A stretch of DNA of 59,809 nucleotides, taken from contig CAZDLE010000002.1 in NCBI GenBank assembly GCA_964506035.1, forward strand, positions 1 to 59,809, read 5' to 3'. The position numbers and the translations under genes were made by a program. This document shows positions 1 to 59,809 of this stretch, piece after piece; position 1 is the first letter of the stretch; each line of letters begins with the position of its first letter. The notes under the pieces are model-generated. The model ran no database searches, was not told where the DNA came from, and worked only from the letters and a program-made list of their open reading frames with translations. The stretch is from an uncultured Oscillospiraceae bacterium (GTDB lineage: Bacteria > Bacillota > Clostridia > Christensenellales > CAG-314).

Positions 1-860
1 ACTTCGAAAGGTTTAGGAAAAGAATACTACTTGCTTGTTAGCAAAACTGTCCTGCAAGTCACCTCGCAGGACAGCCAAATACAACTCTTACAAACTGTTA
101 TGTGTTGAGTAAAATTTCCTACACCCCAACATTTGACATAGCATCGAAAATAATTGAAAAAAGGCAATTGCAAGAATACAATCGCCGAAAAATAGTCATA
201 AAATTGAATTTTTGGGTCTAAAAGAAGAAGACAACTCAAGGATCGTCGCAAAATTGTGTTTTTTCGAGCCTGCAACAATACAAGTTTCAATAATGAATCT
301 CACGAATGGTATTTGATCTGCAAAAATACAAACGTCAACGGACAATTGCAAAGGTGTGGTGGGGAAACTCGAAGGAAGATAATCGCAAGAAGAAAACGTC
401 AATAGACAATTGCGAGAGCGTTACGCTGCTTGTAAGAAGTGGTTTACGAGAAGGCAATTACAAAAATGTTTCAGAGTGTGCAAAAATTAATTGCAAAAAA
501 GGACAATTTTAAGAAAATAATTACAAAACGACAACCGCAAGCGTACTTTATTTGCATCTGCAAGAAGATAGTAAAAAAAGGCAATTGCAAGAATACAATC
601 GCCGAAAAATAGTTATAGAATTGTGTTTTGGAAGAACTGCAAAAGGTAAATTGTCAATGGGCAATCGCAAAAATTAATTGCAACACAACAATCGCAAGCA
701 CGTTTTAAGCTATAAAAAATCGCAAAACGACAATTATGGAAGCAGTCTGGATTTTGCAAAATGGCAATTACGATAATATAATTGTCAAAGCATGATTACG
801 AGAAGGTATTATGACAATCACAACAATGAAATTGCAAAAAAGGCGTTTTGTGTCGATCTA
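1..860. repeat. ORF-poor region packed with short AATYGCAAR-like words, including an exact 40-bp direct repeat
   Basis: No coding-like ORF. By eye about 25 words such as caattgcaag, caatcgcaag, caattacaaa and aattgcaaaa recur every 20-45 bp. The exact 40-mer aaaaaaggcaattgcaagaatacaatcgccgaaaaatagt is at 157-196 and 574-613. The region runs off the left edge of the window. Confidence 0.6.
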
Positions 861-1442
861 TCACAGTAGTGCACTGATAACCAAGTCGCCAAGAGGGTTA
901 AAGGAACCGAACACGCCTGTCAAAATACCGCTGTTTTTCGTGCCTTCCAGCAAACCGCCTACAATTTGAGTTAAACTCACATTCACGCCACTGGATGCAA
1001 GTTGCTCGTCTAAAACGGCAAGCCACTCGTTGCCGGCGTTGGCAATGGCGTACAAAATACCATAAATTGCCCAAATAATCGCAACGTTAAACGCGCCACC
1101 AAGCAATTTGTCAAAAATCTTTAGCAGTTTCAACCGCTTGATAAGTCCCGTTATCAGCCCCTTTAGCAGGTTTAGTACAAACAGTGACGCCACAAACAAC
1201 GCGCAAAAGACAACGATGGTGCGCAAGAAAAACACCTCTGTACCACCGATAACAATGGGAGCATCTTCGATATGCGTTTTAACAAAATCCAGATTGCAAA
1301 CGGTGGGCGTAAGGAACGCTGCAATGGCTGCAGACCCAAACGTGCAGATAAGTCCAAACAGCGATCTTGCCAAACCGCTTGCCATACCCGTTAAAAAGGC
1401 AATAAGCGCAATGCCGATAAATACATATCCTTCAATATCCAT
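861..1442 (-). CDS. Integral membrane protein, possibly CvpA-like (tentative)
   Basis: 193-aa ORF with several hydrophobic helices (FIGIALIAFLTGMASGL, ICTFGSAAIAAFL, VVFCALFVASLFVLNLL, VAIIWAIYGILYAI). The family call is weak and recall-based. Confidence 0.55.
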   Translation of the reverse strand: MDIEGYVFIGIALIAFLTGMASGLARSLFGLICTFGSAAIAAFLTPTVCNLDFVKTHIEDAPIVIGGTEVFFLRTIVVFCALFVASLFVLNLLKGLITGLIKRLKLLKIFDKLLGGAFNVAIIWAIYGILYAIANAGNEWLAVLDEQLASSGVNVSLTQIVGGLLEGTKNSGILTGVFGSFNPLGDLVISALL

Positions 1443-1493
1443 ATAAGTACCTCAAAGTAGGTGTTAACACCTACAAAAGTAGGGGTTAAAGGT

Positions 1494-2402
1494 CTATTCC
1501 TCTTCCTTGCGGAACTTTTCGCTCATCCAGCTCTCTACCAATTTGCAGATGCGGTCAAGATCGTCTGCGGTAAAATAGTCAATGTAGATACGTCCCTTTG
1601 TGCCGTTGCCCATTGCGGAAACTTTTGTAGCGAAAGTGCGTTGCATGTTGCCAACAAGGTCGCGCAACTCTCTGCTTTCTTCCACCACTTTTTGCGGTTT
1701 GGTTTTGGGATTGAGATATTCGCGAACCATCTTTTCCATCTCACGAACGGTCATTTGATTGTCGCAACCTTTAAGTGCCAATTTGTATTGATCGGCGGTG
1801 GGCACAACAACCAACGTGCGCGCGTGCCCTGCGGAAAGACGTCCATTTTCGATCAGTGCGATAACGTCGTCGCTAAGCGTGAGAAGGCGCAACGTATTTG
1901 CCACTGCCGAACGGCTTTTGCCAATACGGTCGGCGGCAACTTCCTGCGTCATGTTGAACTCCGTCATCAACGTTTTGATAGCGCGAGCCGCTTCGATAGG
2001 CGAAAGATCTTCACGTTGCAGGTTTTCGATTAGTGAAATTTCCTTGATTTGTTGCGGTGTATAGTTGCGGATGATAGCAGGAATATCTTTTTTTCCGGCA
2101 AGCTTACTTGCTCTAAAACGACGTTCGCCGGCAATGATCATAAAACGCTTGCCAACAGGCGTTACAACGATGGGTTGAATAACACCGTGTATCTTGATAC
2201 TTTCCGCTAACTCTGCAAGGGCATCTTCGTCAAAATTTTTGCGTGGTTGCTCGTAGTTGGGGTCAATTTCCATAAGGGAAATGGTCACAACACCGTCTTG
2301 AGCGCCTTTTTGTTGATTTTCGTCCGCAGGAGCCACAACGTCAAAATCGTTCATGCCCATCAGCGATGCAAAACCTCTGCCTAATCCTTTGTTTACTGCC
2401 AT
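1494..2402 (-). CDS. parB: Chromosome partitioning protein ParB/Spo0J
   Basis: N-terminal GLGRGFASLMG, the ParB box IIAGERRFRASKLAG and the HTH TQEVAADRIGKSRSAVANTLRLL. It lies directly downstream of parA (6-nt gap). Confidence 0.95.
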   Translation of the reverse strand: MAVNKGLGRGFASLMGMNDFDVVAPADENQQKGAQDGVVTISLMEIDPNYEQPRKNFDEDALAELAESIKIHGVIQPIVVTPVGKRFMIIAGERRFRASKLAGKKDIPAIIRNYTPQQIKEISLIENLQREDLSPIEAARAIKTLMTEFNMTQEVAADRIGKSRSAVANTLRLLTLSDDVIALIENGRLSAGHARTLVVVPTADQYKLALKGCDNQMTVREMEKMVREYLNPKTKPQKVVEESRELRDLVGNMQRTFATKVSAMGNGTKGRIYIDYFTADDLDRICKLVESWMSEKFRKEEE

Positions 2403-2408
2403 AGTATA

Positions 2409-3173
2409 CTATTCCTCTCTTTGTAAAAATTGTTCCGTCAATGCGGAATATGCCGCTGCACCGCTGGAGTTTGGCGAGTGCAAAAAGATAGGTACGCCAA
2501 AACTGGGTGATTCCACCAAACGCACGTTGCGCGGAATGGGTACCGTGTACATCTTTGCACCAAAATACTTGTAGATTTCCGCCGTGACCTGCTTGGACAT
2601 GGTGGTGCGAGTGTCGTACATTGTCAAAACTACGCCGTTGATTGTCAAATTGGCGTTAAGGCGCATTTTGACGATTTTGATAGTATTCATCAACTGGCTG
2701 AGACCTTCCAGCGCAAAAAATTCGCTTTGGATGGGGATAACGACACTGTCACTTGCCACAAGAGCGTTCAAAGTGAGCAGTCCAAGGCTTGGTGGACAGT
2801 CGATAAACACGTAGTCGTAGTCATTTTTGATATCCGTCAAACGGGATTTTAGCACACTTTCACGCGAAGGCACCGAAACAAGGTCCACTTCCGCTGCGGC
2901 AAGGTCGATATTGCACGGCAAAATGCTCAAATTTTCCACCATGGTTTGCTGAATAACCTGTTCGGCGGTGCAATCACCCATCAAAAAGTCATAGCAGGTA
3001 AGTTCCAGTTGATTTTTCTCGATACCGTAACCGCTGGTGCTGTTACCTTGCGGATCAAAATCTATCAGCAGAACCTTTCGGCCGGCTTTTGCGACGTATG
3101 CGGAAAGGTTTATTGCCGTGGTGGTTTTACCTACGCCACCTTTTTGGTTGGAAAAACAAATAATTTTGCCCAT
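2409..3173 (-). CDS. parA: ParA/Soj chromosome partitioning ATPase
   Basis: Deviant Walker A KGGVGKTTTAINLSA. I prefer the start at ATG 3173 (MGKIICFSNQ), preceded by aaaggagatatt, over the ORF-track start at 3230. Confidence 0.95.
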   Translation of the reverse strand: MGKIICFSNQKGGVGKTTTAINLSAYVAKAGRKVLLIDFDPQGNSTSGYGIEKNQLELTCYDFLMGDCTAEQVIQQTMVENLSILPCNIDLAAAEVDLVSVPSRESVLKSRLTDIKNDYDYVFIDCPPSLGLLTLNALVASDSVVIPIQSEFFALEGLSQLMNTIKIVKMRLNANLTINGVVLTMYDTRTTMSKQVTAEIYKYFGAKMYTVPIPRNVRLVESPSFGVPIFLHSPNSSGAAAYSALTEQFLQREE

Positions 3174-4247
3174 AATATCTCCTTTGACGAAAAACAAATC
3201 GATTGTGTTAAAGTATACCATAAAACGCAAAGATTTTCAACAATATGGTAGCACAAAACAAGATAAGTGCATATTTTAACAAATATATAATAACACACTT
3301 GCAGGCAAAATTAAATACCATTTGCAAATTTTTTGACACAAAAACGCCACGCCTGCCCAGATTTTTGTTGTTTTGGCAGGAATTTTTGCTCCACCCGTGG
3401 ATTTTTGGCATATTTGATAACGCTTTGTTGAGATAGAGCATGATACTTGCGACAATGGACGTCGGCACTGTGGGTTTGCTAAAACGACCAACAAACTGTC
3501 CTAACTGCGGCAGAGGTAATCATCAATCGCCCGCTCCGTTGCATTTTGCTAATTTAGATTTTTACAAATCGAACACACGACCACAACCAATAGCGCACAA
3601 CAATCGCAGAGTGTAATCAATAACCCGCTTCCTTGCGAAAAACTAAAAATTACCACCTGCCACCATAGAAAAACGCTACACTTATTTTGACGACAAAGCA
3701 AGTAATTTTTATCTATTTTGTGGTAATAACGGCGGCAGCGGACACCGCCCTACGATACAGAAACCTATATCAACAAATAACGTCTTTTGCGTATGCAACA
3801 CGGAAGCGGAAGGCGCAAGCTATTTCCACGCGATATTGCAATTATTTCAATAATAATTTGTATATGCAACAAGGAAAAAGGGGACTGCAAGCACTTCTCT
3901 ACGGCAAAAACACTGTGATAGGAAAATTAGCCTATTGTAGGTATATACCCTGCAACGGTCGTATCGCACTACGGGTTCGGCTACACTCAGGGTGACGGGA
4001 TGTGTCATCTTCGGCAAATGTTTACTTATCTGTGGTATGTTTCCGTATTGTCCTTTCGGGTTTTATCGTATTGTTGACTTTTCTCGCAAAAACGACTTGC
4101 CACGGTGCAAAAACGGAACGAAAACGCTTTGAAAATATCTTTATGGCAGGCATATTGTCAAATTCGTGGTATATCTAAAGTAGGTATGTTACGCAAATAG
4201 TTGAGATTTTCGTCGTAAAGTGGTAAAATGTTTGCGTGAGGTACGCT

Positions 4248-5546
4248 ATGAATTCTACAATCGTTGCCCTTTCCACAGCGCGTGGTCGCAGTGCCATTGC
4301 TGTTGTGCGTATGAGTGGCGAAAACGCTATCAATATTGCAAAACAATTTTTTGCACCCTTCCCCACACAACCCAACTATTTGCGCGTGGGAACTTTGCGC
4401 ACACAACGTTTCGACGAACATGCAATGTGCGTGTATTTTTCTGCACCCCATTCCTACACGGGGGAAGACACGGTGGAATTTCACTGTCACGGCGGTACGG
4501 CGGTATCGCAGGCGGTAATCGAGCAGTGCCTAAAACACGGTGCGGTGATGGCGCAAAACGGCGAATTTAGTAAACGCGCGTTTATCAACGGCAAACAAAA
4601 CCTTACCAATGCCGAAGGTATAATCGAAATGATTGATGCAGAAACGGCATCGGCGGCAAAAGCGGGCGCAAATTTGCTGGAAAACAAACTGGGAAAACGC
4701 GTTGTTGAGTTGCAAGATAGGTTGTTGGACCTTATTTCCGCTTGCGAAGCGACCTTGGACTACCCCGAAGAAGATTTGGAACTGCCTACCACTCAAACTG
4801 TGGCAAAGGGGTTGGAGGAAATTTCCCAAACGTTAGCTAACATAATTGCCACGTCCGCCTTGGGCAAAGTTGCAAAATATGGTATCGACGTTGCCATCGT
4901 GGGCGCGCCCAACGTGGGAAAATCGTCGTTACTTAACGCGCTTTTGGGCACCGATAGGGCAATCGTCTCCGGTATCGAAGGTACCACGCGTGACGTTTTG
5001 ACGGAAAGCGCCTACTTCCGTGATATCAAATTTAACTTTATCGACACTGCAGGTCTTCGCGACACGCAAAACGAAATCGAAGCGGAAGGTATCAAGCGCG
5101 CCAAAGCCGTTGCGGAAAAAGCCGACGTCATTTTGTACGTGGTGGACAACCCCAACGACCAAACGGTTTTTGCCACCGACAAACCGCTTATAAAAATATA
5201 CAACAAGGCAGATTTGGGCGCAAAAACGCAACTTTTAGCTAACGAAATTGCCCTTTCTGCAAAAAGTGGCGAAGTGGAAGAGCTAAAACAACGGCTTTAT
5301 GATATGTTCAATGCCGGCGAAATACAAAATTCCGATTTGCTCATCACAAACGAACGACACCTTTCTTGCTTGACGCAGGCAAAAGCGCAAATTGACGTTG
5401 CGCTTGAGGAAACTCAACGTGCCACGTTGGATATCGTCACAAGTGCCATGCGTGACGGCTGGCAAACGTTGGGAGAGATTACCGGTACTAACGCTCAAGA
5501 AGATATAATTGACAGAATTTACTCAAAATTCTGCCTTGGAAAGTAA
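4248..5546 (+). CDS. mnmE: tRNA modification GTPase MnmE (TrmE)
   Basis: G-domain motifs GAPNVGKSSLLNALLG, DTAGLRD and NKADL, plus the C-terminal CLGK. ATG 4248 follows a GAGG and a TGgTAAAAT extended -10. The ORF track starts at GTG 4236. Confidence 0.95.
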   Translation: MNSTIVALSTARGRSAIAVVRMSGENAINIAKQFFAPFPTQPNYLRVGTLRTQRFDEHAMCVYFSAPHSYTGEDTVEFHCHGGTAVSQAVIEQCLKHGAVMAQNGEFSKRAFINGKQNLTNAEGIIEMIDAETASAAKAGANLLENKLGKRVVELQDRLLDLISACEATLDYPEEDLELPTTQTVAKGLEEISQTLANIIATSALGKVAKYGIDVAIVGAPNVGKSSLLNALLGTDRAIVSGIEGTTRDVLTESAYFRDIKFNFIDTAGLRDTQNEIEAEGIKRAKAVAEKADVILYVVDNPNDQTVFATDKPLIKIYNKADLGAKTQLLANEIALSAKSGEVEELKQRLYDMFNAGEIQNSDLLITNERHLSCLTQAKAQIDVALEETQRATLDIVTSAMRDGWQTLGEITGTNAQEDIIDRIYSKFCLGK

Positions 5547-5561
5547 TTTTAGAGGTAAAAA

Positions 5562-7412
5562 GTGAAAGATTTTGACGTTATTGTTGTCGGCGCAGGTCAT
5601 GCCGGTTGCGAATCGGCACTTGCTGCGGCACGTTTGGGATGTAAAACGCTTCTGTTAGCAACCAATTTAGATACGGTTGCTTTTTTGGCGTGCAATCCCA
5701 GCATAGGCGGAACTGCCAAAGGTCAAATTGTCCGCGAAATCGACGCTTTGGGTGGCGAAATGGCACTCAATGCCGACAAAAGTTTGTTGCAAATGCGTAT
5801 GCTCAACCGTGGGAAAGGTCCTGCGGTGTACTCTCCACGTGCACAAGTGGACAAAAACTTGTACCACGTCAACATGAAAAAGACGGTGGAAAACACCCCT
5901 AATTTGTATTTGCGTCAAGCGGAAGCAACCAAGGTACAAGTGGATGATAACGGTATTTTTACCGTTACAACTGCGGTAGACTTGCAATACACTGCCAAAG
6001 CGGTAATTTTGTGTTGCGGTGTGTATCTAAATTCACGCACGTTGGTGGGAAAATGCATCCGCGAAAGCGGTCCAAACGGCTTTGCCAATGCCAAAATGCT
6101 TACTCAAAGTTTGGTAGACCTTGGTTTTACCGTACGTCGATTCAAAACGGGAACGCCCGCGCGCGTTAGATTGACCTCTATCGACCTTGCAAAAACGGTG
6201 GAACAGGTTGGTGAAAGCGACGTTACGCCATTTTCCTATCTAACGGATAGTATTCCATCCACAAAACGTAGCTGTTACCTTACCTACACAACGGAACAAA
6301 CAAAACAAATAATTTTGCAAAATAAGCACCTTGCCCCCTTGTACAACGGAAGTATCAACGGTGTTGGACCACGTTACTGCCCCAGTTTGGAAGACAAAAT
6401 CGTGCGTTTTTCCGACAAAGATCGTCACCAAATCTTTTTGGAGCCGGAGTCGGAAGATACCTGCGAGTTTTACGTTCAAGGTGCATCCACAAGTATGCCT
6501 GCGGAAATTCAATCGCAAATTTACCACTCTATCGAAGGGTTGGAAAACGTGGAAATCATGCGTGATGCCTACGCAATCGAGTACGATTGTATTGATGCGA
6601 CGGAGCTGGATGCAACGTTGATGTCTAAAAACGTCAAAGGATTGTTTTTTGCCGGACAAATCAACGGTACCAGTGGCTACGAAGAGGCTGCTGCGCAAGG
6701 TTTGGTTGCAGGTATCAATGCCGAAAGATTTTTGCATGGCAAAAGTCCCGTTACCTTCCGCCGAGACAACAGCTACATTGGTGTGCTTATTGACGATATC
6801 ACCACAAAGGAAACGCTCGAACCCTACCGCATGATGACAAGTCGCGCGGAATATCGCCTTGTTTTGCGACAGGACAACGCCGATTTGCGTTTGACGGAAA
6901 TCGGGCGAGAAATTGGTCTTGTAAGCGACGAGCGTTATGCCAAGTTTTTGCGCAAAAAACAACAAATGGAGCTTTGCCAAAAACAACTAAAAACGGTTGT
7001 TTCCCCCAAGGTGTACGGCTCGTTGTTTGAAAGTAAAAACGAACCGGTTACGGGTGCCGGACTAACGCTGGACGAAATGCTCCGCCGAACGAATATCACC
7101 ATCGACGACGTAAAGTCGTTAGGATTTTTCCAAGATATAGATAACGACGCCCTTGCAGAGATTGAAATTGAGTGCAAATATCGTGGATATATCCAAAAGG
7201 AAATGGACGCAATCGCCCAAGCAAGCAAGTTAGAAAGCAAACCATTGCCCCAAGACATCGACTATGCGACCATTGATGGATTGCGTATCGAAGCCCGCCA
7301 AAAACTAAACAAAATTCGCCCACAAAACCTTGGACAAGCCGGACGTATCAGCGGTGTTTCCCCTGCAGACATCCAAATACTTATCGTCTATCTGGCACAA
7401 CACGGAAACTAA
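5562..7412 (+). CDS. mnmG: tRNA uridine 5-carboxymethylaminomethyl modification enzyme MnmG (GidA)
   Basis: FAD-binding N-terminus DVIVVGAGHAGCESALAAARLG, 616 aa, immediately after mnmE. Confidence 0.97.
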   Translation: MKDFDVIVVGAGHAGCESALAAARLGCKTLLLATNLDTVAFLACNPSIGGTAKGQIVREIDALGGEMALNADKSLLQMRMLNRGKGPAVYSPRAQVDKNLYHVNMKKTVENTPNLYLRQAEATKVQVDDNGIFTVTTAVDLQYTAKAVILCCGVYLNSRTLVGKCIRESGPNGFANAKMLTQSLVDLGFTVRRFKTGTPARVRLTSIDLAKTVEQVGESDVTPFSYLTDSIPSTKRSCYLTYTTEQTKQIILQNKHLAPLYNGSINGVGPRYCPSLEDKIVRFSDKDRHQIFLEPESEDTCEFYVQGASTSMPAEIQSQIYHSIEGLENVEIMRDAYAIEYDCIDATELDATLMSKNVKGLFFAGQINGTSGYEEAAAQGLVAGINAERFLHGKSPVTFRRDNSYIGVLIDDITTKETLEPYRMMTSRAEYRLVLRQDNADLRLTEIGREIGLVSDERYAKFLRKKQQMELCQKQLKTVVSPKVYGSLFESKNEPVTGAGLTLDEMLRRTNITIDDVKSLGFFQDIDNDALAEIEIECKYRGYIQKEMDAIAQASKLESKPLPQDIDYATIDGLRIEARQKLNKIRPQNLGQAGRISGVSPADIQILIVYLAQHGN

Positions 7413-7799
7413 AATTGCACCAAACGTACACTTTAACCCCCACTTTTGTATGCGTTAAACCCCACTTTGGTGCAAATTTGTAAAATGAGAGTATCAACGT
7501 GAGTATGTAAACGCCTTGACGAAAACGTTGTTGCCTATTTGCCGTATAGGTGTACCCAAAACGCGACGTTTGTCGTGCGGGCGATTGCCTGTTGCGCGGT
7601 AGGTTTCAAAAAGGACCTTGTGCAGTAACGCATCCTCTAACACCTTTGAGCGGGTATTTACGTTATTCGTGCGGTAATGCGCTTTCGAATATCGTTGCAA
7701 GCGGTTTGAAATTCTTACGCAAGGTTTTGAAGGCGCAAGATAATTTTAACGTTAAAATAAATAATAAAAACAGTAGTTTATTGCTACTTCAACAATAAT

Positions 7800-8477
7800 A
7801 TGAAACAATTTATTTTGCAAAACACCAATATCGAGTTGACGGAAAAAATGGTGGAACAGTTGGATTTCTACTGCGACTTTTTGCGCGCGGAAAACGAAAA
7901 GTACAATCTTACCGCCATTACCGACGTTGCCGAAGTTTGGGAAAAACACTTTGCCGATAGTATTCTCGGCGCGGTTGCAATTCCACAAAACGCAACCTTG
8001 TGCGACGTGGGTAGCGGTGCCGGATTTCCCGCCCTGCCTCTAAAAATTGCGCGTCCCGATATTCAAGTCACTTTGGTAGATAGCCTTGCAAAACGTATCA
8101 ATTTTGTTACCATGCTTTGCGAAAAAATCGGCATCGACGGTCAATTTGTCCACTCTCGTGCGGAAGATTTTGCCAAAACTCACAGCGAAAAGTTCGATGT
8201 TGCCACCGCTCGTGCCGTTGCTCCATTGCCCATTTTGTTGGAATACGTCGCGCAAATCGTAAAGGTAGGGGGAATCGTTCTTGCCTACAAAACGGACCTT
8301 GCGGAAGTGGACCAAGCAAAAAACGCGTGTAAAATTTTGGGACTAAAACTGGAAAAACACCTGGATTTTACTCTGCCAAACGGCAGTAACAGATGCTTGC
8401 TTGTGTATCGCAAGATTGCCCATACCCCCAAACTTTACCCCCGTGGACAAAACAAACCACGCAAAATGCCATTGTAG
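7800..8477 (+). CDS. rsmG: 16S rRNA (guanine527-N7)-methyltransferase RsmG (GidB)
   Basis: SAM-binding DVGSGAGFPALPLKIARPD, 225 aa, classic position after mnmG. Confidence 0.93.
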   Translation: MKQFILQNTNIELTEKMVEQLDFYCDFLRAENEKYNLTAITDVAEVWEKHFADSILGAVAIPQNATLCDVGSGAGFPALPLKIARPDIQVTLVDSLAKRINFVTMLCEKIGIDGQFVHSRAEDFAKTHSEKFDVATARAVAPLPILLEYVAQIVKVGGIVLAYKTDLAEVDQAKNACKILGLKLEKHLDFTLPNGSNRCLLVYRKIAHTPKLYPRGQNKPRKMPL

Positions 8478-8839
8478 GCGTATTTGGCGTTGTGATTTAA
8501 CAATTTATAACGGATTTGTAAAAAATCAAGCAGATAGGCAAGGACTTGTTATCAAAGGTAGATATATTGATTTGTGACAGTTTGATCGACGTCGGGAATT
8601 GCAAAAGCACGTTCTCGGGATTGATTATATCCGTATCGACTTGTCTAATCTTAAAAACTGTAAATTATCAATTCAAGCACGATGCCTTTTTGAGAGTGAA
8701 ACAAAAATACGATTTGCCACAGTTCAACCGCGGTGATTAAAACATCATATCACACCAAAAAACTCGACGTTAGAGGGTGCAACTAAGGGATTTATTTTCC
8801 CAAAAAATTAAGGTATAGTCAAATCACGGCTATACCTTT

Positions 8840-9166
8840 TTAATTTGGAATGGAAACTGAGCCAATTCCTATATATTTAATTTCGATTCTTTGACAACGC
8901 TTTCCATCAACCTTTTCTGCTTTATGAACTATAACCTTTTCTATGAAGGTGCGTATAATTTCACAATCAAGTTTTTGAATATCATAATATTTTTTAGCAA
9001 GGTCTAGAAAGTAGTTGACGTTAATTATCTTTTCACTCTCATCACCGATAGCCATATCGAGTATTCTAAAATGGTATTTTAGATATATCGGTTTTCTAAG
9101 CACGCACCGTTTTTTTATTATATCAAGTTTGCAAATTGTTACTTTGGTGATGGCGAATTTTTTCAA
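8840..9166 (-). pseudogene. C-terminal remnant of a large serine recombinase (DUF4368-like tail)
   Basis: The tail LDCEIIRTFIEKVIVHKAEKVDGKRCQRIEIKYIGIGSVSIP parallels the C-terminus of the intact recombinase at 49253-50908 ([42 protein letters not shown]). No resolvase or zinc-ribbon part lies upstream. Confidence 0.55.
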
Positions 9167-9258
9167 TTACGCTTTTTAGCCATATCGAGTATTCTAAAGT
9201 GGTATTTTAGATATATCGGGTTTCCTAAGCACGCACCGTTTTTTATTATATCAAGTTT
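9051..9258. repeat. 80-bp direct duplication (9051-9130 and 9179-9258)
   Basis: gccatatcgagtattctaaaatggtattttagatatatcggttttctaagcacgcaccgttttt...tatcaagttt is repeated with only a few mismatches. Copy 1 overlaps the 5' part of the recombinase remnant ORF. Confidence 0.85.
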
Positions 9259-9439
9259 TCAAAGTATAAACGTTTGCGCCTTTTTTGATTATGCAGAGTT
9301 TTTTTAACTATGTTTTGATTGTTGTTTAACGAGTTTTTCCACTCCGCAAACCAATTTTAGTTGCATATCGTTGCGTTTTTGTGCAAATACGGCTACTTTT
9401 CTACCGGTGGTTATCAGGCAAAATAATATTGCTTGCAAA

Positions 9440-9916
9440 TTAGTTGTAAAGGTAATCTCTAATTTTATCTGCTAATTTTTTGTTGCTTTCGTAGTCCCAC
9501 TCCCACTTTTCTTTGTCGAATTTTGCGCACGTAAATTCGTGTTGGAATATTTTATCCTTTCCGCAATTTGCGCAGCTGCAGCAAAATTCCACCACAATGC
9601 TTGCTTTTGTGTCTCCCGGCTGGTAGGTAACTCCAACAACGTGCCAAGCAACGTCGTCGTTGTAGTTGTAAACAAGGTCGCAATTGGGGCAACTGGAACG
9701 TTTTATTCTTGCCAAATTTTTGAAAAATTCCACAATGGAAAAAATAAACAAAGATATGCCAAACACCATGGGCAGATATCTCCAGTCGCTTTTGATAACC
9801 AAGTACAACACTTCGATACCCACCGCAATAATCATCGTAATTATCGACATAATTAGTTCTGCTTTCTTTGCCGATTTTACCGTTTGACGGTAAACGCCGC
9901 TGCTACACTTTTTCAT
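9440..9916 (-). CDS. Hypothetical membrane-anchored protein with Cys-rich (zinc-ribbon-like) C-terminal domain
   Basis: 158 aa, two hydrophobic helices, CPNC ... CCSCANCG cysteine pairs. GGAG lies upstream of the ATG (ggagacaaaggagaacaaATG on the minus strand). Confidence 0.6.
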   Translation of the reverse strand: MKKCSSGVYRQTVKSAKKAELIMSIITMIIAVGIEVLYLVIKSDWRYLPMVFGISLFIFSIVEFFKNLARIKRSSCPNCDLVYNYNDDVAWHVVGVTYQPGDTKASIVVEFCCSCANCGKDKIFQHEFTCAKFDKEKWEWDYESNKKLADKIRDYLYN

Positions 9917-10118
9917 TTGTTCTCCTTTGTCTCCAATGTGGACATTAACAAATTTCTATCATTATTATACTATTTTGACGTTGCCAAGTCAAGAGATTTG
10001 TGGAGAAGGTAAAATATTTGCAACGTTCTTCGACTATTGCACCCAAAATGATAAACCGCCGAGCAAGTGTAATACTTTTTTAGCATGGAGCATAAAAACG
10101 CAATCCGCCATTTCAACG

Positions 10119-10434
10119 GAAAACACCACAACTTACAACAAAAAGCAACATATCAAAAAAGCACAACGTTTTTTCGGTGACGTTCCAAATGCAATTTGCC
10201 GACGGCTTTCTTCTACGCCAAAATGATTATAACAGTTTAGACGCTTTTGGAGTGTTTTGCGAACAATACGAGTACAATAAATTTATATCAAGTTTTTTAC
10301 CCTTTACTCGTTGTATTGAAAAGACAATTTACTATTTCTCAACCATTGCACTTGAAAACACCACAACTTACAACAAAAAGCAACATATCAAACAAGCACA
10401 ACGTTTTTTCGGTGATGTTCCAAATGCAATTTGC
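10119..10434. repeat. Two copies of an 81-bp direct repeat (10119-10199, 10354-10434)
   Basis: gaaaacaccacaacttacaacaaaaagcaacatatcaaa[a/c]aagcacaacgttttttcggtga[c/t]gttccaaatgcaatttgc. The copies are 235 bp apart. This repeat creates the near-identical peptide stretch in ORFs 9927-10226 and 10177-10476. Confidence 0.85.
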
Positions 10435-10483
10435 AGTTTTTTATCTGTTGCACTTAAGAGTATAATTCACTACTAAAAAACAA

Positions 10484-10507
10484 AAATCTCGATACGTATC
10501 GAGATTT
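10484..10507. terminator. Bidirectional rho-independent terminator-like palindrome
   Basis: aaatctcgatac/gtatcgagattt is a perfect palindrome flanked by an A-run and a T-run, just downstream of the pepV-like gene end. Confidence 0.7.
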
Positions 10508-10551
10508 TTGCGTTTTTATTCCATTTTTTAGTCGTTTTTGCTTATCAACAA

Positions 10552-11880
10552 TTACTCCGCCAAACGGTAGATTGCTTCCATGTACAACTCTGCCATAAGT
10601 TTTAGGCTTTGCAAACTGATGCACTCGTTGGGCATGTGGATGGTTTGTTCTTCCCCGGGGAAAAGTGGTCCAAAAGCAACGCAGTTGGGCAAACATCTGG
10701 AGTACGTTCCACCACCAATTGCAATGGGGCTGTCGTTTGCGTTCATTGCGCTGTTGTACACGTCCATCAAAGTGGTAACAAGGTAGGTATCACTTGCCAC
10801 AAACAACGGTTCGCTTGCGTGTTTGCCCACGATTTTGCAAAAACTCGGGCTGTTTTCCACGATAAGACTTTCCATTTGAGCGCACGTGTAGGAAACGGGG
10901 AAACGAATATCTACCGTGATGGTAACGTTGCCTTGTTCGTCGGTATTGATGACGTCCAAACTGCACGTAAGGTTACCGCTTTCGCTGTCGTGTAGGCAAA
11001 TTCCCCATTGTTTGCCGGTGGTATCACAGCACTTGTCATGCAAAAATGCCAACGTTGGGTTTTGTGGATATGCGTTGTGAAGCATTTTTATTACGGGATG
11101 TACCGCGTTGATACCTTCGTTGGGGGTGCTTCCGTGCGCCGATTTGCCCAGCGAAGTGTAGGCATACACGCCATTTTGCACGCTTTCGGTAACGTTGCCC
11201 ACAATTTGTAGTTTAGTGGTGCTGGTTGCCACACATTTAGACGGTACAACGTTGGCTCTTTCGCCTGCGTTGATGGTTACGCCGTCGGGCAGTCTACCGC
11301 AACTAAGTGCAAATTGGAAAATTCCCTTTTCACGGTTGATAACGGGAAAATCGCCATCGGGACTAAAGGAAATATCAGGGTAGGGCATTTTGCCAAAGTA
11401 GTGACGCATACATTCCATCCCGCTTTCTTCGTCGCAACCGAAAATAAGGCGGATTGTTTTTGTCGGTTCAAATCCGGCGTCTTTTAACGCTTTTAGTGCA
11501 AAAAGACAGGCAATCATCGGACCTTTGTCGTCCATAGTGCCACGTCCAAAAATTTTTTCGTCGTGGATTTCCGCAGCGTAGGGTGGGTACAACCACTCTT
11601 CCGCCTTGCTGGGAACAACGTCCAAATGACCCAAAATGCCCAAAACGCCCTTGCCACTGCCGACAAAATCTACGTGACCGGCATAACCGTCGCAGTTTAC
11701 AACGTCAAATCCCATGTTTTGCGAGGTTTCCAAAACGTAGTCTAAGCACTTTTTGATTTCCACACCGAAGGGCGCATTTTGGCTGGGTGCATCCTTTTCG
11801 GTATTGAAACGTACCGTTTGTTGCAACACTTCCACCATTTGGTTGAAGTTTTCGTTCAAGATTTGTTTTGCTTTGTTCAT
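10552..11880 (-). CDS. pepV: M20-family dipeptidase (PepV/Sapep-like)
   Basis: 442 aa with GHLDVVP, GRGTMDDKGP and the overall M20 dipeptidase layout. Confidence 0.85.
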   Translation of the reverse strand: MNKAKQILNENFNQMVEVLQQTVRFNTEKDAPSQNAPFGVEIKKCLDYVLETSQNMGFDVVNCDGYAGHVDFVGSGKGVLGILGHLDVVPSKAEEWLYPPYAAEIHDEKIFGRGTMDDKGPMIACLFALKALKDAGFEPTKTIRLIFGCDEESGMECMRHYFGKMPYPDISFSPDGDFPVINREKGIFQFALSCGRLPDGVTINAGERANVVPSKCVATSTTKLQIVGNVTESVQNGVYAYTSLGKSAHGSTPNEGINAVHPVIKMLHNAYPQNPTLAFLHDKCCDTTGKQWGICLHDSESGNLTCSLDVINTDEQGNVTITVDIRFPVSYTCAQMESLIVENSPSFCKIVGKHASEPLFVASDTYLVTTLMDVYNSAMNANDSPIAIGGGTYSRCLPNCVAFGPLFPGEEQTIHMPNECISLQSLKLMAELYMEAIYRLAE

Positions 11881-11962
11881 AGATAATTCTCCTGTTAGAA
11901 TGCGTTTTGCGTTTTTGACTTTTCGATTGCAACGCGACGTGACAAAAATTCACACCGCAACC

Positions 11963-12160
11963 AAAAACGACAGTTTTGCAAAAGATTTTGCCGAATGGCA
12001 AAAGATTTCCTTCGTATAGATTATAATATAAGAAGTTATTGCTTTGCTCGCAAGGAGCAGGAATTTTGCCGTTTTACAATCTCTAAGCACAAAAACGACA
12101 GTTTTGTATCAAAACGATAGTTTTGCAAAAGATCTCCTTCGTATAGGATATATTATATCT
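11963..12160. repeat. Degenerate direct repeats (aaaaacgacagttttg...caaaagatyTccttcgtatagRat)
   Basis: Copy around 11963-12030 and copy around 12091-12160, with internal re-iteration of aaaacgaYagttttgcaaaagat. Confidence 0.7.
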
Positions 12161-12450
12161 ATTTTACGATTTTTTGCAACAAAGTTGTGCCAAAATATGC
12201 AAAGTAATCTCAAAAACTCACAACAAAACAACCACCACGACAATAAAAGGTTGATTGGTTTGCTTTTGCCACCAAAAACGCAAAACTTCCATTTCAATCA
12301 CACAACGGCTCAATTCTTTGCAGTCAAAACAAAAGGTTATCGCATTATTACACATCTTTGCAAAAAACTTTTTGTATACTGTACACAAAAACAATTTTAT
12401 GTGCTATTATATATAGGCTTATAACAAAAACATACTACAAAAGGACGACT

Positions 12451-13153
12451 ATGACTAAAAGTAACGATGGACATCGCGAACGCCTACGCCAACGTATGCT
12501 AAAAGAAGGCTTGCAATCCTTTCAAGACCACGAAATTTTGGAATTGTTACTGTTTCAATCCATCCCCCGAAAAGATACAAACAAAATTGCTCACGACCTG
12601 ATTGACGGTTTTGGCAATCTTTATAACGTGCTCAACGCCACGCCCGAACGCTTGATGACGGTGGAGGGTGTTTCGCGCATCACCGCTTGCAACCTTGCCA
12701 TGCTAAAGGAGGTATAACCAAGGAAAAGCCAAACGTCCAAAGTTCAGTTCAGAAAACTCCCTTATCGAGTTTGCTCGCGTGCTAATCGCCGACGACTACG
12801 TCGAAAATCTTATCGTCGTGTACGTCGATCCGTCTACCACCTACCTGCATCACGAGATTTTTTCTTCCAACGATCCCGAACGAGTGGACGTGGATATCAA
12901 AAAGGTGGTTGCAACGGCAGTGCGAGTGGGCGCAAATGCGGTTGTTCTTGCCCATTGTCACCCCAACGGCGAACTTTACCCCAGCGAACCGGATATCCGC
13001 TTTACGCGTAACCTGTTTTTTGCGTTGGGCAGTTTAGATATTCTCGTGCTGGACCATATCATTTTTAACGGTGGCAACCAACACTTCAGTATGTACGAAA
13101 CGGGCATAATGAAGCAAATCCAATCGGATTATCGCAAAGTTTTGTTCTCATAA
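12451..13153 (+). pseudogene. radC: radC (JAB/MPN-domain RadC family) interrupted by a +1 frameshift near 12715
   Basis: The N-terminal part MTKSNDGHRERLRQRML...LAMLKEV stops at TAA 12715-12717. The frame one nt further continues NQGKAKRPKFSSENSLIEFARVLIADDY...VVLAHCHPNGELYPSEPDI...VLDHIIF (JAB motif). The two parts together give a normal-length RadC. Confidence 0.8.
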
Positions 13154-13468
13154 ACAAAAACTCGCTTGCGCAAAGGGAGCAGGCATCGAAACGTCTCAAC
13201 ATACACCAAACACGCCTTTTAACATATGTAAATAGGTATTTTAAGCGGTACTTTTGTAACACAACTCAATATTCGTTGCAAATCGTATCATATAACTATG
13301 CCCAAACTGCCCATTCAAGCAGTGTTTGTGTTGAGTTGAAAATGCAAACCACGTTAGCAAACGATAAATAGATTTTTGGAAACAAATCATATCTGTTTTA
13401 CAAACTATACGCAACGGCTCTCGCTGTGGTAAAAAATATATAATTAACTCTCAAGGAGAAATTTACTC

Positions 13469-14908
13469 ATGTCACAACAACTTCGTACAAGATTTGCCCC
13501 CAGTCCAACAGGCTACATGCACATTGGTGGGGTGCGCACGGCATTGTATTCATTTTTGTACGCCAAAAAGAAAAACGGCAAATTTATTTTGCGTATCGAA
13601 GATACCGACCAGGGTAGATACGTAGAAGGCGCAGTAGAGATTATCTATCGTACCCTTCGCGAAACGGGTATTATGTACGACGAAGGTCCGGACGTTGGCG
13701 GTGACTACGGTCCGTATATTCAAAGTCAACGCAAAAACGAATATTTGCACTACGCACAACAACTTGTCGAAAGCGGACATGCCTACTACTGTTTCTGTTC
13801 AGAAGAACGTCTTGCATCCTTGCCGGACGTTAACGGCGCGCGCAGATACGACAAACATTGCTTGCACCTTAGCAAGGAAGAAATTGCAATGCGCCTTGCT
13901 CGTGGCGACAAGTACGTTATTCGTCAAAACATGCCTACCGAAGGCAAAACCACCTATCACGACGAGGTTTACGGCGATATTACTATCGAAAACGCCGAGT
14001 TGGAAGACCAAATTCTTATCAAGTCGGACGGCATGCCTACCTACAACTTTGCTAACGTTATCGACGACCACCTTATGGGTATCAACTGCGTTATGCGCGG
14101 TATCGAATACCTTTCGTCCACACCCAAGTACAACCTTTTGTACGACGCTTTGGGTTGGGAACGCCCCATCTACATCCACATGCCACCCATCATGAAGGAT
14201 GCACAACACAAACTTTCCAAGCGCAACGGTGATGCCAGCTACGAAGACCTTATCAAAAAGGGATTTTTGAAGGATGCAATCATCAACTACATTGCTTTGC
14301 TGGGTTGGTCTCCTAAGGACGATAGCGAAAAAATGAGTTTTGAAGAACTTCAACAAAAGTTCGATATCAGCGGTATCAACAAAAGTCCGTCCATTTTCGA
14401 TCCCGTAAAACTTGCTTGGCTAAACTCTCTCTACATCAAGGAAATGACGCCCGAAGCCTTTGCCGACTATGCAAAACCTTGGATTGAAAACTGCTACCTA
14501 AAGGATTTTGATACCCAACTCGTTTGCAAATTGTTGCAATCCCGCGTGGAAACCTTTGCGGAAATCCCCGAAAAATTGGACTTTTTGGTAAACTATGGCG
14601 AGTTCGAAAACGATTTGTACTTCAACCAAAAACAAAAAACCGATGCCGAACAAGCAAAAACAGTTTTGCCCCTTGTAAAGGATGCGTTGCAAAATGTAAC
14701 CGAGTGGGACAACGCACATTTGTACCAAGCGTTGGTAGATCTTGCCCAAGCACAAGGTATCAAAAACGGCAAAGTTTTGTGGCCTGCACGCATTGCTTTG
14801 ACAGGTCGCGCGTCCACTCCCGGTGGAGCTAGCGAAGTTGCCGAATTGCTTGGCAAAGAGGAATCTCTCCGCCGTTTAGACGTGGCAATTGCAAATTTGA
14901 ACAAGTAG
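13469..14908 (+). CDS. gltX: Glutamate--tRNA ligase
   Basis: HIGH-type PTGYMHIGGVRTA and KMSKS-type KLSKRNG, 479 aa, strong RBS aaggag. Confidence 0.97.
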   Translation: MSQQLRTRFAPSPTGYMHIGGVRTALYSFLYAKKKNGKFILRIEDTDQGRYVEGAVEIIYRTLRETGIMYDEGPDVGGDYGPYIQSQRKNEYLHYAQQLVESGHAYYCFCSEERLASLPDVNGARRYDKHCLHLSKEEIAMRLARGDKYVIRQNMPTEGKTTYHDEVYGDITIENAELEDQILIKSDGMPTYNFANVIDDHLMGINCVMRGIEYLSSTPKYNLLYDALGWERPIYIHMPPIMKDAQHKLSKRNGDASYEDLIKKGFLKDAIINYIALLGWSPKDDSEKMSFEELQQKFDISGINKSPSIFDPVKLAWLNSLYIKEMTPEAFADYAKPWIENCYLKDFDTQLVCKLLQSRVETFAEIPEKLDFLVNYGEFENDLYFNQKQKTDAEQAKTVLPLVKDALQNVTEWDNAHLYQALVDLAQAQGIKNGKVLWPARIALTGRASTPGGASEVAELLGKEESLRRLDVAIANLNK

Positions 14909-15431
14909 TTGACAAAATAAAAGCAAAAAACGATTTTTGCAACAAATTCTAAATATCAATTTTTCAAATTCCAACATAATAATTAAATATTCGACGTCGA
15001 ATGTTTAATTCAAACGTTTATTACAGAACCAATCAAATAGCAAATCAAAAGTCATCGAGTGTTTTCGGTGACTTTTTTGTTATGTCGTCGGTTGTTTGCT
15101 GTTAACAAAGAAATTTCGCACTGACATTACTATAACAAAATATTTGAAAAAATATTGTATTGCTCTTTACAAATGGTAAAAATCGTGATAAACTAAAAAT
15201 GCCAAACAAGTTTAATATTAGCAGACGTAGGGATATTTTCTTTTGCACGGAAAAATGTTTCTTTTTTGCGCACGAAATAATCACAAGAATTTGACAAAAT
15301 CGCAAATTCCGCAGGTTATTTCGTGGGTATATCCTTTCGTGTGCTTGATACTTGTTTGGCGACAATTGGAGTTTGCGTTTTTGGTGCGCTAACTTCGGTT
15401 GGCGCATTTTTTATTTGAGGAGGATATTACA

Positions 15432-15881
15432 ATGGAAGAAAAAAGCGTAAGTCAAAACACCAAAACTATTTCAAGCGCAACGCGACGTCGCAATTCCTTT
15501 ATCTTTGGCGGAATTGCTTTGGCAGTAGTAATTCTTATAGGCGTTTGGATATGGAATTCGCAAGACGTTAACGCACCATTTATTTTGTGCGTGATAGGCG
15601 CAATTATCGTATTTACACTCGTGTCTTGTTTGATATTGGCAAACAACTTTATTGGAGAAATGTTACTGGAAATTTTTAGTTGGGGTTTTGTAAAGTTTCC
15701 GGAGCTGATTTTCATGTTAGACCTTGACGGTATCATATGGTTACTAACCGTAAAACTGTTGTTTTGGATTTTGGGCATTATATTAGCAATCGGGGCAGGA
15801 TTGTTGGCAATAGCATTAAGTGGGCTTATGTCAATTTTTGTGTATCCGTTCGCTTTGGCAAAGAGTTTTAAGGAGTATTAA
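15432..15881 (+). CDS. Hypothetical multi-pass membrane protein
   Basis: I prefer the start at ATG 15432 after GGAGGA. There are four hydrophobic segments. The stop abuts the start of the next gene (1-nt gap). Confidence 0.6.
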   Translation: MEEKSVSQNTKTISSATRRRNSFIFGGIALAVVILIGVWIWNSQDVNAPFILCVIGAIIVFTLVSCLILANNFIGEMLLEIFSWGFVKFPELIFMLDLDGIIWLLTVKLLFWILGIILAIGAGLLAIALSGLMSIFVYPFALAKSFKEY

Positions 15882-15882
15882 A

Positions 15883-18543
15883 ATGAAAAAACAATTAATT
15901 TTACTACTTTTAGTAGCACTTTTGGTGTGTTGCGTTGGATGTAATACGTCGACAACCTATACCATAAAGTGGTATGATCAAAACGGAAATTTATTGACAA
16001 CTACTTCAGTCGAAGAAAACGCAATACCAACCTACAATTATACACCGATTGATACCGACGAGTATCACTACGAATTTTTGGGTTGGTCGGCAACGCTTGA
16101 CGGACAGGTCTTGTCTGCCCTTCCTACCGCAACTGCGGAAATATCTTTTTATGCTTGCGTACGTGCAACAAAAAAATCTTATACACTCACGTTTGACAGT
16201 AATGGTGGTAGTTCGGTAGACTCCATAACCGTCGAATATGGTTCGGTCGCCGTTGCTCCGCCAAAACCACATTTAGATCAAAAACGTTTTGTGTGCTGGT
16301 GCACCGACTCGGCATTGACTACGGAAGTTAACTGGGCAACGCCTATCACAGGTAACGTAACTTACTATGCTAAATGGACGGACGAACTTTCTAATTCTAC
16401 AAAGTATACAATCTCTTGGTACGACGAAAACGGCAAATTATTAAACACTTCATCCGTTTCCGATGGAATGACACCTACTTATACGTACACATTGACTGAT
16501 ACTGCAGAATATCGTTACGAATTTTTGGGTTGGTCTAATACAAAAGGCGGACAAGCATTGACTACAATCCCTGCTGCAACAAGTGATGCAAGTTACTATG
16601 CTTGTGTTAAAGCAACAAAGAACAATTATACAATCACCTTTGATAGTAACGGCGGTAGTGCAATGGTTCCGATAACCGTGGAATACGGAACAGCTGTAAA
16701 AGAGCCGACTTCCCCAACGTTAAGTGGATATACATTTGTTTGTTGGTGTACTGATTCTTCTTTGAACACTGCCGTCAATTGGGCAATGCCTATTACGGGT
16801 AACGTAACTTACTATGCAAAGTGGACGCAATCCGCAAAACCTATTACAAAATATACAATTTCTTGGTACGACGAAAACGGTAAACTGCTTAATGCCGATT
16901 TCGTTGCGGAAAACGTAACGCCGTCGTATGCTTATAATCCTACAAACACTGCAGAATACAGCTACGAATTTTTGGGTTGGTCAACAACTCGTGACGGACA
17001 AATTCTTTCGCAAATTCCTACAGCTACACAAAATGCAAGCTACTATGCAAAGATAAAAGCAACAAAAAACAAATATACAATCGTATTTAACAGTAATGGC
17101 GGTAGCGCAGTAGAATCTATCACGGTAACGTATGGCACGGTTATTTCCAAAGTTCCCACAACAGAATACGAAGGTCATAAATTTGTAAGTTGGTGTACCG
17201 ACTCTGCTTTAACGTCTGCCGTTGATTGGTCGTTGCCTGTAACGGCAAACGTGACGTACTACGCAAAATGGAATATCTCGATAGATATAAAACAATATCT
17301 AAATGCACTTCTCAGTGGGTATAAACTCGATCCGTATAGTTATTTACCGGAGAGCATGCGTCCCACTTTCCAAGACAATTTGATAGATGCTGACGACGTT
17401 GTTGGCGATTACTCAAGTTTTGTAAACGTTTCTAACATCACTTCGCAAGGATTTGGCGAACAATGGCACATGGTTTTAGATAATCTTCAGGAATCTAAAA
17501 ACTTCTTTAACGTGTTGAGCGTTGTGGAAACGGTATCGTCCGGTGCAGTTACTGCGTTTAACAACTATTTTGACAAAAACCCAAGCGAAACGGCTCGTTA
17601 TACCGTTAAAAACGGCATTTATTCTACAACTATCGACTACGACGGAACCTCGTTATTCTTTGTTGTTGAGTACACCGACACCATTCCTGTGTTTGGCGAA
17701 CAAAGTGTTCAAATCGCACTTTCCTTAAATGTTGAAACGGGCGAAAAAACTTCTCGTATTCAAATAGGTGATGCAAACGCATTGCGCTATACCGTAGGTG
17801 AAAATTCCTACGAATTCGACATCAAGTATTTGGGTGTAAGACGTGCACACTTTGACGTTAGCAAGGATGCGGACGGCAACGTTAGTGGACATATTAACGA
17901 GTTTATTACCGCTGCCGATTCGATAGAAACGGCAAGCGCGGCAGATTTTTATGTTAACGATAAATACGTTGTTGCTGTTGGAAACAAAGCAGATGCTTAC
18001 GTTGCATTTACAGGTTATATTGCAGAAACTTACGACGTGGTCACCGGAAAATTATTGGGCTACGAAGTGCAAGAAACTCAAAAACAACTTTCCGTTACTT
18101 ACAATACGCTTTGGTTTGATTTATGCAACGTTAGTGGTATCACGTCTATCAAACAAGATGCCGACGAAAACATCTATATCAATGGTTCTTCCGCCAAGTG
18201 GGAAGTTAAAAAGGTTGGTGGTATTAGTTTGAAGACAGCCTCGAGACGTTTCGATATCGAGTTTAGAACGCAATATTTCTACACCTACGATACGGAAAAC
18301 GAAAAATACGTCGAAGTTAAAGCGAGTGTTCCAATGATGTTTATTCAACAAGAAAACTTCGACACCTTCACCGATGATGTTAAATCGACAAACAACGTTA
18401 CGTTGACTGTTACGACAGACGACACAACTCTCGATGCAATAAAAGAATATTATACAACGTTGGTGCCTGTTTTTATAGAAAACAAAGACAAAGTTACTTC
18501 TGCCCAAATATTAGAGTACATCGGCGATAAAATAACGTTTTAG
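15883..18543 (+). CDS. Large surface lipoprotein with three InlB B-repeat (Listeria-Bacteroides repeat, Flg_new)-containing modules and a ~420-aa unique C-terminal domain
   Basis: Signal peptide plus lipobox MKKQLILLLLVALLVCCVGC. Each module contains YT[LI]TF[DN]SNGGS...ITV.YG...F[VC]WCTDS...NVTYYAKW. I prefer the start at ATG 15883 after aaggag. Confidence 0.85.
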   Translation: MKKQLILLLLVALLVCCVGCNTSTTYTIKWYDQNGNLLTTTSVEENAIPTYNYTPIDTDEYHYEFLGWSATLDGQVLSALPTATAEISFYACVRATKKSYTLTFDSNGGSSVDSITVEYGSVAVAPPKPHLDQKRFVCWCTDSALTTEVNWATPITGNVTYYAKWTDELSNSTKYTISWYDENGKLLNTSSVSDGMTPTYTYTLTDTAEYRYEFLGWSNTKGGQALTTIPAATSDASYYACVKATKNNYTITFDSNGGSAMVPITVEYGTAVKEPTSPTLSGYTFVCWCTDSSLNTAVNWAMPITGNVTYYAKWTQSAKPITKYTISWYDENGKLLNADFVAENVTPSYAYNPTNTAEYSYEFLGWSTTRDGQILSQIPTATQNASYYAKIKATKNKYTIVFNSNGGSAVESITVTYGTVISKVPTTEYEGHKFVSWCTDSALTSAVDWSLPVTANVTYYAKWNISIDIKQYLNALLSGYKLDPYSYLPESMRPTFQDNLIDADDVVGDYSSFVNVSNITSQGFGEQWHMVLDNLQESKNFFNVLSVVETVSSGAVTAFNNYFDKNPSETARYTVKNGIYSTTIDYDGTSLFFVVEYTDTIPVFGEQSVQIALSLNVETGEKTSRIQIGDANALRYTVGENSYEFDIKYLGVRRAHFDVSKDADGNVSGHINEFITAADSIETASAADFYVNDKYVVAVGNKADAYVAFTGYIAETYDVVTGKLLGYEVQETQKQLSVTYNTLWFDLCNVSGITSIKQDADENIYINGSSAKWEVKKVGGISLKTASRRFDIEFRTQYFYTYDTENEKYVEVKASVPMMFIQQENFDTFTDDVKSTNNVTLTVTTDDTTLDAIKEYYTTLVPVFIENKDKVTSAQILEYIGDKITF
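15958..17274 (+). repeat. Three tandem ~440-480 bp intragenic coding repeats
   Basis: Modules start at YTIKWYDQNG, YTISWYDENG and YTISWYDENG. By eye they are roughly two-thirds identical at protein level. Confidence 0.8.
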
Positions 18544-18671
18544 TAAAGTAACTAACAAAAAGTAAAACGAATTGGCAATTCGTGGAACTTGTTTAATTTC
18601 AAATGATGCATTGACTAATGTAAATTTTCTAAAAAGTAAGGCGAAATAATCATTCGTTCTAAAACCCAAAA

Positions 18672-18694
18672 GACCTGCACTTGTCGTGCAGGTC
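18672..18694. terminator. Hairpin between convergent lipoprotein genes
   Basis: gacctgcac-ttgtc-gtgcaggtc followed by tttgtgttt. Confidence 0.65.
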
Positions 18695-18727
18695 TTTGTG
18701 TTTACTGTTTATTCAATTTTTCTTCCG

Positions 18728-19783
18728 TTATTCGACAGCTTCTCTAATTGCAGTAGCAACGTTGTCCGTTACGTAGTTTGTCAGTTGGTAACTAACAAAG
18801 CCCACGCGGAAACGCAAAATGGTGTGCATGGGGATGTATTCGCCCACAACGTCGGTGCCGATTCTGTCCAATCCCTTTTCCGTAAGGTCGGGAAGGTTAA
18901 CCTGCGTCATAAAGGACATTCCGTCCAACAAAACGTCCAAGCGGTTAACAATGGTGGGCACTTGCGCGCTTTCCGTTGTGCCGTCAAAGGTGTGCTCTAA
19001 CAAAAATCTTTGTGATGCGTTGTACACAAAGGACATTTTCTTTGTGGATTGTGTAAGCGGATCGAAAACCATCACGTTGGGGCTATCTTGAAAACCGCCG
19101 TTGGTTTTGTCGAAACAACGAATGTACGTCAGCACTTGGTTGTTGTCGATAACGTTGGTGCCGGAAATTTCCGTTGTGACGGGATCTTCGCCGTCTTTTA
19201 CAGTTTTTGCGATTGTAGATTTTCCACGAGATTCGTAGGTGGTTTGTACGGAATAGTTGCTTGCGCCTTGATACTGCTTGCCAACGTAAAAACCGTTAGC
19301 GGTGGTAGAGGAGGAAATAGGCGTTTGTGCAACCCCCGTCGAAAACACAACTTCCGTGTTGGTGGTGGATTTCAACGTGTAGTGGGTGTCCGTTTGACTG
19401 TCGATATAGTCTGCAAGTTTTTGTGCGTCAACAATGCCCTTTTCGTAGGTGACAAGCATTGTTTGAGCCGTTGTAATTGTGGTTTTTTGTGCAGAAACGT
19501 CGGTATTTAGCGTTATCGTGAACGTTCCGCTGATGCTTTCGGGTGCAACGCGGTCCAGCTGTCCACCAAGCGGATTTAGCTCGCCGGAATACAAAAAGTC
19601 GCGGTAGTAGGTGCCGTTTGTGGTAGACGTGGAAGAACTAAAGTCGCAAAGGGATATATCGTAGGTCCAACTTTCGGTTGTGTCCCATCTAACCTTTTTT
19701 TCCGTTACGGCAACGTTGTTACAAGCGGTAAAAATACCCAACGTCAAAATCAAAAGAAGCGCAAGCGCAAATATTTTTTTCAT
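18728..19783 (-). CDS. Hypothetical lipoprotein
   Basis: MKKIFALALLLILTLGIFTAC lipobox, 351 aa, no recognisable catalytic motif. Confidence 0.75.
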   Translation of the reverse strand: MKKIFALALLLILTLGIFTACNNVAVTEKKVRWDTTESWTYDISLCDFSSSTSTTNGTYYRDFLYSGELNPLGGQLDRVAPESISGTFTITLNTDVSAQKTTITTAQTMLVTYEKGIVDAQKLADYIDSQTDTHYTLKSTTNTEVVFSTGVAQTPISSSTTANGFYVGKQYQGASNYSVQTTYESRGKSTIAKTVKDGEDPVTTEISGTNVIDNNQVLTYIRCFDKTNGGFQDSPNVMVFDPLTQSTKKMSFVYNASQRFLLEHTFDGTTESAQVPTIVNRLDVLLDGMSFMTQVNLPDLTEKGLDRIGTDVVGEYIPMHTILRFRVGFVSYQLTNYVTDNVATAIREAVE

Positions 19784-20037
19784 TACTGTCCATCCTTACG
19801 GTAGATTTTTTTGTTCACGTGTTCGCGTTCGTTTCCTAAAGGTCGTCACGCAAACGATATTTTGTATAGTATACCACACAAAAGGGTGTTTTGACAAGTC
19901 TTATTGCGTGATTGCCTTTGCGCGTACTGCTATTTTGGGAAAAGTTGCAAAATTAGTGGGATAGCCGTTGCAATCGACGGTAAAAAATGGTAAAATACTT
20001 GCAAGCGGACGGGCGGAACCGTCCAAAGGACCAGCAA

Positions 20038-23000
20038 ATGATAACCATCTACAAAAACAGTACAACTAAACAATCGGCAATGCAAATTGTCCAAGTGCTA
20101 AAACGCGTGGACAAAAGCAATTTGTCCGTTATGCACACGGTTATTGTGCCCGATCGCGCCTCGTTGGAAATGGAACGTCTAATTCTGCAACAGGTGGGCG
20201 GTAGTTTTAACGTGCAGGCGCTAACCTTCAAACGCCTTGCGTCACGCATTTTGCCCAAGTTCGACTACCTTTCCAAACAGGCGGGCATCATGGCGCTTAC
20301 GGGAATCATCCAAGATAACAAACAGCACCTAAAGTGCTACACAAAGGGTGTGGACAGTGCCGGTTTCGTTGCCGATATGTACGATACCATCAGCATGATG
20401 AAATACTGCAAAATTCCGCCGGAAAGGTTGGACGACGAGCGTTTTCCGCGCAGTATTCGTACCAAAACGGCGGATATTGCCCTTTTGTATCGTGAATATC
20501 TAAATTATACTCAAAACAGATTTGTGGATTCCGCCGACAAACTGGATTTGCTGTGCGACCAGTTGCCCAAGGTGGAAAGTATCAAAAACGGATACTTTTA
20601 CATTTGCGATTTCGACAACCTTTCCGCACAGGAACTTGCTCTTGTGGAACAGCTTATGCTAAATAGCCAAGGTGTTGCGGTGTCCTGCTGTGTTGGTAAA
20701 AAAACTGCCGACAAGTATTTGTACTTGGACGATATCTATAACGGCGTTTTGCAGGTTTGCGCGCGCAACGGAATCGAAGCGAACATCGTGGAAAACGCTC
20801 AAACCGCCCAAAACGAGGTAACAAGGCAAATAGGCGAGCATTTATATCGCTACACCACGCCAACTGCGGTGGAAAGTGGCAATTTTGTGGAAATCTTCCA
20901 AGGGGAAACGCGCTACAAGGAAGTGTACAACCTTGCCTGTCACGTGCAAAACTACGTGCGCGAAGGCGGGCGATTTAAGGATGTGTACGTTGTCACCAGC
21001 GACGTGGATAAATACGCAAATTCCATAGCCAATGTTTTTTCGCAGTTGCAAATTCCCTATTTTTGCGATAGGCAGTTTGCCTTGACTGACCAACCGTATG
21101 CGCAATTTGTGTTGGATTATCTAAATTTGTGCAACAACAACGGCAGATTGCAAAACGTTTTGAGTTTTGTTAAAAACTACTTGTACAGTGGCGATTTTGA
21201 CGGCAACACCGACGAGAACGACGTGTACAAGTTTGAAAACTACTGCTTAAAGTACAATATTTCCTACCGTTACGACGGTTTTTCGTTAGGTTTGGACGAC
21301 TACTACTATCCTCGTGCGGAAGTTTTCCGTCAAAAGTTTAACGATTTGTACAAGAACGCGACCTTCCCACGCTCGGCAAAAGGTGTAGATTTCGTTGCAG
21401 GGGTGCGCAATTTGCTGTCTATCTGCGACGTGGCAAACAGAAACGCCTTGCTTGCAGAACGCCAACTTGCCAATGGACTTTCCACGCAAAGTAGCGTAAC
21501 AAGTCAAAGTGTAGAAAAATTCGAGCAGGTTTTAGTGCAAGCGGAAACCATTTTGGGCAACCGCTATCTTACGTTGGAAGATTTTATAAAATCTCTAACG
21601 GCAACGGTTGCATCGGTAAAAATTTCCGTCATACCGCAACACAACGACTGCGTTGTTTTTGCCAACATGGCAAAGGCGCGCAAGCACGATATCAAATTTT
21701 TGGCACTTTTGGGCGCAAACTACGGCGCAATGCCCATTGTAAAAAGCGATTGCAAATTGCTTACCGATTCCAACATCAAGGATTTGCTTTCGGCTGGAGT
21801 AAACGTGGAACCGCAAATTTCCACCGAAAACAAGCGCGAGAGGTTTAGTTTGTTCCAACTTTTGCAAGAACCGACGGACAAGTTGTACGTATCGTACACC
21901 GCCACCGACGGAAAAGACACGCTAATCCCATCCCCCTTTGTGGAGCAACTTTGCAACATGTTTTTGCAAAATGGCAAACCGCTTGCCGTGTGCGAGCAGG
22001 AAGTTGAAGACGTGTTTACAAAAAAACAAGCCATTGCCAAAGTGGTTTTGAACAATCGCAAACTTGCCGACCAACAAATGGTAAAAATGCCCACCTTCAA
22101 GGTGCTTAGCAACCTTTTCCACAAGGAAATCGAAAGGTATCATTTCCGCAAAAACGGTCAAGACGTAACCATTCAAGGTGGCGACAAGCTGTTTTTCAAA
22201 AGTGCGCGCACCAGCGTTAGCCAACTTACGCAATTTTTCCAATGCCCGTACAACTTTTATATCAAGTACGGTCTAAACGTAAAACCACGCGAAGTTGCCA
22301 AGTTGCAATCCAACGACTTGGGCACCATTTTGCACGACGTTATGGAACACTACGTTGCACAGGTGGACGTTACGGAAACGGACGAACAAACCAAGCAAAA
22401 GGCAGTGGAATGTTTCGACAAGGCGCTAAGTAGCGATTTTTACCGCGCGCTCAAAAACGACCCGCAAATGCAAGGTATCCTTTCGCAACTGCAGGCGGAA
22501 GCCATCCGCATGTGCAAAGTCGTCAAAAAACAACTGTCAAATTCCAAATTTACCAACATCAAAACGGAACTTTCCTTCGATGGCGAAAACGCCCCGATGG
22601 TGCAGGTGGACTACGGCGAAGGCAAGTTTAACCTTAACGGCAAAATTGACAGAATCGACGGCTACAATGGTCACTTGATCATAATTGACTACAAAAGTGG
22701 TGCCACCGCCGCCCACTACACGGAAACCAGCCTGTACGACGGTCAAAAAATGCAACTTTTGGTGTATTTACGTGCCGCGCAGGATTTCTACAAGTTGCGT
22801 CCTGCCGGATTTTATTATTTCAATATGCACAACAACTTTACCGACGCCACCGAAGAAAAGGTGTATACCTATCAAGGTCGCACGTTGAACGATATTGATA
22901 TCGTCCGTGCAATTGATACCACTTTGGAAACGGGTGATTTTAGTGAAAAGTTGAACCTAAAACTCAAAAAAGACGGTTCCTTGCCACAAAAAAATACGCT

Positions 23001-23238
23001 AATCGAAGCGGAGCAGTTCGATCATCAAGTGACCTACGCAACGGAACTGATCAAGCGTGCAGGCAAACTGATGCATCGTGGCTACGTTGCCGTCACACCC
23101 TACGAAGGCGTTTGTTCCTTCTGCGACTACAAAGATATTTGCGATTTTGGCGACGTGTACAACTATGCTGCGCGCAAGGTAAAATCGGTAAACGCTAAAA
23201 ACATAACGGACATTGTAACGGAGGACGAAGATGAGTAG
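20038..23238 (+). CDS. addB: Helicase-exonuclease AddAB subunit AddB (RexB)
   Basis: About 1066 aa from ATG 20038. It has a C-terminal PD-(D/E)XK region (IIIDYKSG) and Fe-S type cysteines (QCPYNFY ... CSFCDYKDIC). It overlaps the addA start by 8 nt. Confidence 0.88.
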   Translation: MITIYKNSTTKQSAMQIVQVLKRVDKSNLSVMHTVIVPDRASLEMERLILQQVGGSFNVQALTFKRLASRILPKFDYLSKQAGIMALTGIIQDNKQHLKCYTKGVDSAGFVADMYDTISMMKYCKIPPERLDDERFPRSIRTKTADIALLYREYLNYTQNRFVDSADKLDLLCDQLPKVESIKNGYFYICDFDNLSAQELALVEQLMLNSQGVAVSCCVGKKTADKYLYLDDIYNGVLQVCARNGIEANIVENAQTAQNEVTRQIGEHLYRYTTPTAVESGNFVEIFQGETRYKEVYNLACHVQNYVREGGRFKDVYVVTSDVDKYANSIANVFSQLQIPYFCDRQFALTDQPYAQFVLDYLNLCNNNGRLQNVLSFVKNYLYSGDFDGNTDENDVYKFENYCLKYNISYRYDGFSLGLDDYYYPRAEVFRQKFNDLYKNATFPRSAKGVDFVAGVRNLLSICDVANRNALLAERQLANGLSTQSSVTSQSVEKFEQVLVQAETILGNRYLTLEDFIKSLTATVASVKISVIPQHNDCVVFANMAKARKHDIKFLALLGANYGAMPIVKSDCKLLTDSNIKDLLSAGVNVEPQISTENKRERFSLFQLLQEPTDKLYVSYTATDGKDTLIPSPFVEQLCNMFLQNGKPLAVCEQEVEDVFTKKQAIAKVVLNNRKLADQQMVKMPTFKVLSNLFHKEIERYHFRKNGQDVTIQGGDKLFFKSARTSVSQLTQFFQCPYNFYIKYGLNVKPREVAKLQSNDLGTILHDVMEHYVAQVDVTETDEQTKQKAVECFDKALSSDFYRALKNDPQMQGILSQLQAEAIRMCKVVKKQLSNSKFTNIKTELSFDGENAPMVQVDYGEGKFNLNGKIDRIDGYNGHLIIIDYKSGATAAHYTETSLYDGQKMQLLVYLRAAQDFYKLRPAGFYYFNMHNNFTDATEEKVYTYQGRTLNDIDIVRAIDTTLETGDFSEKLNLKLKKDGSLPQKNTLIEAEQFDHQVTYATELIKRAGKLMHRGYVAVTPYEGVCSFCDYKDICDFGDVYNYAARKVKSVNAKNITDIVTEDEDE

Positions 23239-26200
23239 AAAATACACCCCCGAACAACAAAACGTAATAGATTTTCCGCGCAACAATGCCCCCATGCAAA
23301 ATATGCTGGTTTCGGCATCGGCAGGCACCGGAAAAACCACCGTTATGATCGAGCGCATTGCAAGGCTTATTTCTCAAGGCGTAAACGTCGATCAAATTGT
23401 GGTCGTCACCTTTACTACCCTTGCCGCTGCGGAAATGAAAACGCGTCTGCTTGCAAAACTGTCGCAACTTGCCGATAACGCACGCGTTCGCGAACAATTG
23501 GAAAAGTTAGATACCGCCTACATTTGCACCCTGCACTCTTTTTGCAGCGATTTGCTACGCAACTATTTTTACGTGGTAGATATCGACCCATCATTTACCA
23601 TTTTGGATGGAATCACCGCTGCCAACCTAAAAAAGAACGCCGTCGACGAACTGTTCAAAGAGTACTTTGCCGAAAAGGACGACGATTTTTTGCGACTGTA
23701 CAAAATTTATGCAACGGGACGCAAGGAAGAAAATTTCAAACAACTTGTTTTGCAGTTGTACGAGTTTTCACGAAACGTTGTAGATTTTGAGCAGTGGTAT
23801 CAAAATGTACGCAAAACCTATCTTAACAACGACAATACTGGACCTTTAATGTCCATTTTGGTGCAAGATGTCTCTTCAAGTATCAATCACTACAAAGCGC
23901 AACTGCAACAACTTGTACAGCGTTGTCTTGCCGAAGGCGGTACGCAAATTGCACAAGTCTGCCAAGCCAATTTGGACAACCTAAACAAACTAAATCCGCT
24001 TGACGCTCAAAGTTTGTTTAACGATTTTTGCAAGTTTGATTGGCAACGGCTCGTTGCAAAAAATCGAAAGGTTTACGTTGCAATGGACGACGTCGTTATC
24101 GAAGAAAAAATCCGCGACGACTTCAAAGCTATCGACGAATCTTTCAAAAAGAAACGCGAAGTGTATCAAAAACTTACCAATAACAAAACGCTGGACGTTA
24201 TGTGGCAGGAAATGGCACAATCGGTGCAACTGTCCGACAAACTTGTGGAAATGGTGTGCAAATTCCAAAACAAGTTTTTTGCTCTCAAAAAACGTCGTGG
24301 CGTTGTGGATTTTAGCGATTTGGAACATCTTACGTTGCAAGTTTTACGTGATGACGAATCGGCGGAAAGCATCAAGCAAAAGTACAAACTTGTGTTTGTG
24401 GACGAGTATCAAGATACAAACCCCGTGCAGGAAGCCATCGTCAACGCCCTTGCCAACGCCGACCACTTGTTTATGGTGGGCGATATCAAACAATCAATCT
24501 ACGGTTTTCGTGGATGCGATCCCTCCTTTTTTGCCACCAAGCACCGCAAATATCTTCAAAATGACGGTGGTGTTGCCGAGCAACTAAACGACAACTTCCG
24601 CAGCAACAAAGATATTTTGGATTTTGTAAATCTTGTGTTTAATCAAATAATGACGGAAGATTTAGGCCAGGTAGACTACCGCCAAAACGCTCAACTGCGT
24701 GGACAAACGGAACGCACCCTAAAGCAAGTGCCGTCGGTACGTATCAGTTTTCTGCCAAAAAGCACCGTTGACGAACCTATCTGTGGCTACTACGACGTCA
24801 CGAAACGCACCGATTTTCTCAACGAAAGCGCACAAGCAAAGGCTATTGCCAACCGAATCAAAAGTTACGTCGGCATGGCGTACAAAGACAAGGACGGCAA
24901 CGCAAAACGCATCCAATACGGTGATATCGTAGTTTTGATGCGCGGTATGACTGCCCGCGCAACGGAAATTTACAACGCGCTGGTTGATTGCAACATTCCT
25001 GTTACGGCAGGGTTCAAACTGGACGGTTTTGCTTCCAAGGAAGTGCGCGAAATCGTCAACCTTTTGCGCGTTATCGACAACCCCTACAACGACGTATATC
25101 TTGTGGGTGTGTGCTTGTGTAGTTTTGGTGATTTGTCGGAAACGGATCTTGCCGACGTGCGACTTAACACAAGCGGACGGGTGCCATTTTTCGACCGTCT
25201 TTGCGAGTACGTGCAGTTGTATCAAAACGAAACGGCGCAAAAAATCGCCAATTTGCTAAAATTGTTGGACGATTTGCGATTTTATTCGCGTGGAGCATCC
25301 GTATGCGAAGTGGTGCTAAAGGTTATCGAACAAACCAATTTCGATTTGTTTGTTCAAGGTTTGCCCAACGGCGGTTTGCGACTTAACAAACTAAACGCCT
25401 TTGTGGACAGTTTGAAGGGCGCATCCTATGCCGAAAGTATCGACAAATTTTTGTACTATATCGACGAAACGGACGAAGCGCGCTCCGAACAGGCTCTTGC
25501 CACCACAAACGCCGTCCGCATCATGACCATGCACGCGTCCAAAGGGTTAGAATTTCCCATCGTTATTTTGGCAGGCATGGAAACAATGTTCAATTTCGAT
25601 AGTCCGGGCGATTTGCACTACGTTTTGCACAGTACCGATTTGGGCATTGCCACCAACTACTACGATTTCGACCACATGAAGCGTTGCGAAACGATAGGTT
25701 CCTTTGCCTGCAGTTTGTACAACAAACGTAAACAACGCGAAGAAGAAATGCGTCTTTTGTACGTCGCAATGACGCGTCCCAAGTACGTTTTGGATATTTT
25801 TGCCTCGGCGGATCAAAAACAACTGGACAAAATGCCTAACCAACCGCAAAATGCCAACAGCAATCTCGATTGGTTGTTGTATGCTCTAAAAAACACATTG
25901 CCTACTTTGCAGTGCCAAAGCGACAGCCTTACCGTCGAAGTGGTGGACGAAGTGTGGTCCACGTCTTCCATCCAACAGGATTTTTTGTGCGAACAACAAA
26001 CGGACGTGGCGCAAATTGTGGAAAAACTCAACTACGAGTACCCCTTCCAAGATCAAACCAAAATGCCTACAAAACTTGTCAGTTCCGCATTGGACAAGCA
26101 ATTTTTGGACGACGACGAAAGTGTAACCGCGCCGGTAATCGTGCAGGACGACAAAAACAAAATCGGCACTGCCTACCACACCGTGTATCAATTTGTGGAC

Positions 26201-26641
26201 TACAACGCCAACGTCGAGCAAATACAAAGCACGATTTCTCAACTTGTGGAACAGGGCAAAATGGATACGCAGTACGCAACACAACTGGATGTAAATTTGA
26301 TTTTCCAAACTTTGCAAAATCCCGCTCTAAAACAAATTTTGCAGGGCGGAAAAGTGTATCACGAAATCCCCTTTATGTTGTACGCCCCCTACGACCAACT
26401 TGCCAAAGACAAACGGTTTAGCGACGACGTTATGTTGCAGGGCGTTATCGATTTGCTGGTTGTTGGAAAAGACAAAGCAACCGTTGTAGACTTCAAATAC
26501 ACGTCCCGCAGTGACAAGGTTTTTGAGCGTTACCCCTATCAACTTGCCAGCTACAAGCTTGCCGTAAAGGATATTTGCGGAATAGATAACGTAGATGCCT
26601 ACGTCCTTTCCATTGCAGATAACAAACTTATCAAAATGTAA
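23231..26641 (+). CDS. addA: ATP-dependent helicase/nuclease AddAB subunit AddA (UvrD/Rep family)
   Basis: Walker A SAGTGKTTVM, VDEYQDTN, and a C-terminal nuclease motif GVIDLLVV...VVDFKYT. 1136 aa. Confidence 0.93.
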   Translation: MSRKYTPEQQNVIDFPRNNAPMQNMLVSASAGTGKTTVMIERIARLISQGVNVDQIVVVTFTTLAAAEMKTRLLAKLSQLADNARVREQLEKLDTAYICTLHSFCSDLLRNYFYVVDIDPSFTILDGITAANLKKNAVDELFKEYFAEKDDDFLRLYKIYATGRKEENFKQLVLQLYEFSRNVVDFEQWYQNVRKTYLNNDNTGPLMSILVQDVSSSINHYKAQLQQLVQRCLAEGGTQIAQVCQANLDNLNKLNPLDAQSLFNDFCKFDWQRLVAKNRKVYVAMDDVVIEEKIRDDFKAIDESFKKKREVYQKLTNNKTLDVMWQEMAQSVQLSDKLVEMVCKFQNKFFALKKRRGVVDFSDLEHLTLQVLRDDESAESIKQKYKLVFVDEYQDTNPVQEAIVNALANADHLFMVGDIKQSIYGFRGCDPSFFATKHRKYLQNDGGVAEQLNDNFRSNKDILDFVNLVFNQIMTEDLGQVDYRQNAQLRGQTERTLKQVPSVRISFLPKSTVDEPICGYYDVTKRTDFLNESAQAKAIANRIKSYVGMAYKDKDGNAKRIQYGDIVVLMRGMTARATEIYNALVDCNIPVTAGFKLDGFASKEVREIVNLLRVIDNPYNDVYLVGVCLCSFGDLSETDLADVRLNTSGRVPFFDRLCEYVQLYQNETAQKIANLLKLLDDLRFYSRGASVCEVVLKVIEQTNFDLFVQGLPNGGLRLNKLNAFVDSLKGASYAESIDKFLYYIDETDEARSEQALATTNAVRIMTMHASKGLEFPIVILAGMETMFNFDSPGDLHYVLHSTDLGIATNYYDFDHMKRCETIGSFACSLYNKRKQREEEMRLLYVAMTRPKYVLDIFASADQKQLDKMPNQPQNANSNLDWLLYALKNTLPTLQCQSDSLTVEVVDEVWSTSSIQQDFLCEQQTDVAQIVEKLNYEYPFQDQTKMPTKLVSSALDKQFLDDDESVTAPVIVQDDKNKIGTAYHTVYQFVDYNANVEQIQSTISQLVEQGKMDTQYATQLDVNLIFQTLQNPALKQILQGGKVYHEIPFMLYAPYDQLAKDKRFSDDVMLQGVIDLLVVGKDKATVVDFKYTSRSDKVFERYPYQLASYKLAVKDICGIDNVDAYVLSIADNKLIKM

Positions 26642-26992
26642 CAAATCAGCCTTTATCTTATCAAAATGTAACAAACTAACCATTTAACCCCTATTTTCGT
26701 ATTGCTTAAAGGTTGGTTCTGTGTAGTTTGGCAGACGTCTGCCGTTTGTTTGCATGCGACGTACGTTGTCAAAAACATCCAAAGTGTAGTCGAAAACTTG
26801 CAAAACAAAGTGTCGTGCAACGACGGTAAGTGGTTGCAATTCGTTGCTAATTGCAGCAAATATTAGCAACGTACTTTGAGTTGTGATACCTTGATTACAC
26901 TCTAAAACCGTATGCTACGCCTTTGTGCTTGCATGCCATGTTTTTCGAACGGTTTGCAAGTGATGCTTATTTCTAAATATCAATTTTCAAAG

Positions 26993-27027
26993 GTCCTTTC
27001 CCTTTTTGAGAAAGGACTTTTTGTTTT
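26993..27027 (+). terminator. Orphan rho-independent terminator ~350 nt after addA
   Basis: gtcctttc-ccttttt ga-gaaaggac followed by tttttgtttt. No annotated ORF ends just before it. Confidence 0.55.
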
Positions 27028-27222
27028 GGCTCTGCGTGGTATCAATTTGCAAAAACAGCAAACCTAAACACAAATCATACTGGCGAAACTCGTGGTTTTG
27101 TGTGGTATCAATTTTACGAAAAATAGCAAACTAAATCTTTATTTGTAAAAATTCATTTTAGCGGTTTATCGGCGGATTTTTTCGTCAACAATTTTGTCAA
27201 CGTAATGGTCAAAGGAGATATC

Positions 27223-28221
27223 ATGCAACAACTATCGTACTTTTTGCTCAACTACAAAAACTATGTTTTGCTTGCCACGTTCGGCGTTTTGTCGGTAACG
27301 GCACTTGCCAATTTTGTGTTTAACCCCTACGGCGAACAAAATGCAAAACTAAAACGATTTAACAAAAAGATGCTAAAACGTCCAAGTAGTGTTGTGACGG
27401 AAATACATCTGCTTCCCAAGGAATATCAACGGCAATGGCGCGCCTACGTCAACAGCGGATGCGAAAAACCTTCCACCGTGTTCGAATTTGTAAAACGCCC
27501 CGCGCCATATTTGTTGTGGTTTGCACACTTTGTGGCAACGGCAACGAGCGTTTTCTACTTGATTGTGGCAATTTTGCTAAACTATTCGTCACTTTTTACT
27601 ACGCAAATCGTCTTTTTGCTACTAAGCGCATTGCTTTTGATAGTCAAAAAGGTTATCGACCAAATAAATCTTGCCCATGCACGCAAGGTTTTCGGCAAGT
27701 TTTTGCACGATCTAAACACCGTCACTCAACTGTACAAGAATGTAAACGAACCACGGCAAGATAATTGCGTTTTCAATCGCACGACGTCGCAACGTAACGC
27801 AACAAGCCAACTGCAACAGTCTTTGGACGGCAACCAACCGTCGCAATTTACTGCGCCGATAAATAAAACGTTGCAACAATCATCTTTTTTCACGACGGAC
27901 CAACCACAACGTCCCACGCAACCAATTGCACCTGCCGAAGATAGTGGTTTTATGCGACCGGTTTTGCCCGTCGAAACAACTCAAACGGAACTTCCACAAA
28001 TCCAGCCGTCTTGCAAAACGCTTTCTCAAACACCACCGTCACAAGCGGAGCAACCTTTCGCCCAGCCGTTGCAAAGTGAATCGCCCAACGAAACCATAGT
28101 AGACAAAGCGGTGCGAATTCTTCGTCAAAAGGGGTTGGACAATCCGCGTACCGTCGAAGAACAACGCAAACTAAACCTTGCACTAAACAACTTGTTGCAA
28201 GCGTGTTGCAAACGTAACTAA
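27223..28221 (+). CDS. Hypothetical membrane protein with Gln/Pro-rich low-complexity C-terminal half
   Basis: ATG 27223 follows aaaggag. It has an N-terminal TM helix plus two central TM helices, then a QPQRPTQPIAPAE / QTELPQIQP type region. Confidence 0.6.
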   Translation: MQQLSYFLLNYKNYVLLATFGVLSVTALANFVFNPYGEQNAKLKRFNKKMLKRPSSVVTEIHLLPKEYQRQWRAYVNSGCEKPSTVFEFVKRPAPYLLWFAHFVATATSVFYLIVAILLNYSSLFTTQIVFLLLSALLLIVKKVIDQINLAHARKVFGKFLHDLNTVTQLYKNVNEPRQDNCVFNRTTSQRNATSQLQQSLDGNQPSQFTAPINKTLQQSSFFTTDQPQRPTQPIAPAEDSGFMRPVLPVETTQTELPQIQPSCKTLSQTPPSQAEQPFAQPLQSESPNETIVDKAVRILRQKGLDNPRTVEEQRKLNLALNNLLQACCKRN

Positions 28222-28237
28222 CTTTTTGCAAATTTAC

Positions 28238-28266
28238 AACCTTCGTCAAAACGAAGGTTTTTTTGC
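28238..28266 (+). terminator. Rho-independent terminator
   Basis: aaccttcgt-caaa-acgaaggtt followed by a T-run. Confidence 0.75.
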
Positions 28267-28436
28267 TCATTTTAGGCGGTTTTTGCCTTTTTTTCGCAAA
28301 AACAGGGAGTTTTTGTCCAAAATCGAGTGTAACTATAACGTTGTATCAAAGGTGTTGCAATTATCTTTGCAGTGTGGTAAAATTACGATAGGCAACGTTT
28401 GTTGTTGCCAAATAACCTTTCAAGAAGGAATTATTT

Positions 28437-29798
28437 ATGAAAATCATTGTTGCGGGTTGTGGAAAAATCGGCAAAACAATTATCGAAAGTCTTGTCGAAG
28501 AAAAACACAAAATCGTAGCTATCGACCACAACCCCAAAGTAGTGGAAAACATCACCAACACCTACGACGTTATGGCGGTTTGCGGAATGGCAACTTCGCT
28601 GGAAATCCTCAACGAAGCAGGCGTTGCCCAAGCGGATTTGTTTATCAGCGTAACGCACAACGACGAAGTAAACATGTTGGCGTGCTTCCTTGCGCGAAGT
28701 CTTGGTGCACAACACACAATCGCTCGTGTACGCGAAAGCAACTACAACGACGACAGTTTGCGCTTTATTTCCAAACAACTTAACATTTCCGTGCCACTCA
28801 ACCCCGAACGGCTCACCGCCGAAAACCTTTTTAACCGTTTGCAACTGCCCGCTTCGGTAAACGTGGATACTTTTGCCGGCAAAAAGGTTCAACTTTTGGA
28901 AATAACCCTGCGCGAAGAATCCAAAATCGTTGGTATGGAACTTGCTCAAATCCGTTCAAAATCTTCCGTACCTTTTGTTGCGTGCGTGGTAAAGCGCGAC
29001 GATCAAGTGTACATTCCTACTGGCAACTTCGTTTTGCAGGAAGGTGACAAAGTTGCGTTTATGGTAAAACGTAACGATGCTAACAAATTTCTCAAAACCA
29101 TCGGTCTTGTGCAAAAACAAGCACACAATGTTATCATTTTGGGCGCAAGCACCATTGCCTACTACTTGGCAAAAATGCTCACCGACAACAACTACGGCGT
29201 AAAAATTATCGAAAAGGATCCTGCCCGTTGTACGGAAGTATCTCAACTGTTGCCCGCTTCTGCAACAATCATCTGCGGAGACGGTTGCAGTCAGGAAATT
29301 TTGTTGGAAGAGGGTATCAAAACCACCGACGCCCTTGTTGCGTTGACGGGCCGTGACGAAGACAACGTTCTCGTTGCGCTGTATGCCATCAACCAAAACG
29401 TTCCAAAGGTAATCCCCAAGGTAAACGATTCGCAAAAATACGCCCTTGTGGAAAAATTGGGTATGCCCACTCCCGTTACTGCGCAAAAAATCGTTGCAAA
29501 CGTAATCACCAGATATGCCCGCGCGTTACACAACACGTTGGGTAGTGCTATCGAAACGTTGTATTCGTTGATGGACGGCGATGCGGAAGCGCTGGAATTT
29601 GCCGTTTTGCCCGATTGTGCGCTTATTGGCAAAAAATTCAAAGATTTACAAATCAAACCCAATTTTATCGTTGCTTGTATCGTCCGTGGCAAGGAAACGA
29701 TCATTCCCACCGGCGAAGATGATCTAAAAGTCGGAGACAAAGTGGTCGTTATTTCCGCCGGCAAACGTCTTATGGACTTGGCGGACATGCTGAGGTAG
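28437..29798 (+). CDS. trkA: Trk system potassium uptake protein TrkA (tandem RCK/NAD-binding)
   Basis: MKIIVAGCGKIGKT and a second VIILGASTIAYYLA Rossmann motif, 453 aa. Confidence 0.93.
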   Translation: MKIIVAGCGKIGKTIIESLVEEKHKIVAIDHNPKVVENITNTYDVMAVCGMATSLEILNEAGVAQADLFISVTHNDEVNMLACFLARSLGAQHTIARVRESNYNDDSLRFISKQLNISVPLNPERLTAENLFNRLQLPASVNVDTFAGKKVQLLEITLREESKIVGMELAQIRSKSSVPFVACVVKRDDQVYIPTGNFVLQEGDKVAFMVKRNDANKFLKTIGLVQKQAHNVIILGASTIAYYLAKMLTDNNYGVKIIEKDPARCTEVSQLLPASATIICGDGCSQEILLEEGIKTTDALVALTGRDEDNVLVALYAINQNVPKVIPKVNDSQKYALVEKLGMPTPVTAQKIVANVITRYARALHNTLGSAIETLYSLMDGDAEALEFAVLPDCALIGKKFKDLQIKPNFIVACIVRGKETIIPTGEDDLKVGDKVVVISAGKRLMDLADMLR

Positions 29799-29804
29799 TT
29801 TGGT

Positions 29805-31277
29805 ATGAATCTTCGTATGATTTTTAACACGCTGGGCAAGTCGTCGGTGGCCCTTGCGGGACTACTACTGTTGCCTACCATAGCGTCCCTTGTGTGCAAC
29901 GACGGTTGCGCGTGGGTGTTTGCAGTGACCATTGGCATTGCCCTTTTGGTGGGAATTTTGCTAACCTGCTTTATAAAACCACGTCACACGGCAATTTTTT
30001 CTCGCGAAGGGTTTGTAACAGTGTCACTCGTGTGGATTTACTTCTCACTTGTGGGCGCATTGCCCTTTGTTCTCAGTGGACAAATCCCCAACTATATCGA
30101 CGCGCTTTTCGAAACGGTTAGCGGTTTTACCACAACCGGTGCATCTATTTTGACGGGTACGCAAATCGAAGGTATGTCCAAAGGACTACTGTTTTGGCGC
30201 AGTTTTACCAACTGGATAGGTGGTATGGGTATCATTGTGTTCGTTATGGTGTTTGCAACCGGTTCGCAGGATCGCAGTATTCACGTACTTCGTGCGGAAA
30301 TGCCCGGTCCCACGGTAGACAAACTAGTTCCACGCGCACGCGATACGGCAAAAATGTTGTACCTTATCTACGCAGGGATGACGGCACTGCTCGTTGTGTT
30401 GCTAACGTGTGGTGGAATGCCGTTTTTCGACAGCCTTTTGCACGCATTTAGCACTGCAGGTACAGGCGGATTTGGTATCAAGGCGGATAGCATTGCATCC
30501 TACAACAACTATTGCCAGTGGGTTATCACCATATTTATGTTTTTATTTGGCGTAAACTTTAACGTGTATTGCTTGTTGGCACTTCGTCGCGTAAAATCGG
30601 CGTTTTCCAGCCAAGAAGTATTTATGTATTGCGGTATCACGTTGGTTACAATCGCCACGATAACAATCAATCTATTTGGATTGTTCTCATATACGGAAAG
30701 TTTTGGTGATGCACTGCGCATTGCAAGTTTCCAAACGGTGTCCTTTATGACGACCACAGGATTTACCAACATCCCGGCAAGCTCCAATGTGAACTTTTTC
30801 CCGCAACTTTCCAAATTGTTGCTACTGCTCGTTATGTTTATCGGCGGATGCGCCGGATCAACTGCAGGTGGACTAAAAGTGTCGCGCGTTGGCATGCTTT
30901 GTTGCGCCGTCAAAAAGGAAATTAGACGTTTGTTGCATCCACGTAGTGCAAACGTCGTCAAGTTCGAAGGTAAAGTGCTCACCGACGAAACCTTGCAAGG
31001 CGTTGGCTCATACTTTGTGGTGTATATCTTTATCATGGCGGTTGCCCTTGTTGCACTAAGTTTCGATCCCAACGGAAAAATAGATTTTGTTACCAATTTT
31101 TCTGCGGTGACGTCCTGTTTTAACAATATCGGTCCTGCCTATGGCGAAGCAGTCGGCGGATTTTTCGTATTTTCCTATTTCTCCAAAATCGTGCTTACCA
31201 TAGCAATGCTTTTGGGTAGATTGGAAATTTTCCCCTTGCTAATACTCTTCCACCCAGCCACTTGGAAACGTCAATAG
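29805..31277 (+). CDS. trkH: Trk/Ktr family potassium transporter membrane subunit TrkH
   Basis: Four pore-loop-like motifs (SGFTTTGAS, STAGTGGFG, MTTTGFT, GSTAGGLKV), multi-TM, 6 nt after trkA. Confidence 0.93.
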   Translation: MNLRMIFNTLGKSSVALAGLLLLPTIASLVCNDGCAWVFAVTIGIALLVGILLTCFIKPRHTAIFSREGFVTVSLVWIYFSLVGALPFVLSGQIPNYIDALFETVSGFTTTGASILTGTQIEGMSKGLLFWRSFTNWIGGMGIIVFVMVFATGSQDRSIHVLRAEMPGPTVDKLVPRARDTAKMLYLIYAGMTALLVVLLTCGGMPFFDSLLHAFSTAGTGGFGIKADSIASYNNYCQWVITIFMFLFGVNFNVYCLLALRRVKSAFSSQEVFMYCGITLVTIATITINLFGLFSYTESFGDALRIASFQTVSFMTTTGFTNIPASSNVNFFPQLSKLLLLLVMFIGGCAGSTAGGLKVSRVGMLCCAVKKEIRRLLHPRSANVVKFEGKVLTDETLQGVGSYFVVYIFIMAVALVALSFDPNGKIDFVTNFSAVTSCFNNIGPAYGEAVGGFFVFSYFSKIVLTIAMLLGRLEIFPLLILFHPATWKRQ

Positions 31278-31534
31278 TGGCAAAACGGACGAATTTGCTT
31301 GCTTATAAAGCAAAAAGTGTGTTGATTTATAGCGTGATTGATAGCCATAAAAATAGACAAACGTTTTAGTCGTGCGATAACGCAAACAAAACCATTAACG
31401 AGTTTGATAATTTTCAAGCTCGTTATTTTTTGCTGCTTGTGTTGCAAAACGTAGCAACCGCCGTGCGGCTTATATATTAAATATCGGTGTATTAGATAGA
31501 GTATTGAAACATATTTATATAGATTTTAGTTTTG

Positions 31535-31639
31535 ATATACCATCAACAAATAATATGCCGTAGTGCCGACGTACTCGAGATAGGTTTGATAAATATCTAA
31601 ATATACCATCCAATAAATAATATGCCGTAGTGCCGACGT
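31535..31639. repeat. Two copies of a ~38-bp direct repeat (31535-31572, 31601-31639)
   Basis: atataccatc[a/c]a[c/t]aaataatatgccgtagtgccgacgt, 66 bp apart, embedded in AGATA/TTTGATA-type degenerate repeats. Confidence 0.8.
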
Positions 31640-31832
31640 GTTCCATAAGCACAGTTTTGTTTAATTTTTTTGTGGTCAAACTACCTTTTTTGACAAGTTA
31701 AAGGGGATTTTGTGACTATCAAATGCGGATTTTGCGCGACGTCAAAGCAAAATCTACAATTTTTGCACCGTTTTGCACAAAAATCGTAACAAACGCCTTT
31801 CGCAAAAACGTAACTTGTGGTACAATATATCT

Positions 31833-33659
31833 ATGAATATGCAGGTAGATATCAAAACTAAATTAGCAAACCTTCCGGATGAGCCCGGGGTTTATATAAT
31901 GCTGGATGCCGACGGCAATATCTTGTACGTGGGCAAGGCAAAGGTGCTAAAAAATCGTGTTCGTCAGTACTTCCACGCATCCACCAACAAAACGGAAAAG
32001 GTGTTGGCGATGCTTTCGCACGTGGCGGATTTTCGGTATATCATCACTGCAAGCGAAACGGATGCACTCAGTCTGGAAAACACGCTAATCAAAAAACACA
32101 CCCCGCCCTACAACATTTTGCTAAAGGACGACAAACAATACCCCTACGTAAAGGTGGATTTGAATACCGATTTTCCCAAGTTTACCTCCACACGCAAACT
32201 ACAAAAGGACAAATGCCGATACTTTGGACCTATCACGCAGGGCGGAGCAAAGTCCTTTTTGGAAATTTTGGGCACGGCTTTTCCCACAATCACCTGTAAC
32301 TACAACTTTAACAAACTGCCCAAAAACTTTCGTCCATGTTTGAACTATCACATTGGACGTTGTTGCGCGCCCTGTATTGGCGCCGTCACCAAGGAACAGT
32401 ACCGTCAAATCGTAAACGACGCAGTAAAATTTCTCAACGGGGACGATACCACGGTAAAGCAAATCTTGACGGAAAAAATGATGCAAGCCAGCGAAAAAAT
32501 GCAGTACGAGCAGGCATTGCAGTACAAACGTTATTTGGAATTGATTGACAAAATCTCGCAACAACGCATCGTTGTGCTTAACAAATTTGTCGACTACGAT
32601 ATGTTTGCCGTGGCAAGCAATGGTAAAAACTGCGTTGTAAACCACACAATGATTCGTGGCGGAAAGGTTATTTTTGCCGACAACAACGTGGTGGACGACG
32701 GTGGCTTGGACGAAGCTCAAACTTTGTCTAGTTTTTTGGCAGAGTATTGCGACGTGGTTAAACTGTGTGGAGAAATCTACACAAACGTTCCTTTGCCCGA
32801 CGCCGACGATTTGTCTAACTTGCTTTCCCAAAAAATGCAACAAAAAGTGGTGGTGTACTGTCCACAAAAGGGTGATAAACGTCGTCTTGCAGATATGTCC
32901 TATCGCAACGCGGTGGAATATCTCACAAAAAGCCAAACGGCGCTGGACAAAAAATTCAATACAACTCATGGCGCGGTTTTGCAGCTAAAGGAAATGCTAA
33001 ATCTCAAAACCTTGCCACAACGCATCGAGTGTTACGATATCTCCAACGTGCAGGGTGTAGACAAAGTTGCCAGCATGGTTGTGTTTACCAACGGTCAAAA
33101 GGATGCCGGTCAATACAGACGATTTATCATCAAAACGGTGGAAGGAGCCAACGACTTTGCCAGCATGAAGGAAGTTTTGTTGCGAAGGTTCGAACGCATG
33201 AAGGCAGATGACGGTGTGTTTGGCAAACGCCCCGATTTGATTGTTGTGGATGGTGGTTTGGGACAGTTGGACTACGCCCGTCAAGCCATGGAGGAAAGCG
33301 GTGTAAGCGTACCGATGGTTTCCCTTGCGGAGCGTTTCGAGTGGGTGTACGCATTTGGATCTAACCAACCTATCGTTTTGCCACGCAACAGCTTTGCGCT
33401 CAATTTGTTGGTAAACGTCCGCGACGAAGCTCACCGCTTTGCTATAACCTATTTCCGCAACAAACACAACAAAAACACTATCAAATCCGTCTTGCAGGAA
33501 GTGGACGGCATAGGCGAAAAACGCCGTATCGAACTGCACAGACGTTTTAAAACAATGGACAATTTGCAACAGGCAACCATGCAGGAAATTGCTTCCGTCA
33601 AGGGAATGACAAAACCCACCGCGCAACGCCTGTACGACTTTTTGCACCGCAACGACTAA
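31833..33659 (+). CDS. uvrC: Excinuclease ABC subunit C
   Basis: GIY-YIG N-terminus PGVYIMLDADGNILYVGKAKVLKNRVRQY and C-terminal HhH IDGIGEKRRIELHRRF. I prefer the start at ATG 31833 (MNMQVDIK). Confidence 0.95.
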   Translation: MNMQVDIKTKLANLPDEPGVYIMLDADGNILYVGKAKVLKNRVRQYFHASTNKTEKVLAMLSHVADFRYIITASETDALSLENTLIKKHTPPYNILLKDDKQYPYVKVDLNTDFPKFTSTRKLQKDKCRYFGPITQGGAKSFLEILGTAFPTITCNYNFNKLPKNFRPCLNYHIGRCCAPCIGAVTKEQYRQIVNDAVKFLNGDDTTVKQILTEKMMQASEKMQYEQALQYKRYLELIDKISQQRIVVLNKFVDYDMFAVASNGKNCVVNHTMIRGGKVIFADNNVVDDGGLDEAQTLSSFLAEYCDVVKLCGEIYTNVPLPDADDLSNLLSQKMQQKVVVYCPQKGDKRRLADMSYRNAVEYLTKSQTALDKKFNTTHGAVLQLKEMLNLKTLPQRIECYDISNVQGVDKVASMVVFTNGQKDAGQYRRFIIKTVEGANDFASMKEVLLRRFERMKADDGVFGKRPDLIVVDGGLGQLDYARQAMEESGVSVPMVSLAERFEWVYAFGSNQPIVLPRNSFALNLLVNVRDEAHRFAITYFRNKHNKNTIKSVLQEVDGIGEKRRIELHRRFKTMDNLQQATMQEIASVKGMTKPTAQRLYDFLHRND

Positions 33660-34077
33660 CAACGCAGTATAAAGTTTCGTTGTAAATTGGCGTTTGCAGA
33701 TTGTTTTGACTACCCAAACAATTGCGTTTTAATCAGCGTTATTTGCGTTGTCGAAAAACAAAATCTAACAAAAATACTGATTGATTATAGACGATATTTA
33801 TTGTTTGTAGATGCCGCCACAATCAGCGTTTTTTAGTAAGGTAGTGTTTCAATCGGCTGCCGTTTTGGAAGATAAGGCGGAAGTTTAGTTTTATCGTCCA
33901 ACAGATTTTTGTGTTGAAAAGTTATAATAGTCAACGTCATTTTGTAACGTAAGGTTCAAGTATTTTATATCACGTAAAATATCCGCAAAGATATTGCACA
34001 TAATAATTGTGCACACGCAACAACTCGCATTTATGCACTAAACTACCACTTAACACATACAAAACTGGGGGTTTAAC

Positions 34078-35301
34078 ATGAAAAATGTTATCGTAGGACA
34101 ATCAGGCGGACCAACCGCTGTTATCAACGCAAGCTTGCTTGGTGTCTACAAACAAGCGGTACAGCTTGGCGCAAACAACGTGTACGGCATGCTCTACGGC
34201 ATACAAGGTTTGTTGGAAAACAAAATAGTAAACCTTGGCGATAGTCTTGCAACGGAGCATAATCAACAACTACTTCGTCGCACGCCGTCGGCATTTTTGG
34301 GCTCCTGCAGATACAAGCTTCCCGAACCTGCTTTGGGTAACGAAGTGTATCAAAAGATTTTTGCAATCTTGCAACAATTGGATATTTTTGCATTTTTCTA
34401 CGTCGGTGGAAACGACTCCATGGATACAATCAAAAAACTTTCCGCCTATGCGCAAATGGTGGGTAGCGACGTTCGTTTTGTGGGCGTTCCCAAAACTATC
34501 GACAACGACCTTGCCATAACCGACCATACCCCCGGCTACGGTTCCGCTTGCAAATATATTGCAACCACCTTGAAGGAACTTGTTCGCGACGGACTTGTGT
34601 ACGAAAACGCCGTGATATCCGTTGTGGAAATCATGGGTCGTGATGCCGGCTGGCTAACTGCTGCCGCAAGCCTTGTCAAGGGGGACGATTGCGAAGGTGT
34701 CGAAATGATTTTACTGCCGGAAACGGCTGTGGATATCAACCACTTTTTACAACGTGTTGGCAAAATTGTTGCGCAAAACCGCTCGGCAGTTATCGCCGTG
34801 TCGGAAGGCGTAAAGGTTGCCGATGGACGGTATGTTTGTCAGCTTGCCGACGAAGGCACTCAAAAGGATCCCTTTGGGCACGTCCGTCTTGCCGGAACGT
34901 CTCGCTACCTTGCCGATTTGATTGCAAAAACGTACGGATGTCGCACAAAAAGTATGGAACTGTCCTTTATGCAACGTGCAGCAAGCCACTGTCAATCGCT
35001 AACCGACGTGATGGAATCGCAACGCCTTGGCGAGGGTGCAGTGCAGTTTGCTTTCGACGGTAAAACGGGCATCGTTACAACACTCGTGCGCACAAGCAAC
35101 GCTCCCTATCACTGCGAAGTGCATTTTGCCGATGTCAACAAAATTGCAAACGCCGTCAAAAAAATCCCGACCGAGTGGATCGATGCGGAAAACTACACCG
35201 TCAAGCAACCGCTTGTAGACTATATTTGTCCCCTTGTGGAAGGCTATCTCGAACCCATCTGGCACAACGGACTTGCCCAGCACCTAATTTTGAAAAAGTA
35301 A
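34078..35301 (+). CDS. pfp: Phosphofructokinase family protein, probably the PPi-dependent type
   Basis: GQSGGPTAVINAS, GGNDSMDT (not GGDGS), PKTIDNDL and MGRDAGWL. 407 aa. Confidence 0.8.
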   Translation: MKNVIVGQSGGPTAVINASLLGVYKQAVQLGANNVYGMLYGIQGLLENKIVNLGDSLATEHNQQLLRRTPSAFLGSCRYKLPEPALGNEVYQKIFAILQQLDIFAFFYVGGNDSMDTIKKLSAYAQMVGSDVRFVGVPKTIDNDLAITDHTPGYGSACKYIATTLKELVRDGLVYENAVISVVEIMGRDAGWLTAAASLVKGDDCEGVEMILLPETAVDINHFLQRVGKIVAQNRSAVIAVSEGVKVADGRYVCQLADEGTQKDPFGHVRLAGTSRYLADLIAKTYGCRTKSMELSFMQRAASHCQSLTDVMESQRLGEGAVQFAFDGKTGIVTTLVRTSNAPYHCEVHFADVNKIANAVKKIPTEWIDAENYTVKQPLVDYICPLVEGYLEPIWHNGLAQHLILKK

Positions 35302-35562
35302 CGATATTTAGATTGATGTATCAAAAAATATGTTTAGATAGTTAATTATCGTGGCGCATCAAAAGTAGATACGTAGTTGGATGCGTCCAATTTTACGTAT
35401 CTAATAATAGACATCGAGTTTGATATATCTAAAATAGATATTTGGTTTTCTCCAAAAGGGATATTTCGATAGATATTTAGTTTAACAAATCAAAAATAAG
35501 TCTTTGGTTCGACACGTCAAACAATAGATACCTTGTTTAATACGTCACGAAAAGATAATTTA
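35302..35562. repeat. Array of ~8 degenerate 27-40 bp units (AGATAnnTnGTTTnA...TCAAAA)
   Basis: Examples are agatatttagtttaacaaatcaaaaat, agataccttgtttaatacgtcacgaaa, agataatttatttaatacgc and agacatcgagtttgatatatctaaaat. Similar units occur at 31480-31600. Confidence 0.6.
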
Positions 35563-35589
35563 TTTAATACGCAAAAAAACGACAGTCAA
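35563..35589. repeat. Left flanking inverted repeat of the island (putative attL outer arm)
   Basis: tttaatacgcaaaaaaacgacagtcaa is the imperfect reverse complement of 50998-51030. The 15-mer core aaaaacgacagtcaa is exact. Confidence 0.7.
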
Positions 35590-35805
35590 TAAAAAACACC
35601 CCAAAAAGTTGTCCAACCTTAGTTAGGTATTCTTGGGGAAAATTACACAATAATATTTAACCAAATAGCAGGTTCGTTAGAAAGAGTTCGAGAAATCGGA
35701 CTCTTTTTCTCTCTAAAAATTTTCTATAATACTTCTGTTTATTGGTTGTTTCGACAAAAAAATCAATAGGGACAAACAAAAGGACAAAAATAGGGACATT
35801 TTATG

Positions 35806-35834
35806 TTGACATTTTTATTTTTTAATGTTATAAT
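35806..35834 (+). promoter_or_regulatory. Sigma-70/SigA-type promoter of the first island gene
   Basis: TTGACA (35806-35811), 17-nt spacer, TGtTATAAT (35826-35834). GGAGG lies 7 nt before ATG 35865. Confidence 0.7.
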
Positions 35835-35864
35835 CATAGTGTCATTAAAAAGTGGAGGTTTAAG

Positions 35865-37214
35865 ATGATAAATTTTGGACACGAAACAGAAGAATTAGAG
35901 TTTAAGAAAACAACGGGCGAGCTGCACGATGCAATGAAAGATATTGTGGCGATATTAAATAAACACGAAAACGGCGTTTTGTATTTTGGTATTGCTCCTA
36001 ATGGCGATGTTAAAGGATTGCAGGTTTCAGAATCAACTTTAAGAGATGTTTCTCGAACAATTTTCGAAAGCATTAAGCCGCAATTATATCCGCAAGTACA
36101 AAAAGTTACCATAGACGGTTGTGATATTATTGAAGTGAAATTTAGTGGAAAATATAAGCCCTATTCTGCTTATGGCAAATATTATATCCGAGTTGCTGAT
36201 GAAAGTCGTGAACTAACCCCTGCAGAATTGAAAGAAATGATGTTAATTAATGAATATTCTGAACATTGGGAGCAGCACGCAACATCCTTTTCAATAAATG
36301 ACGTAGATGAAAAAGCACTTAAAGACTTCTACTCTCGCGCTACTGCCTGTGGACGACTTCCCGACGATGGATACGATGCCGAAAAACTGCTTAATAAGCT
36401 TGGGGTGTTGAAAGACGGACAACTTAATAACGCAGGTTATGTTTTATTTGGAAATAATGGTCCTGTAACGTTAAAGATGGCACTATTCGCAACGGACGAA
36501 AAATTAACGTTTTTAGATATAAATAGAACGGAAAACAACATTTATAATCTTGTTGATGAAGCGCTTACATATATTAAGAAAAATATTCGTTGGCGCGCGG
36601 AAATTGGAAATGTTACAAGAGAGGAAATTCCCGAAATACCGTTGAAAGCTCTCCGTGAAATTGTAGTAAATAGTTTTGCTCACGCTCAATACGGAACGTC
36701 TACCCAACACGAAATAGACGTGCATCCGGGAAAAGTTGTTATATATAATCCGGGAGAATTTCCACCTGAGTTTTCCCCTGAGGATTTTGCTAACAAGAAT
36801 CTTTCGTCTATAATACGAAATGAATTAATTGCGAAAGTGTTATATTTATGCCACGATATAGAGTCTTTTGCAAGTGGATTTAAGAGAGTTTATACACTTT
36901 GCAAAGAAAACGACGTTAGTTGTTCCTATGAAAAAACGCCTATAGGTTTTTCATTTATATTTTTAAGAAATGACCCTAATGCGATAATTAATGTCCCTAA
37001 ACGAGAATATAATGTCCCTATAATCCTTTCAAAAACCGAAAAGTTAGTTTACGAAATATTAAAAGAACAACCTTCATTAACAAGAGAAGAGCTTGCAATT
37101 GAAATATCTAAGACAACAAAAACAGTACAACGTGCGCTTGACTCATTAAAAACAAAAGGATTAATTATTCGGGTAGGAACAAATCGTAAAGGTTATTGGA
37201 AAACAACAGATTAA
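35865..37214 (+). CDS. AlbA_2 (Schlafen-like) / HATPase_c_4 / C-terminal winged-HTH protein (putative regulator or sensor)
   Basis: N-terminal ETEELEFKKTTGEL...NGVLYFGIAPNGDVKGLQ (AlbA_2 pattern), LREIVVNSFAHAQY...VVIYNPGEFP (RecG-C-like HATPase_c_4), and a C-terminal LVYEILKEQPSLTREELAIEISKTTKTVQRALDSLKTKGLI wHTH. Confidence 0.85.
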   Translation: MINFGHETEELEFKKTTGELHDAMKDIVAILNKHENGVLYFGIAPNGDVKGLQVSESTLRDVSRTIFESIKPQLYPQVQKVTIDGCDIIEVKFSGKYKPYSAYGKYYIRVADESRELTPAELKEMMLINEYSEHWEQHATSFSINDVDEKALKDFYSRATACGRLPDDGYDAEKLLNKLGVLKDGQLNNAGYVLFGNNGPVTLKMALFATDEKLTFLDINRTENNIYNLVDEALTYIKKNIRWRAEIGNVTREEIPEIPLKALREIVVNSFAHAQYGTSTQHEIDVHPGKVVIYNPGEFPPEFSPEDFANKNLSSIIRNELIAKVLYLCHDIESFASGFKRVYTLCKENDVSCSYEKTPIGFSFIFLRNDPNAIINVPKREYNVPIILSKTEKLVYEILKEQPSLTREELAIEISKTTKTVQRALDSLKTKGLIIRVGTNRKGYWKTTD

Positions 37215-37220
37215 TTTTAT

Positions 37221-37258
37221 AAATATGACGGAGGCTGTCATATTTAGTGTGTTATAAT
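37221..37258 (+). promoter_or_regulatory. Palindrome AAATATGAC-N7-GTCATATTT abutting an extended -10 (TGtTATAAT)
   Basis: Hairpin/operator-like inverted repeat at 37221-37245. TGtTATAAT is at 37250-37258. It lies in the 72-nt gap between the wHTH gene and the 899-aa gene. Confidence 0.5.
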
Positions 37259-37286
37259 TGCTTGAATTATACTAACGAGGTGTCGT

Positions 37287-39986
37287 ATGGAAGAACTTAA
37301 GAATAAAATTCTACAAGCAATGCAATCTGATTTCATTGGTGACGTGCAATTCGATGAAGACGAAATCGCCCAAATGAAGGAAGACTGTAAGGAATTTTAT
37401 CGTGCAGCTCAAAATACTTGGAGTAAATATTATAAAAGAGAAGATATTTGCGAATTAATTGTTTTAATAGTGAATATTGCAAAGTCTTGGAACGATGAAA
37501 GCGAAGGTCGTTTTTGGACTAAACTTTTTGGCGAAATATTTGAGGACTCATCTATCTCACCTATTAAGTTTTATAATGATTTTGAGAACTGTTTAAATGC
37601 TTATAATAAAACTTTATTTCGCTCTAAAGAAAACAAAAGGATGTTTAGAGAAGTTTTCTTATTGCACGCATTTGCGCCTGAAAAATCGGGAGAATCGTTT
37701 ATTCGATTATTGTGGAATTGGTATAGCGATATCGATGTTATAAACTTTGACCACCAACATAATGATGCTTTATATACGCAACTCGCATCATTCTTAAACA
37801 AAGAATTTGGTGGAAAAACTGATTTAGATGAAGACGTAGACTTTGAAGGTAAAATCTATTCAATAAAATCTTCCTTCAAATATTTATTCGCCCAAAACAA
37901 AGAAGCTGGAATCGTATTATTAGATTCTTTATTCTCAAACTTTGACGACATCTATTTTAACGGCAAGTACAATAAAGATTCTTTTTATGCCGAAAGATGT
38001 TCTGCTATCGTTGAAAAAATTCTACAAGAAAGTAATATCAAAACTGAACGCCGTAAAAGACACCATACGGAGCATATTGTTAGTGATTATAGCAAAATAT
38101 ATGCAGGATATGAAATAGACGAGCAAGGTGTAGCAAGCTTGTTTATCCCTGAAATTCATGCGATAGATGAAGAAGCTGAAGATTATTCGTTAGAAGTTCT
38201 TAATAATGAAGAAGTAGTTTATTCCGATGAAGGCTATATTGTAGGGAGTAATATTAAACGGAAAATTAAAAGGATTTCGATACCTTTCTCTTCTTTCATT
38301 AACAAACTTGAAGACAAAATTGATATAGTGATAAAATTATCCGTAATAAGAGACGGCGATGAAGTAGAAATCTTCAACTCGAAAAAGTCTTTATTTCGTG
38401 ACTTTATTTTATTCAAAGGTAATAGAGAAACTCGTTTGGATAATTGCAAGCCTAATGTTTCTTATTATTTAGTTCACACACCGAGCCTTAATATAAGCAA
38501 GTTTACAAATTGCGCTGTTAAGGATATTAATGCCTATACAAGTACGATATTTACCGAAGAAAACGATTATATATCAACGAGCAATCAACAAGTTTTCTTC
38601 AACATTGTACCAAAAGACTCTCACGTAATTTTAGACGGAAGACGATACGAAAACACTATATACCAAAAAGATGGTGTAGAATATCCCTTCTTTAAGTCGG
38701 TTAAAACCATAAGCGTTATTATTCCAAAAACTACAAATGCAAACAACATCACCTTAACTGTGGACGATGAAAAACACTATCCCTTATCTGCTTGTGCTGT
38801 TGCTAACGATAATACTTTTATTATTGATACCGCTAAAATTAACACCGATGGTAGCGGTGCGCATAAAATTTTATTTTCTGATGTGCGTCAAAAGAAATTG
38901 CTCCATACTGTTTTATATTACATTACACGTGATGTAGGTGTGCACGTTACGGGAAGCAATTATCTTTTCGGTGCGAAAACAGTTAATGCTTTCTTGCAAG
39001 CCCATAACGGTGGTGAGTCCGCAACTTTATATTCCATTAATCCCCGCGTTGGCAGTGAAAAGGTTGAATTTGATTATGACGAAGGAACTATAATAATAGA
39101 CCTACCATATGTAAAATGGCGCATTGATGACGGCGAATGGAATTATTCCGAATTAGACAAAAAGATTTGGCACAAAGAACCGTTTTTACATAGCAACTGC
39201 ATTGTGGAGATTGAAAACAATTCTCAACTTACAACGGAATTATTTATAAACGACCAAAGAATCGAATTATCTAAAAGCGGTAAGTATTTGCTTGGCGATG
39301 CTTTAACTGAAGCAAACGCTAATAGAGAAAATGCGATATATTTATCTATAAATGGATTCAATCATCTCTTATTTGAAGTTCTGAATAAAGAAGAACTGTC
39401 GGATTTTGATATTGATATCGAAGAAAAGACTGTAGATTTCTCTCGTGGATTTATTGGCGATGACGATGCAAGATTTTTAATGCGTTTAACTAATGAAAAC
39501 AATGAATACGAACTTGAAACTTATATTACAGACACCTTTGAAGAAGACATAATAGATGGCGAATATGACGTTGAAATTTATCTCGTAGATTTCTTTGACA
39601 ATAAAACACTTTTACTTGACGGCTGTTTTGTTATAGGTAATCCCGACAAGTTTTGTTTTGATGATTGTAGAATTGTATTAACCAAATTTAATAGACCTAA
39701 CGCAGGTAAGGTCAAATTCCAAAATTCTTATATTGCTGACTTAAAATACTTGAGAGAAGAAACAATTGGTAGCGTATATTCGGGTGTTTTAATTGATAAA
39801 AGAATGAAATATGACGTGGAAGTATATAAAAAGGACGAACGCTCGTTAAAATTCTACTTCGTTAAAGGTGAAGACTTATTACCTATAGGCTTTGATTTAA
39901 CGAAAAATGCTTTCACTCAATCAACTATTGATGATAAGAATATAATTTCTTGTACGTCTTGCTACTATGATGTTGAGGAGATTTAA
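37287..39986 (+). CDS. Large hypothetical protein (899 aa), partner of the DUF1998 helicase; possible DruH analogue
   Basis: Long uninterrupted ORF with RBS gaggtg. Its stop is 2 nt before the helicase start. I recognise no catalytic or binding motif. The first ~270 aa look helical and the rest looks beta-rich. Confidence 0.85.
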   Translation: MEELKNKILQAMQSDFIGDVQFDEDEIAQMKEDCKEFYRAAQNTWSKYYKREDICELIVLIVNIAKSWNDESEGRFWTKLFGEIFEDSSISPIKFYNDFENCLNAYNKTLFRSKENKRMFREVFLLHAFAPEKSGESFIRLLWNWYSDIDVINFDHQHNDALYTQLASFLNKEFGGKTDLDEDVDFEGKIYSIKSSFKYLFAQNKEAGIVLLDSLFSNFDDIYFNGKYNKDSFYAERCSAIVEKILQESNIKTERRKRHHTEHIVSDYSKIYAGYEIDEQGVASLFIPEIHAIDEEAEDYSLEVLNNEEVVYSDEGYIVGSNIKRKIKRISIPFSSFINKLEDKIDIVIKLSVIRDGDEVEIFNSKKSLFRDFILFKGNRETRLDNCKPNVSYYLVHTPSLNISKFTNCAVKDINAYTSTIFTEENDYISTSNQQVFFNIVPKDSHVILDGRRYENTIYQKDGVEYPFFKSVKTISVIIPKTTNANNITLTVDDEKHYPLSACAVANDNTFIIDTAKINTDGSGAHKILFSDVRQKKLLHTVLYYITRDVGVHVTGSNYLFGAKTVNAFLQAHNGGESATLYSINPRVGSEKVEFDYDEGTIIIDLPYVKWRIDDGEWNYSELDKKIWHKEPFLHSNCIVEIENNSQLTTELFINDQRIELSKSGKYLLGDALTEANANRENAIYLSINGFNHLLFEVLNKEELSDFDIDIEEKTVDFSRGFIGDDDARFLMRLTNENNEYELETYITDTFEEDIIDGEYDVEIYLVDFFDNKTLLLDGCFVIGNPDKFCFDDCRIVLTKFNRPNAGKVKFQNSYIADLKYLREETIGSVYSGVLIDKRMKYDVEVYKKDERSLKFYFVKGEDLLPIGFDLTKNAFTQSTIDDKNIISCTSCYYDVEEI

Positions 39987-39988
39987 AA

Positions 39989-42900
39989 ATGTTTAATCCG
40001 GCTGATGCTTCAAATAGAATAAAAGAAGAATTTATTGATTATATCTCTACGTCGTTTTCTGTTGCCGACCAAGAATACGATAAATTATTCAAGGAAAAAT
40101 TAAACCAACACGGTGTAATTTCAAAGGGGCCCCTTGTTGATATAAAGGATATTTTTAGAAGTGGAAAAACTTTGGCTAACTTGTGCTCCGATAACGTTTT
40201 GTCTCCACTCTTTCACAAAATAGAAAAAAACAAGCCTATCGGGGATAAATATAAACATAAATTTCCTGTTAATAGACCGCTGTATTTGCATCAAGAAAAG
40301 GCAGTAAACGTAATTACTACAAACAAGAAAAATGCAGTAGTTACAACCGGTACAGGTTCGGGTAAAACGGAATGTTTCTTAATCCCTGTTATTAATGAAT
40401 TATTAAGGGAAATAGAATCCGGAACATTAAAACCCGGCGTTAGAGCGTTATTAATCTATCCGATGAACGCGCTTGCAAACGACCAAATGAAGAGACTAAG
40501 GGAATTACTTATGTATTATCCCCAAATTACTTTTGGCGTATATAATGGTGATACTGAAAAAACCGAAGAAAAGGCTATTGCAAAATATCAAGATTTGCAT
40601 TCATTGGAAGCGTGTGATGAACTTAAACAGCCGTTAGAAAATGAGTACATTTCAAGAGAAAAAATGAATGAAACGCCACCGCATATTTTATGTACTAACT
40701 ACGCTATGTTGGAACATATGATGTTACGCCCTGAAAACGACAAAATTTTCGCTAATTCAGATTTTAAATTTGTCGTTCTTGACGAAGCGCATATTTATAC
40801 AGGTGCTACGGGAATGGAAACGGCTTTGCTTTTGCGTAGATTAAAAGCAAGGATTAAAACTAGTACTAAAACCCAATTTATTTTAACTAGTGCAACACTT
40901 GGGGAAGAAGGAAAATCCGAGAAGGAAATTATCAACTTTGCTGAAAATTTGTGTGGCGAAACTTTTGACGAAACAAGTATTATATACGGCAAAAGAGAAA
41001 CGCTCGTTTTTGATGGTGAGATTAATAATTATCCTATTGAGTTGTTTGAAGATTTAGCGACTGCAAATACAGACAAGTATGCAGAAGTTTTCACTCGTTT
41101 TGGTATCCCTTATGATTCTACCATCCCTTTTGCTCATAATCTTTATAACTTGTGTCGAAATAGCATTTATTACAAAAGAATACGTGAAGAATTAAGACCG
41201 CCTGTTGATATTGATTTATTAGCAAACGTATTAAATGCAAACAAAAATCAAGCCATTTCGTTTATCCACGTCTGCACGTTAGCGGAGAAAAATGGTAAAT
41301 CTTTAATTGATGCAAAATATCATTTTTTTCTTAGAGCATTAGAAGGTTTATACACTACATTATTTGGCAATAAGCAATTGTTTTTAGAAAGAAGAAATAC
41401 GGCAACTTTCGATAATAAACAGATTGCTTGTTTTGAACGCGCTGTTTGTAGAAACTGTGGCGAACTCGGTATTGTAGGAAAAACAGAAAAGCAAGGAAAA
41501 TTAGATAAATTAGTCCTTGCAACTCAATATGATGAAGAGACTAGATTTTTTCATATCAAATCTACTACCGAAGATGAATTTGAAGAGTTTGATTTTGAAG
41601 GTAACGAAGAAATCGAAGATGAAGAAGTCGTAAAAGTAAAAGAAAAAAGTTATAAAGAATATTACTTGTGCCCCGTTTGTGGCGCAATTACCGAAAAGGA
41701 CGATGGTAAGCCAAGATGTGATTGCGGAGTTTTACCAATAATTGTATCTGAGTACGTTAACTCTGATGCAAAATGTCCTAAGTGTCAAGGTGGAAAATAT
41801 AGAAGATTTTACATAGGCGCAGAAGCAGCTACCGGGGTTCTTGCTACTACATTATTTGAAGAATTACCATCAAAAACCATTAAAGATTATGGTGAAGACG
41901 GAGTTGAATTAGAGTTCGAAGGCGGAAAGCAGTTTTTAGCCTTTTCCGACAGCAGAAGCGAGGCAGCTTTCTTTGCTTCGTATTTGGATAAATCATACAA
42001 AGAATTCTTGCGTAGACGTGGTCTTGTTCAAGTTCTTCAAGATATAAAAGGCGATTTGTTAGACGAACCGATGAACTTATCGGAATTAGCTGACGAATTA
42101 ACAAAATTGTTTGCAAGCAAAGAAACATTTAAGGAAGAACTAACAGCGGTTCTTACTCGTAGAGAGTTAAAACGTATTTCGTTAAAGAATGCTTGGATGG
42201 CTATCCTTACGGAACTTGTATATGCAAGAAGACGTACTAGTCTTGTTTCTTTGGGTAGAATTAAATTTGAATACATAGGAAACAACGAGAAAATCGTAAC
42301 GGCATTAAGTAAAAAATACAACTTGGACGCAAAAATTTGCAAAGAGACATTGGATTATCTTGCTCTTACATTTGCTTATTTCGGAGCCTTGCAAATTGAT
42401 GACGATATAATTGATGCTGATGAACGAAAATATATTTTCTACACCGACAAGCAAAAAGCAGTAATATTGCAAAAAACGGCATCTACGGATAGATACGTTA
42501 TGAGTTGGAAAGCGCGTAATCGTGAAGGAAAAGTAGATACTTATTATCCTAATAGTCGTGTGCGCTTAATCGCAAGCATTTTAAAGTCGGACGAAAAACG
42601 AGCAAATGAATTTTTGGAAGATTATTTTAATAAATGGTTAATTAAGCCTGAAAATAAATATCACTTGGTTCGTGGCAACGGGAATATCTACTATATGCCT
42701 ATTGAAAATTATCAGGTCCGCGTATATGGAGATGAATCGGCGCATTGGTATAAATGTGATAAATGTGGCAAGGTTTCCGTTTACAATATAAACAATAAGT
42801 GTTTAGAAAATGGTTGTGGCGGTAATTTGTTTGAAATACCCCCTGAAAAGTTGTTTGAAAACAACCACTATTTAAGGTTGTATCAAAAGAAAGATTTAAC

Positions 42901-45148
42901 AGCATTATTGATAAAAGAACATACGGCACAATTATCAAGAGAAGAAGGATTAAAATTCCAAACACAATTTGAGAAGAACCATATCCACGCATTGTCCTGC
43001 TCAACTACATTTGAAATGGGTGTAGACGTTGGTGAGTTGGAAACTGTTTTCTTAAGAAACGTTCCACCTACGGCTGCAAACTACGCTCAACGTGCAGGTC
43101 GTGCAGGTAGAAGTAAAAACTCGGCAGCGTATTCGCTCACTTATGCGAAATTAAGTTCCCACGACTTTACGTACTTTAATGAGCCTACAAAAATTATTGT
43201 AGGCGAAGTTAAACCGCCTGTTTTCAAAATAGACAATCGAAAAATAGTTTTGCGACATATCTATGCCGTTGTTTTAAGCTACTTCTTTAAGAGAAACCCT
43301 GAAATCTTTAACAAAAACAAGGCAGAAGCGTTTTTAGATAATGGTGGCTATGAATTATTATTAGACCTAATAAAAGTCTCTTCTCCTGAGAGAGATTCAC
43401 TATATGATTTGTTGTCAAAATCAATTCCAAATGTATCTTCTTATAATTGGGAAGAAGAATTTGTCGGAGACAACGGTATCCTTAAATGTGTTATTGAAGA
43501 ATATAAAGAAAATGTAAAAGAAATACAAGCGATTATCGATATTTGTTATGAAGAACGAAATGCAGATAAAGCCAAGCGTGCGGAACGTTCACTTGCAAAG
43601 TATAAAGCTAAAGAACTTATTGATTTCTTTGTCCGCAACAATATTTTACCTAAATATGGTTTCCCTATCGACACGGTAGAATTAGACGTTACAACGGATG
43701 AACATCAAAGACAAGAATTGCAATTGTCAAGAGATTTGAAAATGGCGATTTCTGAATATGCTCCGGGTGAAAAGGTTATTGCAAACAATAAAATGTATAC
43801 AAGTAGATACATTAAAAAGTCTTTCTTTAACAACAGAATGGACTATCACACTTCTTATGTTTGTCAATGCGATAACTGTCAAACTTGGAATTATAGCATT
43901 AACGACCCAAGAGAATCCGATGAACTTGTAAAATGTGTTGCTTGTCATAAACCTATCACCAAAGGGAAATGGGATGACGCAATCGAACCAAGAGCAGGAT
44001 TTATTGCTGAACATAGAGCTGAAGAGGTTCCTATGTCTCGTCCGGATAAAATTTACCATAGTCAAGATTCTTATATTGGCAACGGTAAAAAGATGGACGA
44101 ATTTTTGTTCTCTATAAACGATAGAGATATAATTTTAAAGTCTAGTGAAAACGACTCAATTATGGTTACTTCCCACACCAAGTTTTACGTTTGTAAAAAA
44201 TGTGGGTATACGTATGGTTTCCACGATATAATTAGAGATGAATCGGGCAAAAAAGATAAAGATGCTATCAATGCTATCACGAAACGTTCTCCATACATTA
44301 TTGTAAAACGCAAACATAAAAATGTACACGACCATTACTGTAACAATACTTATTTTTACCCGTTTGTTTTAAATCACACCTATAAAACGGACGTTGTTTT
44401 AATGGATTTCCAAGAATACAACGGCGAAGAAAAAACAATGTTGTCTATTCTATATGCATTGCTGAATGCTATGTCCGATGTGTTAGGTATAGATAGAAAC
44501 GATATTGGCGGAAGTTTAAAAGCCACTTTTGATAGAGATGTTGGTGATATTAGATATTCGCTTGTCTTATATGATACAGTTGCAGGTGGTGCAGGTCACG
44601 TACGTAGATTGTTAAATTCTACTGTTTTGAGCCAAGTGTTTAATAATGCACACAACGCAATGAAACATTGCCTTTGCGATACTTCTTGTTATAACTGTTT
44701 AAGAAGTTATTCAAATCAAAGAGTTCACGAAAAACTCGATAGACATTTAGCAGAAGAATTTTTATCTTCCTATTTAGGTGAAGCTACAGAACTAGTTATC
44801 CGTCAAAACCAAGAAGTTAAAGAATTAAAATTATTATCGGACGGGTTAAATATAAAAACTGAAGATTACGATTATATTTTCTCTCTGCTTGACGATGACT
44901 CTGAAGTTACACAAAGACTAAGTGAATTATTTATAAATCAATCTTTGCCTAAGTCTGATTTTAACGATATAGGATTCAAAATAGATGATGAAACAGGCTA
45001 TGCTAATTTATTGTGGAAAGACAAAAAAGTAATGTTGTTTACTAAAGACAACGAAAATGGTTACGTTTTAGCTAAAAATAGTAATTATCGTTGTTTTATA
45101 TTGGATGAAACTTTTAACTTAACGTTGTTTTTAAAAGCGTTAGACTAA
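39989..45148 (+). CDS. DEAD/DEAH-box SF2 helicase with multiple zinc ribbons and a C-terminal DUF1998 (MrfA-type Zn-binding) domain; DruE/DrmAB-like
   Basis: LYLHQ, TGTGSGKTECFLIP (motif I), YPMNALANDQ, VLDEAHIY (II), TSATL (III), FEMGVDVG...QRAGRAGRS (V/VI). CxxC pairs are CRNCGELG, CPVCG...CDCG, CPKCQGG, CDKCG...NGCGG, CDNC...CVAC and CKKCG. The terminal module is YDTVAGGAGH...CLCDTSCYNCLRSYSNQRVHEKLDR. Confidence 0.9.
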   Translation: MFNPADASNRIKEEFIDYISTSFSVADQEYDKLFKEKLNQHGVISKGPLVDIKDIFRSGKTLANLCSDNVLSPLFHKIEKNKPIGDKYKHKFPVNRPLYLHQEKAVNVITTNKKNAVVTTGTGSGKTECFLIPVINELLREIESGTLKPGVRALLIYPMNALANDQMKRLRELLMYYPQITFGVYNGDTEKTEEKAIAKYQDLHSLEACDELKQPLENEYISREKMNETPPHILCTNYAMLEHMMLRPENDKIFANSDFKFVVLDEAHIYTGATGMETALLLRRLKARIKTSTKTQFILTSATLGEEGKSEKEIINFAENLCGETFDETSIIYGKRETLVFDGEINNYPIELFEDLATANTDKYAEVFTRFGIPYDSTIPFAHNLYNLCRNSIYYKRIREELRPPVDIDLLANVLNANKNQAISFIHVCTLAEKNGKSLIDAKYHFFLRALEGLYTTLFGNKQLFLERRNTATFDNKQIACFERAVCRNCGELGIVGKTEKQGKLDKLVLATQYDEETRFFHIKSTTEDEFEEFDFEGNEEIEDEEVVKVKEKSYKEYYLCPVCGAITEKDDGKPRCDCGVLPIIVSEYVNSDAKCPKCQGGKYRRFYIGAEAATGVLATTLFEELPSKTIKDYGEDGVELEFEGGKQFLAFSDSRSEAAFFASYLDKSYKEFLRRRGLVQVLQDIKGDLLDEPMNLSELADELTKLFASKETFKEELTAVLTRRELKRISLKNAWMAILTELVYARRRTSLVSLGRIKFEYIGNNEKIVTALSKKYNLDAKICKETLDYLALTFAYFGALQIDDDIIDADERKYIFYTDKQKAVILQKTASTDRYVMSWKARNREGKVDTYYPNSRVRLIASILKSDEKRANEFLEDYFNKWLIKPENKYHLVRGNGNIYYMPIENYQVRVYGDESAHWYKCDKCGKVSVYNINNKCLENGCGGNLFEIPPEKLFENNHYLRLYQKKDLTALLIKEHTAQLSREEGLKFQTQFEKNHIHALSCSTTFEMGVDVGELETVFLRNVPPTAANYAQRAGRAGRSKNSAAYSLTYAKLSSHDFTYFNEPTKIIVGEVKPPVFKIDNRKIVLRHIYAVVLSYFFKRNPEIFNKNKAEAFLDNGGYELLLDLIKVSSPERDSLYDLLSKSIPNVSSYNWEEEFVGDNGILKCVIEEYKENVKEIQAIIDICYEERNADKAKRAERSLAKYKAKELIDFFVRNNILPKYGFPIDTVELDVTTDEHQRQELQLSRDLKMAISEYAPGEKVIANNKMYTSRYIKKSFFNNRMDYHTSYVCQCDNCQTWNYSINDPRESDELVKCVACHKPITKGKWDDAIEPRAGFIAEHRAEEVPMSRPDKIYHSQDSYIGNGKKMDEFLFSINDRDIILKSSENDSIMVTSHTKFYVCKKCGYTYGFHDIIRDESGKKDKDAINAITKRSPYIIVKRKHKNVHDHYCNNTYFYPFVLNHTYKTDVVLMDFQEYNGEEKTMLSILYALLNAMSDVLGIDRNDIGGSLKATFDRDVGDIRYSLVLYDTVAGGAGHVRRLLNSTVLSQVFNNAHNAMKHCLCDTSCYNCLRSYSNQRVHEKLDRHLAEEFLSSYLGEATELVIRQNQEVKELKLLSDGLNIKTEDYDYIFSLLDDDSEVTQRLSELFINQSLPKSDFNDIGFKIDDETGYANLLWKDKKVMLFTKDNENGYVLAKNSNYRCFILDETFNLTLFLKALD

Positions 45149-45161
45149 AGGAGATACGTTT

Positions 45162-46871
45162 ATGGCGATTATGATACCAAGCATACCGCAAGATTTCTCA
45201 CCCGAAAGTCGTGAAGGTGAAATGTTTTTAAGTTTGCAAAAATTACCTGATGATTATTACGTTTTTCACTCATTCCGTATTATCAAACTTGAAGATAATA
45301 CTTGGAAAGAAAATGAGATTGACTTCGTAATCTTTAATAAAGACAAGGGCTTGCTTTGTTTAGAAGCAAAGGCAGGCGACGTTTATTGTGAACGCGGTAT
45401 ATGGCATTATGGCTCGGGAAAGGAAATGCGTGATCCGTTTGCCCAAGCAAATTCTAACAGATGGAAGTTATCCCAATACATGGAAGAGTTTTATCAAACC
45501 CAAGAAATTAAGCGTCATTGTAAAATTTTAAGTGGCGTTTGGTTTCCGGGGATAGACAATAATAAACTTTCAAGATTGGCTCTTCCTTCTAACGCTATAA
45601 AAGAAGCCGTTTTAACGAGTGACGATTTAGATAATCCTTTAGATGCAATCGAAAGAATCTTTTCTATTCAAGTTCCCGTTAAAGTTTATGGTGAAACTTC
45701 TTTAGTAGAAACATCTTTAACAAGAAGTGAAGTAGAATCGCTTTTGCAAAATGTTTTATGCCCAACTTTTAATATTTTACCTTCAAAAACTTTAGAATTA
45801 GATTATAAAAGAGAAAAATTCAATGCACTTATAACAGAACAATGTAATCTCTTAAATTATCTTGAAGAGCAAAGAAGCGCAGTAATAAATGGTGCTGCGG
45901 GTACGGGCAAAACTATGATTGCCGTTGAAAAGGCAAGAAGACACGCAAACAAGGGCGAAAAAGTATTGTTTCTCTGCTTTAATATAAAATTGAAAGAGTA
46001 TTTAGAAAAAACTTATGCTTACGAGAATGTTGATTACTATACAATTGATAAATTTGCTTGTAAACTATGTCATTCTATCGAACCAAACTATGATGATTTG
46101 GAAAACAAATTAATTTGTTTGGCTGTTGACGGCGGTTTTCCTTATTTACATATCATAATAGATGAGGGACAAGATTTTGGTCAAACAAGAATGAAAAGTG
46201 AAGAAATTTTCTCTACTTTAGAAGAAATAGTTTTGTCTACCAAGACAGGGACTTTTTATGTATTCTACGACAAATTGCAGTTAGTTCAAAGTTTCAATGT
46301 GCCAAAGTTTATCGAAAATGCAGATTGTAGATTGACTTTATATAAAAACTGTAGAAACACAAAGAAGATTGCAGAAACGTCCTTTAAGCCGATAGGGAAA
46401 ATTCCAAAACTTTTTGATTTCGCTATACCTGGTGTTCTCCCCGAAATCTCTTTTGTTTCGGAAGAAGATATTAAAGAGCGCATTGACTTAACTATAAAAC
46501 AAGCAAATGCTAACGGCATTAAAGACATTCAAATTTTAAGTTGTGTCCCTAGTGGCGAAAGTATGTTAGAGAGTTATCTTGAAAATGATTTCTATAACTA
46601 TAAAGGACAAAAAATACCATTCACTACTTGTAGAAAATTTAAAGGATTAGAGGCAGATAAGATAATTCTTGTGGATGTTAATAAAAACTCAATTATGGAC
46701 AACAATAAGTTATTCTACGTTGGTTCATCAAGAGCAAGGTTTGAGTTAAGTATTTTGGCAACTCTTTCTGATAGCGATTGTGTTGAAATCTTACAAAGCC
46801 TTAACTCTATCGTCAAGAAAAACAATCCACAATTAACGCTTTCAAAAGTGTTGGGCTGCAAATTAATTTAA
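45162..46871 (+). CDS. NERD-domain nuclease fused to an SF1 (UvrD/AAA_19-like) helicase
   Basis: N-terminal NERD pattern GEMFLSLQKLPDDYYVFHSF...EIDFVIFNKDKGLLCLEAKAG. Also Walker A NGAAGTGKTMIAV, Walker B IIIDEGQDF, YKNCRNTKKI, KGLEADKIILVD and FYVGSSRARFEL. RBS aaggag, 13 nt after the helicase stop. Confidence 0.88.
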   Translation: MAIMIPSIPQDFSPESREGEMFLSLQKLPDDYYVFHSFRIIKLEDNTWKENEIDFVIFNKDKGLLCLEAKAGDVYCERGIWHYGSGKEMRDPFAQANSNRWKLSQYMEEFYQTQEIKRHCKILSGVWFPGIDNNKLSRLALPSNAIKEAVLTSDDLDNPLDAIERIFSIQVPVKVYGETSLVETSLTRSEVESLLQNVLCPTFNILPSKTLELDYKREKFNALITEQCNLLNYLEEQRSAVINGAAGTGKTMIAVEKARRHANKGEKVLFLCFNIKLKEYLEKTYAYENVDYYTIDKFACKLCHSIEPNYDDLENKLICLAVDGGFPYLHIIIDEGQDFGQTRMKSEEIFSTLEEIVLSTKTGTFYVFYDKLQLVQSFNVPKFIENADCRLTLYKNCRNTKKIAETSFKPIGKIPKLFDFAIPGVLPEISFVSEEDIKERIDLTIKQANANGIKDIQILSCVPSGESMLESYLENDFYNYKGQKIPFTTCRKFKGLEADKIILVDVNKNSIMDNNKLFYVGSSRARFELSILATLSDSDCVEILQSLNSIVKKNNPQLTLSKVLGCKLI

Positions 46872-46883
46872 TTTTTTCAAAAG

Positions 46884-46919
46884 ATAGGCAGATGTCCAAG
46901 AACGTGGACATTTGCCTAT
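46884..46919 (+). terminator. 15-bp-stem hairpin after the cassette
   Basis: ataggcagatgtcca-agaacg-tggacatttgcctat starts 13 nt after the stop. The downstream T-run is weak. Confidence 0.55.
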
Positions 46920-47527
46920 TGACTTTTATAGATTCTTATGATAAAATAGAATTACGAACACGAGCATATGTTTGAAATATATTTTGTGGGTGTATATATA
47001 ATTAAGGGGTATTCCCCTTGATTTAACTTGCTTGGGGCAGCAGGCTTTGTAAGTGTACGTTTTCGTGCGCTTGTGGGGGATTTTCTCCCGTTTACCCGAA
47101 GCCGTTTTACATAAAGGGAAACAAAACGGTTTTTTTAGGGCTTGATTGTCGTACAATTTTTTACGACAATGTGCCGTCCTTTCGCTTTTATCGAGTGAAA
47201 GGCTTGGAAAGACTGACCAACTTTTCAAGTAGGCGCGCCAACGTTCAAAAAACGGGGGTTGGCGATAGGTCTATTTTGTGGTACAAATTTTTATGTACTA
47301 CACTCTTACAACTTCATATTCGGATATTAAATCCGTGCGAGGTAGAAACGCTATAAGCGTGTTTTAATTCGTACGGATTTTTTGTCCCTTTAGGTCGGTG
47401 GTATTTTTATCAGCGACTTTTTTGCGCCCAAAAATCAAATTTAGTAGGAAATCAAAATGAAAAATTATCATCATTATTACCCGCCGTGAATGTTAAGCAA
47501 ACGGCAAGCAAAACTTTAAGAAAATCA

Positions 47528-47575
47528 GTAAAGTGTAGCCCACTATACTTTGCTCGGCAAAGTGTGGGCTCTGCG
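47528..47575. promoter_or_regulatory. oriT-like inverted repeat upstream of the relaxase gene
   Basis: gtaaagtgtagcccactatactttgc-tcg-gcaaagtgtgggctctgc. The minus-strand reading aaagtatagtgggctacactttac resembles, from memory, the pMV158-type MobV oriT core. Confidence 0.45.
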
Positions 47576-47617
47576 AGGCTAAATAACGATTAAAAAATAA
47601 CAAGGAGGAAAACGAAA

Positions 47618-48642
47618 ATATCATATTTAGTATGCCATATGGAGAAATACCATAAACAAGAAGTTTCGCCCGTTGAAGAAGAAAATGAACGTGACGAAAC
47701 CTTTGAAGCGGACAATCCGCAAATAGATAGCGAGCGAACAAAAGCCAATTATCATATGAGCTTTAACACTCTTACTTACACCGAGTTTATCAATAAACGA
47801 TTCAACGAATTGGGCTTACGTCCACGTAAGGATGCCGTTGTTATGAACTCTTTCGTGGTAGGCTCGGACAAAGCATTTTTCGACGGCTTATCTAAAATTC
47901 AACGATACAGTTTCTTTTCGGACTGCACCAAATTTTTTGAAGAGAGATACGGAGAAGAAAATATAATGTCGGCGGTAGTTCATTTAGATGAAACGACTTC
48001 TCATATGCACTTAAATCTTATCCCCATCACTCCCGACGGAAGATTGTGTAGCAAGGACTTGTTTGATAAGCCCAAACTACAACAACTGAAAACCGACTTT
48101 TACGAAGCCGTTGGAAAGAAATATGGTTTGCAACGTGGTAAGGAAGGAAGTCAAGCAAAACACCTATCCACCGCCGAATACAAAGCCAAGAAGATTATAG
48201 AAGAAGCAGAAGAAATTCGACGTGAAAACCAAGTGTATGCCGATGCTTTGGAAGAAGCCAAAAACGGAGAGATACCTAAAAAGCGTGGCAAGTTGCAAGA
48301 ACAAGTGGTAGCGTTAACGGTAGAAAATAAAAGTTTAACTGAGCGTCTTGACCGTTCTATGCAAGATACGCTTGATATGGTTAAGGAAAACAAGAAGATT
48401 AAAGCAGAACAGTCGAAAGACGTTAAATACGCCCAAGTCGGTAGATACATAGCAAGTAATGCACCGAATTTATGTAGAAATATCTTAAACGGCGCAAGTC
48501 TACAAAGGTGTTCTTCTCTGCTGTGGAAGATTTATGTAAACCGAGTGTAACGGCTCAAGTTCCCCGACTTCAACAAATAGAAGCGGAGATTGAAGAAGAA
48601 CGTGTAAAACACGAAAGTAAAAACAAAAATTATAAATTTTAA
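47618..48642 (+). pseudogene. mob: MobV-family (Mob/Pre) relaxase, apparently decayed
   Basis: It has the Mob_Pre motif VHLDETTSHMHLNLIP. The conserved N-terminus ISYLVCHMEKY begins with ATA (47618) 10 nt after GGAGG instead of ATG. The C-terminal ~50 aa (KVFFSAVEDLCKPSVTAQVPRLQQIEAEIEEERVKHESKNKNYKF) continue in another frame after about 48478. Confidence 0.7.
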
Positions 48643-48743
48643 CGGGATATTTTCTTTTCCCTTTCCAAAAGAGCTTGACTTAAAGCGTAATATTAAGTAA
48701 AATATGTATTAATACGATACAATATTTTCGGAGGATAAGTTCA

Positions 48744-48977
48744 ATGGAAAGAAAAGAAGATACTCCTTTGCGCAAGACACGCAGGAAGTATGAAGAAAAG
48801 AATAAAGAAAAGAGAAAGCAAGCAAGCGGAACGTTCGGTACTATGATACCGAGAACACTATTTGATGAAATAAACGCCTTTCTCGAAGAAAACGGGATAA
48901 CGAAAGTTCAACTCGTAAAAGAAGGATACGAAGCTTTAAAGAGTAAAAAAGAAAACGGTACTCTAAATAAAGAATAA
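48744..48977 (+). CDS. Small basic protein, possible ribbon-helix-helix type accessory/relaxosome protein (tentative)
   Basis: 77 aa with a Lys/Arg-rich N-terminus, then TLFDEINAFLEENGITKVQLVKEGYEAL. RBS ggagg. Confidence 0.5.
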   Translation: MERKEDTPLRKTRRKYEEKNKEKRKQASGTFGTMIPRTLFDEINAFLEENGITKVQLVKEGYEALKSKKENGTLNKE

Positions 48978-48993
48978 GACCGTTGCTTCCAAA

Positions 48994-50908
<1,915 letters not shown>

Positions 50909-50997
50909 AGCAAAAAGGGAATCTGAGTGGGTTGGTTTTATACCAACTTACTCAAAATTTCCCAAGAGCACCCCACTTTTGGGGTGCACGTCACAAT

Positions 50998-51030
50998 TTG
51001 ACTGTCGTTTTTGTTTTGTTTTGTATTAAA
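50998..51030. repeat. Right flanking inverted repeat of the island (putative attR outer arm)
   Basis: ttgactgtcgtttttgttttgttttgtattaaa is the reverse complement partner of 35563-35589. Confidence 0.7.
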
Positions 51031-51078
51031 ATGTATATTATTTGATAAAAATCGTCCTTTTGACGTTGTTTTTACTTG

Positions 51079-51715
51079 GCGTAAAGCCATTGTTTTTTTT
51101 GCTATATAGTTAGGTATTTCGATCTTTTATGCTATTAATTAAGTTGTTTAACCGCTTTTATTATTTCTGATGGATTGTTCGATTGTTTTGAGTGACTTTG
51201 TTTGTTTGCGTAAAGCCATTGTTTTTGCTATATCGTTATATATTTCAATCTTTTATGCTATTTATTAGCCTATTTAACCATTTTTATTATTTCTGATGAA
51301 TTGTTCAATTATTTTTAGCGACTTTGTTTGTTCGCGTAAAGCCATTGTTTTTTTTGCTATATAGTTAGGTGTTTCGATCTTTCCTACGCTATTAATTAAG
51401 TTGTTTAATCGTTTTTATTATTTCTGATGGATTGTTCAATCATTTGAGCAACTTTGTTTGTTCGCGTAAAGCCATTGTTTTTTGCTATATCGTTATATAT
51501 TTCAATCTTTTATGCTATTAATTAAGTTGTTTAACCGCTTTTATTATTTCTGATGAATTGTTCAATTATTTTGAGCGACTTTGTTTGTTCGCGTAAAGCC
51601 ATTGTTTTTGCTATATAGTTAGGCATTTCGATCTTTTATGCTATTAATTAAGTTGTTTAACCGTTTTTATTATTTTTACTAAATTGTTTGATTGTTTTGT
51701 ACTATAGTTTATTCG
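51079..51715. repeat. Five tandem copies of a ~126-130 bp unit in alternating A/B subtypes
   Basis: Units start with gcgtaaagccattg at 51079, 51208, 51334, 51464 and 51591. Subtype A has gctatatagttaggtatttcgatc and subtype B has gctatatcgttatatatttcaatc. A degenerate partial copy at 51020-51078 abuts the island end. Confidence 0.9.
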
Positions 51716-51763
51716 GCGCAAAACTATTTTCAATACGTTGTTTAATTACTCAAGCATTTTGTG

Positions 51764-52294
51764 TTATTTATCATCATGCGCTTTCTTGATAACGTAAAAC
51801 TTGTTCGCTTGTTCGTCGTACAATCCTGCAACTATTTTGTTGTTGTATTCGTCAATAGTCATCCCTGCGGAAAGCAACGCATCGCTAAAACATGCATTTG
51901 TATTTACGTTTTGTTGCATATCGTCAACGCAGATTGTAACGGTGTAGTACACGGATCTGCGGTAGTTGATGGATGAGTGCGGTTTGTTCAAAATAACTTC
52001 GTGACGGGAAAACTCCGCAAAATGTTTTAGCAGATATTTGTTTTTGCTGCGGTGGTAGATTATTGCGCACACAAACGGGGTGCTCACAACCGCCGTGATA
52101 ATTGCCCAAATCAACATTGTTAGCCAAAAGAAATCCAAATCTTTAGCGGCAACTATAAAAAACACCACAAAACTTATAGCCACCCAAAACAGCCAAACGT
52201 AAAAATGCACGTCGGCTTGCTTTTTGCGCCAGCGGTATTCTACACTGTTTTTGACGTCTTCCATTGTAAAATCGTTGTTTGTAATTTCGCTCAT
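51764..52294 (-). CDS. Hypothetical membrane protein
   Basis: I prefer the start at ATG 52294 (MSEITNN) after aggag. It has two adjacent TM helices (FYVWLFWVAISFVVFFIVAA, FWLTMLIWAIITAVVSTPFVCAII) and lies downstream of dut. Confidence 0.6.
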   Translation of the reverse strand: MSEITNNDFTMEDVKNSVEYRWRKKQADVHFYVWLFWVAISFVVFFIVAAKDLDFFWLTMLIWAIITAVVSTPFVCAIIYHRSKNKYLLKHFAEFSRHEVILNKPHSSINYRRSVYYTVTICVDDMQQNVNTNACFSDALLSAGMTIDEYNNKIVAGLYDEQANKFYVIKKAHDDK

Positions 52295-52320
52295 TTTTCT
52301 TCTCCTAAACGGCAACAAAA

Positions 52321-52797
52321 CTACTTTTTGTCCGTCGAGCCAAGTCCACCGACGCGCTCTGTGGTAACGTCGTCGTCTTCCGTCAAAAGATAGTGGGTAA
52401 AAATGCCTTGCGCAAACGCCGTTCCCTGTGCAACGTGCAACGTTTTTTGTCCTTCGTTGGTCAGTTTTACAAAAATGTGACCTTCGTTTGGCGCGTCGCT
52501 GTAGTCTGCGTCGATAATCCCCACGGTATTATCCAGTCGCAGGCGGTACTTAAACCCCAAGCCGCTGCGTGGAAAAATCATCAAACACCAGTCGTCGGGC
52601 ATAAGTGCGCGCACGCCCGTTGCAACGGTGATTGTTTGGTTGGGTTCAAGGTCGATATCTGTCGGCGCAAAAAAATCGTAGCCGGCACTTTTGATTGTGG
52701 CACGTTTTGGCAACAATATATTGTTGTAGGTTTGTTGCGATCCGCTTTGCAAAAAGGTTTCAAGCGACACTTTTTCGAATTTTGCTTTTGTTCTCAT
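52321..52797 (-). CDS. dut: dUTP diphosphatase
   Basis: SAGYDFFAP, FPRSGLG and VGIIDADY motifs, 158 aa. Confidence 0.9.
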   Translation of the reverse strand: MRTKAKFEKVSLETFLQSGSQQTYNNILLPKRATIKSAGYDFFAPTDIDLEPNQTITVATGVRALMPDDWCLMIFPRSGLGFKYRLRLDNTVGIIDADYSDAPNEGHIFVKLTNEGQKTLHVAQGTAFAQGIFTHYLLTEDDDVTTERVGGLGSTDKK

Positions 52798-53010
52798 GAT
52801 TGCACCTCAAAATATGTTGGAGTACGGTTGCGTACAGACGTTTTAAGCTGATGAAAAACGTTTATACTGTGGCACGAAACGAGATTGTCGCTTCATGCTC
52901 TAACGGCTTGTATTATATCACGTTGCAAACATTTTTTCAACGTTATGCAGACACAATGCGGTATTTCTAAAAAATTTTCAAAAAAATTGCGAAAAATTTT
53001 GCAAAAAGTG

Positions 53011-53038
53011 TTGACAAATCCTACAAAGGTGGTATAAT
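53011..53038 (+). promoter_or_regulatory. SigA-type promoter of hsp20
   Basis: TTGACA (53011-53016), 16-nt spacer including TGg, TATAAT (53033-53038). Confidence 0.75.
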
Positions 53039-53039
53039 G

Positions 53040-53066
53040 TTAGCAATCGAACGGGGAGAGTGCTAA
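53040..53066 (+). promoter_or_regulatory. CIRCE operator (HrcA binding site)
   Basis: TTAGCAATC-gaacgggga-GAGTGCTAA versus the consensus TTAGCACTC-N9-GAGTGCTAA (one mismatch), directly after the -10. Confidence 0.85.
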
Positions 53067-53273
53067 CAAACAAAACCCGAGATTGCTAAAATTGCACAAT
53101 CAAAACTCAAAATTGCTCAAGCGGTGCAAATCCAGCGGTTGCAAGTGAACGTCCCACAAGCAACGTCGGTAGCAAGGGCAAAGGTAGTTATGATTGTGCG
53201 ACGGCGGTAATCGTGGCAGAGGTTTGCAACATCCCCACCATCCGAAAATAAATTGTAAAAGGAGAATTTTATT

Positions 53274-53675
53274 ATGAAAACTTATCTTACCAGAAGAAAC
53301 AACGATATAATCGAAGACGCATTCAACAACTTTTTCCGTCCGTTCTACGTTGACGAAGAAGCATCCATCATGAAAACGGATATCCGCGAATCGGACAACG
53401 CATACCTTATGGACGTGGAAATGGCTGGTTTTGACAAATCCGACATCTCGTTGAAGTACGAAAGCGGTTACCTTACCGTTTCCGCAAAGAAGGAAGAAAA
53501 GGCCGACAACGTAAAATACATCCGCAGAGAACGCGCCTACAGTTGTAGTAGAAGTTACTACCTTGGCGACGTTGACGAAAAATCTATCAAAGCAAAGTAC
53601 AACAACGGCGTTTTGGAAATTGTCGTTCCTAAGGAAAAACCTCAAGTGCAAACCCACGCTATAAATATCGAGTAG
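53274..53675 (+). CDS. hsp20: Hsp20/alpha-crystallin family small heat-shock protein
   Basis: DIRESDNAYLMDVEMAGFDKSDISL ... YNNGVLEIVVPKE, 133 aa, RBS aaaggag. Confidence 0.92.
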   Translation: MKTYLTRRNNDIIEDAFNNFFRPFYVDEEASIMKTDIRESDNAYLMDVEMAGFDKSDISLKYESGYLTVSAKKEEKADNVKYIRRERAYSCSRSYYLGDVDEKSIKAKYNNGVLEIVVPKEKPQVQTHAINIE

Positions 53676-53802
53676 CGTAGTTGTCGTCGCAAAAGCGACG
53701 GCATAAAATCTAAAAACAACTACCTCCCACGCAGAGTATTGCGTTTGGGAGGTGGTTTTGTATTTTGATTACAATCAAAAAACAACCGCAAAAAGACTTG
53801 CA

Positions 53803-53990
53803 AAAGGTTGTGATTGCTTGTAAAATTGATAACGACAACAGCTTGTATTTTTTTCGGTGCAGCGTAGTGGAAAAGGTTGCACGTTGTTTAGGGAATAGAT
53901 AACAACAGTTACCGTTTGTTGGCACAGGAGCAGAAAGGTTGCATAGCTTTTATAAAAGAGTTAACAACGATAGTGAATACACCCAAAGAA
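53803..53990. repeat. Three degenerate ~62-69 bp tandem units (aaaggttgNNN...aacaacRR)
   Basis: aaaaggttg occurs at 53803, 53872 and 53934, each followed about 25-30 nt later by (g)ataacgacaaca / gataacaacag / gttaacaacga. Confidence 0.5.
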
Positions 53991-54177
53991 AAATGCATAT
54001 TATGCACCAAACTACACCTTTAACTACACAAAAACACATCTTTAATTGCATATTCGTGAAAAACTGTGTATGGCAATGCCAATCACGTCAACATAAAAAT
54101 CAATCAAATCGAACGTCGGTTTGTAAAATATCAAAATAAAAATTGCAGTTGCAAAACTGCTTATTGCGAGGAACATA

Positions 54178-56046
54178 ATGAGAAAATTCAAAACGGAGTC
54201 CAAAAAGGTTTTGGACATAATGATCAATTCTATCTACACCAACAAAGATATTTTTCTGCGCGAACTTATATCTAATGCAAGCGACGCCTTGGACAAACTT
54301 GCCTATCAAAGTTTAACGGACGGTTCCGGATTGGACAGATCTACGTTGCAAATCACCGTCAAGGCGGATGCGGAAAAACGAACCCTTACCATTTGCGATA
54401 ACGGTATCGGTATGACTGCCGACGAACTGGAAAACAACCTTGGCACCATTGCAAAAAGCGGTAGTGAAAGCTTCAAAAAGTCGTTGGACGACAATGCCGA
54501 CGTGGACGTTATTGGTCAATTTGGCGTAGGATTTTATTCGGCGTTTATGGTTGCGGAAAAAGTGTCCGTGTTATCAAAAACGCAAAACGGCAGTGTCAAT
54601 TTGTGGCAAAGTGCCGGTGCGGAAGGTTACGAAATCACCGCAAGTAACTGCGATTTTGAGCGTGGCACGCAAATCACCCTGCAACTAAAGGCAGATGCTG
54701 ACGGCGAAAACTACAGCGATTATTTGCAAGAGTACAAACTGCGCAACCTTATCAAAAAGTATTCCGACTACATCCGCTACCCCATCAAATTGTGGAGTGC
54801 AGTAGCTTGCGACGACCACGGTGATTGTGACGATTGTGCAGACGATCACGACCACGAGCACGAGCCAAAATTTGATTGGGTTGTTGTAAACAGCATGATG
54901 CCCCTTTGGAAACAAAACAAAAAGGACGTTACCGAAGAGCAGTATAACGATTTTTACACCGACAACTTTTTCGGCTACGACAAGCCGTTGCACGTTATTC
55001 ACACTTCTGCCGAAGGTACGGTAGAGTACAAAGCATTGTTGTACATCCCATCTCACGCTCCATACAATTATTATCAAAAATCCTTCGAAAAGGGGCTTAA
55101 GCTATACACAAACGGGGTTTTAATCACGGATTGTTGTTCTGATCTGCTTCCCGATTGCTACAGTTTTGTGCAAGGTTTGGTAGATAGCGACCTAACGCTA
55201 AATATCTCGCGTGAAACCATCCAGCACAACCGCCAACTAAAACTTATTGCTAACAACGTCGAAAAGAAAATCACATCCGAGCTTACCAACATCCTAAAAA
55301 ACGATCGCGAAAAGTACGAACAATTTTGGAAGGAATTCGGCTTGCAACTTAAGTACGGATTGTACGCAAACTGGGGCGCAAAAAAGCAACAACTGCAAGA
55401 TTTGGTACTGTTCCACTCTCTCAAAAACGACAAATTGGTAACTCTTGCCGAGTACGTTGAACAATTTGCCGATGGTCAAGAGTGCATCTACTACGCCACC
55501 GGCGCAAGTGTTGCAAGCATCAAAAATCTTCCACAAGTTGCCAAAGTGCAACAAAAAGGTTACGACGTGCTGTGTTTGACGGAAGATGTGGACGAATTTG
55601 CACTAAAAGTTTTGTCCGCCTACAACGACAAACCTTTCAAATCCGTTGCCGACGAAACTGTCGAAACAGCCGAGGAAGAAAATGCCGACCTTTCCGCATT
55701 TATCAAAAACGCCCTTGGCGAAAGCGTAGCCAAGGTAAAATGTTGCAAAAACGACACGAACCATCCCGTGTGCATCACCACCGAAGGGGAACTTTCCGTC
55801 GAAATGGAAAAGGTGCTAAACAGCATGCCCAACGTTGGCGAAAATAAAGTCAGCGCAACCAAGGTTTTGCAGATAAACGTAAACCACCCTGTGTATGCAA
55901 AATTGGTGGATTGGTTTGCAACCGACAAGCAAAAGTTGACGGATGCTGCCAAAGTTCTGTATCAACAAGCGCGCCTTATCGAAGGTTTGCCCGTTGACGA
56001 TGCAACCGAGCTTGCCGATTTGGTCGCAAAGTTTATTGCGCAGTAA
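54178..56046 (+). CDS. htpG: Molecular chaperone HtpG (Hsp90)
   Basis: ELISNASDALDK, GQFGVGFYSAFMVA, 622 aa. Confidence 0.96.
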   Translation: MRKFKTESKKVLDIMINSIYTNKDIFLRELISNASDALDKLAYQSLTDGSGLDRSTLQITVKADAEKRTLTICDNGIGMTADELENNLGTIAKSGSESFKKSLDDNADVDVIGQFGVGFYSAFMVAEKVSVLSKTQNGSVNLWQSAGAEGYEITASNCDFERGTQITLQLKADADGENYSDYLQEYKLRNLIKKYSDYIRYPIKLWSAVACDDHGDCDDCADDHDHEHEPKFDWVVVNSMMPLWKQNKKDVTEEQYNDFYTDNFFGYDKPLHVIHTSAEGTVEYKALLYIPSHAPYNYYQKSFEKGLKLYTNGVLITDCCSDLLPDCYSFVQGLVDSDLTLNISRETIQHNRQLKLIANNVEKKITSELTNILKNDREKYEQFWKEFGLQLKYGLYANWGAKKQQLQDLVLFHSLKNDKLVTLAEYVEQFADGQECIYYATGASVASIKNLPQVAKVQQKGYDVLCLTEDVDEFALKVLSAYNDKPFKSVADETVETAEEENADLSAFIKNALGESVAKVKCCKNDTNHPVCITTEGELSVEMEKVLNSMPNVGENKVSATKVLQINVNHPVYAKLVDWFATDKQKLTDAAKVLYQQARLIEGLPVDDATELADLVAKFIAQ

Positions 56047-56377
56047 CGCAAGTTCCCAAACCACGTCAATTTGACGAGTATTGATTACAAAATTTACTGC
56101 ACAATAGCGATATAGTAACAACAAAATGCACAATAATCGTCGCGTTGAAAAATTATAACACAATAACTTTGCAACCACAGCCACAACCCTTCGATGGACA
56201 CTGCGTAGTAAAAACTATCGTGCAGTAATGATATAACCACAAAAAGATTGCCACGCAATAACGATATGAAAACAACAAAAACTGCAATTTTGTTGGTTTG
56301 GGTAAACGTGCGCAAACGTCAAATGGTCGCATTGGGAAATACGTCGTTAAAAATATGTAAATATTTTAATACAAAAA

Positions 56378-56401
56378 ATCGTCTCAAAAATTTGAGACGA
56401 T
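56378..56401. terminator. Bidirectional rho-independent terminator
   Basis: atcgtctcaaa-aa-tttgagacgat flanked by A6 and T8, between convergent htpG and the ABC operon. Confidence 0.8.
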
Positions 56402-56441
56402 TTTTTTTGTATTTGCTGTTGAAAAATTACAAAATCTTCCA

Positions 56442-57227
56442 CTACGAAAGCAAAATTCTGTCGTTTTCCGAACCGATGGATTGAAATTTTTGTAGCAAAT
56501 CGGCAACAGTGAGGTTTTGTTTTTCCTTGCCTTCTGCTGTGTAGATTATTTTGCCGTCGCACATCATTATCAGCTTGTTTCCGTAGGTGATTGCGTCACG
56601 CATGTTGTGTGTTATCATTATGGTGGTTTGATTGTTCTTCGACGTTATTTCTTGCGTCAGTTGCAACACCTTCGTTGCCGTTTTGGGATCCAACGCTGCG
56701 GTGTGCTCGTCCAAAAGTAGCAGTTTTGGTTTGTTCATGGTTGCCATAAGTAGCGTCAACGCTTGACGTTGTCCGCCGGAAAGCAAATTTACCTTCGTTC
56801 CCATGCGTTTTTCCAGTCCCAAGCCAAGGGTTGCTACCAACTGCTCCAGTTTTTCACGATCAACCTTGGTAACGTTCCACTTCAAAGTGTGACGTTTTCC
56901 GCGCAGACACGCCAAAGCAAGGTTGTCTTCGATATTCATCGCACCGGCAGTGCCTTTCATGGCATCTTGAAAAACTCTCGCAACAAATTTTGCACGTTTG
57001 TGCTCGGCAAGATTGGTCACGTCGGTACCGTCTATCACGATTTTGCCTTCGTCCACGTCCAAACCGCCTGCAATAAGGTTAAGCAAGGTGCTTTTTCCTG
57101 CGCCGTTGCCACCAATCACGGTAACAAAATCCCCTTCGTCAAGGTGCAACGACAGGTTGTCTATGGCAATTTTTTCGTTTACGGTGTTTGCGTGAAATGT
57201 TTTCGTAACGTTTTGTATATCAAGCAT
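56442..57227 (-). CDS. ABC transporter ATP-binding protein
   Basis: Walker A GGNGAGKSTLLN, signature LSGGQRQALTL, Walker B LLLLDEHTAALD. Confidence 0.92.
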   Translation of the reverse strand: MLDIQNVTKTFHANTVNEKIAIDNLSLHLDEGDFVTVIGGNGAGKSTLLNLIAGGLDVDEGKIVIDGTDVTNLAEHKRAKFVARVFQDAMKGTAGAMNIEDNLALACLRGKRHTLKWNVTKVDREKLEQLVATLGLGLEKRMGTKVNLLSGGQRQALTLLMATMNKPKLLLLDEHTAALDPKTATKVLQLTQEITSKNNQTTIMITHNMRDAITYGNKLIMMCDGKIIYTAEGKEKQNLTVADLLQKFQSIGSENDRILLS

Positions 57228-57237
57228 AGTGGTTCTC

Positions 57238-58149
57238 CTAATCTATATCGGTGTGGGCATTTGCCGACGCGCGATTTGTTTTGTGACGTCTAAATTTGTT
57301 CTTAAAATGGGGGATAGATAGGAAAATTGCCACAACCACGGCAGACAAAAGTTTCAGCAGGTCGGTGTCCAATCCCAAGCAAACAACCACTTGATAAACA
57401 AGGTAGTACACGATGGAGCCCACAACCACTCCGCACATTTGCACGGCAAAGTTGGAACTAACTTTGGACGTTATCGCTCCGCCGATTATCACCGCGGCAA
57501 GTCCTATAATGATTGCGCCACGGCCCATGTTGATATCCGCAAAACCTTGGTACTGACAAAGCAATCCGCCGGAAAGAGCAACCAATCCGTTGGAAATGGA
57601 CAGTGCCAAAACCTTGGTAAAGTTTGTGTTGATGCCTTGCGCCCTTGCCATATCGACGTTGCAACCGGTAGCGCGAATAGAACATCCCACTTGAGTGCCG
57701 AAAAACCAGTACAACACGCCCACCAATAGGGCGGTAACACCCACCATCACAAGGATGGTTTTGCCGTTGTCCATGCTGGAAATAAGCAAATCGTAGTTGC
57801 GTGCAGAAACGGACATATTTGCCTTTCCAAGAATTTTTAGGTTTATCGACCACAACGCAAGTTGCGTAAGTATTCCCGAAAGGATAGCAGGTATGCCCAT
57901 TGCCGTGTGCAACAATCCCGTTACCGCTCCGCAAACCATTCCGGCAAGCAACGCTACGACAAGCGCAACGGACCAATGCACGCCGTTGGTTATAAGTACG
58001 GCGCTAACCACCGCGCCCGTGCAGATAGAGCCATCCACCGTAAGATCGGCAAAATCGAGAATTTTGTAGGACAAAAACAGTCCCAGCGCCATTATTCCCC
58101 AAACAAGCCCTTGCGAAATTGCACCGGGCAAAGCGTTTATAATTATCAT
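57238..58149 (-). CDS. ABC transporter permease
   Basis: 303 aa, about 8-9 hydrophobic helices, between the SBP and ATPase genes. Confidence 0.88.
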   Translation of the reverse strand: MIIINALPGAISQGLVWGIMALGLFLSYKILDFADLTVDGSICTGAVVSAVLITNGVHWSVALVVALLAGMVCGAVTGLLHTAMGIPAILSGILTQLALWSINLKILGKANMSVSARNYDLLISSMDNGKTILVMVGVTALLVGVLYWFFGTQVGCSIRATGCNVDMARAQGINTNFTKVLALSISNGLVALSGGLLCQYQGFADINMGRGAIIIGLAAVIIGGAITSKVSSNFAVQMCGVVVGSIVYYLVYQVVVCLGLDTDLLKLLSAVVVAIFLSIPHFKNKFRRHKTNRASANAHTDID

Positions 58150-58207
58150 AAAATCACCTTTTAAGTATCGTTTTTGTATGTGTTAAGGCATGTTTTGGCA
58201 ACTATCG

Positions 58208-59185
58208 TCAGTCAATCGCAACGTAGTCGGCTGGGATGGTTATTCCAAGTGAGTTGCAAATCTCGTCGCAAATTTCCTTGTTGTATTTTTTGGCGGGGGC
58301 GGTATCGTATGCAATTTTCATTGTGGAAATGTCTTGTTCGCCAAGCAGTATTTTGGCTGCCATTTTGCCCGTTTCTACGCCGAGATTGTAGTAGCTGATG
58401 GACAACGTAACAATTCCGCAACCTTTGCAAGTTCCGCTTTCTCCGCAAAATACGGGGATTTTCTTTGGACGACAAACGCTATCAATAATGTTTGCGCAGG
58501 ATGCCGCAGTGTTGTCTGTTGGCACGTACAAAGCGTCGTATTCTTCCACAGCGTTGGTAACAACCGGTAAAATATCGTTGCTGTCCGCAAAGGAAAGCAG
58601 TGTTGCCGTGATACCGAGTTTTGCCAGTTCGCCTTGGACAACGTCCACTTGATACTTGGAATTTGGTTCCGCACTGCAGTAGAGCAAACCAACATTTTGG
58701 GCAGTGGGATATAGGTCTTTTATCATTTTTGCTTGTTCATCAAGTGGTGCAAGATCGCTTGTGCCGGAGATGTTTCCGCCAACAACACCGTCAAAATCAC
58801 CCTTTATGTCCAACGCAGTTTTGTAGTCGGTGATGGACGTTCCCAAGATGGGGATGGTTGTCGTTGCGTTTTGCGCCGCTTGCAACGATGCCGTTGCGTT
58901 TGCCATAATCAAATCTACGTTTTTTGCGACAAAATTGTTTGCAATGGTGATGCAGGTGTTAGGGTCGCCCTGCGCGTTTTGCAAATCGAATTTTACCGTC
59001 TTGCCAGCCTTTTGCAACTCGTCTTTTAGGCTATCCATAAACCCTTGCGTTGCTTGGTCGAGTGCATCGTGGGTTACCAGTTGGCAAATACCCACCGTAA
59101 AATCCGCACTTTCGCACGCCGTCAAAGCGAGCAAACATCCGCAGATTAGTGCCAGCGTTACAACTACTGCAATTATCTTTTTCAT
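58208..59185 (-). CDS. ABC transporter substrate-binding lipoprotein (PF04392 / TrpX-like family)
   Basis: Lipobox LLALTAC. FTVGICQLVTHDALDQATQGF...LQNAQGDPNTC...DLIMANATASLQAA matches my memory of the ABC_sub_bind family pattern. Confidence 0.85.
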   Translation of the reverse strand: MKKIIAVVVTLALICGCLLALTACESADFTVGICQLVTHDALDQATQGFMDSLKDELQKAGKTVKFDLQNAQGDPNTCITIANNFVAKNVDLIMANATASLQAAQNATTTIPILGTSITDYKTALDIKGDFDGVVGGNISGTSDLAPLDEQAKMIKDLYPTAQNVGLLYCSAEPNSKYQVDVVQGELAKLGITATLLSFADSNDILPVVTNAVEEYDALYVPTDNTAASCANIIDSVCRPKKIPVFCGESGTCKGCGIVTLSISYYNLGVETGKMAAKILLGEQDISTMKIAYDTAPAKKYNKEICDEICNSLGITIPADYVAID

Positions 59186-59486
59186 ACCATTCTCCTTTGT
59201 GTTGAAGTTTTTTTGCTTATTTGATGTATTTGTTATACGTTGATATCTTTATTTATCTTAATATTTCTATTTATTTTGCAAACGTCACGAGTTTCTATTC
59301 GTATCATTTTGGGTAATTCTTATTGATTGTTGATATTTGCAGTGCCGTTTACGTTATAGGAGCCATCTTTATTTATGTCTATCTGTTTTGTGGACGTCTT
59401 TTCTGCCTGTATCGAGATGTATCTTTGTATTTGGAATTAATGAGCCTCTAAGGCTGTTGGTATTTTCACGTTTTTCAACAAAAAAA

Positions 59487-59513
59487 ACTCTTTCGAGCGA
59501 ATGTCGAAAGAGT
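59487..59513 (-). terminator. Rho-independent terminator (minus strand) after the 29-codon ORF
   Basis: On the minus strand, actctttcga-cattcgc-tcgaaagagt is followed by TTTTTTTT. 10-bp stem. Confidence 0.75.
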
Positions 59514-59539
59514 CTAATTGGCAGATTTAATAAAAATTA

Positions 59540-59629
59540 TTACCTATTTTCTCCATCAGCAAACGCTACATTACAAAAGTTCGCAAAGTAGTAAAAGTAA
59601 TATGCGCTTGCAAAATAACGTTTATTCAT
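59540..59629 (-). CDS. 29-codon Tyr/Phe-rich small ORF (leader-peptide-like)
   Basis: MNKRYFASAYYFYYFANFCNVAFADGENR. RBS aaaggag is 8 nt upstream. A TTGACA-18-TATACT promoter-like pair lies at about 59649-59678 on the minus strand, and a terminator lies 26 nt after the stop. Confidence 0.45.
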   Translation of the reverse strand: MNKRYFASAYYFYYFANFCNVAFADGENR

Positions 59630-59809
59630 AAAGAAAAACTCCTTTTGATAGCATTAGTATAGCGGTAAACCCCAGCCGTTGTCAACTTTTTAACACCAAA
59701 AAATCCTTCCTTTTTTGAGTTTTTTTGTCAATAGTAACGAAAAAGAGAACAATACTACGTTATTTCGAACTGTGCCGACACGGAGATAATGGAATGGCGA
59801 AGCCAAAGG

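Follow-up and report, generated by a model that had tools for sequence, protein, structure and literature searches.

Genes 2 to 4 of a four-gene cassette from an uncultured gut Christensenellales bacterium (Candidatus Scatosoma-like) probably form, at a likelihood that we put at about 0.7, a three-component anti-phage system of the Druantia (YprA/MrfA-like, MZB helicase) family, which is carried by a mobilizable integrative element and in which gene 4 would cleave DNA in trans. The window, that is, the whole stretch of DNA analysed here, is 59,809 nucleotides long, and the features discussed are collected in Table 1. By mechanistic analogy to Druantia III (10.64898/2026.05.13.724758; 10.64898/2026.05.12.722862; PMC13192584), the DruE helicase encoded by gene 3 would load on exposed single-stranded or forked phage DNA and unwind it in the 3'-to-5' direction, with the product of gene 2 as a putative sensor or regulator in a DruH-like role. 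This DruE lacks a nuclease, and cleavage would therefore be supplied in trans by the NERD nuclease-SF1 helicase of gene 4, probably recruited via a tail of about 110 residues at the DruE C-terminus. Druantia is widespread, and studies from 2025-2026 have begun to work out its mechanism, for the PLD-bearing E. coli III-A form only. As to how systems with a compact, nuclease-less DruE might act on phage DNA, the cassette provides a concrete and testable answer, namely a dedicated third-gene NERD nuclease-SF1 helicase, possibly docked by the tail.

The cassette and its mobile element

An earlier note on this DNA, made from the letters alone, had described four same-strand genes separated by gaps of 72, 2 and 13 nt, with a strong promoter ahead of gene 1, an extended -10 ahead of gene 2 and a hairpin behind gene 4, and all of these features were recovered. 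The gene 1 promoter (TTGACA-17-TATAAT with a TG extension) is the sole 12/12 match among 55 promoter-like sites in 35300-47700, a total that is not above chance expectation. The extended -10 (TGtTATAAT) is a candidate separate promoter for genes 2 to 4, and the hairpin that closes the cassette, with 16 pairs including one G-U (-24.6 kcal/mol, z = -8.4), resembles an intrinsic terminator. The AT-richer island with a serine recombinase, likewise described earlier, was confirmed as a drop in GC from about 0.44 to 0.33 over roughly 35.3-52 kb, flanked by housekeeping genes on both sides.

Table 1. Positions of the cassette, its signals and the surrounding element in the window
Feature	Position	Strand	Basis or detail
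Inverted repeat, left half, 15 nt	35575-35589		AAAAACGACAGTCAA; repeat bracketing element
Integrative mobilizable element, low GC, about 15.4 kb	35618-51012		GC profile, L012 comparison
Gene 1 promoter	35806-35834	+	consensus scan
Gene 1	35865-37214	+	ORF, 449 aa
Hairpin between genes 1 and 2, 12 pairs, terminator or attenuator	37220-37246	+	-11.7 kcal/mol, z = -3.6
Extended -10 5' of gene 2	37250-37258	+	direct sequence reading
Gene 2	37287-39986	+	ORF, 899 aa
Gene 3	39989-45148	+	ORF, 1719 aa
Tail domain of gene 3, residues about 1610-1719	44816-45145	+	alignment
Gene 4	45162-46871	+	ORF, 569 aa
Terminator-like hairpin 3' of gene 4	46883-46920	+	folding
MobV-family relaxase	47639-48550	+	NCBIfam NF041497, 2e-47
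Large serine recombinase, CcrB/XisF-like	49253-50908	+	NCBIfam
Inverted repeat, right half, 15 nt, then T-rich run	50998-51012		TTGACTGTCGTTTTT; repeat bracketing element

The left junction of the element is exact, as a second locus (L012) is 99.7% identical to the window from position 35619 on and has an unrelated left flank; the right end has been placed between about 50.97 and 51.7 kb. The two halves of the inverted repeat that brackets the element, when rejoined, give a hairpin of -20.4 kcal/mol followed by a T-run, and a 12-nt direct repeat was also found in the search of the element ends. The island also encodes a MobV relaxase, which the earlier note had not mentioned. Rfam and tRNA scans of the window gave no matches.

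Co-inheritance of genes 2 to 4

The order gene 2, DruE, NERD-SF1 helicase, with tight or overlapping junctions, is found in 13 distinct close-family loci and recurs where gene 2 identity falls to 30% (L035) and 21% (L037), the flanks of the triad being unrelated between loci and changing completely. Gene 4 follows gene 3 in 15 of the 15 distinct loci where the contig permits the check, which argues that it belongs to the system. The identities of gene 3 and gene 4 correlate with r = 0.98 across the triads (n = 13, not phylogenetically independent), and one locus (L008) remains 93% identical to the window through genes 2 to 4 and diverges just before the end of gene 4. Genes 2 to 4 are inherited together. 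At other triad loci the neighbours (Fic, Macro, methylases, WYL, recombinases) are of the kind usual for mobile elements and defence islands; a scan of viral contigs yielded one useful locus, and a tblastn search of plasmids with gene 2 and two tails as queries found nothing.

It has to be considered that genes 2 and 3 could be an ordinary two-gene Druantia III-like pair that lies beside an independent Nhi-like gene 4 and an independent gene 1. Two-gene pairs of this type do exist, since in one locus (L015) a gene 2-family protein is paired with a compact PLD-less DruE and no NERD gene is adjacent; moreover, NERD/SF1 nuclease-helicases can be found singly or in different surroundings (L040, L042), gene 4 belongs to a far larger family than gene 2 (4842 versus 49 clusters), and gene 4 has partial, weak PADLOC matches to Nhi (6.9e-8) and GajB. 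However, the invariable position of gene 4 across changed flanks, the co-varying identities and the stretch shared with L008 make such independence unlikely, as does the tail domain, which is present on triad DruEs, absent from the two-gene DruE and found again on every other MZB protein that has a close gene 4 homologue behind it. Among the loci examined, gene 4 homologues of at least 38% identity are never alone and always follow an MZB-domain protein. The survey of co-occurrence that the earlier note had proposed thus shows co-conservation of gene 4 with genes 2 and 3, so that the locus is not an ordinary Druantia III with neighbours.

The three-component reading leaves gene 1 aside, and the former view of a four-gene unit could not be upheld. 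Gene 1 carries AlbA_2 (Schlafen-like), HATPase_c_4 and wHTH domains according to Pfam, it lies on the same strand 72 nt 5' of gene 2, and in 10 other loci the upstream slot holds a same-strand AAA_14/DUF4143 ATPase of about 426 aa, which hints at a recurrent accessory function; genes of both types are enriched in defence islands. On the other hand, the proteins encoded in this slot belong to two unrelated families, several triads have no comparable upstream gene (L003, L004, L006, L026), and among more than 30 related loci homologues of gene 1 are confined to L012, which represents the same element in the window's own strain. Since a consensus promoter and a 3' hairpin also set gene 1 off, and gene 2 has an extended -10 of its own, gene 1 is best taken as an exchangeable, separately transcribed neighbour outside the conserved core, which at most regulates the system optionally or acts as a defence gene independent of it, and a role as a dedicated part or regulator of the system is quite improbable. 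Least probable is a DNA-repair or element-maintenance module, in which an MrfA/YprA-like repair helicase and an accessory nuclease-helicase would serve replication or transfer of the element. In its favour, the YprA family includes the true repair helicases MrfAB (Bell et al., 2025), and genes for a relaxase and a recombinase are present on the element. Against it, gene 3 scores about 600 bits with DruE models and 131 bits with the nearest NCBIfam family of helicases, whose cut-off is 874; triads are found in many unrelated settings, some with mobile-element genes and some without, and often have defence-type genes beside them; and close gene 4 homologues lie inside one bona fide DISARM and one Druantia type I operon.

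Helicase, nuclease-helicase and partner protein

Gene 3 is clearly a DruE-type SF2 DEAH helicase of a compact lineage, in which the PLD nuclease domains known from E. coli DruE are absent. The PADLOC search that had been proposed as a check matched it to DruE1 (8.1e-183, residues 208-1626 against profile positions 257-1707 of 1776) and to DruE3 (7.5e-176, the profile being matched only to position 1686 of 2055), with further matches to DruE2 and DruE4, and gave no DruH match for gene 2. Pfam recognises DEAD, Helicase_C and MZB/DUF1998 in gene 3 and has no PLD or Vsr match there; its motifs include Walker A K126, DEAH at 265-268, several CxxC modules and the MZB domain at 1489-1571. Identity is 44% over 1640 aa to the compact DruE of L015 (1609 aa) and about 27%, in patches, to E. 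coli DruE, where the alignment stops at residue 1593 versus 1733 of 2114, and gene 3 ends about 126 residues past this last aligned position. Very probably, as had been suggested, the cassette serves in defence, and a DruE-type MZB helicase is its core.

In gene 4, a NERD nuclease of the PD-(D/E)xK type is fused to an SF1 helicase (Pfam), so that the domain calls of the earlier note agree with Pfam for genes 1, 3 and 4. The nuclease motif (E52, D54, E68-A-K70) is accompanied by the helicase motifs Walker A K250, DEGQD at 334-338 and motifs V and VI; the catalytic motifs are invariant across the family, and PADLOC matches the protein over its full length to RTasNERD-Hel (3.1e-53).

The tail domain of gene 3 has the motif GYADLxW..kv.lF..dN and no Pfam match at E <= 10, and its alignment contains no conserved nuclease motif. 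A tail HMM matches a type I DruE (L039, 4e-19) and a DISARM DrmB (L038, 2e-10) and gives no match to the compact DruE of L015 or to E. coli DruE. In all three architectures, i.e., the tail-bearing triad DruEs, the type I DruE and the DrmB, a gene 4-like helicase comes next, with close gene 4 homologues of 48-50% identity behind the DrmB (48%) and the type I DruE, whose locus has a DruD1 match (8e-19) and a full-length DruE1 match; a DruE1 and NERD pair without the tail also occurs (L041). Going by this co-occurrence, the tail is possibly a docking domain that recruits the gene 4 nuclease-helicase; alternatively, as a guess from its motif, it may be a degenerate Vsr-like nuclease remnant. The tail on the DrmB and on the type I DruE, each then followed by a gene 4 homologue, suggests a portable module, and we tentatively propose, at somewhat less than even odds, that the NERD-SF1 helicase and the tail constitute such an effector module. 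The tail on an MZB carrier (compact DruE, type I DruE or DrmB) would recruit the nuclease-helicase and would supply or replace the PLD/DrmC nuclease stage in otherwise unrelated YprA-helicase systems, and the window triad would be a distinct Druantia type with its killing step in trans. The presence of the module in one DISARM and one type I Druantia operon suggests that effector modules are exchanged between YprA-helicase systems.

Gene 2 has no nameable domain, as had been noticed from the letters, and no match in Pfam, PADLOC (E <= 10), NCBIfam or PDB sequences; in PHROGs only a chance-level match was obtained (E = 0.029). The AF2 model (pLDDT 88.5) predicts an all-alpha N-terminal domain (1-250) followed by about 630 residues of tandem Ig/FN3-like beta-sandwich domains. 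The whole model, compared by Foldseek with PDB and BFVD, retrieves generic Ig/FN3/macroglobulin arrays only, with TM-scores about 0.1, and the N-terminal domain modelled alone (pLDDT 89, pTM 0.88) has no neighbour in the PDB to April 2026, which contains no DruH structure. As modelled, this predicted domain is new and conserved in the family, which in its broad form comprises 393 representative clusters. Fusions to UvrD-type SF1 helicases, or to repeats like the RNA-polymerase alphaCTD, a DNA-binding domain, are seen among gene 2-like proteins and tie the family to DNA and helicase function; one homologue (L027) is an orphan whose surroundings contain neither a DruE nor a NERD gene. Divergence is faster in gene 2 than in genes 3 and 4, with the central Ig region the most variable, and DruH has likewise been reported to evolve faster than DruE (PMC13192584).

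The earlier note had offered two possibilities for the cassette, a divergent DruH or a new system. The first is rejected on sequence grounds, through PADLOC at E <= 10, Pfam and hhalign, both with the single sequence and family against family (probability 0.14 for the latter); E. coli DruH itself scores 1834 bits on PADLOC DruH3, and PF27205/PF27201 are annotated on DruH relatives, while the 49 relatives of gene 2 lack any precomputed Pfam domain. Novelty stands in part, since the family of gene 2 also pairs with the compact PLD-less DruE of L015 and the gene 2-gene 3 core is, therefore, a Druantia III-like pair. To judge from its model, gene 2 broadly resembles DruH in layout only, with a helical N-terminal domain and a long Ig-like array; the model is without a helical C-terminal domain, unlike DruH, whose ssDNA/ATP pocket lies partly in this domain (2026 Druantia III work). 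A DruH role for gene 2 is, therefore, an analogy only, for want of both sequence homology and this domain. The Druantia partner slot can thus be filled by proteins that are alike in layout (a helical head and an Ig-like array) and have no detectable sequence homology.

Comparison with known systems

With a DruE protein that carries MZB/DUF1998 and matches the DruE profiles, the cassette falls within Druantia. It shares with Druantia III the large DruE-type SF2/MZB helicase directly 3' of one big, faster-evolving partner that has no annotated domains and combines a helical N-terminal domain with an Ig-like array, and both are found on mobile elements. In contrast to types III and III-A, the adjacent gene 2 has no similarity to DruH (YjiT/STY4851; DruH3; PF27205 and PF27201) and lacks its helical C-terminal domain, gene 3 lacks the two C-terminal PLD-like nuclease domains, and a third gene and a DruE tail are added, so that the two-gene organisation of type III, A or B, does not apply where the NERD-SF1 helicase follows DruE in all checkable loci. 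The compact PLD-less DruE of III-B, or III-like, systems, usually without a nuclease domain, is like gene 3 (1719 aa), a likeness drawn from the description and not from the published reference GIH50614.1 (Bell et al., 2025). As to Druantia type I, genes 1 and 2 have no PADLOC match to DruA (DUF4338), DruB, DruC or DruD.

DISARM has an MZB/DUF1998 helicase core with a nuclease gene 3' of it, as in the window, and gene 3 has weak, partial DrmA matches (1e-17). In L038 the gene 4 homologue follows DrmB, which we take to be the DrmC position in the DISARM gene order. The window helicase is, however, unsplit, there is no DrmE or PLD DrmC, and no methylase or PLD ORF was found in 35.3-52 kb, which bears out the earlier view that this is not DISARM. 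ARMADA type II likewise has a YprA-family operon ending in an SF1 (GajB/UvrD-like) helicase (Bell et al., 2025), but the N-terminal fusion is RelE in ArmD versus NERD in gene 4, a PD-(D/E)xK DNase fold and not an RNase, gene 3 is DruE-like without an active Vsr nuclease, and no PglX, BrxHII-like gene or RelE domain was found in the cassette. TALON, a rare system of Bacillati, also combines a YprA-family helicase, there with an inactivated RNase H C-terminus, with a NERD-type PD-(D/E)xK nuclease, and has TPR-CSD and TBP genes besides (Bell et al., 2025); in the window, NERD is instead fused to the SF1 helicase of gene 4, gene 3 is DruE-like rather than ARMADA-like, and genes 1 to 4 and their neighbours have no TPR, CSD, TBP or RNase H Pfam match. 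Nhi, RTasNERD-Hel and 'C3a187 NERD+UvrD' have the same composition as gene 4, an N-terminal PD-(D/E)xK/NERD nuclease with an SF1 helicase, but the Nhi match is partial and weak and gene 4 does not stand alone, and no reverse transcriptase ORF was found in the island. In the literature on Druantia/NERD and on DUF4143/AAA_14 in defence, no description of this arrangement was found. Since PADLOC v2.0.0 identified no component but the DruE and labelled gene 4 as something unrelated, tools that require DruH would probably miss or mislabel the system. The Druantia family is known; the obligatory third NERD-SF1 gene and the tail on DruE are new.

A three-gene unit with a variable upstream slot

The four ORFs once proposed as one anti-phage cassette, and the gaps of 72, 2 and 13 nt between them, lie exactly where the earlier note had placed them (see the table below). 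The signals described for the locus were also recovered: the strong promoter ahead of gene 1 is present in a region where the total of promoter-like sites is not above chance expectation, gene 2 is preceded by a separate extended -10, and the hairpin past gene 4 has a computed stem one pair longer than the 15 bp first reported.

Coordinates of the genes and signals of the window locus, and of the ATPases found directly upstream of gene 2 in related loci (L numbers)
Feature	Position	Strand	Basis or remark
Gene 1 ORF	35865-37214	+	ORF call
Gene 2 ORF	37287-39986	+	ORF call
Gene 3 ORF	39989-45148	+	ORF call
Gene 4 ORF	45162-46871	+	ORF call
Promoter ahead of gene 1, TTGACA-17-TATAAT with TG extension	35806-35834	+	Of the region's 55 promoter-like sites, the one full consensus match
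Extended -10 of gene 2, TGtTATAAT	37250-37258	+	Immediately 3' of the 12-pair hairpin
Hairpin, 12 pairs	Between gene 1 and gene 2		Fold computed
Hairpin, 16 pairs, -24.6 kcal/mol, z = -8.4	3' of gene 4		Fold computed
AAA_14/DUF4143 ATPase in upstream slot	L001:8735-9946		
AAA_14/DUF4143 ATPase in upstream slot	L010:1447-2727		
AAA_14/DUF4143 ATPase in upstream slot	L018:8687-9970		
AAA_14/DUF4143 ATPase in upstream slot	Also L009, L019, L021, L022, L025, L030, L031		

Conservation was followed in a context sample of 30+ related loci, a modest number in which the triads represent one clade. The order gene 2, DruE (gene 3) and NERD-SF1 helicase (gene 4), with tight or overlapping junctions, was found in 13 distinct close-family loci at 35-96% gene 2 identity and recurs in the more distant loci L035 (30%) and L037 (21%), the flanks being unrelated across all of them. 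Gene 3 and gene 4 identities within the triads co-vary (r = 0.98, n = 13, the points not being phylogenetically independent), and one locus, L008, shows a 93% match to the window through genes 2-4, with divergence starting just before the end of gene 4. Exceptions to the triad are one orphan gene 2 and one decayed copy. The orphan (L027:1119-3848, 43% identity) lacks a DruE or NERD gene in the following 10 kb, a stretch that contains genes for iPGM and M3 peptidase, and the decayed triad (L030:10001-16268) carries internal deletions in genes 2, 3 and 4. The most distant triad (L037:6479-20817) is preceded by an MTaX1 protein and a DNA methylase and followed by a MazG-like protein and a Schlafen-group-3-type helicase, surroundings that look like a typical defence-island setting. 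The arrangement is rare, with 5 loci among ~185,000 species-representative genomes, all from uncultured gut Clostridia, e.g., Candidatus Scatosoma and Christensenellaceae.

Gene 1 carries the AlbA_2, HATPase_c_4 and wHTH domains assigned to it earlier, as seen by Pfam, and among the 30+ related loci its homologues are confined to L012, a copy of the window's own element. A same-strand AAA_14/DUF4143 ATPase of ~426 aa takes the place immediately 5' of gene 2 in 10 other loci; these ATPases fall into two sub-families and are similar in size but unrelated to gene 1. In several further loci no comparable gene was seen in this slot. By this distribution, conservation extends to three genes preceded by a variable slot, and not to the four-gene unit of the earlier note, whose suggested survey of co-occurrence keeps genes 2-4 together (15 loci, down to 21% gene 2 identity) and leaves gene 1 out. 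The occupant of the slot may act in regulation or sensing and be exchangeable, or it may be no more than a frequent hitch-hiker.

The components of the triad

Judged by its sequence, gene 3 is clearly a DruE: it matches the PADLOC models DruE1 (8e-183) and DruE3 (7.5e-176), and its Pfam domains (DEAD, Helicase_C, MZB) agree with the SF2 helicase with a DUF1998-type module that had been read from its motifs. It is 44% identical over ~1640 residues to the compact 1609-aa DruE of L015 and ~27% identical, in patches, to the 2114-aa E. coli type III-A DruE, the alignment ending ahead of the E. coli PLD region. The triad DruEs end in a tail of ~110 residues, residues 1610-1719 of gene 3, in which the motif GYADLxW..kv.lF..dN is found. 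This tail is absent from the L015 and E. coli DruEs, has no match in Pfam and displays no conserved nuclease motif in the alignment.

Gene 4, likewise as described earlier, combines a NERD domain with a PD-(D/E)xK core (E52, D54, E68-A-K70) and an SF1 helicase with complete motifs (Walker A K250, DEGQD, RKFKGLEAD, FYVGxSRA), the nuclease and helicase motifs both being invariant family-wide. It matches the PADLOC model 'RT-associated NERD-helicase' over its full length (3e-53), and no reverse transcriptase was found in the window's island. Homologues at 48-50% identity end two other operon types. The usual place of the PLD gene DrmC in DISARM is the slot after DrmB, and it is here that the gene 4-like helicase is found in L038 (L038:1302-11704; methylase, DrmE, DrmA, DrmB); in L039 (L039:553-11704), a full Druantia type I with DruD1 and a full-length DruE1 match of 1856 bits, the helicase is an extra last gene. 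The MZB-bearing protein of both operons ends in the same ~110-residue tail, the tail HMM matching the C-terminus of the L039 DruE (4e-19) past the end of the DruE1 profile and that of the L038 DrmB (2e-10) likewise past the DrmB profile's end; no other protein tested was hit. Since both tailed proteins are accompanied by these homologues, the tail travels with close gene 4 homologues over three architectures. The proteobacterial plasmid NZ_CP083555.1 of Leisingera sp. S132 encodes a type I-like Druantia (L041:700-11740) with a DUF4338 protein and a DruE1 of 2094 aa; 13 nt after it comes a more distant NERD-domain protein, with 27% identity to gene 4, and this DruE1 has no tail. Another such protein, at 33% identity, sits after a DpdF-like helicase.

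Gene 2 indeed bears no nameable motif: searches of Pfam, PADLOC (E <= 10), NCBIfam and PDB sequences all came back empty, and in PHROGs the one match (E = 0.029) is at chance level. Its confident AlphaFold model (pLDDT 88.5) predicts an all-helical N-terminal domain (1-250) followed by ~630 residues of nearly all beta-strand, and the Foldseek matches are exclusively strings of Ig, FN3 or macroglobulin domains, from cytokine receptors and complement C3 in the PDB to phage tail and baseplate proteins in BFVD. For the N-terminal domain, confidently modelled alone (pLDDT 89, pTM 0.88), a structure search of the PDB found no neighbour. E. coli DruH has been described as having a globular/helical region at its N-terminus, then Ig-like domains, and at its C-terminus a domain that contributes part of an ssDNA/ATP pocket (10.64898/2026.05.12.722862; PMC13192584). 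Because the modelled helical head and beta-strand array follow this build, gene 2 is predicted to be like DruH in broad layout, but without the helical C-terminal domain.

The earlier note had left the choice between a divergent DruH and a new system. The likeness in broad layout stands, but the divergent DruH is rejected on sequence, where a relationship is absent: an intact E. coli DruH-DruE locus was recovered whose DruH reaches 1834 bits with the PADLOC model DruH3, whereas the PADLOC DruH models are matched neither by gene 2 nor by any of seven remote relatives scanned; DruH relatives have PF27205/PF27201, and gene 2 relatives have no Pfam domain; and profile-profile comparison of the two families gives a probability of 0.14. 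In the close family of gene 2 the N-terminal domain is best conserved (61% mean identity) and the central Ig region most variable (as low as 26-36%). Gene 2 diverges faster than genes 3 and 4, and the same has been reported for DruH relative to DruE (PMC13192584).

A deep profile search extends the gene 2 family to 393 representative clusters. In L015 the tail-less compact DruE is immediately preceded by P0067, a remote member, and in the 200 nt that remain of the contig no NERD gene starts; this is a two-gene, Druantia III-like arrangement. Four members (P0121, P0125, P0154, P0190) are fused to UvrD-type SF1 helicases and others bear N-terminal RNA-polymerase alphaCTD-like repeats; noted alongside are P0132 and no fewer than 15 clusters like it (L017:432-5021). 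In L016 two more proteins come after the fusion protein (L016:868-5577), an SF2 helicase of 1059 aa and one of 438 aa; this may be a further variant of the system.

The mobile element and its surroundings

The AT-richer island with a serine recombinase is confirmed: GC falls from ~0.44 to 0.33 across roughly 35.3-52 kb, and the genes there also include one for a MobV relaxase and one for a large serine recombinase. Outside the island, the window is ordinary chromosome, with MnmE/G, GltX, AddAB, TrkAH, UvrC and PPi-PFK on the left and dUTPase and HtpG on the right. L012 is the same element at 99.7% identity in a different insertion site. A perfect 15-nt inverted repeat flanks the island (35575-35589 and 50998-51012); rejoined, its halves fold into a strong hairpin (-20.4 kcal/mol) with a T-run behind it. 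The target of insertion may have been the loop of a host terminator located 3' of the PPi-PFK gene. Just past the recombinase gene lies an AT-rich tandem array (51079-51675; 126-bp unit, 4.7 copies, 86% matches), whose units contain the 12-mer TAGTTAGGTATT, the same 12 nt that make up the precise left terminus of the element (35620); the array may belong to the element, as iterons or att-like sites, or to the host.

Host AddB and AddA are encoded at 19987-26641, about 10 kb from the island. AddAB is the Bacillota counterpart of RecBCD, whose activity has been reported to matter for Druantia III-Zorya synergy in E. coli, and may be relevant to the behaviour of the system in its native host. A second, milder low-GC stretch (~0.39) holds a 907-aa protein with Listeria-Bacteroides repeat domains (15820-18543), probably a surface protein.

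Proposed roles and comparison with known systems

In the E. coli III-A system, DruE, described as a helicase-nuclease effector, dimerizes and engages exposed ssDNA or 3'-tailed/forked DNA, unwinding it 3'-to-5', and DruH is described as an ssDNA-binding, ATP-inhibited sensor/regulator, possibly nuclease-active (10.64898/2026.05.13.724758; 10.64898/2026.05.12.722862; PMC13192584). YprA systems have their nuclease either as a part of the helicase protein or as a separate downstream gene, and in the III-like branch a nuclease domain is usually lacking (Bell et al., 2025). For the triad, gene content, motifs, joint inheritance and co-occurrence of the tail are seen in the sequences; by analogy, we infer that the nuclease-less DruE would engage and unwind DNA, that gene 2 would serve in sensing or regulation, and that the NERD-SF1 helicase, recruited via the tail, would cut the DNA.

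With its DruE the cassette has the single feature that defines Druantia. Tested for membership, it falls outside Druantia type I, DISARM, TALON and ARMADA II, which upholds the earlier statement that it is not DISARM. The likeness of its core pair to Druantia type III, also proposed earlier, holds as far as a DruE stands with a large partner of DruH-like layout, but type III/III-A is not reached, there being no DruH, no PLD domains on the DruE and three genes instead of two. The compact PLD-less DruE fits the published description of III-B. In the searchable literature no description was found that links Druantia or DruE to a NERD-SF1 helicase, the sole mention of NERD alongside such systems being TALON, with different partners (Bell et al., 2025). 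On sequence grounds, the triad would belong to the known Druantia family through its DruE, and what appears new, within that literature, is its arrangement with a NERD-SF1 helicase.

Follow-up and report, generated by a model that had tools for sequence, protein, structure and literature searches.

What does a large protein without recognisable domains contribute when its gene lies directly upstream of a Druantia-type helicase? The question is raised by one gene product (hereafter X) encoded in the 59,809-nt stretch of DNA analysed here (the window), which an earlier note, made from the letters alone, had described as a motif-less partner of a DUF1998 helicase. The frame of comparison is Druantia, whose signature is the DruE helicase (YprA/MrfA SF2, with DEAD/DEAH, Helicase_C and MZB domains) and whose types carry different accessory sets, namely DruABCD in type I, DruM/F/G in type II and DruH in type III (Doron 2018; Bell et al. 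2025, PMC12458937; preprints 10.64898/2026.05.12.722862, 10.64898/2026.05.13.724758, 10.64898/2026.05.13.724313 and PMC13192584). We consider it moderately probable that X is a putative DruH-equivalent accessory of a compact anti-phage system akin to Druantia, one not classified before, which combines a PLD-less DruE with a NERD-SF1 helicase. The genes and signals of the proposed cassette are the following:

37220..37246 (+), 12-bp hairpin between a Schlafen-like gene and the X gene (hairpin scan and direct reading)
37277..37282 (+), ribosome-binding site of the X gene, GAGGTG, 4 nt 5' of the ATG at 37287 (direct reading)
37287..39986 (+), X gene, an ORF with ATG start encoding 899 aa (104 kDa, pI 4.8); unannotated family, putative DruH-like accessory
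39975..39980 (+), ribosome-binding site of the helicase gene, GAGGAG, coinciding with codons E897-E898 of X (direct reading)
39989..45148 (+), DruE-like YprA/MrfA-family SF2 helicase, 1719 aa (PADLOC, Pfam and PDB matches)
45162..46871 (+), fusion of a NERD (PD-(D/E)xK) nuclease and an SF1 UvrD-like helicase, 569 aa (Pfam, PADLOC)
46883..46920 (+), intrinsic-terminator-like hairpin, a 16-bp stem followed by a T-rich tail, closing the three-gene operon

The earlier note had read X as a long ORF with its own ribosome-binding site, ending just before a helicase whose ribosome-binding site lies in its last codons, and both readings hold at these positions: the X stop codon TAA occupies 39984-39986, the helicase ATG stands at 39989 with 2 nt between, and the C-terminal 'EE' is kept in the X family consensus. 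This arrangement suggests stoichiometric co-expression of X and the helicase. Upstream of X, the 12-bp hairpin is a possible terminator or operator, and the sequence TGTTATAAT on its 3' side (37250-37258) a possible -10 element of the cassette. That X, the helicase and the NERD-helicase form one operon (37.2-46.9 kb) is predicted as part of the favoured reading and shares its moderate confidence. X is no chance ORF, since it is encoded by DNA of 33% GC and belongs to a family with 49 clusters of close homologues and 393 representatives at 50% identity clustering. The clusters come mostly from gut metagenomes.

The gene downstream of X bears the Druantia signature. It matches DruE1 (8e-183) and DruE3 (7.5e-176) in PADLOC and DruE 9tu7 in the PDB (4e-86), carries the Pfam domains DEAD, Helicase_C and MZB/DUF1998 (MZB at 1489-1571), and has a DEAH box at 265 as well as multiple CxxC zinc motifs. 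The nearly equal DruE1 and DruE3 scores, at only ~600 bits, suggest that this DruE may belong to a separate clade. Past the MZB domain, only about 148 aa remain; there is no PLDc match, and Pfam finds nothing in the last 160 aa at E<=10; the tandem PLD-like nuclease domains found at the C-terminus of type III-A DruE are therefore absent here, as they are from the compact type III-B, which is the closest known form. None of DruA-D, F, G, M or H was matched by PADLOC among the four genes of the island. The third gene matches NERD (3.4e-10) and UvrD_C_2 in Pfam, and, in PADLOC, RTasNERD-Hel (3e-53 over the full length) and Nhi (7e-8). Its nuclease residues D54...E68-x-K70, Walker A motif GAAGTGKT (244) and DEGQD motif (334) are kept in nine orthologues, and, to judge by sequence identity (49-65% where DruE shows 52-69%), it co-diverges with the X-DruE pair.

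Gene order across other loci bears out the pairing. Far from never standing beside a DUF1998 helicase, X homologues have a DruE-like helicase gene directly 3' in 26 of the 27 informative loci, and the adjacency persists from 96% down to ~21% identity of X and among differing flanking genes. At the junctions, the genes overlap by up to 8 nt or lie up to 12 nt apart, with one exception of 46 nt (L003). In 15 loci, including the window and the remote L019 and L022, the third place is taken by the NERD-helicase, and L016 also ends in one; it is not obligatory, since three two-gene variants (L006, L014 and L021) have neither a NERD-helicase nor a PLD. The earlier note had paired X with its helicase; the adjacency stands, but the NERD-SF1 helicase at 45162-46871 had been overlooked, and the conserved unit has three genes. 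These three co-oriented, tightly spaced or overlapping genes are conserved together while their flanks change. A profile scan of genome contigs with one of the alignments (A1) yielded four X loci, and a Clostridium butyricum megaplasmid encodes a 1069-aa relative (hhalign 99.5% against the family), whose gene is likewise followed by a DruE-like one. One locus (L032) holds an orphan X without DruE, while in internally deleted cassettes (L035 and L038) parts of X and parts of DruE are lost together. Neighbouring genes include type I R-M, HpaII R-M and DUF4062, all defence-island contexts.

As a protein, X is cytosolic and acidic, and is in this window the founding member of an unannotated family. 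Neither the whole protein nor its N-domain or beta part has a credible match in Pfam, NCBIfam or PADLOC at thresholds up to E<=10, and the family profile has none among PDB sequences at E<=10, so that no housekeeping family claims it. Regular-expression scans for a P-loop, a PLD HxK..D and an HNH-like motif were likewise empty, in keeping with the earlier note. A match of residues 1-43 to Phage_sheath_1C (16 bits) is due to chance. Conservation is best at aa 51-200 and in a motif within the beta array, S365-x3-L-x-R371-x4-F376-x4-E381 (365-381), and poorest at aa 401-600; in the N-domain, K7, E26, K66, H127 and D160 are retained in at least 82% of 152 diverse members, and W68 and P131 are also conserved. 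Pairwise identities of DruE and X (52 versus 35, 58 versus 42, 44 versus 23, 42 versus 23 and 40 versus 21%) show X to be diverging at about twice the rate of its own DruE. Among remote members, two (P0125 and P0165) consist of X fused to a UvrD-like helicase, and one (P0131) of three DNA-binding RNA_pol_A_CTD (HhH) repeats followed by X.

Structure prediction gave a confident AlphaFold2 model (pLDDT 89.4) with helices at residues 2-249 and beta-rich modules thereafter, which agrees with the alpha-helical N-terminus of ~270 residues proposed before. Its two parts are:

37287..38036 (+), all-alpha N-domain of X, aa 1-250 (modelled alone: pLDDT 90.1, pTM 0.89)
38100..39983 (+), beta-sandwich array of X, ~6-7 Ig/Fn3-like modules, aa ~272-899 (DSSP of the AlphaFold2 model)

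Beta strands continue through residue 898, and there are no helices after 675. The earlier note had spoken of repeated beta-rich segments; the beta-rich character is confirmed, while the repetition is structural only, as comparing the profile of the beta region with itself revealed no sequence repeat that reached significance (best off-diagonal P 0.13). Foldseek searches with the model, which that note had advised, returned only generic Ig/Fn3 arrays at TM ~0.1 from the PDB and BFVD, among them the OSM receptor, complement C3, RPTP and phage tail proteins; the DruH entry 9TUD is present in the PDB sequence set and absent among the Foldseek matches listed for X. The N-domain has no structural neighbour in the PDB, its best match reaching only E 0.18 and TM 0.12. 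That match, SAMHD1, was rejected together with an HD-motif reading because the histidines of 'FDHQHND' are not conserved.

The closest relative in design is Druantia type III. There too, a DruE-like YprA/MrfA helicase with MZB/DUF1998 is preceded directly by one large (~100 kDa), acidic, domain-less accessory, which is co-translated with it, consists of an N-terminal alpha domain and about six Ig/Fn3-like domains, and evolves faster than the helicase. Cryo-EM shows DruH as a helical head with an Ig/Fn3-like array, whose Ig-like domains are reported to evolve faster and under positive selection, and whose C-terminal helical domain packs on the N-domain and forms an ssDNA/ATP pocket with Ig5 (2026 preprints). 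The fast divergence of X and its variable aa 401-600 run parallel to the reported evolution of these Ig-like domains. X is immediately upstream of and co-oriented with druE, and its model has the same build, but at 899 aa it is ~220 aa shorter than the 1119-aa E. coli DruH and lacks this pocket-bearing C-terminal domain; moreover, the present cassette adds a NERD nuclease and SF1 helicase in most loci.

X may have a common origin with DruH, in its N-domain if nowhere else, or may be an analogue. The rival to be taken most seriously, although we rate it somewhat below even, is that X is a true, extremely diverged member of the DruH/YjiT family with the same biochemistry, binding or 3'-5' trimming ssDNA ends and loading DruE; on this view, the cassette would be no more than a Druantia type III that branches deeply and has gained a helicase-nuclease, which partly overlaps the favoured reading. 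Position and orientation relative to druE, similar size and charge, and the same order of alpha head and Ig-like array all speak for descent, as does a weak hhalign match between X ~21-137 and DruH ~30-140 (P 0.011-0.044, probability 1-4%) that recurs with three alignments. Its score of 24.4 exceeds all 40 of 40 block-shuffles (mean 15.6, sd 1.8, max 19.9) and the reversed controls (13.6 and 14.0), and landmarks invariant in the X family are collinear within it (E26~E40, W68~W76, W77~W88 and P131~P139). Against descent stand the low hhalign probabilities and the negative bit scores of the cross-HMM searches. Comparisons as single sequence, between alignments A2 and A3 (probability 1.2%, E 0.044), between 152- and 41-sequence alignments, domain by domain and by cross-HMMs gave nothing significant, and the beta region of X gave zero signal against DruH. 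X has no matches to the PADLOC DruH models (DruH3) at E<=10 or to NCBIfam STY4851/ECs_5259 at E<=1; E. coli DruH, taken from ATCC 8739, matches ten PADLOC DruH models in the control. Precomputed Pfam annotation is empty for 49 close X homologues; DruH homologues carry PF27205 and PF27201. The DruH profile is sensitive, since it retrieves the 995-aa DruH of Chryseobacterium (Bacteroidota) at 3e-30 and 99.5%, and X still fails. If the weak alignment is followed, two conserved N-domain residues of E. coli DruH, R35 and E75, are not kept in X, the place of E75 being taken by K66; by position only, we assume these two to be the counterparts of Arg22 and Glu64, which P. aeruginosa DruH needs for defence. 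In the comparison with DruH that the earlier note had suggested, the predicted build agrees, while the profile-profile results do not place X in the DruH family.

A second alternative, which appears unlikely, gives X a catalytic role, as a nuclease that processes DNA ends or as another effector enzyme, acting through the conserved polar cluster of its alpha head. Together with the 365-381 motif, the N-domain is the best-conserved part of X and holds the widely retained K7, E26, K66, H127 and D160, and, for DruH, one group has reported 3'-5' exonuclease activity of the N-terminal alpha domain and another dimer-dependent nicking (2026 preprints). In addition, since the two-gene variants have neither PLD nor NERD nuclease, nuclease activity may need to sit in X or DruE. 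Nevertheless, neither Pfam, PADLOC nor Foldseek shows X to have the motif or fold of a known nuclease, and DruH had no catalytic domain according to other groups (2026 preprints). The five studies of 2026 disagree on whether DruH is an ssDNA binder, an exonuclease, a sensor or a scaffold, and also describe ssDNA binding that is competed by ATP; because these roles conflict, analogy with DruH fixes no single mechanism for X.

Less probable still, and quite doubtful in our view, is a negative regulator or safety catch, an antitoxin-like X that would hold DruE and the NERD-helicase inactive until a phage factor titrates it away. Tight translational coupling upstream of an effector is typical of inhibitor-effector pairs, DruH leaves DruE upon infection in E. 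coli pull-downs (2026 preprints), and the deleted cassettes never lose X alone. However, DruH and DruE are both needed for defence in E. coli and P. aeruginosa, and DruE alone is non-toxic; an orphan X also exists, and the lethality of orphan effectors is not inferable from the present loci. Finally, it is very improbable that X is unrelated to the helicase and only its neighbour in an island, for instance an Ig-repeat protein of the surface or adhesin kind or a tail-like protein of phage origin. Its best Foldseek matches are indeed extracellular Ig/Fn3 arrays and phage tail proteins, but they reflect generic beta-sandwich repeats only. X begins with neither a signal peptide nor a hydrophobic stretch (MEELKNKILQAMQSDF...), searches of 50,697 phage records, 72,556 plasmid records and IMG/VR found no relatives, and the adjacency to DruE, which is kept while the sequences diverge by >75% and in which stop and start codons overlap, effectively refutes a chance neighbour.

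Other systems built on YprA helicases resemble the cassette in part. In ARMADA type II (Bell et al. 2025), the YprA-like ArmC is followed by ArmD, a UvrD-like SF1 helicase with an N-terminal nuclease-type domain (RelE-like and GajB-like), so that an SF2 YprA helicase is paired with a nuclease-tagged SF1 helicase, as in DruE and the NERD-helicase. ARMADA, however, needs the BrxHII/RapA-like helicase ArmA and the PglX-like methyltransferase ArmB, whereas no methyltransferase or Snf2/RapA helicase is encoded at 35.8-46.9 kb; it has no X/DruH-like protein, its ArmC bears an active Vsr-type nuclease, and the N-domain of ArmD is RelE-like where that of the third gene here is NERD. TALON (2025) shares a YprA-family helicase and a NERD-type PD-(D/E)xK nuclease, but also comprises TPR-CSD and TBP proteins, of which the window cassette and the homologous loci encode none, and is largely confined to Chloroflexota; in the present cassette, NERD is fused to an SF1 helicase, and the other helicase is DruE-like, not ARMADA-like. 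In the literature searched, the one relevant paper, Bell et al. (PMC12458937), ties NERD to TALON, not to Druantia. The third gene, for its part, resembles Nhi and the DRT-associated NERD-helicases (RTasNERD-Hel), which likewise join an N-terminal nuclease and an SF1 helicase in one chain and are known or predicted to act in anti-phage defence. Unlike these, it is neither stand-alone nor associated with a reverse transcriptase but conserved behind X-DruE, although, given this likeness, it could act independently. By analogy, it probably supplies the nuclease activity of the cassette as its predicted effector.

On the favoured reading of X as a DruH-equivalent accessory, the protein would be a sensor/adaptor or scaffold for DruE. 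By analogy with the published systems, X would recognise an infection cue (a phage protein and/or exposed ssDNA or forked DNA) through its variable beta array and conserved head, and would then engage or license the 3'-5' helicase DruE. Since the DruE of the cassette has no type III-A C-terminal PLD nuclease, the NERD nuclease (D54/E68/K70), delivered by its own SF1 motor, would most likely degrade the unwound phage DNA.

A low-GC block at 36-52 kb encloses the cassette and also contains:

35865..37214 (+), SLFN_AlbA_2 + HATPase_c_4 + winged HTH protein, 449 aa, in the low-GC island (Pfam)
47639-48550 (+), Mob_Pre relaxase (Pfam)
49253-50908 (+), large serine recombinase with DUF4368 (Pfam)

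The last two make up the mobility module of the island (47639..50908, +), and the favoured reading includes, at its own moderate confidence, that the carrier of the cassette is an integrative mobilisable element of low GC in a bacterium of the gut Clostridia. The Schlafen/AlbA_2 gene was rejected as a fourth component because it is not conserved next to X: elsewhere, it stands beside X only in L013, which is of the same species, and other loci carry other upstream genes.

The presence of the cassette on serine-recombinase/Mob_Pre mobile elements implies that it is probably exchanged horizontally among Clostridia. As the family is unannotated in Pfam, NCBIfam and PADLOC, X cassettes are at present missed, or mis-scored as 'DruE only', in defence censuses of the human gut microbiome. 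A bolder and only tentative proposal is that the X family arose apart from DruH as an answer to the same problem, a multi-Ig 'receptor' whose alpha head is structurally new and which couples recognition of phage protein or DNA ends to a two-motor machine of DruE and NERD-helicase. If this were true, the cassette would represent a new three-component Druantia type (helicase-helicase-nuclease), widespread among the Clostridia of the human gut and overlooked by the defence-finder tools now in use, and DruE helicases would have recruited Ig-array sensors more than once. On either reading, the X family is a second partner of DruE, in which the blueprint is kept, the C-terminal domain dropped and the nuclease probably moved from DruE to the NERD-helicase; for this reason, X offers a natural comparative test of which features of DruH are essential for licensing DruE.

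X, the 899-aa protein that precedes the helicase DruE, is encoded by an ATG-initiated open reading frame which bears out the one claimed in the earlier note, and it possesses, as that note had read, its own ribosome-binding site, a GAGGTG Shine-Dalgarno sequence at 37277-37282. The junction with the helicase gene is also as described there: the TAA stop codon of X lies at 39984-39986, the helicase gene starts at 39989, and the helicase ribosome-binding site, GAGGAG at 39975-39980, is formed by the last two glutamate codons of X (E897-E898). This C-terminal 'EE' is kept in the family consensus as well, and the need for a ribosome-binding site, not protein function, may be what preserves it. The downstream gene was rightly recognized as a DUF1998 helicase, since its 1719-aa product carries DEAD, Helicase_C and MZB/DUF1998 domains. 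The genes and other features of the region are as follows.

34078-35301: pfk, one flank of the island
35865-37214: gene for a 449-aa protein with Schlafen/AlbA_2, HATPase_c_4 and winged-HTH parts, upstream of X and inside the island
37287-39986, forward strand: X
39989-45148, forward strand: DruE
45162-46871, forward strand: NERD-helicase, 569 aa
46883-46920: strong terminator, closing the three-gene unit
47639-48550: Mob_Pre relaxase, end of the low-GC block
49253-50908: large serine recombinase with DUF4368, end of the low-GC block
52321-52797, minus strand: dUTPase gene, other flank of the island

The three-gene cassette lies inside a low-GC block (33-37% at 36-52 kb of the window, versus 42-46% in the flanking backbone). 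This block sits between pfk and the dUTPase gene and, given the Mob_Pre relaxase and the large serine recombinase at its end, has the look of an integrative mobilisable element. In three other loci (L001, L030 and L036), too, the homologous cassettes have serine recombinases beside them. The Schlafen/AlbA_2 gene was considered as a core component and rejected, since it recurs beside X solely in L013, a locus of the same species; it may act in regulation or constitute a defence gene of its own. Before it, at 35806-35834, lies a promoter that fits the sigma-70 consensus perfectly (TTGACA-17-TATAAT with TG), and the gene product is weakly similar to Argonaute-associated proteins (PADLOC Aga_SIR2-PNTD 1.9e-10, pAgo 4.7e-7).

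The neighbourhood survey comprised 27 informative loci with X or its homologues, the window included, which were distributed among the following arrangements.

15 loci: X, DruE-like helicase, NERD plus SF1 helicase, among them X members as distant as ~21-23% identity (L019 and L022)
3 loci (L006, L014, L021): X and DruE only
5 loci (L017, L018, L020, L028, L033): X and DruE, then the contig end
1 locus (L016): X-UvrD-like helicase fusion, DruE as two genes, then NERD-helicase
2 loci (L035, L038): remnants with internal deletions, gene order unchanged
1 locus (L032): orphan X, DruE absent

The flanks vary among these loci, comprising housekeeping genes, type I R-M, HpaII R-M, DUF4062 and AAA_14/DUF4143 genes, so that what stays constant as a unit is X-DruE, usually accompanied by the NERD-helicase. 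At the X-druE junctions, the two genes overlap by up to 8 nt or stand up to 12 nt apart, the one exception being L003 with a gap of 46 nt. L006 is a Clostridium butyricum megaplasmid, whose X relative has 1069 aa and matches the X family at 99.5% in hhalign. L016 (2046-13625) adjoins an HpaII R-M system; there, X carries a C-terminal UvrD-like helicase (1606 aa in total), and the equivalent of DruE is divided between two proteins, one of 1062 aa in which the DEAD/Helicase_C signals are weak and one of 612 aa with MZB, a split reminiscent of DrmA/DrmB of DISARM. The orphan homologue of L032 (3849-5420, 43% identity) has no DruE after it; right after its stop codon, on the opposite strand, comes a small module of two genes, present twice in tandem in copies that have diverged, which could be an insertion in place of DruE and the NERD-helicase. 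In L035 (10001-16268), X 1-480 is fused onto the DruE N-terminus, and DruE 1242 is fused onto the NERD-helicase from residue 196, while in L038 (1137-3095) X 1-134 is fused onto DruE 1428-1705. Evidently, some gut lineages are losing the system.

A word-indexed search yielded 49 clusters, all of ~895-926 aa and with identities down to 35%; none of the 49 contains a Pfam domain, and their sole names are of the type 'hypothetical protein [Clostridia bacterium]'. An exhaustive profile search extended the family to 393 representatives (50% clustering), of which 229 have E <= 1e-30. By these sequence comparisons, the family is real and was previously without annotation. Among genomes, the nearest are MAGs of gut Clostridia, namely of Candidatus Scatosoma (96% identity), Christensenellaceae (99%, partial) and uncultured Clostridiales; human gut samples are the source of most metagenomic X loci, and searches of phage and plasmid records and of IMG/VR turned up no relatives. 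Several members carry additional parts: a UvrD helicase is fused to X in P0125 and P0165, and P0131 (L017 432-5021) bears three N-terminal RNA polymerase alpha-CTD-like HhH DNA-binding repeats. A single C-terminal repeat of this kind occurs in P0064, and P0092 and ~20 more members possess an uncharacterised N-terminal extension of ~450 aa.

The absence of any recognisable domain from X, as claimed earlier, held up, with Pfam, NCBIfam and PADLOC all giving no match up to E = 10, and a regex scan likewise agreed that P-loop, PLD and HNH-type motifs are absent. The family profile matched nothing among PDB sequences. X is acidic (pI 4.8) and lacks a signal peptide. The AlphaFold2 model (mean pLDDT 89.4, pTM 0.56, from a 33-sequence alignment) is consistent with the proposed architecture of an alpha-helical N-terminal ~270 residues and a beta-rich remainder: residues 2-249 are predicted to be all-alpha with one beta hairpin, followed by ~6-7 beta-sandwich modules up to the C-terminus, with no significant internal sequence repeat in the beta region. 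Modelled alone, the N-domain reached a pLDDT of 90.1 and a pTM of 0.89, and Foldseek found no structural neighbour for it in the PDB (top match E 0.18, TM 0.12). The full model matched solely generic Ig/Fn3 arrays (TM ~0.1), including cytokine receptors, complement C3 and phage tail proteins. Among 152 diverse members, conservation is highest in the N-domain (K7, E26, K66, W68, H127, P131 and D160) and in the motif S365-x3-L-x-R371-x4-F376-x4-E381, and lowest at residues 401-600.

DruH, the known accessory protein of Druantia type III, is likewise encoded directly 5' of druE and shows a higher evolutionary rate than DruE does; it has ~1100 aa, and cryo-EM studies place its C-terminal helical domain packed on the N-domain. 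X shares with DruH the position before druE, an alpha head, an Ig-like array, acidity and faster divergence (DruE versus X identities of 52 versus 35, 58 versus 42, 44 versus 23, 42 versus 23 and 40 versus 21%), but lacks the C-terminal helical domain. The DruH reference was that of E. coli ATCC 8739 (WP_012304922.1, L009), which matches ten PADLOC DruH models and whose homologues carry Pfam PF27205 and PF27201; RefSeq names in this locus (26023-35696) are 'STY4851/ECs_5259 family protein' for DruH and 'DEAD/DEAH box helicase' for DruE. None of these models or families matched X or its homologues; PF27205 and PF27201 were missing from the Pfam copy scanned locally, so that the local Pfam negative is uninformative on DruH membership, and were present in the precomputed annotations. 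Profile-profile comparison of X with DruH gave probabilities of 1.2% (32- versus 28-sequence alignments) and 0.4-2% (152- versus 41-sequence alignments), and reciprocal HMM searches gave negative scores. That DruH profile did detect, as a positive control, a 995-aa Chryseobacterium protein encoded before a DruE (3e-30, 99.5%). By sequence, X is not recognisably a DruH. The sole signal between them is a weak, collinear N-domain alignment of X 21-137 with DruH 30-140 (P 0.011), which recurs with every alignment, keeps family-invariant landmarks collinear, and scores 24.4; the 40 block-shuffled controls averaged 15.6 (sd 1.8) and never exceeded 19.9, and the two reversed controls also scored lower. 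A common ancestry of the two N-domains is thus possible, though somewhat less likely than not. Under this alignment, R35 and E75, which are conserved in DruH (E. coli numbering), are not kept in X; we equate them, by position only, with Arg22 and Glu64, which are essential in P. aeruginosa DruH.

DruE of the window matches PADLOC DruE1 (8e-183) and DruE3 (7.5e-176), as well as the solved E. coli DruE (PDB 9tu7, 4e-86). All X-associated DruEs tested score in the same order, with DruE1 first (~550-610 bits), DruE3 a little behind it, and DruE2 and DruE4 following, and as these scores are far under the level of true subtype members, they suggest a separate DruE clade. The C-terminal ~148 residues past MZB (aa 1573-1719, 44705-45148) have no Pfam match; the stretch '...YANLLWKDKKVMLFTKDNE...' might, we presume, be a degenerate Vsr-like endonuclease fold (DUF559/Vsr-like motifs), as reported for type I/II DruE. 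The NERD-helicase contains a PD-(D/E)xK NERD domain with D54 and E68-x-K70, a Walker A motif (GAAGTGKT at 244) and DEGQD at 334, all kept in nine orthologues, and is similar to PADLOC RTasNERD-Hel (3e-53) and Nhi. With merely 148 residues past MZB and no PLD domains, DruE of the window resembles the description of type III-B, which has 'most frequently no nuclease domain' (Bell et al. 2025, PMC12458937).

The operon is conserved, tightly coupled and located on a mobile island, X and DruE differ in evolutionary rate, and X occurs fused to a UvrD helicase and to HhH repeats. By analogy with DruH-DruE, X would sense infection by way of a phage protein, of exposed ssDNA or forked DNA, or of both kinds of cue, and would then license or recruit the 3'-5' DruE helicase, with the NERD-SF1 helicase acting as a nuclease in trans and replacing the PLD domain carried by type III-A DruE. 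We regard this mechanism as a whole as moderately probable; less probable rival readings would make X itself a nuclease, an inhibitor or safety catch, or a neighbour unrelated to the helicase. In the literature searched, the X-DruE-NERD-helicase cassette was not found, and nothing relevant was found on DruE together with NERD; Bell et al. 2025 (PMC12458937) tie NERD solely to TALON, and their supplement mentions neither DruH nor NERD for type III-B. X is modelled in none of PADLOC v2, Pfam and NCBIfam. With its functions predicted, the X cassette is best described as, in effect, a new accessory-gene type within Druantia, and not as a categorically new system.
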